NCBI GenBank assembly: GCA_964019335.1
Contig: OZ025688.1
Coordinates: forward strand, 504,758 to 568,757
Origin: Diplonema japonicum
Taxonomy: Eukaryota; Protista; Euglenozoa: Diplonemea
Reading direction: 5' to 3'
DNA length: 64,000 bases
Shown here: positions 1-64,000 of the stretch, one piece after another
Layout: the number at the start of each line of letters is the position of its first letter
Position numbering within the stretch: position 1 is the stretch's first letter
Position numbers and translations under genes: made by a program
Notes under the pieces: model-generated
The model's input: the letters and a program-made list of their open reading frames with translations, nothing else
What the model was told of the DNA's origin: nothing
The model's database searches: none

Positions 1-1
1 T

Positions 2-571
2 GTGGAAGAATGGAGACGCGAGAAGGCGGAGCTCAAGGACGAGGGGCCGTACATGTACACAGTGACACTGCCGACAGCAGCGGACTGCGAAGAAATTGTT
101 AAGCAGGCGGAGAACGGTCTTGACGAGGTCGTGACGCTGGGTCTGGTGGAAGGCTCGGCGCCGCCGCCTTACTCTTCTTTCATTGACGACGAACACGTGC
201 TTGTCTCGTCAGAGCTTCTACCCCTCGAACCCTTCAAGGACGACCTTTACGAGAATGTCTTGGCAAGGGAAGAGTGGCTGCAACGTGCACGCACCCGACC
301 TGCCCCTGTGCGACCACAGCCGTTCGCAGATGCCCCTTCTGGTGTGGATCCTTTCGTAAGGTATGCTTTATTATTTTTAACACACACCACCGTCATAGGC
401 AGCTTCGCAGTGCAGAGCACAACGTTCACCAAGTGTACTACGAATACAGTGGGTCCAAGAAGGTATGTTGCACCCCCCTAACACCCCGCCCCGCAGGCCC
501 GATACATCGACTCTCCCCACGAAGGCACGCAGATCATCAGCCGCTACAACAAGCCAAACGAAGAGCCTTGA
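2..571 (+). CDS. 3' part of a hypothetical protein (5'-truncated by the window edge); exons 2-360, 399-462, 497-571
   Basis: Open frame from base 2. Introns GTATG...ATAG (361-398) and GTATG...CGCAG (463-496) join the frame to ...PFVRQLRSAEHNVHQVYYEYSGSKK|ARYIDSPHEG...EEP* (TGA 569-571). Confidence 0.7.
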
Positions 572-684
572 GGCACGTCACCGTACTGATAATAAGGGGA
601 TGGGTAGTGTGCAACTTCATTTCAGTCATTTGTCTACAATACCTGCTCGCGTACCTGCGTACGAAGCCACACAGGATCCAACAG

Positions 685-3525
685 ATGAGCTACCAAGCTT
701 GTTTGACGAGCGCAACAAAAGCGCTAGAAGCAGATGAACGGGGACAGGTGGATTTGGCTATTGAAGCTTACAAAAAAGCGGTGGAACAGATGATGCTGTG
801 GTCACACAAGGAGACAAACACGGACAAGAAAGCTGCGTTGAAAAAGAACATGACACGCTGTCTGGACAGGGCAGAGGAGCTGCAAGGCAAAGAGACGGTT
901 GCAAAGGCGAAAACCTTGGCTGACAAGGCAGGGCAACTAGAAAAGGATAAGAAGTACAACGAAGCGAAAGCATGTTACATAAAAGCGGCGGAGATCTTGT
1001 TCGAATATAAAAAGACGCAAAGGCAGAAGGACGTGCAGCTCGCAATCAAGCTGCAGATCGACAGCCACATGAAGTCTGCGGAGCTCCTCACGCTCTTGTC
1101 GGCAGCACCTATTCCAAAGCACACCCCTGAGGGGGAGTACAAACCAGCACCGCCGACCCCTCAAATGAGCATTGCCAATCTTAAAAAGCCAGAACAAGGA
1201 CAGGCTGCTCACCTGCAGCAAAACAACTTGTCTGCAGAAGAGTATGCGTTCCTTAAAAACGAAGGCTCCTTGGTGTGCGGCTCGAGGCTGCCTATGTGGG
1301 ACGACAGGGAGCAGGGGTACCCTTCGGTGCACCCGCTCACCTCGCCGACTGTTTTCACAGATCCTGCAGCCCCTAAGTTGTCACAAAAGCAGGTCGAGCA
1401 CGGTGCTGTTTGGATGCGGCCTACGGAGTTTCTCCCGAAGGGAGTGCCCCCATGTATTGTAAGCGCCAAGGTGGACCCGTTATCCATCTCGCAGAGTGTG
1501 GTGGGCAACTGTTCTTATGTGTGCAGTCTGATTGTCGCAGCCGCCTTTGAGCAGCGTTTCCCCACAGCGAAACTAATCTCATCTGCTATGTTTCCACAGG
1601 ACGCGTCGGGACGGCCGGTGCCCAACCCTTCTGGAAAGCATGCTGTGAAGCTCCTTGTGAACGGCATAGTGCGGATGGTGATCATCGATGATAGGGTGGT
1701 GGCCTCCAAGGGCAAAGGGTGGGTAGGCGGCCCTATGGGCGGGCATGCCATCGACGTCCAGGGCCATTCGCCTTTAAGCGGGCACTGTACCTCTGGAGAC
1801 TTGTGGGTCGCATTGTATGAAAAGGCCTTCCTTAAAGTGTTTGGGGCAAGCTACGAGTTTGGAGGCAGCAGCTCATGCTCTGACCTGTATCATTTGTGCG
1901 GGTGGATCCCTGAGTCTATGGATATGGACGAGTCTTTCAACAAACAAGATGAATGGAAGCGATTGTCCACAGCACATCACAAGGGACAGGTGATGACCAC
2001 TATGGGAACAGCACCGAAGGGGAAGATGCCAGAAATTTGGAGGGAAAAGCTCGGGCTCATTGCGGGGCACGCGTACAGTGTTTTGGACTACAAAGAGGTC
2101 AACGGCTTGAAACTGCTGAAGATGATGAACCCGTGGCAACAGCACCGATGGACGGGGAGGTACTCCCACAAAGACAATGTGAACTGGACCCCAGCACTGC
2201 AAAAGGTACTGCAGTACGACAAACGCCAAGAGGACAACGGAGTCTTTTGGATCGACTGGAACGACGCCACCAAGTTCTTCGAAAGGATCAACCTGTCATG
2301 GATGCCACACACCTTTCCTTACAGGTTCGCTCAGCACCTCAACTGGAAGAATAATATCTCCGAAAACCACCACTACTTCCGGTGCCCGCAGTACTCTCTC
2401 ACTGTTGAAGCATCTGCTGCCACCTCAGTATGGGTACTGCTCTGTCGTCACATCCTTGCAAAAGCAGAGGAAGAACATCCTTTCATCACTATCCATGTCT
2501 ACAACACCACGGGGCTTCCACCCGTGCGCATTGCCACGCCCTACATGCTCGGAGAGGGCAGGCTGTTGCACAACGGGGTTTACAAAAACGCTTCCATGAA
2601 GCTGCACCGTCTTGAAATCCCTGCAGGGCACACCTCATACACGGTCATCGTGTCAAGTTTGTCGACTGCTCCATTCCCCCACACGCTGACGGTGTACAGC
2701 CCTCTCAAGACTATTCAGATTAAAAAAGTGCCCGAGAAGCCATACCCCCATGCAAAGGAAGTGAAGGGGGCATGGACGAGTGAGTCTGCGGGCGGTCGTG
2801 CGGGGCTGCCGACGTGGAAGAAAAACCCACAGTACCGCGTGGTGGTGAAGGAGCCTGCTAGGATTATCGCTACGCTTGAGATCGCGAAAGAGATGTCAGT
2901 AGGGATGTCTATGTCGTGTGTGGGCAAGGAGACCCTCGTCGCACAGGGCACGCACTGGCAAGGCAGGCTCGAGAGCATACAACAGATTAAATACAGGAAC
3001 GGCAACTACGGCATGGCTATGGCGTGCTTAGATACAATGTGCCCGCCCGACGAGAACGAACAGCCGAAAGGAGAGCTTGTACCCCCTGGGGTGTACACCA
3101 TTGTGCCGTGCACATATGAGGGTGGGCTCGAGGCACCGTTTAAGTTAACAGTGTACTCAAATATCGCCAGCTGTGCAGCATCACTTGTGCCTATCGGCGA
3201 GGAGGGGGCCGGGATGAAATATAAGGAACTGCGCGGTGAGTGGACTGAAGGGGTGAAGACGGTCACCTTCAAGATACACTCCTTTTCGCAGATCACCTGC
3301 CGCCTAATTGCCACGTCCACACAACACCACATCTCCGCAACGCTAGCTCTCAACGATGTAAAGGCAGCGCCCTGCTCCTTGTCGGAGTACTTGCTCCCCC
3401 TTACAGCTTTCCCCCACCCCGTCTCTTCATCCTCTCCCGCAACTCTTACTGCCACCGTGCACGGCACCCAGCCTGGTTCCTTCGTTATTCGGTGCTACAC
3501 CAACACCGACCTGCAGCTCCGCTGA
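685..3525 (+). CDS. CAPN7: Calpain-7/PalB-type cysteine protease (2 MIT domains, CysPc, domain III repeats)
   Basis: N-terminal MIT-like helices (A..ADERG....A..AY..A); catalytic triad motifs QSVVGNCS, GHAYSV and MNPW; domain-III motif GAWTSESAGG..KNPQY. ATG 685 directly follows CAACAG; the ORF-track extension to 274 overlaps the upstream gene's introns. Confidence 0.9.
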   Translation: MSYQACLTSATKALEADERGQVDLAIEAYKKAVEQMMLWSHKETNTDKKAALKKNMTRCLDRAEELQGKETVAKAKTLADKAGQLEKDKKYNEAKACYIKAAEILFEYKKTQRQKDVQLAIKLQIDSHMKSAELLTLLSAAPIPKHTPEGEYKPAPPTPQMSIANLKKPEQGQAAHLQQNNLSAEEYAFLKNEGSLVCGSRLPMWDDREQGYPSVHPLTSPTVFTDPAAPKLSQKQVEHGAVWMRPTEFLPKGVPPCIVSAKVDPLSISQSVVGNCSYVCSLIVAAAFEQRFPTAKLISSAMFPQDASGRPVPNPSGKHAVKLLVNGIVRMVIIDDRVVASKGKGWVGGPMGGHAIDVQGHSPLSGHCTSGDLWVALYEKAFLKVFGASYEFGGSSSCSDLYHLCGWIPESMDMDESFNKQDEWKRLSTAHHKGQVMTTMGTAPKGKMPEIWREKLGLIAGHAYSVLDYKEVNGLKLLKMMNPWQQHRWTGRYSHKDNVNWTPALQKVLQYDKRQEDNGVFWIDWNDATKFFERINLSWMPHTFPYRFAQHLNWKNNISENHHYFRCPQYSLTVEASAATSVWVLLCRHILAKAEEEHPFITIHVYNTTGLPPVRIATPYMLGEGRLLHNGVYKNASMKLHRLEIPAGHTSYTVIVSSLSTAPFPHTLTVYSPLKTIQIKKVPEKPYPHAKEVKGAWTSESAGGRAGLPTWKKNPQYRVVVKEPARIIATLEIAKEMSVGMSMSCVGKETLVAQGTHWQGRLESIQQIKYRNGNYGMAMACLDTMCPPDENEQPKGELVPPGVYTIVPCTYEGGLEAPFKLTVYSNIASCAASLVPIGEEGAGMKYKELRGEWTEGVKTVTFKIHSFSQITCRLIATSTQHHISATLALNDVKAAPCSLSEYLLPLTAFPHPVSSSSPATLTATVHGTQPGSFVIRCYTNTDLQLR

Positions 3526-3978
3526 GTCGTCATGCTTCCTGAAGGGGTCTTGCCCACCCTTCGTCTGCTTCTTCTCATTCCAAAAGAAAAACGAAAGAAA
3601 GGGAAAAAAAGGGGGGGCTTTATTTGTTTCCGGTGATCCACCATTCTAAGTAGCCTGGTTTTCTTCAGTTTATTAGAGATTTCAGAATTATGCCGAGTTT
3701 AAGATCCATCATGCATGACCTTAAATGGAAGCATAGCAGTGGCATTAATGAAGTCGATACATAACTGACCTGTCGGGTTAACACAAGCGCTGCTTAAATA
3801 AGCAGATTTTGTTATTAATCTTTCCATTCTGGTGGACGAAAAAGCTTATGGCAAAACGTTAGAATCTACGCCGGAAAGAGAGGGAAAAGAAGTTTTACGT
3901 TAACAGGAATCGGTTGTTTGTTTTCCCAGCAAGATCCCTGCAGGAGAGGGGGGGAGGCAGGGGAGGTTTTTACAAAAG

Positions 3979-4848
3979 ATGGAAGACAGACAGAACACAA
4001 TGGATAACCTGCTCTTGGATTTGAAGAATATGTGCGAAGACGAAGGAGTAGAGTACGAGGCAAAGAAGGAAGAGTTGATGGAGGAAGAAAAGGCGGTGAT
4101 AAGGGAAGTGGCGGAGCTGGTGTGTCAGAGTGCGATGAAGTACTCACTCCCGAGGCAGGTGGTGGAGGCAGCTATGCTAGATGAGGTAATGGCGAAAGGT
4201 TTCCCGAGTGGATCAGTCCCGCTAGAGGTCATGGGACATGGGAACCAAGAGTACGCAGCAGCTGCCGACCGTATCGAAGCAGCAAAGAAGGAGCCTTTTC
4301 GACACGCACGCCTCTCTGTGACCCTCCCGGCCATTCTCCGATCGTTCCCCAGCCCTGCCAAGACAAACACTGTGAGGCTCTCCATGTACTATATCAAAAC
4401 AGCGCAACGGCATTGCCAAAGCTCATCTCTCATTTTGGTACTTAAAGCGCTCGACGACCTTCCCGCTCCTCTATGTACCATCCCCCCTATTTACATATTG
4501 CAGGTCCTTGACTATTTCTTAAAGCTCACCCCCCCACATGGTATGCCCTTTTCATGACACAGCTGAACAGGCGAAACCTACGACGTGCAACACGAGGAGC
4601 TTATCATCAGAATCGCCGACAACGTCATAGCAGCGAACGCCTCGTTGCCAGCTGCGATAAAAGCCGCCGCTGCACAATTGTATGATTTTTTTATATAAAG
4701 GAGAAAACCCAACGTTTATAGGACCGCTGAAATCCTTTACAGCTGGCTGCAGTGCGGGTACCTCCGTCACGTCATGGAACAGGTGTCCGTGAGCACAGAG
4801 CTGAAGGGGCTGCTTGTCGGCAAGGTGGACGCACTGTCGGAATTGTAA
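3979..4848 (+). CDS. Hypothetical helical protein; introns 4541-4570 and 4680-4721
   Basis: ORF from ATG 3979. Two GTATG...AG introns extend the frame to ...GKVDALSEL* (TAA 4846-4848). Confidence 0.7.
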
Positions 4849-4916
4849 CATCTTTATTTATGCTTCAGAGAGCCTGTTGTAATATGTAAAAATACAGGGA
4901 CCACTCTTTGTATCTG

Positions 4917-5675
4917 ATGGAGTGTCCTGTATGTTACGAGGCGTTCGGTCTGCACGGTGCGATGGTGCCGTACAGGCTGCGGTGCGGCCACGCACTGTGC
5001 ATGGCAGACGTGAAAGGGATCGTTGCTGTGTCGGGGTGTGTGTTCCCATGCCCCATGTGCCGTACACGGTGCTCTGAAGATGAGCTTGTCATCGCCGATG
5101 ACATGCTACAGGTTATCAACGACATGGAGGGGGATAAGGCTTGCACTGCATGCAAGAAGTTCTACGGGCATGCAGGCGGACAGTGTTCGAGATGCTCCGC
5201 TGGGTTGGACGAAAAGGAGGCAGTACTGAAGGACGCAGAAGACAGAGAAGCCCTGCCAGACCTGGACAGGGTGCGGGGCAGAGACGGCTTCCTCAACCCG
5301 AAGAAGGAGAAAATGTTTGAAAAGATCCTTGCTACCCGACCTGGGATCGAAGACTTTGTGCAAGCCTTAACAAACTTGGAAGTGTCAACAATGATGGCAG
5401 AACAGGCAAAACACATCCTCAATACAGTGGCGACATGGTCGCCCCCACGTTATCTCTTGGTCAAATATCATCATGCCACTCTCTATAAGGTTCTCGACAC
5501 CTGGAACCTCTCAGCGGACGAAGACGTAACTTGTGACTACGCAACATACCGCCCTTCCCCCACGTCTTGTAAGTTCCTTGACACAGTAGCGGCACGTTGC
5601 AGAAAAAACCCCACTACTTGGGTTCCTATTGAGCCGCCTGTTGAAGTCCGCAAGTTTTGGGGTAAACCATCATAG
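4917..5675 (+). CDS. RING-finger protein with a second, A20-like Zn finger (putative E3 ligase)
   Basis: CPVC-x-CGHALCMAD-x-CPMCR RING-HC pattern, then CTACKKFYG..QCSRC. Confidence 0.75.
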   Translation: MECPVCYEAFGLHGAMVPYRLRCGHALCMADVKGIVAVSGCVFPCPMCRTRCSEDELVIADDMLQVINDMEGDKACTACKKFYGHAGGQCSRCSAGLDEKEAVLKDAEDREALPDLDRVRGRDGFLNPKKEKMFEKILATRPGIEDFVQALTNLEVSTMMAEQAKHILNTVATWSPPRYLLVKYHHATLYKVLDTWNLSADEDVTCDYATYRPSPTSCKFLDTVAARCRKNPTTWVPIEPPVEVRKFWGKPS

Positions 5676-6104
5676 CCAGCCAGGTACTTTTGTTAGGTGG
5701 TGCATCAAAAAAGAAAAAGAAGAAAATAATGGATTGAGTTTACTTCTTCTTGTTTTTAGCAATTCCACTGTCGAAAATGAAAACTAGTTGTTGGTAAGGG
5801 AGCGACGGAAGAAAACTCTGACCAACACCATTTCTCTGTTCAGGAGAGGTGTAACCCACCAGCTGAGCCACCGGTTACTTCCCACCCGAGGGTTGCCCTA
5901 TGCCGTACAAACCAATATGGGTATTCAACTCAGCCTTTAATGCTGTTCCTATGTTAACTCACAGAAGACAAGGAGGATACCCGGGCATAGTTGTGGGACG
6001 GGATGATTCGATTTAGCGTTCTTTCTAAAATGTAACGACCTATCCCCATTCCCATTCTTGTTTTTCTTCTTCCGCGATGCCTAGTAAGCCCTTCAGGATA
6101 AAAA

Positions 6105-8290
6105 ATGCACGTCTCGTGTAGGAACAGGGGGATTGTCGAGCTTGACCTTCAGAGCGTGTTTGCAAATGACCAGGAGCGTGGGGCGTTGGCTGTGGTGAAG
6201 AGCTTGGACTTGAGTCACAATGAGTTGAGTCAGCTGGGAGGCCTCCAACCGTTTAGCTCACTAGTGGCTCTGGACTTGAGTTACAACAAACTCATGTCCC
6301 TCCACGGCCTGCCATTAGGCCTCGTGAGGCTCAATGTTTCGAACAACCAGCTCAGCAGCATCGAAGGCCTTGCGACGCTTCCCCTGCTGCAAGACTTGGA
6401 CGTGTCTAATAACAAGCTGACGAACGTTAACGGGATCCAGCGCAGCTCGCCCCTCACCAGCCTCAAGCTAGGCAACAACAGACTGTCATCGGGGAAGGGC
6501 ATCGAAGGACTGCAGCACCTTCAAACCCTCGAGCTCCACGGGAACTACATCAACGGGGTAGAGGACCTCACGATGCTCAGCACCAACAGGAAGCTCAAAA
6601 ACCTGACCATCAACAACAACCCTTTGACGCAGGTCGCTACGTACAGAAGTGGGTTCACCAAGATGCTGGGTGCCCTGCTCACCCTTGATGGATCGGCCGT
6701 GCAGCGTGTTGAGGGCGACATGGCGAATAGCTCTTTTAACACAAGCATGACGCCCAGCAGGAGGGGGTCGGGCGACCTTGGCGGTGCGAAGCCTCTCGCG
6801 TCGGTAGCGTCACTGGGCAGCGCTAGGGGCCACACACGACCTGCCTCGCCTTCTAGTAACGCCAACCGCTCCCGCTCCTCGACACCTGTGAGGTACGCAT
6901 CCTCGGGTCAAAGGCCACACACCCCAACCAACATCCCAAGCAACGCTTCCATGCACAGCAGGGCCCGCACACCTACTACTATGATGAACAGCACCATGGA
7001 AGGCGCCCCCAGCTCGAGGACACCTGCCAAACCAGGCACTCCACGAGGACAAACCCCTGCAGGGGCCACTTTGAATCAGTCAGCGATTGTGAACCAATCT
7101 GCTGTCACAAATACTCCACAACGCGCACCCCTTAACTCCTCACTAGCCTTCGATTCTGTCAAGCAACGTGCTGACTCCCGACGCACTGAGCTCAACAGTT
7201 CGAAGAAACAACTCGAGCTGAATGTTGGCGAGCTCCAAGCGCTGCTGGAGGAGGAGTACCAGCTTACAAGCGGTTTGCAAAAACAAAAAAAGAAACTAGA
7301 GGCCGAGCTGAGCGAAACGAAGAAAGTGCTTAGTGAGGAGCTGCAAAAGATAACAAGCATGGCAGAGGATAACCAGGAGCTGAGGGCGCAATGCGAGGAA
7401 ATGCAGGCACTGAACGTCAAGTGTCTGAAGATACATAAGCACTCAGAGCTGAAACTGAAAGAGGAAAGGGCGCGGAGAATAGGCGATATGGACAAGCTGA
7501 AGTCGTCACATAACGTGGTGGTGGAGGGGCTGAGGCACAAGATGCAAGACGGGGCAGAGTCGCTGAAACAAAGCGAAGAGACTTATAACTTATGGGTTCA
7601 GGAGAAGACGAAGCTGCACGAATATATTCAAATACTGGAAAAGGAGAACTCCAGCCTTGCTGTGAAGCTGAGCAAGTACGAGAACGCGGCAGCCGACGCG
7701 CAGCACATGGCGGCGAATGAGTTTTCGGGGATGGCGTTGTCACCGGTGAAGAAGTCGCCAGCGACACCCAAACATGAACATGAACATGAACGGGATGATG
7801 CAATTGACATAACAGAAAGCAGTCAGCTGCAGGAGAGGGAGTTGAGCAAGTTGGAGGTACAAGTACAAGAGGCCCCTACAGGGATGAGTGACGCAAGGCG
7901 GCTGATCGAAATGTCCAGAAATATGAATGCAAACAGGGGATCGCGACCAGCATCTGTCGCATCAGCTACAACACCTAAAGCGGGAGCCAACGATATCCAG
8001 TGGGCAGGCCCTCCTTCTGATGTCGGCTCCACTGTGTCAGAAACAGCAAACATCCAATTTGCGATCCATATGAAAAAATTGATTATCGACGAACTGGGTA
8101 AGAAACCAACGCCCACAAGGCAACATCCCACCAACCCTCCCTTGAGGCAGGCCCAGCCAGAAGGCTCCATCCCCACTGTCGAAGAATTATGGTATTGTTT
8201 TTTTTTTCTTCTTCCCTTCATAACTTTCTTGTACGCTACAGGTCCCGAGGGAACTCAATACTGTATAACCAGAGAAGCGCAATGCATTAA
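6105..8290 (+). CDS. Leucine-rich repeat plus coiled-coil protein (SDS22-like LRRs, possibly centriolar/flagellar); intron 8192-8241
   Basis: Repeated LxxLDLSxNxL units and an LRR cap (NPLTQVATYR), an S/T/P-rich linker, then coiled coil. Intron GTATTG...TACAG gives a ...WSRGNSILYNQRSAMH* end. Confidence 0.8.
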
Positions 8291-8943
8291 TGAGGTTTAT
8301 CTCCCCCTTTTTTTTAGATAGATATGTCCCATTGTCTTCCCTCCCCCTTGTTACCCGTTCCTGAAACCCCAGTGTACTCATTATCACCCTCTATTGCAAT
8401 TGTACCATCATATAACACGGTCGCAACAGCCGATTTGTTTTAGTAAGGCTACGGTCCATACCTTCCCTTCGACAAGGGCCGTCTGCAGTCTCACAAGGAG
8501 TTTGCATTGTGACATCGATCCCCCCCCCCTCCTATTTTCCTCCTTCTTTTCCTTCTCAAAGAAGAAAGAAAAACGGCAAAGGGAAAAAAAAAAAGGGTAG
8601 GGACCGGGTTTTCCTAATTTTTAACACCCCCCTCTTTTTCTTTTGTTTTGTGCTTCCCCCTTTTTTTTTGTTCTAAACACCAGACCCTTCCACAGCCCCT
8701 TTTTTCTCACTTTTTTTTTTGTAAGAATGAGTCTGTGACTTGTCTAAACAAAAGGGGAACGTTAGCAACGTGTTTTCGGGTTTACAAACTTCTCCAGGTT
8801 TTACCCGGCACGTACAACAACGGCCAGTTCCTCTTCTTTTTTTTTGTATTTTTTTTGTTTTGTTTTGTGTTTTGTTTTTGAAAACTTTATCGCGGGTCCA
8901 ACTTTTGCCAGACGAGCGAGAGAAAAAGAAACGGGGCAACAAG

Positions 8944-11574
8944 ATGGGGGAGAAGGTTCTAACCGCCCTGACGAAGATGAAGGCAAAGGCGAAGTTTAAA
9001 CCACGAAAGGTGAAGGAAAAAGAAAAGGAGAAAGAGAAGGAAAAGGAGAAGGAGAAGGAAACAAAAGACGAGGGGAACGAAGTTATATTGAAGATCGGGG
9101 AACATTCACAGCTTCTAACACCCAGAAGCGATCGAATGCCGGGATCAAGAAGGAGCACCAGTTCCATCAAACATGACATCGACTACGCCCACGTCATGCA
9201 TTTGGAAGAGAAGGTAGCAAACATGCAGCATGAGCTAACCGAGAAGATCCTTCAGATACAGCAAGACAAAAAGCTCCTACTGCACAAGGACAACTGTCTC
9301 GCAGCAGTACGCACCAAACACCACGTGGAAAACAGCAAACTTAAGACACGTGTCGCCGACCAAGCCCAACGATATGACCAGGCCTTGGGCGAAGTGCAAA
9401 AGCTCACAAGAAACCTGCATCTCCGTGAGAAGGAGGTGGAAACCTTCGAAGAAACGGTAGGCTTCAAAGTCCGAACAGAGGTTGTCAAGATCATCCGCCG
9501 CCTTCGAGAGGCCTCGAGAGGGCACAGCAGCAACAGAGGTGTCTTCGAGGAGCTGAACAAACTGGAGGCAAATGAAATCCATGAGCTCTCAAAGCAAGAG
9601 CTTCCAGAAGAGTCTAGTTCACAGTCCGCCGAATTGGAAATCTTCCGTCTATCGCGAGTCGTTGCTGAAAAAGCTGACGAAGTGACAGACCTCACCACTA
9701 AACTTTCAATATCGGAGGGGCGCAACAGTGCCCTAATGGAACGTGTGGAAGACCTGATTAAGGAGGCAGCTGCGTCTGTGCCTTTAGCAGATGTCCTCAG
9801 TATCCGCAGCCAGATCAGTAGCCTCGTGCACGAAAAAGAAGTTGTGCTAACTACCGTACATGAGATGTTGTCCGAGGGTGTGCTCTGCGACATGGAAACT
9901 GTGCTGATAGATAAAATAGAGGAGCGAGAAGCCCCTCTTATAGAAGCTTTGCGTAAGGCAGAGGAGGTGGCAAACAAAGCAGAACTCAAACTGTTCAACA
10001 TAGAGAAGCGGCTCGAGAAGTACAGGGCAGTACCAGGAAACATCGGCTCCATCAACAATGCACTGGGCGAAGAATTCGAGGTAAACGTGGATCCCGACTT
10101 CGCAGGTGAGGCTGAAGACGTAGCTTTGGAGCTGCTTCCTATGTTCCCGCGTGCTGTGGCGCATCTGGTGCAGATGATAATCAGACTAAAAGGAGAGATT
10201 CAGAAGCTGCAAGGTGAAAATGAAGAGCTGAAGACAGAAGTGACGAACAAGGTGGAGGAAGTGGCTGATGCACGGAAGGAGCTGGAGTACGAGAAGAAAC
10301 GAAATGCCGAACGTATCAAACAGTACGCAGTGCTGAAAGTGGCCAACGACGCGCTGAGGGGCGAGGTCAGCAGGTACAAGAGCGAGGTGTCTGCACTGTC
10401 GGAAGAGCTGCGCACCAGTCACGACATGATGTCGCAGCTAGAAGAGCGGATCTTGAGTATCTCAGCAGAGCTGGAAGATGAGATCAGCAACCTCAAGAAC
10501 ACTGTCAAGCAGAAAGAAGATTACATCATAGAGTTACGGAAGCAGAAGGTGGCGGCACTAATGTCGCTGGCACAGACTGAGCAGAAGTACCTTGAGTACA
10601 GGAAGCAGGCGGACAATGGAGTTGCTACGCTGCCCATCGATAAGGAGCTCCACGATGGGTATGTACAGGGCCTTGGCATTCAGCTTGAGAAGCTGGAAGA
10701 GTACCTGTCGAGAAACCCCCTGTGCTGCAAATCGATAACCACATTGCCCGCAATGCTCACATCGGCAGTTTTGTCCATTGTAAGGATAGGTGAAAAGGCA
10801 GGTGTAACACTGCCTGGCGGCTTCGTGAAGCAGAGGACGCGAATGGTGCAGTGTGAGATCATCCTTGCCATCAACTCGAACGAAGTAGCTAATGTGGTGC
10901 TGACACTGGTAGCGGCGATAGGGATGGTGATGGCTTCAGACCCGTACATCACCTTCAGGTGGAAGCAGCGGTACGAGGAGCTGCGAGGCGTGAACAAGAT
11001 GGAGCTGGAGAAGGTGGCAAGGTTGCTGCAGGTGGAGTACAGCAGTGCAGTGGCTGCGGACAACGCATCGCTGACGATGACATCCTTGGCGAAAATGAAG
11101 AATCTGGACAACCTCATGCGGCTTAATTACATGGACCTTGAAGAAAACATAGAGCGGGAGCAGGTCAACAAAAAAAGGCGGGGCCTTGCGTACCGCCTCA
11201 GCACGCCACCTACGCTCATCACCACTAGCAGCACCTCGGGCTCCATCCCAAACGCCAAATGCGGCATGCCTCTACCAACATCAGTTCGTCCTGTAAAAAG
11301 GTTTGTACCCATGAAGCGAGACCAGAAGTACCTCGTCCCGCAGGTCGACTCCGTCATCCCCCCCGTCACCTCATCAGGCCCCACAAGGGTGCCATCCCCC
11401 ATCACCCTGGCCAGCACAGCCACTACGCCTTTTATAGACAACGACCCCCCCTCCCCTTTCCCCGCGGCAGCCCAACGACACATCTTCAAAATGAGACCGC
11501 ATACCAACATCCCCTTGGAAGGAACCCCCCTCCCCTTGGTCAGCAAGCACGACTGCGTCACTGTGCGCATCTAG
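8944..11574 (+). CDS. Long coiled-coil protein, function unknown
   Basis: Uninterrupted 2.6 kb ORF with E/K/L heptads and a (KE)n tract near the N-terminus. ATG 8944 is preferred to the low-complexity extension from 8740. Confidence 0.8.
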   Translation: MGEKVLTALTKMKAKAKFKPRKVKEKEKEKEKEKEKEKETKDEGNEVILKIGEHSQLLTPRSDRMPGSRRSTSSIKHDIDYAHVMHLEEKVANMQHELTEKILQIQQDKKLLLHKDNCLAAVRTKHHVENSKLKTRVADQAQRYDQALGEVQKLTRNLHLREKEVETFEETVGFKVRTEVVKIIRRLREASRGHSSNRGVFEELNKLEANEIHELSKQELPEESSSQSAELEIFRLSRVVAEKADEVTDLTTKLSISEGRNSALMERVEDLIKEAAASVPLADVLSIRSQISSLVHEKEVVLTTVHEMLSEGVLCDMETVLIDKIEEREAPLIEALRKAEEVANKAELKLFNIEKRLEKYRAVPGNIGSINNALGEEFEVNVDPDFAGEAEDVALELLPMFPRAVAHLVQMIIRLKGEIQKLQGENEELKTEVTNKVEEVADARKELEYEKKRNAERIKQYAVLKVANDALRGEVSRYKSEVSALSEELRTSHDMMSQLEERILSISAELEDEISNLKNTVKQKEDYIIELRKQKVAALMSLAQTEQKYLEYRKQADNGVATLPIDKELHDGYVQGLGIQLEKLEEYLSRNPLCCKSITTLPAMLTSAVLSIVRIGEKAGVTLPGGFVKQRTRMVQCEIILAINSNEVANVVLTLVAAIGMVMASDPYITFRWKQRYEELRGVNKMELEKVARLLQVEYSSAVAADNASLTMTSLAKMKNLDNLMRLNYMDLEENIEREQVNKKRRGLAYRLSTPPTLITTSSTSGSIPNAKCGMPLPTSVRPVKRFVPMKRDQKYLVPQVDSVIPPVTSSGPTRVPSPITLASTATTPFIDNDPPSPFPAAAQRHIFKMRPHTNIPLEGTPLPLVSKHDCVTVRI

Positions 11575-11665
11575 TTGCCATTTCTATCGCAACATACCTC
11601 AGTTTTGTTTCAGGTTTTGTTTTTAAGGGTCTGTAGTTTTATATCACAGGAAAGGGGCAGGCACC

Positions 11666-14132
11666 ATGGGGAGCTGTTGCTCGGGTGGGAACAATGAAGG
11701 GTTGAGCCCTGACGAGCAGGACCGGAACCTGGAAGTGGGCGAGCTGGTGAGGATGCAGCAAGGGGGTGACGACGGGCAGACAAGTTCGCTGCAGCTGATA
11801 TTGAAGTGCAGGAATTTGAGACCGCTACCTCAATTTAGAGGGATAGGAAAGTTTGGTGGAGGGGTACCCACTCACCTGCTGACTAGTATAAACCCGTACG
11901 TCGTGGTGCACGAGGTGGATGAAGACGGGAAGAAGAAGGGAGAGCTGGGAAAAACAGAAGTGAAATACAGGGACCACAACCCGCAGTTCGTGCGCACGGT
12001 GACCACGATGTATGAATTCAACGCGATGTCAAAGCAGCTCCGCTTCGACTTGGTGCACGACACCGGGCTGCATGGGCAACTGATAGGGACCTGTACCACC
12101 ACTCTGAAAGATATCATCAACACCGAAGGAGAAGGGAGGAACTCCTGCCACCTCACCTTCATGAAAAAAGTTCAGTCCAAAGGCAGACACGGCGAGACAA
12201 TCGAGATAGACCACGTAGGCGGGGAACTCTTCATCACTTCGGAAGAAATCTCCAAAAACGAAGGTCCCCAATATGAGGTCGTGATCGAACTTGGTTGCTC
12301 TAAGCTTGACTCGAAGAACTACATGGGGCGGGGTTCCTCCGATCCGTTTCTCACAATCGGGAGGGTCATCGAAGGACAGTTCCAGCCTGTTGTGAAGACA
12401 GAGTACGTGGAGGGCACTCTTGCATGCACCTGGAAGACGATTGTGATCAAATTAGAGAGGTTGTGCAAAGCAGACTTCAATTCCTGGCTGCTGTTTGAGG
12501 TGTGGGACTACGAAAATAGCGGGAAGCACCAGCTCATAGGCTACACGCGTCAGACGCTTGCTACACTGCTGTCTGGCGTACACACCTCTTATGACCTCAT
12601 CAACGACAACTACGCAGGGGGCTCCGTGTTCAAGCTGTTGAATGACACAAAGCCCTGGACTCCCTACATGCCCTACACACGCAGCGGCATCTTGCACACA
12701 AAATCCATCAGCATCGATGTATCGCACTCTTTCTTGGAGTTCGTGAAGGCGGGCTTCGACATTAACGTCACAATCTGTGTTGACTTCAGCTCGTCGAATG
12801 GAGACGTGAACAGCCCCGAGTCCCTGCACTACCTGCATGAAGGCGGCGACGAGAACGAGTACGTGGCTGCCCTCAAGGCTGTCATCAAAGTGTTAGGGCA
12901 GTACGACAGGGACCAGGAGTTCCCCTTTTACGGGTTCGGAGCATGTCCACAAAACGATGAGCATGCGGTGGATGCAAAGGGGAGGCCCGTTCCGCAAAGT
13001 ATATTTCCCGTGACGGGCGACTGGTACCAGCTGTGCGTGAATGGGATTGAAGGTGTCATCGATGCCTACTGGTCGTGTCTCAAGCAGGTCACGCTCTGTG
13101 AACCGTCGAACTTCGCGACCTTCCTCGAGAAGGTCTTCCGTTCTGTGTCGTCAAGAAAAGACCTGTACCAGATCGCACTGATCGTAACCGACGGGCAGTG
13201 CAGCGACATGCAAGCTACAATCGACATGATCGTCTCCTCGTCCGAGGAACCCATCTCCATCGTCATCATCGGCGTGGGCGACGGGCCCTTTGAGAAGATG
13301 GAAGAGCTCTCCGCAGATGACAAGCCGCTCAGGTCCTCCACAAAGGAGACTATGAAGCGCGACATCGTCGGCTTCGTGCCATTCAAGAGCTTTAAGAACG
13401 ACCCGGAGGAGGTATGCATCGCACTGAACGGAAAATATGGAGCAAGGAAGCTCTTTAAAAAAAAAATCACAGTTTGCAAGGGAGACGCTGAAGGAGGTTC
13501 CGAAACAGTTTACAAGTTGGGCAAAGATCCACAAGGTGAAGCCAGAGGATGCAAAGGTCTGGTTTTGTTTTTCTCAATAACAACCCCCCCCCCCCCCCCC
13601 CCCACAGAAAGAAGAGAAGAAGGTTGTGAAAAAGAAAGAGAAGAAGACCGAGAAAGAAGTCACAAAGTCACCTGTGGAACAGGACCTGGAAGGCATACTG
13701 GAAGTCGTGGAGGATGTGGGTTGGGAGAGTTTCAGCGATGATGAAAGCGGCAGGAAGTACTACTACCATTCCGAAACAAAAGAAAGTCGATGGGAGATGC
13801 CTGAGGGATACAAAGGGAGGAGCGCTCTAACAAGTGCGAGCAAGCAGGAAGTTCGCGTGCGGCCTATTGTCTCGACTTCTCCAGAGACACCTCAGACCGT
13901 TACTTATTCTTCCCCCTCGAAGCTGGCGTATACTAGGCTTGGAAGCCCTTCAGAACGACAGAGCTCCAAAGGGCCAAGTAGTGGTAAGGTGTTGCGTGCA
14001 AACCCTGAGGAGTCTAAAATGTTTCATCGGCAACTTCAGAGTGGGCAATACGTCCCCCCACAGATTAGCCCCCCAGGCATGGGCTCCAGACGTGGGTCGG
14101 CTTCTGGGTCAAGAAGACATTCCATGCAGTAG
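11666..14132 (+). CDS. Copine (C2-C2-vWA) with N-acylation motif and C-terminal WW domain; introns 13412-13472 and 13557-13607
   Basis: MGSCCSG N-terminus; C2 motifs (NPYVVV, SDPFL, FEVWDY); vWA motifs VDFSSSNG..SLHY, LIVTDG, PISIVIIGVG and RDIVGFVPF. Splicing restores the copine end FARETLKEVPKQF and joins GWESFSDDESGRKYYYHSETKESRWEMP (WW). Confidence 0.88.
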
Positions 14133-15573
14133 CCCATCCATGCACCTCTCACGGCACAACGATTCGACTAGTCAACTCGGCTCCTTGTCGATAGTAGGTA
14201 CAAGAACTACACTTTTTTTTTATTTTTTATTTTTTATTTTTTATTTTTTATAGAAACATTTTTTTCTTCTTGCAGTTGACATCCTGTACACTATAAATGT
14301 CACCTCTGTAAGTTTTCCTTCTTCGTTTTCTTATTCGTGGGGGGGGGGGGGGGGGGGGGGGGGGTCGGCCGTACGGCCATCAGTTTTTTTTTTTGGACAA
14401 TCATAAGAAAGGAACCAAGGGGGAAAAAAATAAAGGAAAAGAAAGAAAAATAAAAGAATTTGCCCCCTTCCCCCCTTTCTGTAATGATTCCTCCATTACG
14501 CCTCTTGACATTGTCTTCCCCCCCCCCCCCCCCCCCCCCCCGAATAGTTAGGTGCGATTGAAGAGGAGGGGTGAATATGCGAAGCGGCTTCCCCCCTTTC
14601 CCCCCCTCCCGTTTGATACACTAAAAGGGTAGATTAGAGCACACGGGAGTTCTTTTTTTTTCTTTCTTTTTAAGGGTGGCCCTCCATGAGGGGGTTTTGT
14701 CCTGCACTTTGCGTTTTTTTTCTTTCTTCTTTTTTCCTCCTCTTCTCTCTTTTAATTTACAGAAGCCCTGCCCGGCATGGTAGTAACAAAAGGAGACAAA
14801 TTTTTCAATTTATATTATTTTCCTACTAATTCCGGTCAGAAACTATTAAAAGTCGACAAAAAGAAAAAGAGCAAAGGTAGTATTGGGGTTTACCTACCCT
14901 GGGAGCTATCTGATTTGCACAAACTACAAAACACCCGACTTTTTTTTTTTCAATGTCGATGGCTACACAACCAAAAAAGGATGGAGAGAGGGGGCCCTGT
15001 TTTGTTTTCTTTCTTTTTTATCTTGGAAGAAAGTACTTCTATAAAAGAAAAAAGAAAAGAAGCTTCTTTGTTTGTCTATTCTCTCTTTTTTTTTTTTTTT
15101 CCCTTCCCGTTCCCCCCTGTTTCAAGCCGTTTCTGTTCTGTTGTATACTGTTTTTCTTTTTGTTTTCGTTTGTTTTCTTGGGTGGGAGGTCCAAGGAGAT
15201 TTGATATTCTAATTGCGAAGCAAACCAGCAAAAAAAAAAAAAAGAAAAAGAAGGAATGTTATTGAGCTTTTTTTCTTACCGACTCCACGTTTTTTCTTCT
15301 TTTTTTTTTTTTGTGATCGGTGGAGTGTGTTACCTTTTTTTTTTTTCCTTTTTGTGTGTTGTCCTCCATCTTCTTTCAATATTCCTCTCCCCACCCCCCA
15401 CATCCCGTCTCCTCATCCGTTGTGTTGAGCCAATAAAATTTGAAAAAAAAAAAGAATGGAAAAAAGAAAAGCCACCAATAAATAAAAAGAATATGGTGTA
15501 AGTTATGTGGGTTATTTTTTTGATTCAAGCAATAAAATCATGTTTTCGTCTAACCTTACTACAGGCTCTACAA

Positions 15574-17604
15574 ATGTACGATTTTGCAACATTCGGTAAG
15601 GTGCCAACCATTGTTGTGCAGGATGGTGGTGCAGAGGTGGCATTCGTACCAAGTCTTACACTGCCAGAGGGGTTCAAGATAGATTACGACTTAGAGGAAG
15701 ACGACGATGAGGAGGACATGGGAAATGTTGAAGGTAACCTCACGCAGTACACTCTCGATCTTCTATTCGCAAGGACTAAAGCCCAGCTGTTGTTGGATGG
15801 CAACGCTGTGCCACTGCAGGAGGCCTCCTCCGAGAAGTACTGGGGCAAAGTGCTAGCCATTTCAGGCCCATTAGCAGAAAAGCAGAATGAACGCACATCC
15901 GCTGCCAGAATGCGCCGCACAAAGCTTGTAGCCAAGCAGCTCACCATCGCCAAGGAACGCTGGTCTTCGTGGTGCAAACAAGCAGCTGCTAAGCCCACCA
16001 AGCTGGCGCCCCTCCACCCCTCCGAAAAAAAGCCCACCACTGTTCACCGTGCTTTCAAATCGCGTACGCCCCCTCCCATTGATTTCAGCCAGCACGCCAC
16101 CCTCCCCCTCGTCCGTGTCATTGCCTCTGATGGCACCGAGCACAACTTCATGGTCAACCTTGCTTTCAAATCCGAGAGGCTCAAAGGAACCCTTACGGCC
16201 TACAACATCGGCACCATCTTCAAACTGTTGGGGCCCTTCAGGCTGACCACGTCCTCAGGCGCACCAGTTCCTTACAACGAGGTCGAGAACTGCTTCGAGG
16301 CGGGGCTGTGGGAGCTGCTCGATGGGCCGCTCACCTTGGAAGGGACGCCAAAGACCATCCCTGCTGATCCGAAGCAAGCCACCAATAAATTGGGACAAAT
16401 GCAAGCAGCGAAGACTCGTGTGCTCCAGACTCTCGCCATTGCCAAGTCAGAAGCTGAGGCAACGTACCTATCATGGAGCAAGGTCAATGCGATGAATGCA
16501 CCACGCACCGCACCTGCCGAACCGGCAGTGCAAGCTGAGGTCAAGCCAGTTGTCAGTGTTGCATCAGTCCTCAGGTCGCCGCCACCCGCGCTTCAAAAGC
16601 AAGCTCAGAGCCACAGCGAGAAAGCAGAGGAACAAGCTCCGTCGCAAAGGCAGGGACACCCCCGCACCCATGTGGACTCGCAGGACGTGCTAGCCTTAGA
16701 ACAGGAAGGTCGTGGAGAGACGGCACCGCAGAAAGCTCAGCTGCCCAGCATGAAGCAACAGTCGTCGCAAAACGAGTCCAAACAGCCGCAGGTGCCGAAG
16801 GTCGCAGACACAAAGCTCAAAGCAAAGACACCGACACAGTTCCCCCAAGTCGGCTCGCAAACCGCGAAGCCAAAGGCACAGGTGAAAGAAGAAGCGCCGT
16901 CGGTGTCTCGTGTAAAAGAGCAGTCGCAGATGAAGTCCCGCCCGCCGCCGTCGCAAGCAACTAAGCCCCCCGATGCACAAAAGAAGGTCCTCCATGGTAG
17001 AAGAACTACAGTGCAGAGCAAGGCAAGTGCGCCGATGAGAACCACCGTGGCCCAAGCTAGTGCAGCGAGCAGGCCGAGTAGCAGTAGCAGTGGCAGTACA
17101 AGGGTGATCCCGAAAACCGCCAAGGCGGTGCCGAGTGCAAAGCTGAAGAAGCCAGAAGTTCGCACGTCCAAAAGGAAGGCGGTAGAGCCTGCGGTTCAAG
17201 CACCTCCTGCACCTGCACCCGCACCGATGGACTCAGCATCAGCACATCACAGCGACAGCACAAGGCTAGATGGTGTCGGAGGGATAAGTAGACCTACTGC
17301 CCTAATCGCACCACTTGTTAGTAACCCTGAGACTGATCGTGCCATCGCGAGGGAGATAGCACAGCAAGAACGGGAGATGATTGGTAATACTGACCGCAAC
17401 ATAGCACAAGAGCTGGCCAGGCAGGAGGCCGACTTCGCTTCTAGCAGTGATATGGAGCTTGCACGTAGTCTTGCAGCAGATCACGATCGTCGCACAGCAC
17501 GCACTACTCCTCCTCCTCGCGCACGGCCTTCTGTGTACCGCACTGGCGCTGATGAGGACGAAGCCCTCGCACGCGCCCTATATGCTTCACAGCATGATTT
17601 TTAG
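15574..17604 (+). CDS. Hypothetical protein with a disordered region and C-terminal UIM/MIU-like ubiquitin-binding motifs
   Basis: ATG 15574 follows CTACAG. Tail repeats: TDRAIAREIAQQE, TDRNIAQELARQE, SDMELARSLAAD, DEDEALARALYAS. Confidence 0.7.
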   Translation: MYDFATFGKVPTIVVQDGGAEVAFVPSLTLPEGFKIDYDLEEDDDEEDMGNVEGNLTQYTLDLLFARTKAQLLLDGNAVPLQEASSEKYWGKVLAISGPLAEKQNERTSAARMRRTKLVAKQLTIAKERWSSWCKQAAAKPTKLAPLHPSEKKPTTVHRAFKSRTPPPIDFSQHATLPLVRVIASDGTEHNFMVNLAFKSERLKGTLTAYNIGTIFKLLGPFRLTTSSGAPVPYNEVENCFEAGLWELLDGPLTLEGTPKTIPADPKQATNKLGQMQAAKTRVLQTLAIAKSEAEATYLSWSKVNAMNAPRTAPAEPAVQAEVKPVVSVASVLRSPPPALQKQAQSHSEKAEEQAPSQRQGHPRTHVDSQDVLALEQEGRGETAPQKAQLPSMKQQSSQNESKQPQVPKVADTKLKAKTPTQFPQVGSQTAKPKAQVKEEAPSVSRVKEQSQMKSRPPPSQATKPPDAQKKVLHGRRTTVQSKASAPMRTTVAQASAASRPSSSSSGSTRVIPKTAKAVPSAKLKKPEVRTSKRKAVEPAVQAPPAPAPAPMDSASAHHSDSTRLDGVGGISRPTALIAPLVSNPETDRAIAREIAQQEREMIGNTDRNIAQELARQEADFASSSDMELARSLAADHDRRTARTTPPPRARPSVYRTGADEDEALARALYASQHDF

Positions 17605-17914
17605 TTTACATAAGTCTTAAATGTAGGGAATAGATGCAAGTAGTGAATGAGAACAAGGTGGCGTCTCACAAAGACTTCCTTTAGCTCATAAATAAGTTGT
17701 AACTTCTAGCCCTAGCCTATAACCGCTTAGTGACAAACCGCTTTCTGCGGCTGTCATAATACTTCAACTTGTGGTTCTTGTGTCCTGTTGTAAAATATAC
17801 TTCAAAGGCACTCAAGGTTCTTCAATTTGTTCCGACCCCCCCCCCCCCCCCCCCCTTGTCTTATCGTCTTGAAGGTTGTACTTCGCCGCAATTATCACAT
17901 CACAGGGCAGCAAA

Positions 17915-19906
17915 ATGGACCAAAGAAAGCTCGTGACGGTGATACTCGTCGTGTGCATTGTCCTTGCGCTGATGCAAAACACTATGCCCACAAGGTCAAG
18001 GAATGACTTATCAGACAGAGGTTTTTACAACCAGCAGCTCATCAGGCAAGGGACCACTCAGGTGAATATTCGGCTGGTGGACACCTCCCCCAAAGTGAGC
18101 ACACTGGAGACCCAGAAACCTGCACCCAAGGTGAGCACTGTAAACTGCGAGGACTGGTCGTATGCTGCATGTCCCTCGAAAACCTGCCCCAGCAACCCTT
18201 CAACATTTTGTTCTTGGGACTACACCAAGGCGGCCTGCTCCTGTATGTCGGAAGCGGAAAAGAAAGAGTACGAAGAGCAGAAGAAGCAGTTGAAGGCGCA
18301 GCGGGTAGAGCACCGACAGGAGGTGATCACGAAGGCGATTGCAGAGGAGCGCAAGAGACAGAAGGCAGCTGATGCCATGCGGGAGGCCGCAAAAAAAAAT
18401 CAGCCCCCCACCCCTCCACCTGTCGTAGTGGAGGAACCTGTAGTACCTGTGGTGCGACACCTGCAGCCCGCGTCTCTAACGGAGCCCACGCCGTTTGGCT
18501 CTTTAGATCCTGCTAAGCACCACTGGTTCCTTGGTGCATGCACCGTGACGGCAAACTCTGGACAGTTCCTCAGGGAATGGATCGAGCTACAGCACCTTGC
18601 GGGGGTCGGGCACGTGTGGGTCATTAATGACAACGAGAACGGAAAGGACATGGAAACAACCATCGTGCTGAAGGAGTACGAAGATAAAGGCTTCGTCACT
18701 GTAGTGCCCGGAAGGGCTTTGAACAAAATGGATGCGTGCAAACACAAAGAACTCGAATGGCTGGAGGCAGAGTGCATCTCCCCGAAGATGTGCTACCAGC
18801 ATGTGCACCAGTATGTGGACTGGTTCGTCATGATCGACACCGACGAGTTCATGTACCCCACCATCGGGTGCAGCCTTGACGACCATGTGCGGAACCACTG
18901 CGACCCCTTCCAGCCGTTTGTACTACTCAGGTGGGAGCGATTCGGGTCTTCTGGTTGGAAAAACTACCCTGAAGGGATCATAATAGAGAACTTCCTGTCG
19001 TCGGGTGGAGACTGCTCGGACCACCACTTGTTGCAGTGTGACAAGAATCCCTTCGACTACTGCTTGGAGTGCAGGCACACAAAGGTGATGTACAATACGA
19101 AGCATTGCGTCGACGAAGAACACGTGGGGTGGACGCACACACCTGTCAACACGACCGCCTGGAAGAACGACCCTGTCTCGAATGGGTTCATCAAGAGCAA
19201 TGGGGTGACCTCCAACTGGAAGACGCCTATCTGCAACGACCACAACAGAGACTTCCACATCGACGCCGAACGCTGCAAGAGATGGCTGACGGAAGGTGGA
19301 GGGAAAAAGGTACCGATACGGCCTTCGAAAGATTGCTGCGCTGCAGGGTTTGGGTACAACCATTATGGGATTAAGAACGAAAAGAGCTGGGCTAACAAGT
19401 TGAAGACGTGGACACGGAGGGGGTACAAGCCTTTGCAGAACGAGGGCATCAATCTGAACACAACGGTGAGCTCGTCGGTGTTGAGGTTCCTGAGGCATAT
19501 GAGAAAGGGTTTCATGAAGGCAGGAGAAGCGGTTTCAGAGAACACAAAATTCATTGACTTTGAAGACGAAGATGAACAGAAGACGTGTTTCAGCGAGAAG
19601 GGGTTCAAGTACACCCCCAACAAAGAGTCGGGAACCATTAAACAGTCGACCGAAGCGACGAGCGCAGCGGAGTGCTGCAGGGAGTGCTGGAAGACCGCAA
19701 CAAAGTCGCATAAATGTGGCGGGTGGACATTCGGCACCGAGGAAGCGTCCTGCATTCTTCTCCTAGCGTCTAAGACCGTTGTCCATGATGGCGTTGACAC
19801 GGGTCGTACGAGGTTCCCAAGCAGCTTACTCCCGGCCCTTCGAACCCACGCGAAAGGCTTTACTTCAGGCATTCCTCTCTACGACGGTGAGTGTAGCATG
19901 CCGTAG
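17915..19906 (+). CDS. Type II membrane GT-A glycosyltransferase (GT92/GT2-like) with C-terminal PAN/Apple domain
   Basis: Signal anchor LVTVILVVCIVLALM; FLREWIE..H...GV.H; DxD in MIDTDEF; NHY.IK; AAECCREC...CGGWTF...CIL. Confidence 0.75.
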   Translation: MDQRKLVTVILVVCIVLALMQNTMPTRSRNDLSDRGFYNQQLIRQGTTQVNIRLVDTSPKVSTLETQKPAPKVSTVNCEDWSYAACPSKTCPSNPSTFCSWDYTKAACSCMSEAEKKEYEEQKKQLKAQRVEHRQEVITKAIAEERKRQKAADAMREAAKKNQPPTPPPVVVEEPVVPVVRHLQPASLTEPTPFGSLDPAKHHWFLGACTVTANSGQFLREWIELQHLAGVGHVWVINDNENGKDMETTIVLKEYEDKGFVTVVPGRALNKMDACKHKELEWLEAECISPKMCYQHVHQYVDWFVMIDTDEFMYPTIGCSLDDHVRNHCDPFQPFVLLRWERFGSSGWKNYPEGIIIENFLSSGGDCSDHHLLQCDKNPFDYCLECRHTKVMYNTKHCVDEEHVGWTHTPVNTTAWKNDPVSNGFIKSNGVTSNWKTPICNDHNRDFHIDAERCKRWLTEGGGKKVPIRPSKDCCAAGFGYNHYGIKNEKSWANKLKTWTRRGYKPLQNEGINLNTTVSSSVLRFLRHMRKGFMKAGEAVSENTKFIDFEDEDEQKTCFSEKGFKYTPNKESGTIKQSTEATSAAECCRECWKTATKSHKCGGWTFGTEEASCILLLASKTVVHDGVDTGRTRFPSSLLPALRTHAKGFTSGIPLYDGECSMP

Positions 19907-20804
19907 ATTTCCGCAGATTGCGATATTCCTGCAAAGCACCGTTTGCTGCTACTCCGGGCAGCCAGCCACCTTCCGCCTAAACGCCAGGGCTTCGTGCGTT
20001 TGGGTTTTTGTTTTTTTTTTTAGGTCCACGTTCACCCTGATTTTTTAAACCCCCCACCCCCCTTTGTTCCGATGATAGTGTTGTGAAAGTGTCGATATTT
20101 TTTTTTTTTGATAAGGGGAAATGATCCTGGCCTTTTGGACTCTTGTTGGATAGTGCTTGGATAGAGAATGGCCCATGGTTGCAGTGTATGTTCAGTTTTT
20201 TCTCTCCCCCTCCCATACCAAAAAAAAAAAAGAAAAAGGAAGGGAAAGAAAAGTTAATTTCAATGCGCAGGGTAGCGTTCCCGTTATTATTCATAAGCAT
20301 GCACCCGATGAAAGATTATATTTAAGCACCTCTGTGTATACAAAGACCTATTACAAAGACCTGTTGTGAAATGCTTTTTTTTAATATGGTTCTTGCGGAA
20401 AGAAGGAAAAGAAGAGAGGGGCAACTTTGACTAATTACCCCCCCCCCCACTTTTTAAGCTTTGTACCCCCTCCCTGTCACATGTCATTTGCGAGAATAGT
20501 CACCATGTGACCAAGGTCTGGTTGTTCATTTGCCCGAATCTTCTTCTTCTGTTTTCTTCTTTCTTTTTTGCCGTTGTTATTGCATTCCCTTCCCCCGATG
20601 TTCCCATCAGATCGAAATCTGAAAAAGAAAAAAGAGAAAGAAACATAAAGAGAGGTACCGAAAAAGAACAAGACTGACAGGAGGATGCTTTGTAATCCCC
20701 CCCACCCCCTCTTTTTTTTTTTAATGAACAATGCGAGGCAATGTGTTTTCTTATATTCTGTTAATGTTCTTCTCTCTCTACAGCACCTCACCATCAGGCA
20801 TCAG

Positions 20805-22166
20805 ATGCCCGTACCGGTAAGCCATGGTACTGTTAAGCCGGCTATGTTTAATGCGCTTGTGAGCGGCAGTGGTGGAGGTGTCATTGATGACCTGATGAGA
20901 CGGGCGACAAGCAGAAGCGGCAGTGCCAGTGACATGTACCCATCTGTGCCCTCTGTCGCCTCGCCTTCTGTGAGCAGTGTTCCAAGGAAGCGCGTGAGCG
21001 TCAGCTTTAAAGAAGACGCAGACCTCAGCCACGACAACGACTACGACCTGTACAGAGGGGCGTCAAAGCCCATTGAGGCTGGTGAGGTCACGAAGAAGGA
21101 GGAGGTAGAGGAGGAGGAGGAGGAGGAGGTAGAAACCGTCAAGAGCGGCACGTTAAAAATGCTCTGCAGAGAGATCGATAGCCTTCAGAAGGAGCTTGTG
21201 GGTAAAGACAGGGAGTGTACCGAAGCTCATGAAAAGTACGAGAGCCTCCTCACAAGAAACCTATTAGCCGTCGAGGGGCATGGTGGCGTTTCAATGGTTC
21301 TGCGCCAGACCGTCCCCCTCCAAGAACAGGTCGAAGCCGCACGCTCCGAGATCGCCTCACTCCAAAGTGACAGAGAAGCCCTCCAGAAGGAGATCCAGAA
21401 GCTACGGAAGCATGACTCTCGGCAACAGCAGCAGATTGCAAACCTTGAGAACGAGCTCAGCTCAACACGAAGTAATGAAACAAGCTTGATAGATCACTTG
21501 AAGTTGGAGGTCAAAGAGCTTAAAGCGTCTCTCTCTGAAGCCACACTGGCCTACACAGACCTGGTGGCGAAGAAATGCACAACTCATTTCTCAACCGTCG
21601 GTTGTAATACCACAGAAACAGGCCCTGTCACGTCGCGAGAGCTGGAGCTCATTCAGGAGATGAGACAGCTCAAGCAAGAACACGAAAGCCCAGCAAGCGC
21701 AGGTGTCACACCTGCAGAATTGGCGAGTTTGCTGGAAACTGTACGGCAGGATTTGGACACACAGCTGCTGGATCTGAGGCAGAACCTCATAGCGCACCAT
21801 GTGGAAGGGCAGATGAAGTTGAAAGCTGACACGGCGAAGAGGCTATCGGAGCTCACATCAGGCGTGGAGGAGCAACTAATATATTTGCACCACACCGCGG
21901 CACTGCAAAAAGAGTACGGTTTGCAAGTAAGTTCTGTAGCCGATCTGGAGAAGGAGATAGACCACCTGCAGACAACGCGGAAGGAGAAGGAACAGCAGCT
22001 CAGAGGGCTCCAGAGAAGCGTAAGCCCCACCCCCCATCTGCGGCCCAACGCCTCACCCTCGCACCATTTGACAGGAGAGATGTCGTCGCTGCTGAGCTCT
22101 CTTCGGAGATCGACGCAGTGCAGAGCCACGCCTCCCAATATCGTAGGTGATTCTGTATTTGTGTGA
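20805..22166 (+). CDS. Coiled-coil protein, function unknown
   Basis: ATG follows CATCAG; long heptad-rich ORF with a poly-E tract. Confidence 0.75.
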   Translation: MPVPVSHGTVKPAMFNALVSGSGGGVIDDLMRRATSRSGSASDMYPSVPSVASPSVSSVPRKRVSVSFKEDADLSHDNDYDLYRGASKPIEAGEVTKKEEVEEEEEEEVETVKSGTLKMLCREIDSLQKELVGKDRECTEAHEKYESLLTRNLLAVEGHGGVSMVLRQTVPLQEQVEAARSEIASLQSDREALQKEIQKLRKHDSRQQQQIANLENELSSTRSNETSLIDHLKLEVKELKASLSEATLAYTDLVAKKCTTHFSTVGCNTTETGPVTSRELELIQEMRQLKQEHESPASAGVTPAELASLLETVRQDLDTQLLDLRQNLIAHHVEGQMKLKADTAKRLSELTSGVEEQLIYLHHTAALQKEYGLQVSSVADLEKEIDHLQTTRKEKEQQLRGLQRSVSPTPHLRPNASPSHHLTGEMSSLLSSLRRSTQCRATPPNIVGDSVFV

Positions 22167-22236
22167 AGCAATTAGAATTTAGATTAATAGTAGCATTATT
22201 GTCTTGCCTTATTTGTTTATCACACAACAGTTGCTC

Positions 22237-24357
22237 ATGTCCAGCAAGGAAATACCTTTGTCGCCGCGTACGAAGAAAATATGGCATCGGCAGAACTTGG
22301 CCGACGCCGGCAGGATGGAGCCATCACTGAAACCCAGCGATGAGCTGCTGAGTGGAGAGATGAACGTAGAGAAGGCAGAAGAATTGCGTTCACACGCGCT
22401 AGCAGCGGAAGTGGATGGCTGCAATGAAAATGCCTTGGTTTGGTACCAAAAAGAAATGCGTGTGTGGATGCACCTCATGCTTGAGCTTGGAAAAGACGAC
22501 GACGACATCCCACCACTGTTTCGAACATATCTCATGGAATTCTTGAGGTGCAGCGAAGGGGTCAGCAGGTGCTACGCGCTCGAAGGCAACGAGGACATGG
22601 TGATAAAGATCAACAAGATGGCCTTGGGACATGCAGAAGCAATACAAGGCGACCAACCAGTAGTGGCAGGCATCAAAGTACACATCGGCGATAGTTATTC
22701 GATTTTCGCTATGTCCTGTGAAGAGGAACGTGAGAGTCTCATGAACGAGCCCGAGGACTCCCTCCGCAGGCGGCAGATGACAGGTGATGAGTGGCGGCTG
22801 AAGATTGTAAACACAGCGGACAGACGAGATGAATATGTGAGGCAGGCTCGTGAATACTACAGCGACGCAGCTGTGAGCTTTAAGGTACACAATTCATTAA
22901 CAGACAAGGATGTCTTTAATAGCCACATCACACACTGTTTGGCGAAGATAGCAGAGGGTTACAGCTTGTCGGAGAACATTGATATGGCGCAGCATTATCG
23001 CGACAAGGCCAGCGAGAACTTCAGCTATTCGAGCAGCAGAGAGAAGCGTGCTGCATGGGACCACACGCAGCCATACACATCGGGGTTTGACCACGCACTG
23101 TACGACGAAGAGCTCCTTGAGGGCGACAGGAAGCGGATGACAACAATAACATCGTGTGTCGGTGGCTACCTGAACCAGGACAATGTGGTGTACAAACACA
23201 ACACGTGGGTGCCGACTGTGCATGATGTGCACGATATTCTGCTACTCAGTAATCTAGACGAGACGCTGGCCGCAACGGTGAATAACGCATCACGGTTCAT
23301 GGACCTCTTAGGGAAAGGCGATGGCGAGTGGAGAACTGTAGTCAAAGCTTATCCCCTTCTCGCCTATATAGGCATTGTGGAGGACATGCCCTCAGCTGTA
23401 GTTATTGCTGCGTCGTCATACACGCAGCTCATCGTCAAGCACACCTTGAGTACTGAGTTCCAGTACCATGAGCATTTGCACGTGTGGAGCAATCTGAGTG
23501 AGAGGGAGATCGCCAAGTGTCACGGAAACGATTGGGAAAAGAAGCGACATCCCTTCCGTCTCCCATTGATCGAGGCCATCAGGAGTGAAAACATCACTGC
23601 TGTCATACTGCTGCTGGATCTAGGGTCCTCGCCACTGGCATGTTCGCCTCATGACATGATTGCAGCGCTACCCTCGGCTATGGAAACAAATAACGAAGAT
23701 ATCATGAAGTTGTTGCTGCAGGTGCAAAATGTGAAGCTCGATTGGGAGCCGCCTTACGAGCTGGAATCAATGCGGAAAGGTGTGGACATGAACAGCGTTG
23801 TGTCGTGTGTTGAAGTTGCGGAGGAAAAGAAGAAGATGAGCTTGTCTAAAATACCGTTTGATCTGCTTTGGTTTCTTGTCGTAAACCTTCCAAAGAAGAA
23901 GGCGTTAAAATGGTACGACCAACACCAACGCATGTTCCTAACAGTGCTTAACGGCAGGCCTGATTCAGCAAAACTGATTTCAGAGATATTCAACAAGTTG
24001 CTCTTCGAAAGAATCACAGAGGCCATTGCAACGGGTCTCAGCATGAACCTTCTGACAGTGGTACCTGTGCTCTCGGATCTTGTGACTCATGCTGAAAAAA
24101 TACGTACGATATGCTTCTGCAATGACACACCTCTAATCAAGCTGCTTTTGACTTGCAGTGTAGACATCAATAGCAAGTACAACAACCGCCCTATCGTGTC
24201 GTACCACCTTGAGAAGGGCAACACGGACATTGTTAAGTACATCTGTGACACCTTCACAGGTGACAACGGCCTCGACGAGTCGATGCTCACACAGGAAGAG
24301 CGAGACATGCTCGACAAGGTGAGCGACAAGTGGGGATTGAGTCTTGTAGAGACATGA
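22237..24357 (+). CDS. TPR-like plus ankyrin-like repeat protein
   Basis: Helical TPR-like N-half; ankyrin-like units PLIEAIRSENITAVILLLDLG, ALPSAMETNNEDIMKLLL and HLEKGNTDIVKYI. ATG follows CACAACAG. Confidence 0.7.
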   Translation: MSSKEIPLSPRTKKIWHRQNLADAGRMEPSLKPSDELLSGEMNVEKAEELRSHALAAEVDGCNENALVWYQKEMRVWMHLMLELGKDDDDIPPLFRTYLMEFLRCSEGVSRCYALEGNEDMVIKINKMALGHAEAIQGDQPVVAGIKVHIGDSYSIFAMSCEEERESLMNEPEDSLRRRQMTGDEWRLKIVNTADRRDEYVRQAREYYSDAAVSFKVHNSLTDKDVFNSHITHCLAKIAEGYSLSENIDMAQHYRDKASENFSYSSSREKRAAWDHTQPYTSGFDHALYDEELLEGDRKRMTTITSCVGGYLNQDNVVYKHNTWVPTVHDVHDILLLSNLDETLAATVNNASRFMDLLGKGDGEWRTVVKAYPLLAYIGIVEDMPSAVVIAASSYTQLIVKHTLSTEFQYHEHLHVWSNLSEREIAKCHGNDWEKKRHPFRLPLIEAIRSENITAVILLLDLGSSPLACSPHDMIAALPSAMETNNEDIMKLLLQVQNVKLDWEPPYELESMRKGVDMNSVVSCVEVAEEKKKMSLSKIPFDLLWFLVVNLPKKKALKWYDQHQRMFLTVLNGRPDSAKLISEIFNKLLFERITEAIATGLSMNLLTVVPVLSDLVTHAEKIRTICFCNDTPLIKLLLTCSVDINSKYNNRPIVSYHLEKGNTDIVKYICDTFTGDNGLDESMLTQEERDMLDKVSDKWGLSLVET

Positions 24358-24395
24358 TGCTTACGTCGACTACGTACCGCAGATGACACACTAAT

Positions 24396-27300
24396 ATGTT
24401 GTGCAAAGAGACGCTGCACCACACACTGTGTGGGTCCCTCCCGCCCCACGAACGATGGGATGTCATGGACTGGATCAAGGGCACACGGGTGAAGGAATGT
24501 GTACCGTTGGTTACAGAAAGCACCCAAGAGAAACTACGGGAGGTGCCTGCCATTACGGTATCATGTCCTGAGAGTGACGCATCTGAGGGTGTGGACGAAG
24601 GACAGGAAGCTGCGAAGATGCTGCTGTCGATGTACGACACGGGCGAGCTCACAGGGCATGATCTGAGAATGAGGAAGCTCGCCGCACCTTTCAGGGCTTC
24701 GAATGATCTACCACAGGACGATGAAAGAAGGTGGTGGGGAGAGGCGAAGGGTTTCACTATTGCTTTGGTGCAGACATTCGGGGAAAGAATGCAAGAAGTG
24801 GAGCAATTGTTTAAGAGATTCCCGCATGGGATGCACGTTCACAAGTTCGTGTCAATCATGCTAGACGTCGTACGGAGGGTGCAGCGGGGGCAGGCACTGC
24901 CATTGGTTGAAGAGGACGGTAAGAACGTACGTGCTTACTGTAACTCAACACGTGAGACGGAGCAGGACTTGGTGAACGAATGGGTGAGAATGCGGGCGAA
25001 GCAACGTAGCCATGTTCACAGCATTGACTACATGCAGTCTAATAGCGTGCTCGAATGGTTTCTTGCCGACCTGTTCTGTGCCATCGACCACCACGGCAAG
25101 TGCAGCGTCACATGGTCCGACTTCAACGCCTACGTTATCGACGTCACGATGCAAGGCAAGGAAAGCTACTACGAAGAGACGCCGATCGAGCCTTACACAC
25201 GCAGCACCATCGAAGCGGACCTGTGCGACACCAAGAAGGTGATCTACCACGGTGGGCTCGATAGGATGGTGTTCGTCACTGGAGACAACCATTGCAACCT
25301 CGTCTCCCCCAGCTTCAAGATCATTCAAGAGTACCCGATAAAACCTTCATACGGTAATGTACTTGACGTGACATTCATAGCAGGCACGCAGTGCAGATTG
25401 GCAGCTGCGACCAGCGACTGTGTGGTACGTCTGTTTGACATCTCTTCGAGGCAATTCCTTTGCAGCGAGACATTTGGCGTGTCACAGACTGCGCTCCATT
25501 GGTGCGAGCGGGAATCCTTTCTGTATTCTGGAAATAGAAACGGCAAGATATCGTGCCTACGACTGACTGACGACGACAAACGGTGCCACGTGACAGAGAC
25601 GATCTGCAGCCACCAGAGCACAACGACGGCAATGCTTACACTTCCCGACTCACAGCTTGTGTCTGCATCTCTGGAGCGTGATATCAAAATTTACAACCCT
25701 GCCACACACCAAGAGGCAGCGGCGCTGCGTGGCCACAAGCACGGAGTCTTCAGCTTGTCCTTCTCTCCTCTTTACAACTTTATTGCGTCATCAGGCTTTG
25801 AGCCGCAGCCTTTTCTGTGGGTTCCTAATGCGTCGAACTCGAAGCCCTTCATCCTGCAGGATCACGACCCGCACACGGCACGGATAGTAAAGGTGCATAT
25901 GGTTATGGGCACACCACAGCTGTTAACGATGGACCTTAAAGGTATACTGAAGGTGTGGGATGTGAGAACACTTAAGGTTCACTCAACTATTTCGTGTTCC
26001 GAGGGAGGCTGCAAAGTGCAGGACTTCATGCACTACGACAGGAGGAACATGGTCATTCCGTGCGGTGGGGTGAGTGCCAAGAAAGACCATATGGCGGTTC
26101 TCCGGCAGAATCTAGTTGGGAGAGGCACCAGACCTGTGGTAGCTGTCGTGATACTAAATAGCATCAAGGCGTTCCTGACTTGTTCCGGGGGCGATGGGTT
26201 GCTATGGGATGCTCACAAGGGGCACTTACTCAAGATATTGTTCTCCTGTTGCGATAAAGTATGCTCGGTGTGCGTCCCGCCATCTGAGTTGCGAGTGTTC
26301 ATAGGCACCTGTGCGGGTGCCATCATGGTGTATGGCATTGAGGGCGTCTTCTTGAAGAGGATTGTCGCGCACACAGGCCCTGTTATCTCTCTACTGTACA
26401 TAAACAGCATAGAGGCTGTCCTTTCGATGGAGAAGAACGGCGGGCCCTCGGTGGTGTCTCACGACTTGTACTCCAAGAAGCTCGGGAATGGGAAGATCCG
26501 AATCGATGCAAAATGTGCTGCCTACTGCGCAAGGATGGACCTACTGCTGATTGGTGAGGCTGTAAATGTAGTCTCGGTGTGGGACTATCGCCAAGGGAAG
26601 CTGTTCATGCGGTGTGTAAACTACCCATGTGACGCCCAGGTGACAAGTGTGTTAGTCGGGAAGGACGACGAAGTGTTTATCTCCGCAGACAGCAGTGGTG
26701 GGTTCAACATGTACAACTTCTCTGGAGACAAGCTGGCCAGCTGGGTGAACAACAATACTGACACAGCATACACACCAGCTATCATTGACATGCAGTACTT
26801 TGCAATGTACAACTTCCTATACTGTTGTGATACTAGTGGCTGCATTCTCATCTATGAGCTCGATCCTCCGCAACAGCACGTACCGCAGTTCTATTCATCT
26901 GTGTTCGCGAACCCGAAACGGGGTCCCAACGCAACTAATGATACAGTTAAAGAAGAGACGCAGCCCCTCCGTACACCCCCTAGGCTCATCTGGTACTGGA
27001 AAGGGCACAAGGGTCCTTGCAACGTGGTCCAGATATGGGTGCCACCCACGGTTGGAGTAATGTGCGTTACGACAAGTGGTGATGATGCGGAGGTGCGGAT
27101 ATGGAGCATGTGGGGCAGACTGCTAGGTACGCTATCGATAAAAACGGAGCACGAGAACGCTGTCGCAGTGCACCCGAAAGAAGTGCACTCTAAGCTAGTT
27201 GAAGGGACTGCTGTCCCAGCCCTGAGGTACCCAATGATGACGGGTCCTCTTGCTGGGTCACTGTGTGGCCTGTTTGGACTCGAGGAGCCACATCCTCAGG

Positions 27301-28241
27301 CCTACAACGACATCCCTCTGCCCTGGGGGGAGCAAGGGTCTGTGTACGGCACTCCTTCTATCAGTGACATGCTGTACACAAGTAGCAACGGAGAAGCTGT
27401 CGTAGAAGAACAACAGGTGCTCCTTGTGACGCCCTCCTTGTGCCCTGGGGATGACAAGAAGGCAAATAAAGTTCGTGTGAGACGACGCGACAGAAAGCGT
27501 GTGAAGAATAATAGTAAGGTGCGAAAGACTGTTTCCAGAGTAGATCACAGCGAGATCTTCAAGCAGAGACTTCCCAGTGCAGCGCGTGTTCTGATGTGGT
27601 GTGCTGGTGTGGTGGTTGCTGTTGTTGCCGCACCGCCCCCTTACAAACTAACTCTTTCGGAGACGCGCAGGGTGGAGCTGTGTGATATGATTGACAGGCT
27701 AGTCAAATTGCTGCCTCTGCAAGATCCGGTAGTGTCTCAGCGAGATGCAAAAAAGGCCCGCTTGCTTATCGAGCATGCCAACGAGTGGCCTGCAAGCCCA
27801 TCAGCTGCTGCACAGCCGCTGGAACACAAAAGGTTATGCAGAGCACATACGAAGCTTAAGGATGACTACACAGTACTAGTTTCACCGGTACGCCAGAGAG
27901 ATGAAATAGTGAAGCCATTCGTACCGAAGAATATACCACCGTTGGAGGAGTATTGTCCTTCTCTAAACTACTTCTCGTCACGCCTTTCAGCAAGTGTAAA
28001 AGGCCCTCACTGTATCATGGAAGTACCACAATCGGCATGGGCAGCTTGCGTAGCTGCGTTGGCCACTGCCGGCACGACAAGCGTGCTCTACAAGAGGTAC
28101 TTGATTTTTCTAAACAGGTTGAACATCACAATAAACCACTCACCGCATGAAGGACGGCCCCTGTTATCACAGCCGGTGTCCCGTCATGTTGGCGAAAACC
28201 TTAACCCAGTTAAATTACCGAAAAAGTATCGTAAACTGTAA
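24396..28241 (+). CDS. EF-hand plus WD40-repeat protein (WDR49/EFCAB8-like, probably flagellar)
   Basis: EF loop LFCAIDHHGKCSVTWSDF; many WD40 units (LRGHKHGVFSL, ILKVWDVR, WKGHKG...TSGDDAEVRIWS). Confidence 0.8.
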   Translation: MLCKETLHHTLCGSLPPHERWDVMDWIKGTRVKECVPLVTESTQEKLREVPAITVSCPESDASEGVDEGQEAAKMLLSMYDTGELTGHDLRMRKLAAPFRASNDLPQDDERRWWGEAKGFTIALVQTFGERMQEVEQLFKRFPHGMHVHKFVSIMLDVVRRVQRGQALPLVEEDGKNVRAYCNSTRETEQDLVNEWVRMRAKQRSHVHSIDYMQSNSVLEWFLADLFCAIDHHGKCSVTWSDFNAYVIDVTMQGKESYYEETPIEPYTRSTIEADLCDTKKVIYHGGLDRMVFVTGDNHCNLVSPSFKIIQEYPIKPSYGNVLDVTFIAGTQCRLAAATSDCVVRLFDISSRQFLCSETFGVSQTALHWCERESFLYSGNRNGKISCLRLTDDDKRCHVTETICSHQSTTTAMLTLPDSQLVSASLERDIKIYNPATHQEAAALRGHKHGVFSLSFSPLYNFIASSGFEPQPFLWVPNASNSKPFILQDHDPHTARIVKVHMVMGTPQLLTMDLKGILKVWDVRTLKVHSTISCSEGGCKVQDFMHYDRRNMVIPCGGVSAKKDHMAVLRQNLVGRGTRPVVAVVILNSIKAFLTCSGGDGLLWDAHKGHLLKILFSCCDKVCSVCVPPSELRVFIGTCAGAIMVYGIEGVFLKRIVAHTGPVISLLYINSIEAVLSMEKNGGPSVVSHDLYSKKLGNGKIRIDAKCAAYCARMDLLLIGEAVNVVSVWDYRQGKLFMRCVNYPCDAQVTSVLVGKDDEVFISADSSGGFNMYNFSGDKLASWVNNNTDTAYTPAIIDMQYFAMYNFLYCCDTSGCILIYELDPPQQHVPQFYSSVFANPKRGPNATNDTVKEETQPLRTPPRLIWYWKGHKGPCNVVQIWVPPTVGVMCVTTSGDDAEVRIWSMWGRLLGTLSIKTEHENAVAVHPKEVHSKLVEGTAVPALRYPMMTGPLAGSLCGLFGLEEPHPQAYNDIPLPWGEQGSVYGTPSISDMLYTSSNGEAVVEEQQVLLVTPSLCPGDDKKANKVRVRRRDRKRVKNNSKVRKTVSRVDHSEIFKQRLPSAARVLMWCAGVVVAVVAAPPPYKLTLSETRRVELCDMIDRLVKLLPLQDPVVSQRDAKKARLLIEHANEWPASPSAAAQPLEHKRLCRAHTKLKDDYTVLVSPVRQRDEIVKPFVPKNIPPLEEYCPSLNYFSSRLSASVKGPHCIMEVPQSAWAACVAALATAGTTSVLYKRYLIFLNRLNITINHSPHEGRPLLSQPVSRHVGENLNPVKLPKKYRKL

Positions 28242-28289
28242 GCGCTATCTTTGTTTGTTTGTTCTATTGCAAGCTTTATTACAGTTGGG

Positions 28290-31200
28290 ATGGGGAAGAG
28301 TCAGCCTCATGTGAACAAATGGAGCAACGAGCGAAAGAAGCTCAGCAAGAAAATAACAAAAGTAGAGGCCGCTGAAGGGAAGCACCCGTGCCTAGTTCAA
28401 GGGGGATGCAGTGGGGGTGCAAGATGCTCTTTGAAACCTTTTGCTCAGGGTGTATGTAAAATGTGGATTGAGGGTAGGTGTTGCGAAGACGAGTGTCTGT
28501 ACATACATGATGTGGTGACAAGAAAGAGAAAGCGGAAAAGACCACCTAAGAAGCCACCTGTTGTTAGTCTCACGAAAGAAAGCAAAACAGAAGCCGAAGG
28601 GGAATGGATGCCCCCTGTTCATACTTTTTCCCTACCAGTGTCATGCTTTGTGACTGAAGGCAGCAGGCGTCCTTTGATGACCCTGGATGCCATCAAGGAC
28701 ATCGACTTGTGGGCCGCTGTCTCGCCCTTAGAGCTGGCTGCCACACCACCTGTCCACGACACAGAAGGCTTGTGGAAGCAACCCAAGAGACGCAGGCACA
28801 ACGTGCACGTGAAGTACTCCGATGACTCTGAAACGGTATTGCTCCATCCCCTGCCACAGGGGGACGTTCAAAAGGGAACATACAGCGATGGTTCCCACAT
28901 GGCGCAAGCGGTGGGTGTGATTTGCGACTGGGTGTTCAGAGCTGCCGACATCACAGAGGGTGACATATTATACAATTCATGTGACACGCGGCCTACTGTA
29001 GAGTGGCAAGAAAAGGCACAAAGGTGTACACTAAAGGCTGCTGAGACGTGGAAGGCGACAAATTTCAACAAGTTATCGCAGTGCATCCCCAGGTGCTACA
29101 TGGATGTGAAGGGCACATCAGGACAGCTCGCAGCAAGGGCATGCCCCGTGATATACGTGCGGAAGTTCGCGCACACAGTGGTCACGTCCCTGGGTTCAGC
29201 TTTCGTAGATGACAACAAGTACGGCAAGCAAAATCTGTCTCTTTTGTGCGAGTATTTGGATGCCCTGTTACAGGGGAACGGCGGAAGCTTCGGTGACTAC
29301 ATACCATCTGAGCGGTATGTGCTGCGGCTGAAGCTCAAAGCACTTCCATGGCTACCCGCTCACGCTAATGATGCAGTGAGGCATGCTTGCAGATCACGGC
29401 TGGCTGGGAGGTGGTTTCACTTCATGATCTCGCAAGTAGCAGTACCCCTTGTAAGGCGATACTTCCCTGCACAACGAGAAGACGGCCCTTCACTCCTGTT
29501 CTATCACTACCCCGTGTGGAGGCGGCTGTGGCGTGCATTCTATGAGCGTCCCCCTGGCTATGTGAAAGGTTTCCCATCGATCCCTGTACCCGTTTCGAAG
29601 GACATCTTGAAGCTGTTCACTCTTTTAGATCGCGCAACAGATGGTGTGGTGATGCTGCGGGAGCTGCATGAGGGACTCCAGGCTGTGCTGAATAACGATA
29701 CTCACATTGGGTCCATCCATACACAAGTGCAGCGGGTGCTTAAGATCTTGTCTGAAAAGGGAGAGCTGCTAGGTGTGAACGATGCAAGGTCTTGTTATAT
29801 TATGCTTATGAAGGGCGTGACACGGCAGAGCGAGTTTGATGTTGTCCCAGTGGTAGAGGACGGTCACATTATCAGCAGGCACACAGGACGTGGTCGTGCT
29901 AGAATGGGTGGTCCTGGTCCGATGCAGCTCAGGGTAAAAAAGACTGGAGGCCCGCGATGGGCCAGAGTGCTGTGGAAATGCGGTGTGTCCCCGAGTGACA
30001 TATCAATCAGAGGTACAACGATACGGCGCTGGGTCCACAGGCAGGCCACCCTCGGGCTGCAGCGAGTAGACTTGCGACATGCCATCTACCCGCTGGTAGG
30101 CGGTAATATCAATAAACTAAAACCTTTTGTGAAACTGAAGTCCAAAAACAGACGGATTACGTTGCCCTCGCCCATTTCAGATGCCGAAACGGTGTTCGAG
30201 GTCTCGGAGGATCTGAACTCAAAGACGGTGAAGCTGCTTGCAAGAGCAGGTACCAAGCACATGGTCAAGGAAGAGGCCTCCGAGCACACGATGCTGCGGC
30301 TTTTGAAGAAGGCGATGCCATTTGTAGCCCCTGGTGGGTACCACTTGCTGCATACAGATGCGTCACAGGCGTATGACGCGATCGACCACGATGCCGCCTG
30401 TGATATCTTAGACACCATGAGCTGTGAAAAGAACTCAGAACTTACGCAGCTGATGATGGAGGCCGTTAAGGGAAGGGCGTCGGGTGTGCCACAGGGTTGG
30501 GTGTTGAGCGAATTGATCAACGACGAGCTGCAACGCAGGAAGGTTGAGACGATGAAGAACTTCGGGCGTGACGCCGTGTCACCCTACTTCATACGGATCG
30601 CGGACGACATCATTGGCATCGCCTGCAGCAGGGAGACCATGGACCTGCTTGTCCTGTACTTGGCGCAGCCGGACTTCGCACACGGTGTGATCCCGAACGC
30701 GCTCAAGAAGCAGGCTGTGACACCCTCCGACTTGCACGGCACTGTGCTATTCAACGGGCTTCGCATCAACACAAAGCTCGAGGTCTACCCTGACATCTTT
30801 AAGTACTGCAAGTCGCCAATGTGGAAGCGCATCACGGTGCACGCCAGAGGAACTGTACCTATGTATACCACTGACCCGGAGCTGCTGGCCATGCTCAGCA
30901 ATGGGAACATCACTGACTCAGTCATCCTCAAAGGCGTGCAGGAGGCAGAGAGAAGGAAGACGCTTAGGCACCGCAAGGCACCAAATGTGTCGCGGAGGTT
31001 GGTGGAGTACCCGCTGACCTTTATAAAGAATAATTTGAAACACATTGCCTTGGACCCCGTGTTGAATGACAGGCGCAGGCTGCACAAAACACTGCTCGTT
31101 GCAGTGCTGATCGGATGGTGTGCCTTCTATGCCCTGGTTGGGAAAGGGCTGTTGCCGCAGAGCTGCACCGCGCTGGTGCGGAGGTCTGCTGATGTGCTGC

Positions 31201-31502
31201 ACGTGAGGATCTTTGCCTTCATCTCAACGTTCCGTGCTGTGAATGCCGACTGCGGGAGGAGCCTAGTCCTGCTCTCCAGGTACCTGACAGCACACCATGC
31301 AGTGTCCGCTGTTCCGCCTCACTCTCCTTATTACTACCCTACGATCTCCTTGTACACTGATGCCTTACGTGCGTATTCTTCACGCAAAGAACACTCTTGC
31401 AGTGTGTGCTGCAGTGTAGCGAAGCCATCTGTGTGGGAGCTTGTGGTTAGATCAGCAATGCAGAATTGGGTGGTGCCTTTCGAGGGGGGCTTTAGGGATT
31501 AG
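28290..31502 (+). CDS. TERT: Divergent telomerase reverse transcriptase (TERT-like) with N-terminal CCCH Zn finger and EF-hand-like insertion
   Basis: Motifs in order: TFLY-like VKYSD, QFP-like YVRKF..V...YGKQN and LKLKALPWL, T-like RWFHFM...PLVRRYF...LLFYHYPVWRRL, motif 1/2 LRVKKTGGPRWARV, A TDASQAYDAIDH, B' GVPQG.VLS, C FIRIADDII, D GVIPNALK, E FNGLRIN, CTE TKLEVYPDIFKY and ALDPVLN. All three catalytic Asp are present and no endonuclease domain is visible. Confidence 0.85.
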   Translation: MGKSQPHVNKWSNERKKLSKKITKVEAAEGKHPCLVQGGCSGGARCSLKPFAQGVCKMWIEGRCCEDECLYIHDVVTRKRKRKRPPKKPPVVSLTKESKTEAEGEWMPPVHTFSLPVSCFVTEGSRRPLMTLDAIKDIDLWAAVSPLELAATPPVHDTEGLWKQPKRRRHNVHVKYSDDSETVLLHPLPQGDVQKGTYSDGSHMAQAVGVICDWVFRAADITEGDILYNSCDTRPTVEWQEKAQRCTLKAAETWKATNFNKLSQCIPRCYMDVKGTSGQLAARACPVIYVRKFAHTVVTSLGSAFVDDNKYGKQNLSLLCEYLDALLQGNGGSFGDYIPSERYVLRLKLKALPWLPAHANDAVRHACRSRLAGRWFHFMISQVAVPLVRRYFPAQREDGPSLLFYHYPVWRRLWRAFYERPPGYVKGFPSIPVPVSKDILKLFTLLDRATDGVVMLRELHEGLQAVLNNDTHIGSIHTQVQRVLKILSEKGELLGVNDARSCYIMLMKGVTRQSEFDVVPVVEDGHIISRHTGRGRARMGGPGPMQLRVKKTGGPRWARVLWKCGVSPSDISIRGTTIRRWVHRQATLGLQRVDLRHAIYPLVGGNINKLKPFVKLKSKNRRITLPSPISDAETVFEVSEDLNSKTVKLLARAGTKHMVKEEASEHTMLRLLKKAMPFVAPGGYHLLHTDASQAYDAIDHDAACDILDTMSCEKNSELTQLMMEAVKGRASGVPQGWVLSELINDELQRRKVETMKNFGRDAVSPYFIRIADDIIGIACSRETMDLLVLYLAQPDFAHGVIPNALKKQAVTPSDLHGTVLFNGLRINTKLEVYPDIFKYCKSPMWKRITVHARGTVPMYTTDPELLAMLSNGNITDSVILKGVQEAERRKTLRHRKAPNVSRRLVEYPLTFIKNNLKHIALDPVLNDRRRLHKTLLVAVLIGWCAFYALVGKGLLPQSCTALVRRSADVLHVRIFAFISTFRAVNADCGRSLVLLSRYLTAHHAVSAVPPHSPYYYPTISLYTDALRAYSSRKEHSCSVCCSVAKPSVWELVVRSAMQNWVVPFEGGFRD

Positions 31503-31644
31503 CTAGAATACGAAACGAATCGGGGGAGTTCCCCCTCCCCTTCCCCCCGCATTTTTCTTTTGTTTGTAAGATTTATCAAGCCACGCACAGCATACACACA
31601 CACGACAATGCTGTGAAACGTTCTGCCAACATAAGCAGCTATCG

Positions 31645-32261
31645 ATGTCGAGAAGCAAAGTAGACGTGGCCCAGTACCCGTCGTACTGCAAGTATATTCC
31701 GGTGATTTCACAGCTGCTGGCGTCGCTGTCGAAGAGAGGTGACGTGGTGGCGAAGCAAAAGGGTTTGTCGGAGTCCGTGTACGATGGGGCCAAGATGCCA
31801 TCCATTGCACTAGAGGACTACTTGAACAGGTGGGTGAGGTATAGTTTTTGCAGCAAGGAAACGTTCGTTCTGGCAGTGGTGTACATTGACCGGCTATCTC
31901 ACGCCACTAATGTTGTCATCACATCACTAAACGTGCACAGGTTAGTCCTGACTTCGTTGGTCCTTGCCGCGAAGGCTCGGGACGATATTTACTATTCAAA
32001 CAAGGTATTTTTTTTTAAGTTTTTGCAACTTAAATTGAACACAGTACTATGCCTCCATCGGAGGTATCACTACTAAGGAGATGAACAGGCTTGAGGCACA
32101 ATGGCTCACGGACATCGATTGGCATGTCTTCATCAGTCCTGAGCAATACGTCATGTACACCTCGGAGTTTAACAAGCACGCTGGGGTATGGAAGATTCTT
32201 TTAATAAAAAAAAAAAATGGACGATCGACAGATGCAATCCGCTACCGAAGAGGCTCGTTGA
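31645..32261 (+). CDS. PHO80/cyclin-U-type cyclin; introns 32005-32044 and 32186-32231
   Basis: PSIALEDYLNRWVRY..CS, LAVVYIDRL, NVHRLVLTS..LAAK..DD.YYSNK|YYASIGGITTKEMNRLE. Confidence 0.92.
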
Positions 32262-32696
32262 ACATTAGGTGGAAAAAAGAATTTTTTTTTGGTTGCTACC
32301 ATATAGGCCCCCCCCGATTTTTTTTTTGATTTGACAACAAAAGAAAAAAGAAGCGGGAAAAGAAAAAGAAGAAAAAAAACGGGAGGGTTATTATGAGCAA
32401 AAACAAAAGAAAAAAACAAAACAAAACAAAAAGAAATGCTCCATAAAAAAGTCCCCCCCCCCCCAGCAACAAAGAAGAAGGGTGAAAAGGTGGCAAGGAA
32501 CGGACCTGATAGATCACCTTGAGAAGGTTGCTGTTGTGTTGCAATGTTTTTTTTTTTTCTTACCATCCTTATATCATGTTTTCCTTTTTCCGTCACAAGA
32601 TTTTCATTTTTCAAAAAAAAAAAAAAAAAAAAAAAAAAACAGAAACTTTGATTCACATGTAGTAATTTTAGTACCACTCAGCGGTATTAAATGCAC

Positions 32697-32727
<31 letters not shown>

Positions 32728-33855
32728 AAAGACGTAACGAAGGTGGTTTATAACACAGTTCTCAATTTAGAGAAAAGAGTGTTTAAAAAAAAAAAAGGAA
32801 GAATGAAAAACGACTATTTTGTTTTTTGTTTCTCACCCATCAGTGTTCGGAAAAAGAGGGTCGGGGGCAGTTTTCTTTAGCGAAGGTATCTCACCCCTAG
32901 TTCTTTGTCCCTGGAACCCAGATTTTTCTGAAGACGCAATCGAGGACATGGCATGACAGAATACACGACTTTTCAAAAGTTCCAATTGTGACTCAGAAGC
33001 ATGTTTCCCCCCCCTTTTTTTTTCTCTTCTTTCCCCCAAAAATAATGCGAAGGGGACGCGTAATTATCAGGAATCAGGACCAAGTTTTTTTTTTTTTTTT
33101 TTTTTTTTTTGTAAGCCGTTGCACACAACAAAGAATCAAAACCATCGCCGCAACCCTGTAAGCCTGCTTAATTAATTTCCCTTGGGCAGCTTAAAAAACT
33201 TAACACACCCACCTGAAGGGGACATAATTAAGAGGTTTACAGTACCTTTCCCCCCTTTTTGATCTTTTCGGGTCCGAAAGCGAAGTTTTCGGCCTGCAGT
33301 CCTTTTTTTTCTCTTGGGAAAGAAAAGGGATACAAAGAAAAAAAGAACTAAGAGGAGTAGAACAAAAGGGGCGGCGAAAATGGAGGGGAAATGGAGAAAA
33401 GAAAAGGGAGATTCTTTCTGCAAAGAATTCTACTGCCAGTAGCATCCAGTCGTGTGCCTGTTCAAGGGGATTGGATAGCCGTGGCGAAAGTAGCACCCGC
33501 TGAGAAAATTATGTTCCATTTTATAACTTTTTTGCCCTTTCCCCTGTTCGCCTCTCCTCTTTTTATTTCCCCTTTGTTTGTAAGGGAAACGTGTCCTTTT
33601 GTCTTTTGTTGTCCTCTTTACATCTCACCCCTCTGTCGCCTCAAAGGCCACTGATCTAGCAAACCCCGCCTTGGAACACGGGACATGGCGCATAGGTTTC
33701 AAGTGGAGCTTATTGATGACCTCATGACCCTTCTTCTTTTTTTCTTTCGTTCCTTTCTTTTCTCCCCCGTGTCGTGTCTCAAAAGCCACCTGTCTTCCAC
33801 CCTTTCACTGCTTTCCACTTTTAGGGTTTCGAATTTGAATAACAACAAAGAAAGA

Positions 33856-34710
33856 ATGGGTAACTGCGGTGGGAAAGAGAAGGCGCCCCCTGCAACGGAG
33901 CCCAGCCCTGCGATTAGGAAGGGCAGTGTTGTGCTTCGGGGGTACCAGATTGGGGAGGATGCTCAAGAGGGCGATAGCTACTTGTTTGTGTTGGGCGATG
34001 AGGGTGAGTTCAAGGTCGTGCGGGGCGTGTCATCAGTAATAGATGGGAAGAAGGTAATCGTAGCTGAGGAGCCCGAAGTTGTGGTGGTGAACTACACAAC
34101 ACTTGAGGACGGGGACGGGCTGCTGAAAGGGTCCACATGGGAGGGGGAGGTGCAGTTCATCAAGACAGCCAACGACGAGAGGATCTTAGACCTCGTGAAG
34201 AACGATAGGCGTGTCATCCAGTACAGGTGTGACCTCAACATCCCCATGGCTGTAGGCTACCCACAGCCCTTCCCTTCTGCTGACTCACGCATCACAACTC
34301 CTGAGCGTGCCATGACGAGGCCGTACTACTCTAGCGGTTCTCCCAAATTCCTCGACGGCTCGTCGAAGTCCACCTTTCAGCAGGGCATCTTCAACATCAT
34401 GGACCAGGTCGCGGAAGCCGCCACTGTCAGGTCCTACGGCGACAAGACCACAGGCATCACCGTCCTTCGGGAAATGGACATGGTATGCACGAAGCACAAC
34501 CCACACTCCTACAGGCCATCCTTTGCGGATTCTTCGTTGCACGTACGTGGTTGAACTGACGCCTCCACTCCTCCCACAGTAGTTACCGCGCCGAAGGCTG
34601 ACGGGTGCTGCAAACAGAAGCAGCACCCTTGCTGGCCCTGGTGCCTGATAGAAAGGAACATAGATCTATCAGTGAGGCCACTGATTATAAGTGCTTTCCT
34701 CCGTCATTGA
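33856..34710 (+). CDS. Putatively N-myristoylated hypothetical protein; introns 34483-34514 and 34543-34579
   Basis: MGNCGG start. Two GT...CAG introns extend the frame to TGA at 34708-34710; the 3' end is less certain. Confidence 0.6.
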
Positions 34711-34765
34711 AGCTCTCTTTTATTGTCTGCTTTGGTTCGACACTTCAGCCAATACAGGTACGAGG

Positions 34766-36097
34766 ATGAGAAAGTTCTCAAAATGGCCTAAACATGTGCC
34801 GCTGCTAGTGGGGGATGACACGCGAGAGACGATGAAGTTGTCGGTAGAAGACTTCTCAGGGGCACAGCTGCAGCGGGTACGGGTGTGGATGCGGTGCCTC
34901 ATGCGGCGGGTGCCTGTTGATGTGTTGCATATCATATTGTACTTTGCACGGGATGTGTTTAGAAGGGGCGACGTTACTGTCATCCAAAATCTCCTGAAGA
35001 GCGCGCGTACTGGAGCCCCTCTCGAAACACAGACGGCCATCAGAATCTTCAGAGGCTACGACGTTTACATCGAAGAGAAGAACATCAGTAGCACGTTGCC
35101 CATTGTTTTCAGCAGAGTGCGGTGGGGTACCCCCTGCAAGCAAGTCATCATCTTCAGCAAGAAAGACGACGCTCTTCAGCCATTTGAGCAGAAGGTTACA
35201 GCGATGCTCACCAACATCTCCCACTCCTTTGAACCTCCCCTTGAGAAAGACTACCTCTCAAAGATCATCACGGTTACTTCTAATGTCAGGTACATCTCTG
35301 AGATCAGCATCCAAGATGCAAGCTCGCTCAAGGCTGTTGTCGTTGTCCGTGCCGACCAGCTGGAGGGCGGAGTGCTGAAAAACCTGGACAAATTAATCAC
35401 ACAGAAAACGCCTCCCAATTGCCAGATCCTTGGTTACTACAAAAGCCCAACGGGTCATGAATTGAATGTGGCACACCGCACATTCTGTGAAAAGTATATA
35501 TGTGATAACCAAATCATTTCTGAAATGTGGCAGCACCTCGGGCCTCGCTGTGAGACTGATCACGCGAAGACGTCTGAGAACCGCACAGTGCGGCGCTACA
35601 ACGACTACGGGTGGGGGGCCGCACTGGGGCAGAGAGTGATCAAGGTCAAGGACATCGCTGCGAGAATAGCATTTACTTTGAAGCCAGAGAGAGATCTTCC
35701 GGAGGGGATGATGCTTGGGGTAGTCCCCACGCAGATCTTTAAAGACAAGCTTGGGGAGCACTTTAGCAGCGTGAAGTCCATCCCGTTTCCTGGAGTGGTG
35801 TACACGACATCTGCCTTCGGGGGGTTGATATTCGTTTCAGGAACACGCGGCCCCGTCGCCGAAGACCTCCCCACTCTACGTGCCACTGAGACCTTGTACG
35901 TTACAGTCAACCACACATTGCCTCTTATCACCTTCCACATCAATGAACGGTTGATCTGGAGCACCTCAAGCCTCAAAGGCTACACACCCCCCGCCTGCGA
36001 CCTCTCTCCCTACACCTTGCTTGGGGGTATTGGCGTTGGGGTTACTTTCTACCCAATCAAGACAGGGTGGAAGCGACATGAAGGCATTCAAAGGTAA
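34766..36097 (+). CDS. Hypothetical protein (weak F-box-like N-terminal motif, SPRY-like C-terminus)
   Basis: 1.3 kb ORF after ATACAG; VPVDVLHIILYF motif and a beta-rich C-terminus. Domain calls are by eye only. Confidence 0.55.
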   Translation: MRKFSKWPKHVPLLVGDDTRETMKLSVEDFSGAQLQRVRVWMRCLMRRVPVDVLHIILYFARDVFRRGDVTVIQNLLKSARTGAPLETQTAIRIFRGYDVYIEEKNISSTLPIVFSRVRWGTPCKQVIIFSKKDDALQPFEQKVTAMLTNISHSFEPPLEKDYLSKIITVTSNVRYISEISIQDASSLKAVVVVRADQLEGGVLKNLDKLITQKTPPNCQILGYYKSPTGHELNVAHRTFCEKYICDNQIISEMWQHLGPRCETDHAKTSENRTVRRYNDYGWGAALGQRVIKVKDIAARIAFTLKPERDLPEGMMLGVVPTQIFKDKLGEHFSSVKSIPFPGVVYTTSAFGGLIFVSGTRGPVAEDLPTLRATETLYVTVNHTLPLITFHINERLIWSTSSLKGYTPPACDLSPYTLLGGIGVGVTFYPIKTGWKRHEGIQR

Positions 36098-37186
36098 AGG
36101 TAGTAGAGAGGCTTGAGTCTTGTACCTCTACGAAAGCCACTAATTGTACCACTAGCGCGTGCGCTGTGAACAGAGGTGGGGGGGGGGGGGGGGGGGACTG
36201 GCTTGGCTTTCTTTTTTTCGAGAATAGGGGAGCGCAATATCCGCCCATTGATTAAGGTCATCTTTGATGGAATGGACGACTTACGGACTGCCAGAAGATA
36301 CAGTGGCGTGTAGATATCTAGCCAAAGTGTTCTCAGGTGATCGCGGCATCAGCCTTCAAGCGGATCCCTGTCTTAATGATGCCGAAAGAACCCCAGCATT
36401 AAGCAGCCTGGGGTTCAATGTGCTGTATCACCTGAGTTATTCAGCTCGGAAAAGTAAAGTTGAATTATAGAATGGTGAGGAATGGGCCTGTTAAACGGAT
36501 ATTGCGTTCCTTTGTATTTTTGATTGCATTTTTACGCGGGGTGCACTTCCCCCCCCCCCTCATTTTTTAATTTTCCGGCATTTCACCTGACAGACCCGAA
36601 GAAGTTTTAGAAGAGCAGATTTGCTTCACTGATGCCAACCTGCAGTCCTGTGTTCAAATCTTGATGTAGTCACCCACGGCGGCACGGACAGGGCCCTGTT
36701 TTGGCAGAAATATGTTCAGTAGGGAAACCGGATGACCCTTAAAGCGCGCAGGGGGGGGGGGGGGGGGGGGGGGGGTACATGAATTTTAATTTTCTTGAGC
36801 ATTGAAAGAGAAGTGTGTTCCTCATTTCTTTTATTTTTGCGTATTTTTTATTTTTTGCGTGTAGTTCCTTCCCCCCCTTTATTTTCCCTCTTCTCTCCAT
36901 TTGTCCCACCTCCAACGGCCATTTCCCGACTTTGACCCCAAATCCCTTCTTGCGTCAGAAATTCACAAAAAAAAACAAAACACAAATAAAAAAGACATAC
37001 CAGCACTTTTATGCCATTCTTTTATCCTCCCCCCCCCCCCCCCCCCCCGTTACTTTAATCATTCCTGAGGGGTATGCTTTTTGACTTACCTCTGCAGTTT
37101 CGGTGCTGAACGTGTTGTATTCTTTTTTTTAGATTATTATTTGTTTTGCTCTGTTGTACTGTTGTCAAGGTCTCGGGGGTGGAAAA

Positions 37187-40100
37187 ATGAGTTCCCGTCC
37201 AAGGGTCTACTGCAGGATACGACCCCTGAACGAGAAGGAACGGCTCGTGGAGGGCGAGAAGGAGTGTTTTTTCACGAACGGGGACAACACGTTGGTCTAC
37301 AAGAAAGAGAAAGATGGTCAGATGCGAAGCAGGTTCGATGCTGTGCTCGGCAACAGCACCTCACAGGACACCGTCTACGAGCTTCTCAAGACAGAGGTCA
37401 CTTCGTCGCTGTTCACAGGGTACAATGCCACCGTATTTGCCTACGGACAGACGGGCAGCGGGAAAACCTACACAATGGAAGGCACTAAGAACGACCGTGG
37501 CCTCATCCCCAGACTCGTAAACGAGATATTCAACACGTTCAAAGAGAAGAGTGACGTCACGAACGCCTCTGTCAAGATGTCATACGTCCAGATCTATCAG
37601 GACCAGATTCAAGACTTGCTGCAAAGTAGAAAGCTCCTTGACATCAAGCTGGACAAAGCGGGGCACTACATTGCAAACGGCGCCCTCTGGAAGGATGTTA
37701 CAAGCTCCTCGCACGCAATGCAGATCTACACTGAGTCTCTTAAGAACAGAGCAACCAGTGCTACAGAAATGAACCTCATATCCAGCAGGTCCCATGCACT
37801 GCTTCAATTTCAACTGAAGTGGGACGAACCCCTGGCCCCAGGCTCCAACGCCAAGCTGAACCTCATCGACCTTGCGGGAAGCGAAAAAGTGGCCCTTTCT
37901 GGTGCGTCTGGCGAGATATTAAAGGAAGCCATTGCTATCAACAAGTCCCTCTCAGCCCTGTCCAACGTAGTAAAAGCTCTCGTTGACCAAGCTAAGGACC
38001 CTGCTAAGAGGGTCCACATTCCGTACAAGGACTCTAAGCTCACCTACCTGCTGCAGTCCAGTCTTGGCGGCAACAACCTGATACACTTCATCCTTTGCCT
38101 GTCTGCCTCGATCTTGTATAGGAATGAAGGTTCATCGACAGTGGAGTTCGGCAAGCGCGCACTCAAGGTGGTCCTGAAGCCCGTGAAGAATCCTATCGAC
38201 TATAGACGCTTGGAAGAGATGGAGAGGATGATCGAGCAGATGCGCCAGCACATATCAGAGCTTGAAGGGAAACTCTCACAGAAGACAGCAGAGCCGCTGC
38301 CGCCTGCAAAGCAAGGCGGCGAGGAGTTCTTAGCAATGGAGATCATCAAACAAGACGATGCTGAACCGCAGGAAGCAGAGACAGTCGTAAAGCAGAGGGA
38401 GGCTATCAAAGCAGTGATCTCGCAACTCGAAACACAGCAGAAGTCTGTTGAAGAAAGGCTGAGCGAGAGAGAGCAAGAAATCACTCAGCTGAAGAAAGGC
38501 AACGTGAGGGAGCGGGCCACACTGCAGTCGCAGTTCAACGAGGAGAAGCGGCGATACACAGAAGAAATGAACACCCTGCGCAGCAACGTCAAACGGCAGC
38601 AAGAGTGTCTGAACGAGAAGGAGATGGAATTTAAGAAAGCACGCGACCTGCGTGCAAGGAAAAAGAGCATCATCCATAGCAGCAAGGTGACGAGTAAGTT
38701 GAGGTTAAAGACAAATCTTGAACTAGAAAGGATCTACAGGATGCTGCCGGAGTCTCTCCATGAGCTCACATCTCATTGCATTTTGTTCCCACAAAGTAAA
38801 GCACGGTTCAGAGAACTGGGCGGCCTTAAAAAGCTGTTGGGCCTTATTGATTGCAAGGGCAACAAGGGAAGGGAATCGTATATCGCTCATGCAGCATACG
38901 CGTTGTCTATCGCCCTTGACGAGGAGGGGAGGGACGAGGTGCGTGAACTGGGCGGGGTTGCAGCTGTGTCGGACGTATTGAGCAGGACTGATGAGCACAG
39001 CAAGCAGTTTGCCTGCAGAGCGCTTGAGGCACTCGTAAGGGGCAACAGCAAGAATAAAGAGGGTGTTGTGGATTCAGTTTTGCTGGGGCTTGCTAACTTG
39101 GTAGGCACGCACCCGCACCAACAAGTGCAAGAAGCCGCCTGCAGTGCCCTTGCAGAGATAGCTGACTCACAGCCTAACATTAAAGCAAAGCTCATGAAGA
39201 ACGGGCTACTCGAAAAAATGATTTCGCTCATCAGAGACACACCACCCGAGGTGGCTGATCTCATCAAGGTGGGTGTCACGGTGATAGGGAGGTTGGCACA
39301 GCAGCATGCAGCTTGCCAGAATGAGATCGCCAGGCTGAACGGCGTCGCGTTGCTTGTAGGAATCCTTTTCAGCAACGTGGGCGACCGTGACCCGCAGCTC
39401 CCTGTGCTCACCGCGTATGCCCTCGTGAACATTTGCTGCAATAATAAGGATAATATGTTGACTCTTCAAAAGCACCCGCGCTACAAGGAGATCAAGTTCA
39501 AGCTGCTTGAGGGGCTAGGGCGCGTCTTCTCTGACAACATCGCAAACGAAAACAGGATCTCCGCCACAGCATCACACGTGATCAAGGACGGCAGCAACGT
39601 GCTCTTCGGTTACCATGGTGTGACGTGCAAATCCGAATGGAGCACCTTTACGGCCGGGGGGCGACCCACATACTCGACATTCATGGAGAACCCTCAGTTT
39701 GTACTGCATGTCCCAACAGATAGCAATATTTCAATTGTTCTGAGTGACACAAGCTGCGAGGACAAGACGGGGAGAAATTCTAGCAAAAGAAAGACGATAT
39801 ACATGGGGATCTCGGTGTTTAACGGAGACAGGGCTCTCTTGTGTGACAAAGGTCTCAAACAGCTTGACTTCAATGGGAAGTTCGTGACCAGTGGCAGATA
39901 CAACCGAAACAGGGAAAACACGCTGTCCCTGCCTTTGAAGGGGTCGCCTGATCCGTACGTTATCGTGCCCTTCACGGCGCATCTCTTGCAACACACGTCC
40001 TTTGTGCTTGGTGTGTTCAGTGACAACGAGGTAGAGGTGGCACAAGTGCCTGAGGAGGGCGGGTGGGTGAAAAGGGTGTTCGAAGGCAGATGGACGAAGA

Positions 40101-41560
40101 AGAGCGGGAGAGGTGTCGACAGTTTCGATTGGCGAAACAATGACCAGTACGTAATTACGGTGAGTGAGGTGACTACCTTAGTGGCGGTGCTGTCTTATAG
40201 GAAAATAGATGACTTCCGACTGAAGCAGGCACTCGCGGCTGACGATGAAGAGATCTCAGAAGACGACCCACGCAACGAGGAAAAGAGGGAGCGCCCTCAC
40301 CTCCATGGCAGAGTATTTGCTTCAGCCTTCGCACCCGATAAGCGCTACGTGCGGTCGAACATCCCGTCACCTCAGAATACCACATTCGAGACCTGCAACG
40401 AGTACCTGTCAACAAGCTCAGTTAAGACAACGATGACCTTACACCCAAACAACACATATGTCTTCATCCCCTTCACAGAGACGCCTATTGAAGACGACTA
40501 CAGGATCGCCTTCTACAGCGACAACGACGAAGTAAACATGCACCCCCTGGGCCTATCCATGGAATGGTACGCCTTCCAGTACACTGGGATCTGGCCTACA
40601 GTTTCTGACAGCAGCCCCGACCAGTCGCCGTTCCTCATTATGAAGGGTGGCGGCAAGGTGGTTGTCATCGGACATTCAAAAGATGTGTACCTCCTGCTAA
40701 CCATCTACGAGATCACAGATGATACTTGGAAAGAAGGCTCGCCTGTGAACAACAACGTTAGGACGAAGAAACTCATTTCATGTGACGCCTTTTGGGCAAA
40801 TGAGTGCGTCTTGGAAGCAGAGCTTCCACAGGGCAGTTGCTCGTACTGGGTAACGTTGCAAGGCATCAAGACAGCAGAGACAGGTGAGCAGAAGCCAGTG
40901 ACAGCTGGGTCTTTCAACCTGGCTGTGTACGTTGAGGATATCGGCACGTCAGTGACATCGCCTTACACGCTAGTGCCGTCTTCGCTCATTGACAGGCTCA
41001 ATGCAAAGCCGGAGAATGTGGGCTATGGTTGGGAGAAGCTCATCACGGGTGGGATCGAGGAAGTGACAGAGGTAACGGACGAAGAGGACGACAGCGATGA
41101 CAGCACGTTTGTAGAGGAAATGGAGTCGAAGAAGAGGAACGCAGAGGTTGAGGAGCTCAAGCAGCAGCTGCATGAGAAGCAAAACCTCATTAACAACCTT
41201 AGCAAGGAAGCCTCCACGACACCGCAGCCGCCCTCCAGAAGGAACAGCTCGCATAGCAGCAGCCGCAGGAACAGCACCAAGGTCCCCGCAAGGGTGTCTT
41301 CTGGATTCCGCGGTTCCGGTTCTGGCTCCAACGCTGCTAAGACACTACGTAATAGTACACCGTCAACACCCACTTCTGCGGCATCCGTGGCAGATATGAC
41401 TGCCCTCTCGAGTGCTTCAGAACAGCTTGTGAAAAAGATAAGTTCTTTTGCTAGCCTCTCAACTGTCCCGACGCCTGCAGAGTTTAAAAAACTGCAAGAA
41501 GACCTCCTGCAGGCCGCGGACAAGCTTTCGGTCACGACAAGAAGAGCCACAGCACCCTGA
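37187..41560 (+). CDS. Kinesin with coiled coil, armadillo/importin-alpha-like repeats and calpain domain-III-like modules (trypanosome KIN-E architecture)
   Basis: Motor motifs RIRP, GQTGSGKT, SSRSH, DLAGSE and HIPYKDSKLT; ARM-like repeats (RELGGVAAV, VQEAACSALAEI); calpain-III motifs WSTFTAGG...ENPQF and GRWTKKSG...NNDQY. Confidence 0.92.
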   Translation: MSSRPRVYCRIRPLNEKERLVEGEKECFFTNGDNTLVYKKEKDGQMRSRFDAVLGNSTSQDTVYELLKTEVTSSLFTGYNATVFAYGQTGSGKTYTMEGTKNDRGLIPRLVNEIFNTFKEKSDVTNASVKMSYVQIYQDQIQDLLQSRKLLDIKLDKAGHYIANGALWKDVTSSSHAMQIYTESLKNRATSATEMNLISSRSHALLQFQLKWDEPLAPGSNAKLNLIDLAGSEKVALSGASGEILKEAIAINKSLSALSNVVKALVDQAKDPAKRVHIPYKDSKLTYLLQSSLGGNNLIHFILCLSASILYRNEGSSTVEFGKRALKVVLKPVKNPIDYRRLEEMERMIEQMRQHISELEGKLSQKTAEPLPPAKQGGEEFLAMEIIKQDDAEPQEAETVVKQREAIKAVISQLETQQKSVEERLSEREQEITQLKKGNVRERATLQSQFNEEKRRYTEEMNTLRSNVKRQQECLNEKEMEFKKARDLRARKKSIIHSSKVTSKLRLKTNLELERIYRMLPESLHELTSHCILFPQSKARFRELGGLKKLLGLIDCKGNKGRESYIAHAAYALSIALDEEGRDEVRELGGVAAVSDVLSRTDEHSKQFACRALEALVRGNSKNKEGVVDSVLLGLANLVGTHPHQQVQEAACSALAEIADSQPNIKAKLMKNGLLEKMISLIRDTPPEVADLIKVGVTVIGRLAQQHAACQNEIARLNGVALLVGILFSNVGDRDPQLPVLTAYALVNICCNNKDNMLTLQKHPRYKEIKFKLLEGLGRVFSDNIANENRISATASHVIKDGSNVLFGYHGVTCKSEWSTFTAGGRPTYSTFMENPQFVLHVPTDSNISIVLSDTSCEDKTGRNSSKRKTIYMGISVFNGDRALLCDKGLKQLDFNGKFVTSGRYNRNRENTLSLPLKGSPDPYVIVPFTAHLLQHTSFVLGVFSDNEVEVAQVPEEGGWVKRVFEGRWTKKSGRGVDSFDWRNNDQYVITVSEVTTLVAVLSYRKIDDFRLKQALAADDEEISEDDPRNEEKRERPHLHGRVFASAFAPDKRYVRSNIPSPQNTTFETCNEYLSTSSVKTTMTLHPNNTYVFIPFTETPIEDDYRIAFYSDNDEVNMHPLGLSMEWYAFQYTGIWPTVSDSSPDQSPFLIMKGGGKVVVIGHSKDVYLLLTIYEITDDTWKEGSPVNNNVRTKKLISCDAFWANECVLEAELPQGSCSYWVTLQGIKTAETGEQKPVTAGSFNLAVYVEDIGTSVTSPYTLVPSSLIDRLNAKPENVGYGWEKLITGGIEEVTEVTDEEDDSDDSTFVEEMESKKRNAEVEELKQQLHEKQNLINNLSKEASTTPQPPSRRNSSHSSSRRNSTKVPARVSSGFRGSGSGSNAAKTLRNSTPSTPTSAASVADMTALSSASEQLVKKISSFASLSTVPTPAEFKKLQEDLLQAADKLSVTTRRATAP

Positions 41561-41682
41561 CTGTAAATACTTCTCATTCGCGTTATAATGCAGTTGCATA
41601 CATGCAAGTAGTTAATATTTGTTATTCATTGCGAACCTCGTCAGAATATTAAACACGTCATCTCAGCTTTTTCAGCATACAC

Positions 41683-42705
41683 ATGGCACAGCAAGTCGGT
41701 GAGAAGAGGAAGACGACTAACGTGGAGGAAGAGGATGAAGCGGAGCAGTGGACGGACATCGAGAGGCTGACCGAGATGGGGATTGGCAGTGCGGACATCG
41801 CGAAGCTGAAGTCAGGTGGTGTTAACACGGTTGGAGGGCTCATCATGCAGGTGAAGAAGTCTCTGCTTGCTATAAAGGGTTTGAGCGAAGCGAAGGTCGA
41901 CAAGATCCTCGAGGCGTCGAAGAAGCTGTCCACATGCGGCTTCCAGTCAGGTGTTGAGGCACTTGAGAAGAGAAAGGACGTCGTGAAGATCACAACCGGG
42001 TGCAAGGCCTTCGACGACTTGCTCGGTGGCGGCATCGAGACCATGTCCATCACAGAGGCTTTCGGGGAGTTTAGGACAGGAAAGACACAGTTGGCGCACA
42101 CCTTGTGTGTCACGTCGCAGCTGCCGCGCTCCATGGGTGGCGGGAACGGAAAGGTCGCCTTCGTCGACACAGAAGGAACCTTCCGTCCTGAGAGGATCCG
42201 CCCTATTGCTGAGAGATTTGGTCTGGAAGCGGAAGCTGCACTGGAGAACATTATTGTTGCGCGTGCCTATACGCATGAGCACCAGGCGTCGCTGCTGGGC
42301 CTACTGGGCGCCAAGATGGTCGACGATCAGTTCAAGTTGCTCATCATCGACAGCATCACTGCCCTTTTCAGGGTCGACTTCTCGGGCAGGGGCGAGTTGG
42401 CCGAGCGTCAGCAGAAACTGGGGAAGATGCTGTCGCACCTAGTGAAGCTTGCAGAAGAGTTCAATGTAGCAGTGTACGTCACCAACCAGGTAATCGCCGA
42501 TCCCGGAGGCGCAAGCATGTTCACTGCTGACCCGAAGAAGCCTGTGGGTGGTCATGTCATGGCGCACGCGTCCACCACAAGGCTCTTCTTCAGGAAGGGC
42601 AGAGGTGAGCAACGTATCGCCAAGATTCACGATTCCCCATGCCTTCCCGAGGCTGAGGCCGTGTATCAGATCTCTGCCGAGGGCATCACCGATGCCAAGG
42701 ACTAA
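41683..42705 (+). CDS. DMC1: Meiotic recombinase DMC1
   Basis: RecA fold with DMC1-type residues [36 protein letters not shown] and DPG...[15 protein letters not shown]. Confidence 0.93.
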
Positions 42706-42872
42706 TATGCTATCTTTTTCTTCCTCTTTTCTATTCTGAAACTGCCTCTCAGGCAGTCTAATATTTACACGTGCATTTGTTGCATGTTCTTATTTCTATT
42801 TTTCTTATTGGTTGTAAAAAAGACAATATCAACGTTTTGCAGGATTAATAAAGAAGTGTAGAGAGAAGAAAA

Positions 42873-43859
42873 ATGGGTCGCTCGTTGTCAAACCCGGGGA
42901 TGAGCAGGAAGCAGAACAAAGAGCGGAAAGAGAAAAACAAGTTTTTTCGGGTTAAGAAATACAGGAAGCATGAGTTGGGTAAGGAAAAGATGAAAGAGCA
43001 TAACAAGCAGCAGGAGGTGGTGGGGCACAATAAAGCGATATTGAATGCAAAACTGGACGCACTGAGAGCGGAGAGGAGAGCGAAAGGCATCACTAAGCCG
43101 AAGAGGAAGAGGGAAGAAATTGAGGATGAGCCGGAGGTGGCGGAGCCCAAGGCGCCGACACAAGTTGCGCCAGTAACGAAATTCACAGGAGAACGTTGGA
43201 TTGTGGTGTCTCCGGGTGTGCTAGTGCGCAAAGGAGAGGAGCTGGACTCAGCAGAGGTGGGGAAGTTGGACAACAAGACTCTGATTGATGTTGTTGAGAT
43301 GAAGGGGAGACGTGGGAGGCTAGCTGCACCCCTGCAGGGCTGGGTGTCCATCAGAGCAAAAGACGGTGCTTCTATTTGCCAGCCGGACTACGACAGCGAC
43401 GCAGACTACAGTGAAGACGGTCAGGCCGAAGCCATGCACGAGGATTACGAGTCAGGCAGCAATGACGGTGATGAGGATGGCGATGAAGATGGCTCAAGCG
43501 TCGACAGCAACGACTTCGAGGTGAAAGTTAACACTGCTGAGGACGAGGCGGAAGAGGATGAGGAAGACGAAGAAGCAGACGAGCTGGCACAAGCTTGCAA
43601 GGCCCTCGAAGAGGCCAACAGCGTCGACTCCGACAGCCAAGACGCTCCCCCGAAGAGGAATGCACCCCGTGTCCCGAATTTGAAAACAAAGGTGTATACC
43701 ACCAAAAAGGGTAAAGAAAAAACGATAGTAAGAGACAGGGCAGCAAACAAGGTAGGTTCTCATCCCATCAACCCCAACATAAACAGAGACGCAAGAAAGA
43801 AGAGAAAAACAGCAAGAAGCGCCAAAGGTTCCACTAGTAACATCACTGATCATTATTAG
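42873..43859 (+). CDS. Basic/acidic low-complexity protein with a central SH3b-like domain
   Basis: K/R-rich ends and a D/E-rich tract; central WIVVSPGVLVRKG..DS..VG.L.......GRRGRL..P..GWVS. Confidence 0.7.
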   Translation: MGRSLSNPGMSRKQNKERKEKNKFFRVKKYRKHELGKEKMKEHNKQQEVVGHNKAILNAKLDALRAERRAKGITKPKRKREEIEDEPEVAEPKAPTQVAPVTKFTGERWIVVSPGVLVRKGEELDSAEVGKLDNKTLIDVVEMKGRRGRLAAPLQGWVSIRAKDGASICQPDYDSDADYSEDGQAEAMHEDYESGSNDGDEDGDEDGSSVDSNDFEVKVNTAEDEAEEDEEDEEADELAQACKALEEANSVDSDSQDAPPKRNAPRVPNLKTKVYTTKKGKEKTIVRDRAANKVGSHPINPNINRDARKKRKTARSAKGSTSNITDHY

Positions 43860-43901
43860 CACGCCATGCCACGAATCACACAAACACAGGAAGTGGGCAA
43901 G

Positions 43902-44237
43902 ATGAGCGATATGTTGGACGTGAAGTTCCGTTCGATGAATTACAATGCGGACAGAATAACACAGAAGCAGAACGAGGTGACAGATGAGGGACGCGAGGCA
44001 CAGAAGGAGCGCAGCACAGCGATCTGGAAGAGGCTAAACCCCTTGTACGTGGAGGAGGAACTGAGTACCACGAACAAGTCAATGCTGACGTACGACCCCG
44101 AGGACTATAAGATGAGCAAGGTATGCTGCACGTGGCAACTCATGAAACAGGACAACTTCCGCGTTCGCGACAGACACACGGAGTACGTAGAGTACCTGGT
44201 GAGAGACCAGGCACTTGCACGGAAAAAGGCCACGTGA
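43902..44237 (+). CDS. Small hypothetical protein; in-frame intron 44121-44150
   Basis: ATG follows an ACACAAACACAG acceptor. A 30-nt GTATG...AAACAG intron translates as the atypical VCCTWQLMKQ if retained. Confidence 0.65.
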   Translation: MSDMLDVKFRSMNYNADRITQKQNEVTDEGREAQKERSTAIWKRLNPLYVEEELSTTNKSMLTYDPEDYKMSKVCCTWQLMKQDNFRVRDRHTEYVEYLVRDQALARKKAT

Positions 44238-44452
44238 GCGGCGGAGTGACATGTGTTGAAAAATACACGTCTGTTCTATTACGAGTTGCTTGCTTGGCGC
44301 GAACACTTCTCGCGCCACTTCGTATGGTGCATGGTTCTTTGGTAAGGAACGTGTCCCGAGAGCAAGTGCTTTTTACATACTTTTCTTTCCCCCTTATACC
44401 CTGCTTCATTTTTTTTTTACTCGGCTTCCACGCGCACACCCTCTGCAGTAAG

Positions 44453-44995
44453 ATGACGACCTCGCAGGAGACGTTGATGGAGGAGGCCTTCTCGCTGTTG
44501 CAGAAGAGTATGTGTACAGTTGAAACATTGACACCATCACGTCGCAGATGGCACGATACCGCCTGAGAGCATCCCGACGGCGCTGAGGGCTGCGGGGTTG
44601 AACCCCAGTGAAGAGGTGATCAGAGATCTGCAGAAGCAGGGCGGCAAGGGGTCGCAGGCATTGGATAAAGACGGCTACAAAAAGCTAGTAGGCGAGATGG
44701 ACGACCAGGCAGACACGCTGGAGTCAGTGCTGGAGGCGTTCCGTGTGTTCGACAAGAATCTCAACGGCACTGTGAGCACCAACGAGTTCCGACACATCAT
44801 GACCTCCATGGGAGAGAAGTACACCGATGACGAGTTCAGGGAGCTGGTGCAGGGGTATGCATCACAACACATAACACAACAACACACAGCTTTGACAACG
44901 GAGGCGTCGTCGAGTACGCAGAGCTCGCGAAGAAGATGCTCCTCCCGTTCCTGGAGCACGGCAACCCCGCAGACTTCATCGACAAGGTTAAATAA
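44453..44995 (+). CDS. Calmodulin/myosin-light-chain-like EF-hand protein; introns 44508-44547 and 44855-44889
   Basis: [19 protein letters not shown] and [29 protein letters not shown]. The spliced frame ends ...FIDKVK*. Confidence 0.88.
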
Positions 44996-45237
44996 ACCAT
45001 CTTCGTGGACATGCCCACGTGATGAAGCCATCCCTCTGTCTGTCTATAGTTAAGCCCTGAAGATAACACCCTAAGATGTGATTACCTACCTTGCCCCCCA
45101 TTCCCCTTTTAAGCAACTCACTAGGCGCTTCTTGGAATATTAGAAAATCCCCCTCTTTTTTCCCCTATTTTTTCCGTTTAATTTTTTTTGGAACGAAACA
45201 CCGCATAGCGTGGGTGAATTAGAAAAAATAAAATAAA

Positions 45238-45968
45238 ATGCTAAGCAGCTTGATGAAGCGATCCCGTCTGTCGAAGACGGAGGAAGGGTCGCAGCTGACG
45301 CTGGATGAAGTGGTGCGTGAGAACAGCGCATCGTTCAGCTCTGGGTACGACTCGGAGAGCGAGAGCGAGGGCGAGGCGTGGGTGAGGAACGCAGGGTTCT
45401 CGCTGATGGTACCTGTGGGGTCGTGTGTTGCAGATGAGCTCAGGAACAGCCAGAAGGAGAAGGAGAAGGTTGAGACAGCAGAGATGGGATGCCAAACCGA
45501 TGTATGTACTTTTCCCCCTTCAACACCAAACAGCCAAAGTTCACAATGGAACGTGAGGCAGAGAACCTTCGTGAGCAGGTGAAGCGCCTGCAGCTGGAGG
45601 CCAAGGCAACAGAAATGTACTACGCAAACAAGGACACCGTTATTGAGATGCAACGCGCAATGATCAAGAACCTGCAGGAGGCAGCCTCAAGGAACGCTGC
45701 ACAGGAACGGACATTCGCGGCAAGCCTCAGCTCACCTGGTGAATCGTCGAAAGGGTCCCCCAGTGGGAACAGCAGCGAGGATGACGAGTACGACAGCGAC
45801 ACCTCTTCCGAAGAAGAGGACAATGAACAACAGGTTGCCATTAAACAGCTGGAAATTCGCAGGCCTGTCATACCCCTTGTCCGTACCAGCCAAATAGAGA
45901 AGCACTCGCCTATGAGACGCACACCTTCGGCTAGTCATGGTGCTGCATTTGGCATGATACATTATTGA
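45238..45968 (+). CDS. Hypothetical protein with a short coiled coil; intron 45502-45533
   Basis: Intron GTATG...AAACAG joins ORF 45238 (…GCQTD) to ORF 45489 (PKFTMERE…). Confidence 0.7.
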
Positions 45969-48900
45969 CGAAAGATAGAAAGAGAAGTGAGATCATGGAA
46001 AAAACAAGAAAAAAAAAGAAGAAATGAAAAGAAATACACCACACCGCACCGATAGCGAAATAACAGCTTCAATCAAATCAAAAATTATGTGTCCCTTGCT
46101 ACCCTTCGTCATGGTTTTTTATGGATGGGAGTGGGGGGGGGGAGAAAAAAGGAGGGGGGACAAAGAAAAAAACAAAGAAAAAGCACCAAAAGTTCTTTTG
46201 TGGCAAAGAAACAGCTCTTTTTTTACTGTTGTATTTTTTATGTACCATCAAATCAATTTCCTGCTTTTTTTTTTAGAAGTGAAAAAAAGAAGCACAATAA
46301 AAAAAAAAGTAAACTTGAGTCGTAGCTTAGCATTTCTACAAATTGTATTTTTTTTTTTTTTTTTTTTTAAGTTTAGTATTGAAAAAAGTTGGCTGTCTTT
46401 GTCAAAATTGACTTGGCGGGGATTTTCTTTTTTGTCCCTTCCAAAAGGTCCTTTCCCCCTGCCTCCCTTCGTAGGAAATGGTGTCCCCAACCCAAATGTA
46501 ACAATTTCCCCCCTACTTTTTCAGGGGCAGCAAGACCTGTAGCCATGTCTAGGTGTGTGATGACACCTCCCCTTAAGCGAATCATTTCAGGAAAGTCTGT
46601 GTTCTGGTGACCGCCACAAGTTGACACTCCAATTGTGTCGCGTGACTACAAATACCCCGCACCCCAATGTCTTCATGGTACACTTTGGAGCAAGACTGTG
46701 GTGGTCATGCAGAGTGCAGTTGCCTTAAAGCACCTTGATGCTAAAAAGATCGAGTTTTTTTTCTTCTTTTTTTTTTCCACCTGTTTTTTTGAAACAAGAA
46801 GAAATTCACTCCCACCACTACAACTACTCTGCAATTGAAACAAAAAGAAAAAAGAAAACAAGGGCATGCATTGCTAGCTAACAAAAAGAGAGTAAATACC
46901 GCTCGTTACTTTACAGAAGAGAAAATGTGTGAAAGTTTGCAATCTAATGGCTGCAGTTGGGGAAAGGGGGGGGGGGGGGGGGGAGGGGAAATGAAAGAAA
47001 ATTCACTCCCCCCCCCACGCACTATTCAGTTATTGTAGTCCCCCCATCGCCTTGTAGTTGGTGTAGGTGTAACTATTTTACTTATTTAGAATAAAAAAGA
47101 AATACTGTAAACAGCTGACTTGGACCGATTACTAATGAATTGGTTTACAGTCCGAGGGGGGAGGAAAAAAAAAAGAAAAGAAACAGGAAAAGAAAAAGGA
47201 ATGAGCTATGTGCAAATGGCTTTTTTTTTTTTGATACTCATTTCCTCTTCCTGTGACCAACGACAGACACCCCGCAGTGAAGAAAAATAAAAAGAGCGGT
47301 AAAATCGACAGTTCTGTTTTGTTCTTTTATTTCCTTTAAAATACATTAAAAATGAGTTTTCTCTCTCTCTTTTTTTTTCTTTTCCCCAATTCCCCTCCTT
47401 TTTGTCCCTTTTTTACTCTTCTTACCCCTCCCGCACACTTCTATTCTGCTATGTGTTTTTCTTGTTTATTTTTTTTTTTATTATCCAATGAAAGTTTTTT
47501 TTCCCCTCTCCCTTTCTCCCCTATATTATCTAGTAAGAGAAAAAAAGAAGGAAAAAAAAAATCAAATATTTTCCCCTCGCCTTTTGTTTGTAAGCAAGAG
47601 GGGGGGGAAGCGAATCTAAGAGAACTTTTTTTTAATTTACCGTCCCTTATGTTTTTATTTTTTGTGTCAAATATTTAAGGTTTGTGTTGTTGCTTTTTTC
47701 TTGTTTTTTTTCTCTCTCACCCCACACCCCCCTCCCCGTGCAGAGCCCTTACGCGGCAACAGAGTACTGTGGACACTTGACTAGACGCGGCTTGAAATAA
47801 GTTGCCAGCTGCCTGTGGCAAGAGTGTCCGTATTAGAAAAGAATAATTTAAAAATTTAATTTTCTTATGTAATTTGCGCCAGCAAAAAAAAAAAAAAAAA
47901 GAACAGGAGATGCGAAGAAGAGAAATCTAAAGAAAGATAGGTTTTTCTTTGTAATTTCTTTTTTTTTTTTTTAATACTTCTATCATTACATTTTTTTATT
48001 CTCAGGCAATTTTTTTTTTGGCAGGCGTCGTCGTCTAAGCTTCTCCCACATCTCCTTCACTTCACGGTGAATTCTTCTTTTTTTATTTTTAAAAATAAAA
48101 AATATCATCCTTGAGGGAACGAACAACAAAAAAGAAAGCGAATGACCTCCCCTCGTTATTTTCTTTTTTCTCTTTCTTTTTGGGGGAAAAAGCCAAAAAA
48201 AAAATAAAAATAAAAAAAAAGAGAATTTTTATATGTCCCCCCTATAAGAGTTCTTTTTTTCTGCCTGGAGAAATTTTGAATTAAATCAAAGTATATTTTA
48301 GTGGTGACCAAGGTTACCCCCCCCCCTTTTTTTCCTTATATTATCAGTCCCTCTTCCCCTTCTGACCTGAGGTCAGATCGTTTCTTAAGCAAGTCGAAAG
48401 CACCCGACATGACGAGTGACACCAACTAGAATACATATTTTTATAAGAACCCCTTGAAGAAAAATCCCTCACTCCACCTTGCACATGCATGGGAGAACGC
48501 CTTTGTCCCATAAGGCACAGATCACCTGAAAATGAAAATCAGGCTCCCGTGTTTGGATACTTGGAGAGGGAAAAACAAGGGAAGAAAAGGAAGAAATAAA
48601 ACCAAGGGAAGAAAAGCCCCCTTCCCCTCCCCTCCCCTCCCTCTCTTCCGTCCTTTGTTAGGCAAGAACCAATAGTTATCTTTTTATATTGTTCAAAAAG
48701 ATACTTCAAAATAACAAAATTACGCTCCCCCCCCCCCCCCCCCCACCTTTGCCCTCTTTTGCTTCCTTTTTTTTGTGAAAAAAAGAAAGAGAGGTCAGGG
48801 AGTGGGGGAGGGAGAGAGAAAAAAATAAATTTGCAAAGGGGGGTTTCCAGCACCTGCGGGATATTACTGAGCTAAGAACTGGGCATGGTGTTTAATGAAA

Positions 48901-49508
48901 TCTGCCTATAAGTTAGTATATTAAGAGGCTGCATTCAGGGGGGTAAAGGTTGAAAAGATATCCTTATTCACCGCTTAATACACTACACAAAAAAAAATAA
49001 ATAAATAAAGGTATCGTGTACATATTATAAATTGGGGGCCCAGCAAGCGAGATTAAGGGGAAATATTTTTCTTTTTTTTTTTTTTTCCACTTCCCCTTAT
49101 CCTTTCGTCCCTTAGTTTGAGACCTTTTAATTTACCCATCCCCACCCACCCCCTTCCCGCCATGTTACTTTTCCAATGGCTGCGGCGATTTTTTTTAAAA
49201 AAAAGTATAATGCAGACCGCCCGTGATATTGGCATTCTTGAAGGGGAAACAGCCAACAACTTATAGCCACCATTTTGGTGGCAATAGGGAGCAGGGTGGT
49301 TTTTTTTATATGTTTTTTTTTTTAATTAGGGGCGGTCCTCAAGTGGGATTTGCCCTTAAACATCGCCCCCTTTTTTTTTATTTTCAAATACTGTAAAACC
49401 AACAGTAGATTTTAAAAAAAAAGAAGCTTTCCATCACCTTTTTTACCCCCCCTTTTCTTTATACTTTCCGTTTTTATATCTTTATTCGGGGGGGGCATCT
49501 TTGTATGA

Positions 49509-49546
<38 letters not shown>

Positions 49547-52061
49547 GCGGTTTATCTCTCCAAAGTGTTTTGACACTCAAGACGTGTGCTGCCAACCATT
49601 GGGCTGGGTTGGAAGGGGAGTCTTCGTACGCCCCTGCGGTGCAGCATCTCGGTGCTTCTACCGCCGGCCTCCAATATCTCCGTGAGAGCACTTCAAAGGA
49701 ATGAGATAGCTTTTGGCTTTCAACTCCTGAGGCTTGCGAACACTTGAACAGATATGAAGCGTTGATTATTCGTTAAGTTTTTCAATTTCCAAGCTTTCTT
49801 TACCTCTCCACTTTTACTTTCTACGGGACCACAGGGGACTTGGGAGGCTTCGGGGCGAAGTTTCACAACGGTGGCCGCTGTGTCACATACTGCATGGCAC
49901 CACTAAAATCGAGACAACTTTTTCTCTTTTTATTTTCTTGTGTCCCTCCCGCACTCCCCCCCCCGTAAATAGACTCTCACCATAAAAGAATGTCAATGGC
50001 CAATGTGAGTTTTTTACCAAAAAATACACAGAAACTATAATTTTTTTGTTTCATTATCCCCCTTTTTCGGGGGGGTTTTTTTTTTCTCCGGACGATTCAG
50101 TTAAACCGAATAGTTTTTTTTTTTGAATTTGTGCTTTGAACTCAACTTTTAGTAAAGTGAGTTTTCAGGACTGTGTTTTTTATTTTTTTATTTTCTTGAT
50201 TTGTCCTGTAAAAAAAAGTTTTCTTTTTTTAAATGTTAGATTGCCTCATACCATTGGCTACCTTGCCTACGGAGTGTAGCTACAAAAAGAAAAAAGAACT
50301 TTTTATCAGAAAAATATTATCTGAAAAATATTTTTTATCTGTAGTCACGAGCAGCACCTCCAACGCTGTAGTGTTGTTTTTATTTGTTTTGGTTTTCCCT
50401 CCCTCGGGTAAGTTCTCCCATGGGTGTCTATTCAGGAATTTTTTTCTCAAATAAAAAATAGTCCTGTTCACCATTTGACGTACTTTTTTCAGGTGGTGGG
50501 GATAACATGAAAATATAAGAAAAACATCAGATGTGTTGTTCGCTGTTGACCTCCTCGTCGGTCATCACCGGTAGCGCCCGAGTGGAAGAACATAATGCAG
50601 ATGCTCAGGGTGACGAACAGGCAGCAAACTGCACGAGCGCAGAATCTTGGTTACCCGGGACGCACCGGCTGGGTTGAGCTGTACACCGCACGCATTAAGG
50701 ACACGACGCGGAACGCAGAAGAAGCTACAACTCGGCCGCGGCGCGCCCCCTGTAATAAAGTAGACAGTTCTTGTGCAGGGCGCCGCCAACACCGGCCTCC
50801 TTTAACTCATATATTCTTTATCATTTTGTTCGGATTTGCTGAATAAGAGCCCTTTGGACAACGATTGGCTTCGCAGGTGAGTCTTTGCACAGAAATAGAA
50901 CACGAAAAAGGAAGTCCGAGTTTTTTTTTTTAACTACAATTTTTAAAAATAATATCTATACATTTCCTGATGTGATTTTTCCGGTGGTAAAAGAAAAAGA
51001 AAAAAAAGGAAAATCCCCATTCTTATCTTAACCTGGTCTGCTGGTTGAGGTAAACTTCTTTGCACGAACGAGAGTGTGGGGATTCAAGGAAGCTCTTTTG
51101 TCATTTGGAGGAAAAAAAAGGAAAGTCAAAAATATATAAATTAAATTAAAAGAGAGAAAAAAGAAAAGTCTCTCTACGACACTCCTCCCCATTATTTGAT
51201 TTTTTTTTTTTTGCAAGCAGAGCGCCGCCAACACCGGCCTCCTTTAACTCATATATATATTTTTTTGCATTGGAGGTTGTCACTCAACAGCTGTCCTTTG
51301 CACATCCATTCTTCCTCTCTTTTTTTCTCGCACCGAAATCGCACAACGAGGGCACATTCCTAACTTCATTATTCAAATATCGTGGCATTTCCCCCCTCCA
51401 TTTTTTTTTCCTTTTTTTTTTTTGCATTCTCTTTTTACATTTCTCCTTTCTTTTTTTCCTTCTTTTTTCTTTTGGCGCTTTAAAAAAAAAAAGAATTAAA
51501 GATTTTTTTTTAAAAAAACGGCTTATGCACACCCTCCCCCTTCCCCCATTCCCACTTCTTTCTTTTCCCCTCCCCTTGTCTCGGGGGAGGGAAAAAATGG
51601 ACTCTTGTTGTCATTTTTTTTATGACCCAGGTTTTTTATCTACGATGTGAACATAGAGAAAAGTAGGCTACTCTATGTGAAATAGATTCTGGACTGGAAG
51701 AAGAGTGGGAAAAGAAAAGAGAGAGTTTTTTTGTATGCTGCCAGCCGGGCAAAGGAATAGGAAAGGAAGGAAAAAAAGAGGTTCCCCCCCTTTTTTTGAG
51801 AATTACTACTTTTTCTGTCGTCTTTTATTTCCTCCTTACCCTCCTTCCCTAATGTTGCTGTGGGCTGTGCACATAGTATGTTGGCAATGCGCTACGATTC
51901 CTTAAGACACACAGTCGGTCGGGAGTAGCAGCTAGTGCCACAAGAAATCTAGCAACAAGTGTCCTTCAGGTGCTGCGGGTGGCACCGCTTTGCTGCGGGT
52001 TGCACCTGCAACACAATAACGTTTTTTTTTTTTGTTTTGTTTTGTTTTCTTTTTTTTTTAA

Positions 52062-52782
52062 CCATTAAACCCACATGTCATATATATATGACATAAAAAA
52101 AAAAAAAAGAAAAAATCTCTAGGCCTTTTGGTCAAATTATGACCTTTCTTTCACTTTTCTGTCGCCATTGCGCGATTTTTTCCACTTTGTTTGGCTAAAT
52201 GCTGCCCTTTTTCAGCACTATTTTAAGAATTTGAGAGGTCGAAAATCCGGGAAAAAAATGATTTGAGAATGAAGAATAATCGACTGGAGCAGAGGGCTGG
52301 TCGTGAGTGATGAAGAATGCAAAGAAATGTCAGACTCTCCAGCTTTTTTATTCGTTTTTTACACCATACACCCTCCGATGCCTGACAGCATTCACAAACA
52401 ACCACCTAGAGCGCCGCAAAATCGACAAAAGAGTCACGGAAGCCGAAATCAGAGCGTTTCTGGGCCTATGGGTGTTAATGGACCTCACCACCCGTCCCAA
52501 CTTCCGTGACTACCGGAAAACCGATCCTGACTCCATTATGCTTACTCAGGGGTTTGCGCGCGTCATGTCCGGAAACCGGTTTGCCCAAACCAAAAAGGGT
52601 GTTGGGTCAAAAATCATAAGTTCAAAAGCCAGTTCAGGGGAACCCTGATACCTGAATGTCTCCAGAGGTCATTTCTCCATAAAAAGAACACTTTGTATGG
52701 TTAAATGCTGTCATTTTTTTGAATTTTTTGGAATCGCCTCAAAAATGAGCTTTTTTCGGTTTTTTGCCTGTGGGCTTAATGG
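52062..52782 (+). mobile_element. Internally deleted (non-autonomous) piggyBac DNA transposon
   Basis: TTAA flanks at 52058-52061 and 52783-52786; 14-bp TIRs CCATTAAACCCACA / TGTGGGCTTAATGG (1 mismatch). The internal ORF fragment (LF..FF...TN...T.AEIRAFLGL..LM...DY.KTD...F..VMS.NRF) matches the piggyBac transposase N-terminus; no DDD core. Confidence 0.88.
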
Positions 52783-53777
52783 TTAATACTTTATTTTTTT
52801 TCCCTGCCGAACGATTCTACTTTTTTTTTTCTTCCTTCTTTTTCTCTTTTCTCAGAGTGCTTTACTATTTTTTTTTTTGTGAAGACGTTGCACACGTCTT
52901 AATCCCCCATTTCCTGTTTTTCTTTTTTGTTCACCCCAATGTTTTCCCCTTTCTATCTTTAAAAAAAGCCACCTTTTCTTTGCCATGCCTTTGCCCCATG
53001 TTGCATCTGTTATGCTGTGGCCGTAAAACGGGCCTCTTGCATTTGTTTTTTTTTATTGTTTGTGGTATGGGGGTGTCAAGGACAGGAAAGTGAACGAAAG
53101 GTACTCCATACATGGCTAGCCTCTAAGATGGCCTTTTTTTACTAGTATATTTATAGCTTTGCTGGTATAGCTACCTTCAAGTACAACCAAACACTGGGCA
53201 GTGCAATGGGTGGGATTTTGTAGCCTCCTATCGTAGTGTGTTCCATAAAAGTGTTTCACCGCAGCACTGCCCTTTTCTTTTTTCTTCTCCTTCTCCCCCC
53301 ATTCTTTTTTTTCGCCAAGGAAAAGAAATTAGAAAGAAGAACAGTGAGAGGGGCAGCGTGTGCTGCTCCTGTCACGCGAACCGGCTTTGTGTATGGAAGG
53401 CCAGTGCCTTTCAAAGAAACAATATAATAATTAAAGAAAAAAAATGAATGTCTAGTAAACTAGTAAAGAACACGGGTGTGTGCAGTGGTATAATTTACGT
53501 GCACACATTCACACCCCTCGCCCCTGTTCTTTCTTGTGTCATATCGAAAGGATCTCCTGCCCCCCCCTCTCTTTTTAACCCCCTGCGTGCAGTCACCAGT
53601 CTTTCAGAGCTCAGCTTCCTTGTGCATGGAGCAGACGTACAACTTCAGCAAAGACTGGTGATGTGCAGAATTGTCTCTTTTTTGCTTGTGTGCACTTGAG
53701 AGTTTCCCTATTCTTCGTGTGCCTTTAGTTTTATTATTCCTGGATTCAGTTTTCACCCCCTCAGCTACACAGGTACC

Positions 53778-55190
53778 ATGCGCCCACATACGAAGATGAT
53801 AGTGCTCATGTGCACGTTAATATTCGGCATTCTCTTTCTGCGCGAAGAAGACTGCAGCACAACGTTAGCAAAGCTAAATGATGACTACGACAAACGGGAG
53901 AAAGCGATCTTAGAGAAAGGCGTAAAAACATTGAACAGCTACCTCAAGGACTTGCCTGACGAGAGCAACGAGGGAAAGCGCGGGGAGCCCAAACACGAGG
54001 AGCCTAAGCATGAAGATCCTAAGCATGAAGAGCCTAAGCATGAAGAGCCTAAGCATGAAGAGCCTAAGCATGAAGAGCCTAAGCATGAAGAGCCTAAGCA
54101 TGAAGAGCCTAAGCATGAAGAGCCTAAGCATGAAGAGCCTAAGCATGAAGAGCCCAAGCACGAGGAGCAGGTCGAGAGTAGCATACCAGGCGTAACGCTG
54201 GCTGCTGAGAAGAAGTTTGATGCAGACATGCGCCAGAAGTGGAAGGCATCGGCAGGGCTTTACAAGGATAAGAGCAGGCACCGTGAGTTGGAGAATGTAG
54301 TGATGGTGACGATGGTGAACAATGCGTATGAAAAGATGTTCAACAACTGGAAGTGCCAGGCAGACAAGTTCGGGCTCGACTTCCTGGTGCTTGCGTTTGA
54401 TAGCAAAGCGATCTCCTTTATGGGAGACGACAAAACTGTGGTGTTGCCCGGGAGCGACACAGAAGAGCAGATTCGTGTGAACACCAACAGGTTCAACGTG
54501 ATGGGGTGCCAGAAGGTGGACGCTGTCATCAAGCTGCTGGAGATCGGTGCAGATGTCATTGTCATCGACGCGGACTGCGTCTTCAAGAAGGAGCCAGTGA
54601 AGTTCTTCAAAGAAGCCATGCAGCACGACTTCTATTTCCAGTCGAACCACCCCGACTGCCGCACTTTGGATTCAGCAAACCCCGACCCTGCTTGTTTCCT
54701 AATCAACTCTGGATTTTACTATGTAACAGGAAAGAACAAAGCGATGATTGAGCTCCTGAAGAAGGCACGCAAGAGTTGCTACGAACATGCTGATGTGAAA
54801 AACGTGTCGCCGACTGACGGTGCTGGGGATCAGCGTGCTCTGCAAAGAATGCTCAACAACGAGCTCAACATCCCTACACATTACTATGGTGCTTGGGACT
54901 CGCACTTGAAGACAGTGCCAGCCCCGTGGCGCCAGGCATACGCTCTGAACACCTCATCGTTGTTCAAGTCTGCTTCCTTCTGCACACACGAACACGACCA
55001 GAGGCTCCCTAAGCCGGTGTTTCACTACTGTACACTGGACCCGACTATATATCCAGCTGGGAAGCACAAGGGGATTGTTCATGATGAGATGGTGGCCTTC
55101 CATGCCAACCATCTGCCGGGGGGCATCGAGGCGAAGATACGCCAGCTAACAAAACATCGTCTTTGGAACGGTGGTGAGAAGTGTGAGTAA
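53778..55190 (+). CDS. Nucleotide-diphospho-sugar transferase (GT77-like), type II membrane, with PKHEE repeat stem
   Basis: N-terminal TM; VMVTMVN.AY..M..NW; K...V..LL..G.DV...DAD; INSGFYYV; DQ; FHANH...K..L....LW. Confidence 0.85.
   Translation: MRPHTKMIVLMCTLIFGILFLREEDCSTTLAKLNDDYDKREKAILEKGVKTLNSYLKDLPDESNEGKRGEPKHEEPKHEDPKHEEPKHEEPKHEEPKHEEPKHEEPKHEEPKHEEPKHEEPKHEEPKHEEQVESSIPGVTLAAEKKFDADMRQKWKASAGLYKDKSRHRELENVVMVTMVNNAYEKMFNNWKCQADKFGLDFLVLAFDSKAISFMGDDKTVVLPGSDTEEQIRVNTNRFNVMGCQKVDAVIKLLEIGADVIVIDADCVFKKEPVKFFKEAMQHDFYFQSNHPDCRTLDSANPDPACFLINSGFYYVTGKNKAMIELLKKARKSCYEHADVKNVSPTDGAGDQRALQRMLNNELNIPTHYYGAWDSHLKTVPAPWRQAYALNTSSLFKSASFCTHEHDQRLPKPVFHYCTLDPTIYPAGKHKGIVHDEMVAFHANHLPGGIEAKIRQLTKHRLWNGGEKCE
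53988..54167 (+). repeat. 12 x 15-nt coding tandem repeat (PKHEE)
   Basis: CCTAAGCATGAAGAG units; 180 bp in total. Confidence 0.95.
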
Positions 55191-55344
55191 AAAAAAAAAA
55201 GTGTGGAGCTAACCTGCATTGTTTGCGGTGATAATAATCAGAAAGAAACATGCCCCACGGTTCGTGCGGGTTTCGCGGGTTTACTTGTGTTGCATAAACT
55301 CCTTTTTTACGTTCCTCCATTTGAATAATCATACAGGCGCAAAG

Positions 55345-55767
55345 ATGGTTACAGGTGACTCGTGCAACAGGAACAACTACTTGAGCAGGAAGCCTAGCAC
55401 GAAGGTTGCTGCAGCACCCGGTGGTGACTCCTCATTGTCCCTGGGATGGGATCAGGTGTGTTTCCAACAACAAAAAAGGAAAGACACACAGCCAGCAGAG
55501 GTTCCTCGGAAGAGGGTTACACCTCCACCGCAGCAGGTTGTTGCTGAGCCACCTCCGGCGGCAGTAGTGCCGCAAGAAAAACAGCAGCGGCAACAACAAC
55601 TACAACAACAACAACAACAAGAACAGCAGCAGTCCCCTCCTCGTGCTGGCCAGTCCTCTAACGCCTGGGCCAGCAACAACAGTCAGAACTGCGGCAACAT
55701 GATCACCGACAGGCCCTCCACGAGAGTGCACGCGCCCCCTGGCGGCAAGTCATCTATTTCCTTTTAG
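55345..55767 (+). CDS. SPIRAL1-like microtubule-associated protein, copy 1; in-frame intron 55456-55491
   Basis: N- and C-terminal motifs PSTKVAAAPGGDSSL and QNCGNMITDRPSTRVHAPPGGKSS, as in the SPR1 family. Confidence 0.8.
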   Translation: MVTGDSCNRNNYLSRKPSTKVAAAPGGDSSLSLGWDQVCFQQQKRKDTQPAEVPRKRVTPPPQQVVAEPPPAAVVPQEKQQRQQQLQQQQQQEQQQSPPRAGQSSNAWASNNSQNCGNMITDRPSTRVHAPPGGKSSISF

Positions 55768-56053
55768 CTGAACCCTTAACTTACCTAAGTGTCTGTGATT
55801 GCTTTGGACCTATCGGCCAACCCTCTTCCCTTCTTAGTATCGGTGCACCAGTATCCACATGAGGTTCCTCCTCTGCTTCAAAGGTTTGAAGCCGCATATA
55901 TAGCAGCCCACTAGTTGAGAAAACTTGAGAAATGAGAAGTGCGACTGAACGCGAGCACAATTCTTTTTTCAAAAAAAAAAACTCTTTTGTTGTATTGTAC
56001 TCCTCAAATAAGTTTTACAGTTCTACATTTTCAAGAAAAAAAAAAAAAAAAAA

Positions 56054-56441
56054 ATGGCCGTCCGTGGTGATCAATGCAACAGGAACAACTTCATGGGTAA
56101 CCGTTCCAGCTCAAGGGTTCTTGCCCAGCCGGTATGTAGAAAGTAGCATAGCGAACACAGTAAACACACAGGGTGGCAACTCCTCGTTCTCTCTGGGGTG
56201 GGACAACACCCCCGCTGCCAAGCCGAAGGCCGTTCCCGTGGAACAGCCGGCGGCGCCTGTCGAGAAGGAGAACGAAGTGCCCGTCAACACCAACGTCCAG
56301 CAGCAGCAGGCCGCCAAGAAGCAAGAGTCTTCTAACTCCTGGGCCAGCAACAGCAACCAGAACTGCGGCAACATGATCACCGACAGGCCCTCTACAAGAG
56401 TGCACGCTCCCCCCGGTGGTAAGTCCTCTATCTGCTTCTAA
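56054..56441 (+). CDS. SPIRAL1-like protein, copy 2; intron 56132-56171
   Basis: Spliced product MAVRGDQCNRNNFMGNRSSSRVLAQP|GGNSSFSLGWD...QNCGNMITDRPSTRVHAPPGGKSSICF. Confidence 0.8.
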
Positions 56442-58277
56442 ATACATAGATTCCCCCTCTTGTGTTAGGAAAACAGCTGCTCCCTCCCCTTAGAATTCCT
56501 TTTCCCCAACATTTTAAAAGAGCAAGAAAAGAAGAAATTATAGAGAAAAAAGAGGGTCCCAAAGAAGAGTGGGAAAAAAAGGGGGTTCTTGCACGATGAA
56601 CAAGGAACAGTAGAGTTTTGGGGGCCTGGAGAAGACACATTCAGGCCCAAGAAGAAAAAAAAAAGCACTAAGCTGCGACTGACCACCCTTTTTCCCCTTA
56701 AATGTGTTGATGCAAACAAATGTACAGAATTGCTTTATTTTTGCTTTCAACACTCCCTCTTTTTTGTCTCTCGTTTTTTTTTTTTTGTTCTTTCTGACCA
56801 CTTACTATTTTTCCTATCCCCACCCGTGCTGTTTCCTGTTTATTTATTTATTTTATTTAATTCTGAGCAGCTCTCTTAAAGAATTTAGGCCGGAAGATAT
56901 AAATCAGGTTTCACTTTAGTAAAGTAGTAAAGTATCTGATTTTTTCCTCATGTTTTTAAGCCAAACGTTGCTGGGCGTGAAAATCAGGTACTTTATTTCA
57001 CGCCCACAGTCATTTTCTAGCAAAAATGCATAGTATCCAGGGTTAACCGATCACCTTCGGTTTTAAAACCCGACCCGAGCAATTTTAGATTTTCGATCAC
57101 TGTCGGGTTAATGATGGGTTTTTTGTAATTTCGGATCGGTTTGATCGGTTTTTTTCTAATTTCGGATTTGATCAATCCAAAACCCATATTTCTGGCAAAA
57201 AATACCAAGACCTTTCAGAAACCCTATTTTGATCTGAGCCCATTCCAGCTATCAAGACCCAAAATAGAGCCTTATTTAAGGCTTTAAATGCAGTTTTGAA
57301 AAAACTGGTTTTCAAACTTGTTATTATGTACCGGGTCAGGGTTTGTTTATGCGCACGAGCGGAATTTTACCTAATAAAAATAGCTCATTACACTGCCATC
57401 AACTAGTTTTTCTAGCGCGGCTTCGCAACGGTACGCGACAGCCTACCTCTGCAAGACGTGTCAGAGGGGGAATGGCTGTCCTCGCCTCACACCAGACGTA
57501 CGAAGGCAGCTGTTGTTCTTGTACCTGAACCAGGACATCAGCGGTGCTCTGTCTTCGTCTGACAGGCACCACGTTCTCAGGCACGCCGGAGGTAAGAAAT
57601 TGGGCGTTCATCGCTGTGTGCGTGCATTCAGTTCTCTGTGGGTGAACATCCTGCCTCAACGGGCGCCCTTCCGTGCGTCCCATGGAGTCCCATTCTAGGC
57701 GCCCCCCTTACTTTGTGCATTGCTACACTTCCCGTTCAAGTTTCATGTTTTTCATAATTGACTTTCGCGCCTAGTTAAAAACCCGCCAAAAACAGGGAAA
57801 ATCCCGATTTTCGGGAAAATAATCCTTTTATAAGTTATTTCGATGCAGGCTTTGTGTATCTGGGAGGTCCGGGAGACGAATACAAGGGTTATAAGTATGG
57901 TTGCACGCTCTCCTCCCGTTCTAATTATTGATTTTTGATTTCGCTCCTATTTAAACAGAAAAAAGAAGAAAAACCGCCAAAAAAAGGACAGGAAGGAGTG
58001 GGAGAGGGTTTGCACCTACCACTCGATCAAACCCAATAGAAAAACACGGCCAACTGTTGAACAAACACAGCAGTCCTTCTTCAACAGTGCACAGAATCAC
58101 GTTTGACATAAACGTCAACATCGATTCGCTGAACTGATCATACCAAACCCAGTACCGTGTTCAGTAAAGAGTCGCATGGTGCCGTTATGGCAGCAGCGAA
58201 GCCACACTCAGCACCCAAATTCTTTGCGAGAGCAGCTCATCATTAAATAAAATGCAGTATTGAATAAAATCAAAGCA

Positions 58278-58377
58278 TGATTTCACTTGTGGGGTCCCCT
58301 TTTTGACTCGTGAAGTAAAGTACTTCGCTCGTGAAGTAAAATCACTCGTCAAAAAGGGGACCCCACGCGTGAAATCA
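58278..58377. repeat. 100-bp inverted repeat (30-bp arms), MITE-like or hairpin
   Basis: TGATTTCACTTGTGGGGTCCCCTTTTTGAC versus GTCAAAAAGGGGACCCCACGCGTGAAATCA (28/30 complementary); the centre carries CTCGTGAAGTAAA twice. Confidence 0.85.
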
Positions 58378-58546
58378 GGCCATCTGATTTTCATTTAATA
58401 AATAGCTATATTTGTAAGAAAATACCTGATTTGGCTTCCACTGTGCGGGCACACAAACATTCGCAGAAGTCCGAGGCGAAAATTCGAGGGCTGGATTGAT
58501 CGGAATTGCATTTCATATCAGACTTTTTTTTTTTCTGAATCACAAA

Positions 58547-59660
58547 ATGGCTGAGCTGACGGTTGACCCGGAGAAGAAAAATGACTTGTATTACAGATAT
58601 AAAGTATGTGCAAAAAAAAAGCTAACAAAAATACCAACACACACCCCTGCAGATGCCTCCCGTTCAAATAAAGGTGGAAGGCAGCGGTAACGGTATCAAG
58701 ACTGTGCTGAGGAATATCACCGACATCGCCACGCGCATTAACAGAGACGTGGAGTACCCGATGAAGTACTTCGGTAACGACATCGGCGCGCACGCGAAGA
58801 ACGAGGACTCCAAATGGATAGTGATGGGCAACCACGACAGGGAAAGGCTGCAGAGGTCGCTTTACGACTACATTTGCAAGTTTGTGCTGTGCAAGGGGTG
58901 CAGGAACCCTGAGACAAAGACGATCGTTGACGAGAAAAAGAACATCATCTTGAGATGCGGGGCCTGTGGTAAGGACTCCCTTGTCGATCAGAAGGAAAAG
59001 TTGAACAACCTTATTCTGAAGAAAGAACAAGTCACTTACGCGGAAAAGGAGAAGTCGAAGAAGGATAAGAAGGACAAGAAGGAGAAGAAAGAAAAGAAGG
59101 AAAAGAAGAGGTCAAAGGACGAAGAAGAGGAAGCTGAGTTCGATGCGGCAACCAGGCAGGCAGATGTCCACAAGGACAAAATAGATGGCGAAGCAACCTC
59201 TGATGAGAAGAGGAGGAACCCTGTTGTGGTGCTGAAGGAATATCTGGCAGAAAAGCCGACAGAGGCGGAAATAATAAACAAGGTGTCGGACATCAAGATT
59301 GAGTACGGGTTGAGGGAGAAAGAAATCATGAAGCTGCTGGGCGAGGCCGTCTTCACGGACGAGACCTTCTTGAAGAAGATCAAGCCGTACGCTGGTGTTT
59401 TCAAAAGATTCGTCGCCGACTCCACTGAGAAGTACGTGATCGAGTGCATGGAGCTGCTCATCTTCGAGGTCCCCGACATCCAGGACAAGTTCCCCATTGC
59501 ACTCAAGAGGTTGTACGATGAGGAAATTGTGCAAGAAGACGCCATCATCACTTGGTACGAAGGCAAGCTGAACAAGAACAACAAGGAACTCTCCCAGACC
59601 CTCAGAACAAAATCAAAGCCTTTCATAGACTGGCTCCAAGAGGAGGAGGATGATGACTAG
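58547..59660 (+). CDS. EIF5: Eukaryotic translation initiation factor 5; intron 58604-58652
   Basis: D.YYRYK|MP...K.EG.GNGIKTV, KFVLC..C.NPET, C.ACG Zn ribbon, and a W2 C-terminus LYDEEI..ED.I..W...FIDWLQEEE. Confidence 0.95.
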
Positions 59661-60749
59661 ACACAAAACGGTTCGCACGACACCTAAGGGAAAGGAGGGA
59701 AAAAAGGGGAAAAAAAAGAAAATACAAAAAAAAGAAAAAAGAAAAAAGAAACATTCAACATGAAGAGAAGGGGAAAAAAGAAAAGAATGAGAAAAGAAAA
59801 AGGTACTATGATTTGCTTGGCAGCGTCGAGGAGGTCCCTCCTCAGGCACAGCGCATTGACAGGGTTATTTTTTTTCTCTCTCTTCATTTTCGTTGTTTGT
59901 AGATTATTTTCCCCCCTTGATTTTACTTGTTTTCTTTCCCTCTTTTTTTTTTCTCCTTTACCCCCCCTTATGTTTAGTATCTCGCAGTTTAGTGTGTGCC
60001 GCTTTTTTTTTTTTTTGGTGCTATTCCCCCTTCCCCCCTTAAGAAAGTCTAAAAAAAAAGAGGGTGCTTGCCAAATTGTGTCCCCCCCCCCCCCCCCCCC
60101 CACACTTTTAGTGTTTTGTGAGAAACAAGAGATTTTTCTTATTTAGGCATCATTACTACAGAAAAAAGAAGGCGGAATTTTCCTTTTTTTTTCTTCTTGC
60201 CATCCTCTTGTTCAAAAAGAAAATCAAAATTTAATAAAAGACAGGCAGAGTAGTTACGCCACATATCTCAAGTGCTCGAAAAGATTTCGAAAAGTTCTGG
60301 GGAGGGAATTTCCGGAAAAGGTTTCTCAGCCAAACAGTATTGCAGGCGCACACTTTGAGATATCCCCCCCACCCCCATTTCACTTTTCCTAGAAGAGTTT
60401 TCCCTCTATATTCTTGACCCGTCGTGGTACAATACCCAGTAACACGACCTTGGGCTCTGATAGGGATTTTCTACATTTTCGCTTTTCATTTTTTAAAAGA
60501 CTTTAAAGACATCAACCCCGCCCTTTTTTTTATAAAATTCTTTTTCATTGTTTGCACTCCCCCCCATTATTTTTCCCTGACCAATTTTTTCTATACCCCC
60601 TTTTTTCTTTATGCCCAACCATATCTCACCCCCCTTTTTTTTCTTCCTTAAATCATGCCCCTCTTCATTCTGCTTTTTACCTGCACTGAAAGAAGGCGCT
60701 GAAAATAAACTAAATAAGAATAAGAACCAACAAACAGCAAGGGGCAAGA

Positions 60750-62062
60750 ATGGCGGGTAAGGACAGCTTTGAGGTCAACAGAGAAAAGACGCTGGGTGAT
60801 GGCGCCTATGCTAAAGTGTATATTGGTACACGCAAAGCCGACAAAGAGCCCGTGGCGGTGAAGGTGATGGAGAAGAGTGTGTGCGCAAAGTCGAGCTTCG
60901 TGAATATTGATCTGGAAATTGAGATTATGAAGACGCTTAACCATCCTAATATCGTCAACATGCAGGCCTCTTGGGAGACCGATTCCGAGGTGCTGCTGGT
61001 ATGTCACTTTTTTTATCTACACATTCCACGGCAGGTGATTGACTTCTGCGGTGGTGGCGAGCTTTTTAAATATATGAAAAAATATGACCTCTCGCACATG
61101 CCTACTGTGGCGCCCCAGTTTGTCGGCGAGATTGTGCTGGCCTTGGAGTACCTGAGAGATCACAAGGTATAACCAAATGTTGTTTTTTACAACACCCTCT
61201 CGTAGGTCCTGCACCGTGACTTGAAACCGGAAAACATCCTTCTCACGTCTGACTTCCACGTGAAGGTGGCGGACTTCGGGACCGCCTGTTGGGCGGAGAA
61301 GGACGATGAAAATAGTAAAAAGTTCACCGGCACTGCACAATACATGGCGCCCGAGATGCTTAAGGACGCAGGGTCGTGCAAGGCTGTATGTACCATTGTT
61401 TCCAATGCCATTCACGACAGGGATACGAGTCGGACCTTTGGGCGCTGGGTTGCATTGTCTTCCAGTTGTTCTGTGGTCGCCCGCCTTTTGTGGGGGCAAC
61501 AAATTACCTTATCTTCCAGTCTATTTTAAAGACGACCCTGGACTACCCACCGTTTGTCCCGCAGGCGGCGAGAGAACTGGTGCAGCAGCTTCTCGACCAT
61601 GACCCGAGCAACCGGATCGGGTCTGCTGCAAAGGGAGGCTTCAAGTTGATGAAGAAGCATGACTTCTTCAAGAACGTGGACTGGGTAAACATCAACAAGA
61701 CGAAGGTGACAAGCCACGTGGACCGCGACCACTCTAGCGACTGGGCTAAGTTCCTTCTCCCCAACGAGGAGGTGGTGTACGCGTCAGAGGTCATCAAAAC
61801 ACGTCATCTCGTCAGCAAGAAGAAGCGCCACCTGATCCTCACGAACTACCCCAGGCTGTTCTACGTAGAAGGGAAGGACGCACATGGCATCAAGGACCAC
61901 GTTGAATGGTCTGATGATATCTCTGCCACTGCATCAAGCGAAAAGGAGTTCAAAGTCATCACCAAGAGCCGGACGTACCTGTTCGAGGACACCCAGGGCC
62001 ATGCACACCTTTGGGTCAGCAAGATCAACTCCGTGGCTCGCGCCAAAAATACTAGGCGTTGA
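60750..62062 (+). CDS. PDK1-like AGC Ser/Thr kinase with C-terminal PH domain; introns 60999-61034, 61167-61205, 61386-61420
   Basis: LGDGAYAKV, VAVK, HRDLKPENILL, DFGTA, FTGTAQYMAPE, SDLWALGC, GRPPF...YLIFQ.I; PH domain KKRHLILT..PRLFYV...RTYLFED...W. Confidence 0.88.
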
Positions 62063-62855
62063 AAGAAATAAAATAAATAAGAAAACAGTCATCACCCTTT
62101 TTTGCTCCAAACGTAGATACTCAACACACACACTGCAGGCCTTTACTGCTTACCTGTTGGAATGCTTTTAACTAGTCTTCCAAACCATCGTCGTGCAGAT
62201 GCTGATTATTATGTGCTGCAATGGGGCCACAAGATTTAAAAAAAAAAGAAACGGAAGGAAAATAAAAGATGGAGTTGTCCGTCGTGATTAGCTGTAAAGC
62301 TCTTTTAGTCTGTTTGTCCTATTACAAGTTCTTTCTTTTTTTCTTTTTTTTTCTTTTCTTTTTTGTGTGGTACCTCTTTTTTTTTCTTCTTCATCTTTTT
62401 TTTCTTTTAAATTCAGTTGGTACCCAAAGAGTTTGAAATTCACTTACACTCTAAAAGCCGAAAATTCATGGGTACCCAGTGTGCCCTGTTCTCTAAAGTA
62501 TGCGGAAAGCAAAGGTCTTAACCAGTTGGAATATTGGCTGGAGAACTTGCTTTGGTTAATATTTGCAAGAAGAAGAGTATTATATGAATCATCGCTTTTT
62601 TAGGTACTAGGTGAAGTGTCTACCATTTCCTGGGTATAAAGTGAAGTACCTTTTTTTTTTCTTTTCCCTTCTTCTTACTCTTCCCACTTATTTTTTTCTT
62701 TTTCTTTTGCCCCTCATTAGTCTCCACCCCATTTTTTCCCCAACGTCCCCTATTCTTTTACATTCTTTTTTGCACTCCTTGTTTTTTGTTATTCAGTGTT
62801 TCTTTTTTTTTTTTTTGAAGTTTTTACATTCTTCTACAACCCGCAAAGGTTTGCA

Positions 62856-63394
62856 ATGCCGACGATTCAAGTGGTCCTTCAGAGCGAGACGTACAATGTA
62901 GCTGTTAGGGGGAGTGACACTGCCGAAGATGTGATGCAAAAGGTTGCGTTGGCTGCGGGGTTGACATTAGGATCCTTCAGGCTGATGTATGAGGGAGAGG
63001 AAGTTGTTGATAAGATGATGCAGTATCCACTTCAGGACCAATGCGAGATGCAAGTGGAGCTCAGCAGGAAGCTACTAGCACAGGCAGCGCTGAGCGAAAT
63101 GAAGACTGCAACACTGCAACAAATAGCATCCGATCTGGACCACTACAGAATGTGGGACCCCTGAAAAAGACGAGGAGTTGGACTGGGCAGAGAAGTGTTG
63201 GAGCTTCTAATCGACGCAGAGCTATGTAAAGACAGGAAGTTGATGAATGAGACTTTGTGCTATGCTGCCCATGCGGGCCTCTTCCGCTGCTGCCAGCTAA
63301 TTTGCGAGAGAGAACTTGCAGACGTCAATACTCACCTTAAACGTTGCACGAAGACCCCCCTGCACTTTGCAGCCATCAAGGGCCACCTCACTGT
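62856..63394 (+). pseudogene. Ubiquitin-like plus ankyrin-repeat gene with an in-frame TGA, cut by the 8-mer array
   Basis: UBL (IQVVLQ.ETY.V.V...DT..D...KV....L....FRL.YEG). After TGA 63162-63164 the same frame continues LCYAAHAG...ADVN...KTPLHFAAIKGHLTV and then enters the repeat. Confidence 0.7.
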
Positions 63395-64000
63395 AAACCC
63401 GCAAACCCGCAAACCCGCAAACCCGCAAACCCGCAAACCCGCAAACCCGCAAACCCGCAAACCCGCAAACCCGCAAACCCGCAAACCCGCAAACCCGCAA
63501 ACCCGCAAACCCGCAAACCCGCAAACCCGCAAACCCGCAAACCCGCAAACCCGCAAACCCGCAAACCCGCAAACCCGCAAACCCGCAAACCCGCAAACCC
63601 GCAAACCCGCAAACCCGCAAACCCGCAAACCCGCAAACCCGCAAACCCGCAAACCCGCAAACCCGCAAACCCGCAAACCCGCAAACCCGCAAACCCGCAA
63701 ACCCGCAAACCCGCAAACCCGCAAACCCGCAACCCGCAAACCCGCAAACCCGCAAACCCGCAAACCCGCAAACCCGCAAACCCGCAAACCCGCAAACCCG
63801 CAAACCCGCAAACCCGCAAACCCGCAAACCCGCAAACCCGCAAACCCGCAAACCCGCAAACCCCCGCAAACCCGCAAACCCGCAAACCCGCAAACCGCAA
63901 ACCCGCAAACCCGCAAACCCGCAAACCCGCAAACCCGCAAACCCGCAAACCCGCAAACCCGCAAACCCGCAAACCCGCAAACCCGCAAACCCGCAAACCC
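63395..64000. repeat. Telomere-like 8-mer tandem array (AAACCCGC)n / (GCGGGTTT)n, about 76 units, running off the window
   Basis: Near-perfect array; the only variants are homopolymer-length changes near 63731, 63861 and 63893. Confidence 0.97.

Follow-up and report, generated by a model that had tools for sequence, protein, structure and literature searches.

Is the telomerase-like gene found here in Diplonema japonicum the telomerase of the organism, and, if so, how does a TERT that appears to have neither a TEN domain nor a TRAP handle its primer and template? Telomerases are held to owe their ability to add many repeats without release of the substrate to TEN and to the TRAP within the IFD, and TERTs known to be without them are mostly those of insects, with reduced telomerase biology. 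A search of the literature found no description of a diplonemid telomerase. The gene under study is a single ORF (28251..31502, first ATG at 28290) with a coding sequence at 28290..31502 of 1070 aa plus stop, on the + strand of the window (the whole 64,000-nucleotide stretch of contig OZ025688.1 that was analysed; all features below are on this strand). The initial annotation, made from the letters of the DNA, read it as a telomerase or telomerase-derived RT with the motif order TRBD-RT-CTE and three catalytic Asp codons, and recomputing the coordinates confirmed this order and these codons: motif A, HTDASQAYDAI, has D690 at 30357 and motif C, IADDII, has D772/D773 at 30603/30606.

Identification of a diplonemid TERT

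The identity of the gene as a TERT was borne out alike by sequence profiles, by a search with a language model, by its predicted structure and by a small tree of RTs. In a six-frame search of the genome the locus matched Telomerase_RBD with 28.4 bits, and two orthologues pass the Pfam cut-off of 25 with scores of 28.9 and 26.6 bits; Pfam RVT_1 was also matched. TERTs were the sole matches when the PDB was searched with the family profile (the match to Candida TERT spanning B' to E, E 8e-6), and hhalign against canonical TERTs gave 96.8% over the TRBD (E 3e-10) and paired motifs T, A, B', C and E and the CTE with theirs. With 16 TERTs aligned, R559, D690, D696, G732, P734 and Q735 fell in nearly invariant columns. 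The nearest clusters in the ESM Atlas were TERTs, as were all of the best 18 Foldseek matches of the predicted structure, and VIA-align placed the model on human TERT residues 355-1132 with Z 19.1 and on Tribolium TERT with Z 14. A position of the RT outside the TERTs, against which the initial annotation had cautioned, was not what the tree returned, as the diplonemid clade came out as sister to canonical TERTs and apart from the genome's own non-LTR RTs. Of the features that characterise a TERT, the protein has a TRBD N-terminal to the RT, the T motif, motifs 1, 2, A, B', C, D and E with the Asp triad, and a CTE thumb, and shows neither the TEN domain with its GQ motif, which most TERTs have and some insects lack, nor the large IFD with TRAP.

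A second, canonical TERT was also sought in the genome, as had been proposed, and none was found; only one gene with a TRBD turned up, and Telomerase_RBD and one canonical TERT, both used as genome queries, matched this locus only. A second, weak Telomerase_RBD match (C70) was discarded because it falls in intergenic DNA of low complexity, rich in K/F. Six-frame genome searches with TERT_C and TEN_TERT, which had no eukaryotic positive control and carry little weight, gave no match, and a genome search with a further alignment (A2) returned nothing, not even the TERT gene of the window, and has little or no weight. An exhaustive protein search located TERT orthologues in Flectonema, D. papillatum, Lacrimia and one ENA genome. 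Substitutions relative to the transcripts of relatives were 19 synonymous and 3 non-synonymous, and the TERT layout is under purifying selection. We lean towards reading the gene as the diplonemid TERT orthologue, and probably the sole telomerase catalytic subunit of D. japonicum. Of the two halves of the earlier reading, the second, a telomerase-derived RT with another role, was judged less likely than the first, the organism's telomerase, because no other TERT was found.

The catalytic core and a lineage-specific insertion

TRBD with T motif, complete RT active site and thumb are arranged as in solved TERTs. The TRBD (residues ~205-423; 28902..29558), recognised by VIA-align, hhalign and Pfam Telomerase_RBD, aligned to TRBD structures with an overall Z of 14-15 and rmsd of 3.0-3.5 (4lmo, Z 14.8, rmsd 3.5 over 201 residues; 5c9h, Z 14.3), and its T motif, FPAQREDGPSLLFYHYPVWRRLW (29463-29531), pairs with FYVTE...VFYYRKPVW of canonical TERTs. 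The RT fingers and palm (residues 540-850; 29907..30839), delimited by profiles, hhalign and structure, carry motifs 1-2 (29925-29969), A (30351-30383), B' (30483-30500), C (30597-30614) and E (30750-30770). The C-terminal extension or thumb (residues 860-1060; 30867..31469) was predicted with pLDDT 80-94, and its structural alignment extends to hTERT 1132 and Tribolium 591; hhalign matches LDPVLN with the canonical E-I region, and Pfam TERT_C gave no match to this protein. The canonical TEN-TRAP telomerases of human (7qxb/7bg9) and Tetrahymena (7lma) were the best structural matches (Z 15-19), with the T motif and every RT motif aligned. The structure model, built on 16 sequences, has a pLDDT of 62.9 and only moderate confidence, its N-terminal alignment consisting of four sequences; a first AlphaFold run with five sequences reached pLDDT 45 and was left out of the fold search.

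The core is interrupted after the T motif and before motif 1 by a lineage-specific insertion of four helices (residues 437-511; 29598..29822; helices pLDDT 75-85), which the initial annotation overlooked. This helical insertion of ~100 residues shows in the spacing of the motifs: T motif and motif-2 Arg are separated by 164-195 residues in diplonemids, and by 490 in D. papillatum, where 11 canonical TERTs have 54-72; a Pfam search matched the insertion to no family.

Absence of TEN and reduction of the IFD

Canonical telomerases need TEN and TRAP for repeat-addition processivity, and in these enzymes the two hold single-stranded primer or RNA beside the short template duplex. The initial annotation had reported both as missing. 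No TEN was detected by profile, hhalign or structural alignment, and no TEN fold was predicted at the N-terminus. Pfam TEN_TERT had no match to the protein at E <= 1, with control TERTs scoring 26 and 21 bits; hhalign against a TEN profile gave 0.2-0.3%, whereas control profiles of the same shallow depth matched one another at 98.7%; residues 90-290 found no usable match in the ESM Atlas; and the structural alignment left hTERT residues 1-352 unmatched, a TEN counterpart being absent. The TERT ring begins near residue 205, and residues 75-205 are poorly conserved, predicted to be unstructured and dissimilar to the TEN profile. Within them lies a block of ~50 residues, WMPPxHxFSLPV...VSPLxLA (residues 100-150; 28587..28739; 37-42% identity), with conservation across orthologues like that of the TRBD and no regular structure predicted, followed by a variable, gap-rich linker (residues 151-204; 28740..28901; 5-17% identity, pLDDT below 50). 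A 'TFLY-like motif' had been placed near 28812 (residue ~175), which is in this least conserved stretch, and the motif is not sustained; nor is the spacing of about 100 residues after the finger, as some 130 residues lie between finger and TRBD because the TRBD, by structure, starts at about residue 205.

The conservation of the block, equal to that of the TRBD, might be taken to mean that the block and its flanks are a TEN-like domain, either miniature or far diverged, so that TEN function is present and unrecognisable, or is supplied by a separate TEN protein. This we consider unlikely. The N-terminal model was indeed built on four sequences, with low confidence, and the 26 and 21 bits of the controls show Pfam TEN_TERT to be weakly sensitive on true TERTs, but the profile-profile probability for TEN was 0.2-0.3% against the 98.7% of equally shallow controls, secondary structure is nearly absent in the prediction, the conserved residues number only about 50, where known TEN domains have 150-190, and the six-frame genome search (without eukaryotic positive control) yielded no TEN_TERT match.

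The IFD could be assessed from the spacing of the RT motifs. The motif A Asp and the B' Gln (D690-Q735) are 45 residues apart, and four diplonemid orthologues have 45-48 residues here, compared with 102-128 in eleven canonical TERTs and with about 121 in human TERT, by the residues D712 and Q833 that the initial annotation names. The short spacing and the lack of a TRAP were borne out. The IFD remnant (residues 699-731; 30384..30482; helices 700-709 and 716-727), defined by the A-to-B' distance and predicted structure, is too short for a TRAP.

A CCCH-type N-terminal module shared with euglenozoan CCCH proteins

CCCH fingers as a class bind zinc and single-stranded nucleic acid. The N-terminus carries a predicted two-zinc CCCH-type module, HPC-x5-C-x5-C then C-x7-C-x4-C-x3-H (residues 32-73; 28383..28508), recognised by homology and conserved Cys/His. 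Its second half, CKMWIEGRCCEDECLYIH (28455-28508), reads C56-x7-C64-x4-C69-x3-H73, which fits the CCCH spacing C-x7-8-C-x4-5-C-x3-H, and coordinates and homology to CCCH proteins both support the finger originally described here. The first half, HPCLVQGGCSGGARC (28383-28427; H32-x-C34-x5-C40-x5-C46), had been described as a degenerate Cys cluster and proved to have the regular form of the first half of a module that is repeated in euglenozoan proteins; cluster and finger are one ~45-residue two-zinc module, with zinc binding predicted from the sequence. The finger region matched CCCH proteins by phmmer (E 1.8e-11, whole library, to 2.6e-4) and P0008 by BLAST (E 3e-11, pairwise), five tandem copies in P0005 also matching, and the CCCH proteins so matched pass Pfam zf-CCCH, zf_CCCH_4 and zf-CCCH_DUS3L. 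The direct Pfam match of the finger, to zf-CCCH_3, was sub-threshold (E 0.011-0.017), and there were weak profile matches to CPSF30/Yth1 fingers. Predicted-structure confidence over the finger was only 45-64. The orthologues of Flectonema and D. papillatum keep its Cys/His positions and also have a closing His in the first half. The module is followed by a basic, NLS-like stretch, RKRKRKRPPKKPP (residues 78-90; 28521..28559), where all four full-length orthologues are basic and where the RKRKRKR noted previously was found at 28521-28541; it may act as a nuclear-import signal.

The same ~45-residue module, HPC..C..C...C-x7-C-x(3-7)-C-x3-H, occurs with 35-44% identity in the euglenozoan multi-CCCH proteins P0005, P0008 (of D. 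japonicum) and P0012 (of Neobodo designis, UBA-CCCH-CUE-Smr). In these proteins it is repeated in tandem, two to five times, beside UBA, CUE or Smr domains and without a polymerase, whereas the TERT has one fused copy.

Comparison with the TERTs of Tribolium and trypanosomatids

The diplonemid protein has three lineage-specific parts, these being the two-zinc module with the basic stretch, the conserved 50-residue block and the four-helix insertion. The layout is common to all the diplonemid orthologues and so to Diplonemea, which the initial annotation overlooked. The TERT of Tribolium castaneum (3du5, 6usr) is a TRBD-RT-CTE ring without TEN and without TRAP in its IFD (PMC5855555, PMC8096264), and the diplonemid TERT is like it in each of these respects, residues 216-1059 of the model aligning onto chain 13-591 with Z 14. 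The diplonemid TERT is almost twice as long, with a longer thumb, and has the CCCH module and basic stretch, the 50-residue block and the ~100-residue insertion, which the Tribolium TERT has not; it belongs to a protist with TEN in the sister group. Trypanosomatid TERT (Trypanosoma brucei, Leishmania) is described with the four domains TEN-TRBD-RT-CTE (PMC8621916, PMC5855555), and trypanosomatid telomerase makes TG-rich TTAGGG repeats from the template CCCUAACCCUA (PMC8643685). It resembles the diplonemid TERT in being euglenozoan, in its trans-spliced gene context and in having TRBD, RT and CTE. That euglenozoan TERTs might already be known to share the diplonemid layout had been raised by the initial annotation, and the trypanosomatid protein is described with TEN (PMC8621916); an N-terminal zinc finger is not reported for it, and its published description sets it apart from the diplonemid TERT.

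Telomeric repeats and the putative product of the enzyme

The end of the window is the end of the contig and carries a chromosome-end array, (AAACCCGC)n (63397..64000), a putative product of the TERT, which directly adjoins unique sequence. Such arrays were found at 28 of the 44 chromosome ends sampled, with the C-rich strand always running 5'->3' toward the end, and there were no TTAGGG arrays in the genome. To our knowledge, a C-rich strand ending 3' is the opposite of every known telomerase-made telomere. The unusual repeat and its polarity were likewise overlooked by the initial annotation. At many ends the arrays adjoin unique sequence directly, often after ...GC, and one does so inside a gene; these direct joins, often after ...GC, are the expectation for templated addition to 3' ends, and direct array addition to unrelated unique sequence is typical of telomerase healing. 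We infer that the (AAACCCGC)n ends are the product of the TERT. A few ends carry homogeneous blocks of variant repeats (AAACCCCGC, AAACCCGCGC, AAAACCCGC), for which recombinational copying of existing arrays would be an explanation at least as good as one fixed template. Searching the genome with the template pattern VGCGGGTTTGCGG gave 28 matches, several of them at the edges of arrays or in short interstitial ones and about 15 internal, none of which was singled out, and a telomerase RNA was not found by this pattern. A metagenome scan for the repeat gave mostly internal short arrays and was uninformative on polarity, and a literature text search for the repeat string gave chance primer matches only.

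The variant blocks at particular ends, the loss of both TEN and TRAP and the failure of the template-pattern search to identify a telomerase RNA would suit a telomerase-derived RT that has given up telomere maintenance, in which case recombination or break-induced copying would sustain the AAACCCGC arrays and the protein would have some other RNA-templated or RNA-binding role. We regard this as improbable, as the catalytic triad is intact, like the T motif and the TRBD, with purifying selection acting on them, the arrays are joined straight to unrelated unique sequences at many ends (once within a gene), and no other TERT was found in the genome for the telomere role.

If the gene is the telomerase of the organism, as we prefer to read it, the TERT would bind a putative telomerase RNA via its TRBD and would add the genome's 8-nt repeat to 3' ends, AAACCCGC being synthesised from a G-rich template, and the holding of primer or RNA by the short template duplex, the job of TEN and TRAP, would pass either to a partner protein or to the enzyme's own CCCH module or conserved block. 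That the enzyme copies a G-rich RNA template and adds C-rich AAACCCGC to 3' ends, and that the gain of the CCCH module belongs to the same rewiring as the loss of TEN and TRAP, which elsewhere deal with G-rich single-stranded DNA and the short duplex, is a tentative proposal to which we would give somewhat less than an even chance. An entire class of protists, ecologically dominant, appears to have lost TEN and TRAP and gained a zinc module, a peptide block and a helical insertion, making the diplonemid TERT a natural experiment in the rebuilding of primer and template handling. If it makes the C-rich strand, it would be an exception to the rule of a G-rich telomerase product, with the altered TERT as the obvious place to seek the cause; a TERT-bound RNA with about 1.5 copies of GCGGGUUU would then be expected, as would 8-nt ladders on a C-rich (AAACCCGC)n primer set beside a (GCGGGTTT)n primer.

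Start of the TERT gene and its transcript

A polypyrimidine tract with AG (28246..28284, AG at 28283-28284), a putative spliced-leader acceptor judging by its sequence, lies 5 nt 5' of the ATG. A contig derived from the RNA of a ~97% relative (X2, record 7) begins to align at 28284, with 15 unaligned letters upstream, and the transcript contig of a neighbouring gene behaves alike, with the SL tail CTGTACTTTATT. The TERT mRNA is thus probably trans-spliced 5 nt before the ATG. RNA-seq reads of the species itself exist according to its genome note (PMC13598402). GT..AG introns of 40-46 nt were found in this DNA, and these and the diplonemid orthologues speak against the kinetoplastid origin that its gene density had suggested. 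Upstream lies a 1281-aa WD40 ORF with its stop 48 nt before the TERT ATG and in the same frame, and the gene order WD40-TERT-cyclin is conserved in D. papillatum. An upstream exon encoding TEN, which the initial annotation had advised looking for, was not seen, as the transcript contig begins at the junction AG and the WD40 ORF carries no TEN. It is very improbable that the real protein begins upstream, fused to the WD40 ORF, with an N-terminal domain thereby missed, for although the two ORFs share a frame with one stop in between and the NCBI model KAJ9473248.1 merges both genes, they are separated by the stop codon, polypyrimidine tract and AG, the transcript contig starts at exactly that AG, the best GT..AG pair at the junction (28238-28284, 47 nt) would disrupt the frame, the same MG... 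start is found in the protein derived from a Flectonema transcript and in the D. papillatum model of the authors, and the ORF upstream encodes a WD40 double propeller without TEN.

Public annotation overlooks the gene. The D. papillatum model at NCBI (3401 aa) consists of the WD40 gene and the TERT gene fused, and, joined to its neighbours in this way, is labelled 'HET-E-1'.

Identity of the gene product as a telomerase reverse transcriptase

The gene lies in an uninterrupted open reading frame at window 28251..31502 (+), whose first ATG, at 28290, opens a protein of 1070 residues. On recomputation all coordinates in the initial annotation were found to be correct, with the motif A Asp (D690) at 30357 (+) and the motif C Asp pair (D772/D773) at 30603/30606 (+). 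Comparison of the window with transcript contigs of relatives, over ~1466 coding bases, gave 22 differences, 19 of them synonymous.

Six lines of evidence, drawn from sequence comparison and a predicted structure, agree in pointing to TERT as the product, as had been claimed. In Pfam searches, RVT_1 and Telomerase_RBD were both sub-threshold on the D. japonicum protein, and Telomerase_RBD was above cut-off in a six-frame search and in two orthologues. A five-sequence diplonemid profile, searched against all PDB sequences, matched TERTs only (Candida TERT over motifs B'-E, E 8e-6; Tetrahymena over the TRBD), and profile-profile comparison with ten canonical TERTs gave 96.8% over the TRBD, with a longer alignment pairing the T motif, motifs A, B', C and E, and the thumb. 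The closest clusters in the ESM Atlas were likewise TERTs. An AlphaFold model from a 16-sequence alignment (pLDDT 62.9 overall; 70-94 in TRBD, palm and thumb) had TERTs as its best 18 Foldseek matches (E 1e-10 to 5e-6), other reverse transcriptases following from 1e-4. When superposed by VIA-align, as the initial annotation had proposed, the model fitted human TERT best (Z 19.1; model 206-1058 on residues 355-1132), with isolated TRBDs at Z 14-15 (rmsd 3.0-3.5), Tribolium TERT at Z 14 and other reverse transcriptases at 10.4 or below. In a small RT tree with a narrow outgroup and no Penelope-like or group II members, which carried a long-branch warning, the diplonemid clade (support 99) grouped with canonical TERTs (branch support 100), apart from five non-LTR reverse transcriptases of the same genome.

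No second TERT was found in the 62.5-Mb genome when it was searched with the Telomerase_RBD family and with the canonical TERT P0009 as a protein query, both of which matched the TERT locus only; one weak additional match was rejected as low-complexity DNA.

No detectable TEN domain and no TRAP

By structure alignment, the TERT ring starts at about residue 205. In front of the ring come a helix, then the CCCH-type module at 32-73, a basic stretch at 78-90 and a conserved block at 100-150, with a variable linker last. Pfam TEN_TERT gave no match at E <= 1 within residues 1-303 (two canonical TERT controls scored 26 and 21 bits), and the profile of the diplonemid N-terminus matched the canonical TEN region at 0.2-0.3% probability, under conditions in which two equally shallow halves of a TEN profile recovered each other at 98.7%. 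An Atlas search with residues 90-290 found nothing, and in the AlphaFold model residues 75-235, spanning the stretch at 90-190 where a TEN fold was to be looked for, had pLDDT below 50 and hardly any secondary structure. Taken together, these results uphold the proposed lack of TEN, which appears absent as far as such tools can see, given a shallow N-terminal alignment and a structural model of moderate confidence; a small, very divergent domain around the conserved block at 100-150 is possible.

The lack of TRAP was borne out by spacing, as motif A Asp and motif B' Gln are separated by 45-48 residues in four diplonemids versus 102-128 in eleven canonical TERTs, and the model places two short helices between them, as expected for a TRAP-less IFD. 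The distance from the T motif to the motif-2 Arg is 164-195 residues in the four diplonemids (490 in D. papillatum) versus 54-72 in the eleven canonical TERTs; the additional residues past the T motif are modelled as four helices (pLDDT 75-85) and had no match among Pfam families, so that an EF-hand-like reading of them is unsupported.

A CCCH-type module at the N-terminus

When proteins were searched exhaustively, residues 24-111 gave matches (E 1.8e-11 to 2.6e-4) to euglenozoan CCCH proteins that carry Pfam zf-CCCH families plus UBA, CUE and Smr domains, in support of the CCCH finger originally recognised as CKMWIEGRCCEDECLYIH (28455-28508, +), which is followed by RKRKRKR (28521-28541, +). 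In pairwise alignments, residues 31-75 emerge as one module, HPC-x5-C-x5-C ... C-x7-C-x4-C-x3-H, present in five copies in the multi-CCCH protein P0005 and in two in P0008, a protein of D. japonicum itself (E 3e-11). Because the whole module recurs in these proteins, its first half, the Cys cluster HPCLVQGGCSGGARC ahead of the finger (28383-28427, +), is typical of the family, and its earlier description as degenerate does not hold. The module has six Cys and two His, enough in principle for two zinc ions. All of its Cys/His positions are kept in the Flectonema and D. papillatum TERTs; the region is missing from the TERT model of one further ENA genome, possibly through a mispredicted start. 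The family profile resembles CPSF30/Yth1 fingers weakly (E 0.14).

Full-length relatives were found only in diplonemids, namely Flectonema neradi (37% identity, end to end), Diplonema papillatum, Lacrimia lanifica and the ENA genome. Gene density and strand bias had a trypanosomatid look, but the GT..AG introns and spliced-leader tail described below, together with these relatives, point to a diplonemid, and a transcriptome protein of D. japonicum matches the genome at 100% identity. Trypanosomatid TERTs are described with the TEN-TRBD-RT-CTE layout (PMC8621916, PMC5855555), which the diplonemid TERT does not share, the comparison being with these published descriptions. Tribolium TERT lacks both TEN and TRAP (PMC5855555, PMC8096264), and its missing TRAP parallels that of the diplonemid protein. 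Our literature search returned no TERT with an N-terminal CCCH module and no paper about diplonemid telomerase or telomeres. As every core TERT feature tested for was found and both accessory ones, TEN and TRAP, were missing, the diplonemid protein is a TERT of novel architecture, and this layout is kept throughout a class of protists.

Gene boundaries and neighbouring genes

The ORF upstream of TERT encodes 1281 residues forming a WD40 double propeller with no TEN; it stops 48 nt ahead of the TERT ATG in the same frame, with a spacer that contains the stop, a polypyrimidine tract and TTACAG. One transcript contig aligns from exactly the spacer AG onward, with 15 more letters unaligned; the transcript contig of the next gene starts in the same way and bears a spliced-leader tail. 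The same MG... opens both the Flectonema protein derived from transcripts and the D. papillatum model of its authors. From these signals we take 28290 as the TERT start, with a likely trans-splice site at 28284/28285 placed by the contig start. Existing D. papillatum models merge genes here: NCBI joins TERT and the WD40 gene as a 3401-aa 'Vegetative incompatibility protein HET-E-1', and EukProt joins TERT and the downstream cyclin (1800 aa).

For that PHO80-type cyclin gene the start lies at 31645 and the trans-splice site of the mRNA at ~31590, and RNA contigs of two related organisms show two tiny GT..AG introns, at 32003-32042 (40 nt) and 32185-32230 (46 nt). RNA-derived contigs of the relatives bear CTGTACTTTATT, the tail of the kinetoplastid/diplonemid spliced leader, and a spliced-leader RNA gene, ...CAGTTTCTGTACTTTATTG|GT (also given as ...GCTACAGTTTCTGTACTTTATTG|GT), was found at L040, the right end of contig C50, a position that points to an array of SL genes at which the assembly broke off. 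A mechanical ORF list showed four long same-strand ORFs, spaced 10-39 nt, at window 20685-31502.

Telomeric arrays

The last ~600 bp of the window (63397-64000), at the end of contig C41, are (AAACCCGC)n. Across the genome, 16 of 22 left ends start with (GCGGGTTT)n and 12 of 22 right ends finish in (AAACCCGC)n; the opposite orientation occurred at none of the 44 contig ends sampled, and (TTAGGG)4 was absent from the genome. Because left and right ends show one orientation and none the opposite, the strand reaching each array-bearing end 5' to 3' is the C-rich one (28/28), which is a genome-wide rule rather than a local rearrangement and runs opposite to what is usual. In Trypanosoma brucei, for example, CCCUAACCCUA is copied and TG-rich repeats are added (PMC8643685).

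At the junctions inspected (window 63352-63400; L004, L006, L011, L031, L032 and L036), arrays adjoin unrelated unique sequences that have no subtelomere in common. The bases ...GC or ...CCGC often precede the array, which in the window begins within an ankyrin-repeat ORF. To judge from these sequences, the junctions look like de novo templated addition at broken 3' ends. The unit AAACCCGC made up 745 of 907 repeats counted, and a few ends carried homogeneous blocks of the variants AAACCCCGC, AAAACCCGC or the 10-nt AAACCCGCGC (L008, C2 left; L005, C41 left; L038, C35 right; L052, C21 right), a pattern compatible with slippage that persists, with more than one template or with arrays copied from one another. 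The TERT described here would presumably make these repeats.

No telomerase RNA was identified in the genome; single 1.5-unit matches at L051, L055, L058 and L059 are possible template sites of a putative one. Short interstitial arrays, each of 2-5 GCGGGTTT units, occur well away from contig ends at L048, L053, L054 and L056 (C2, C24, C34 and C38). Non-LTR-type RT matches in the genome number at least 150, their long open frames reaching ~2100 aa (for example on C52, C61 and C51; L060-L069); many are equal in score and concentrated on few contigs, which makes for a large and apparently recent retroelement load. Within the window, the same-strand gene run is broken at 46000-53500 by 7.5 kb of low G+C (37-42%) that lacks ORFs of at least 150 aa and where strand skews switch sign.
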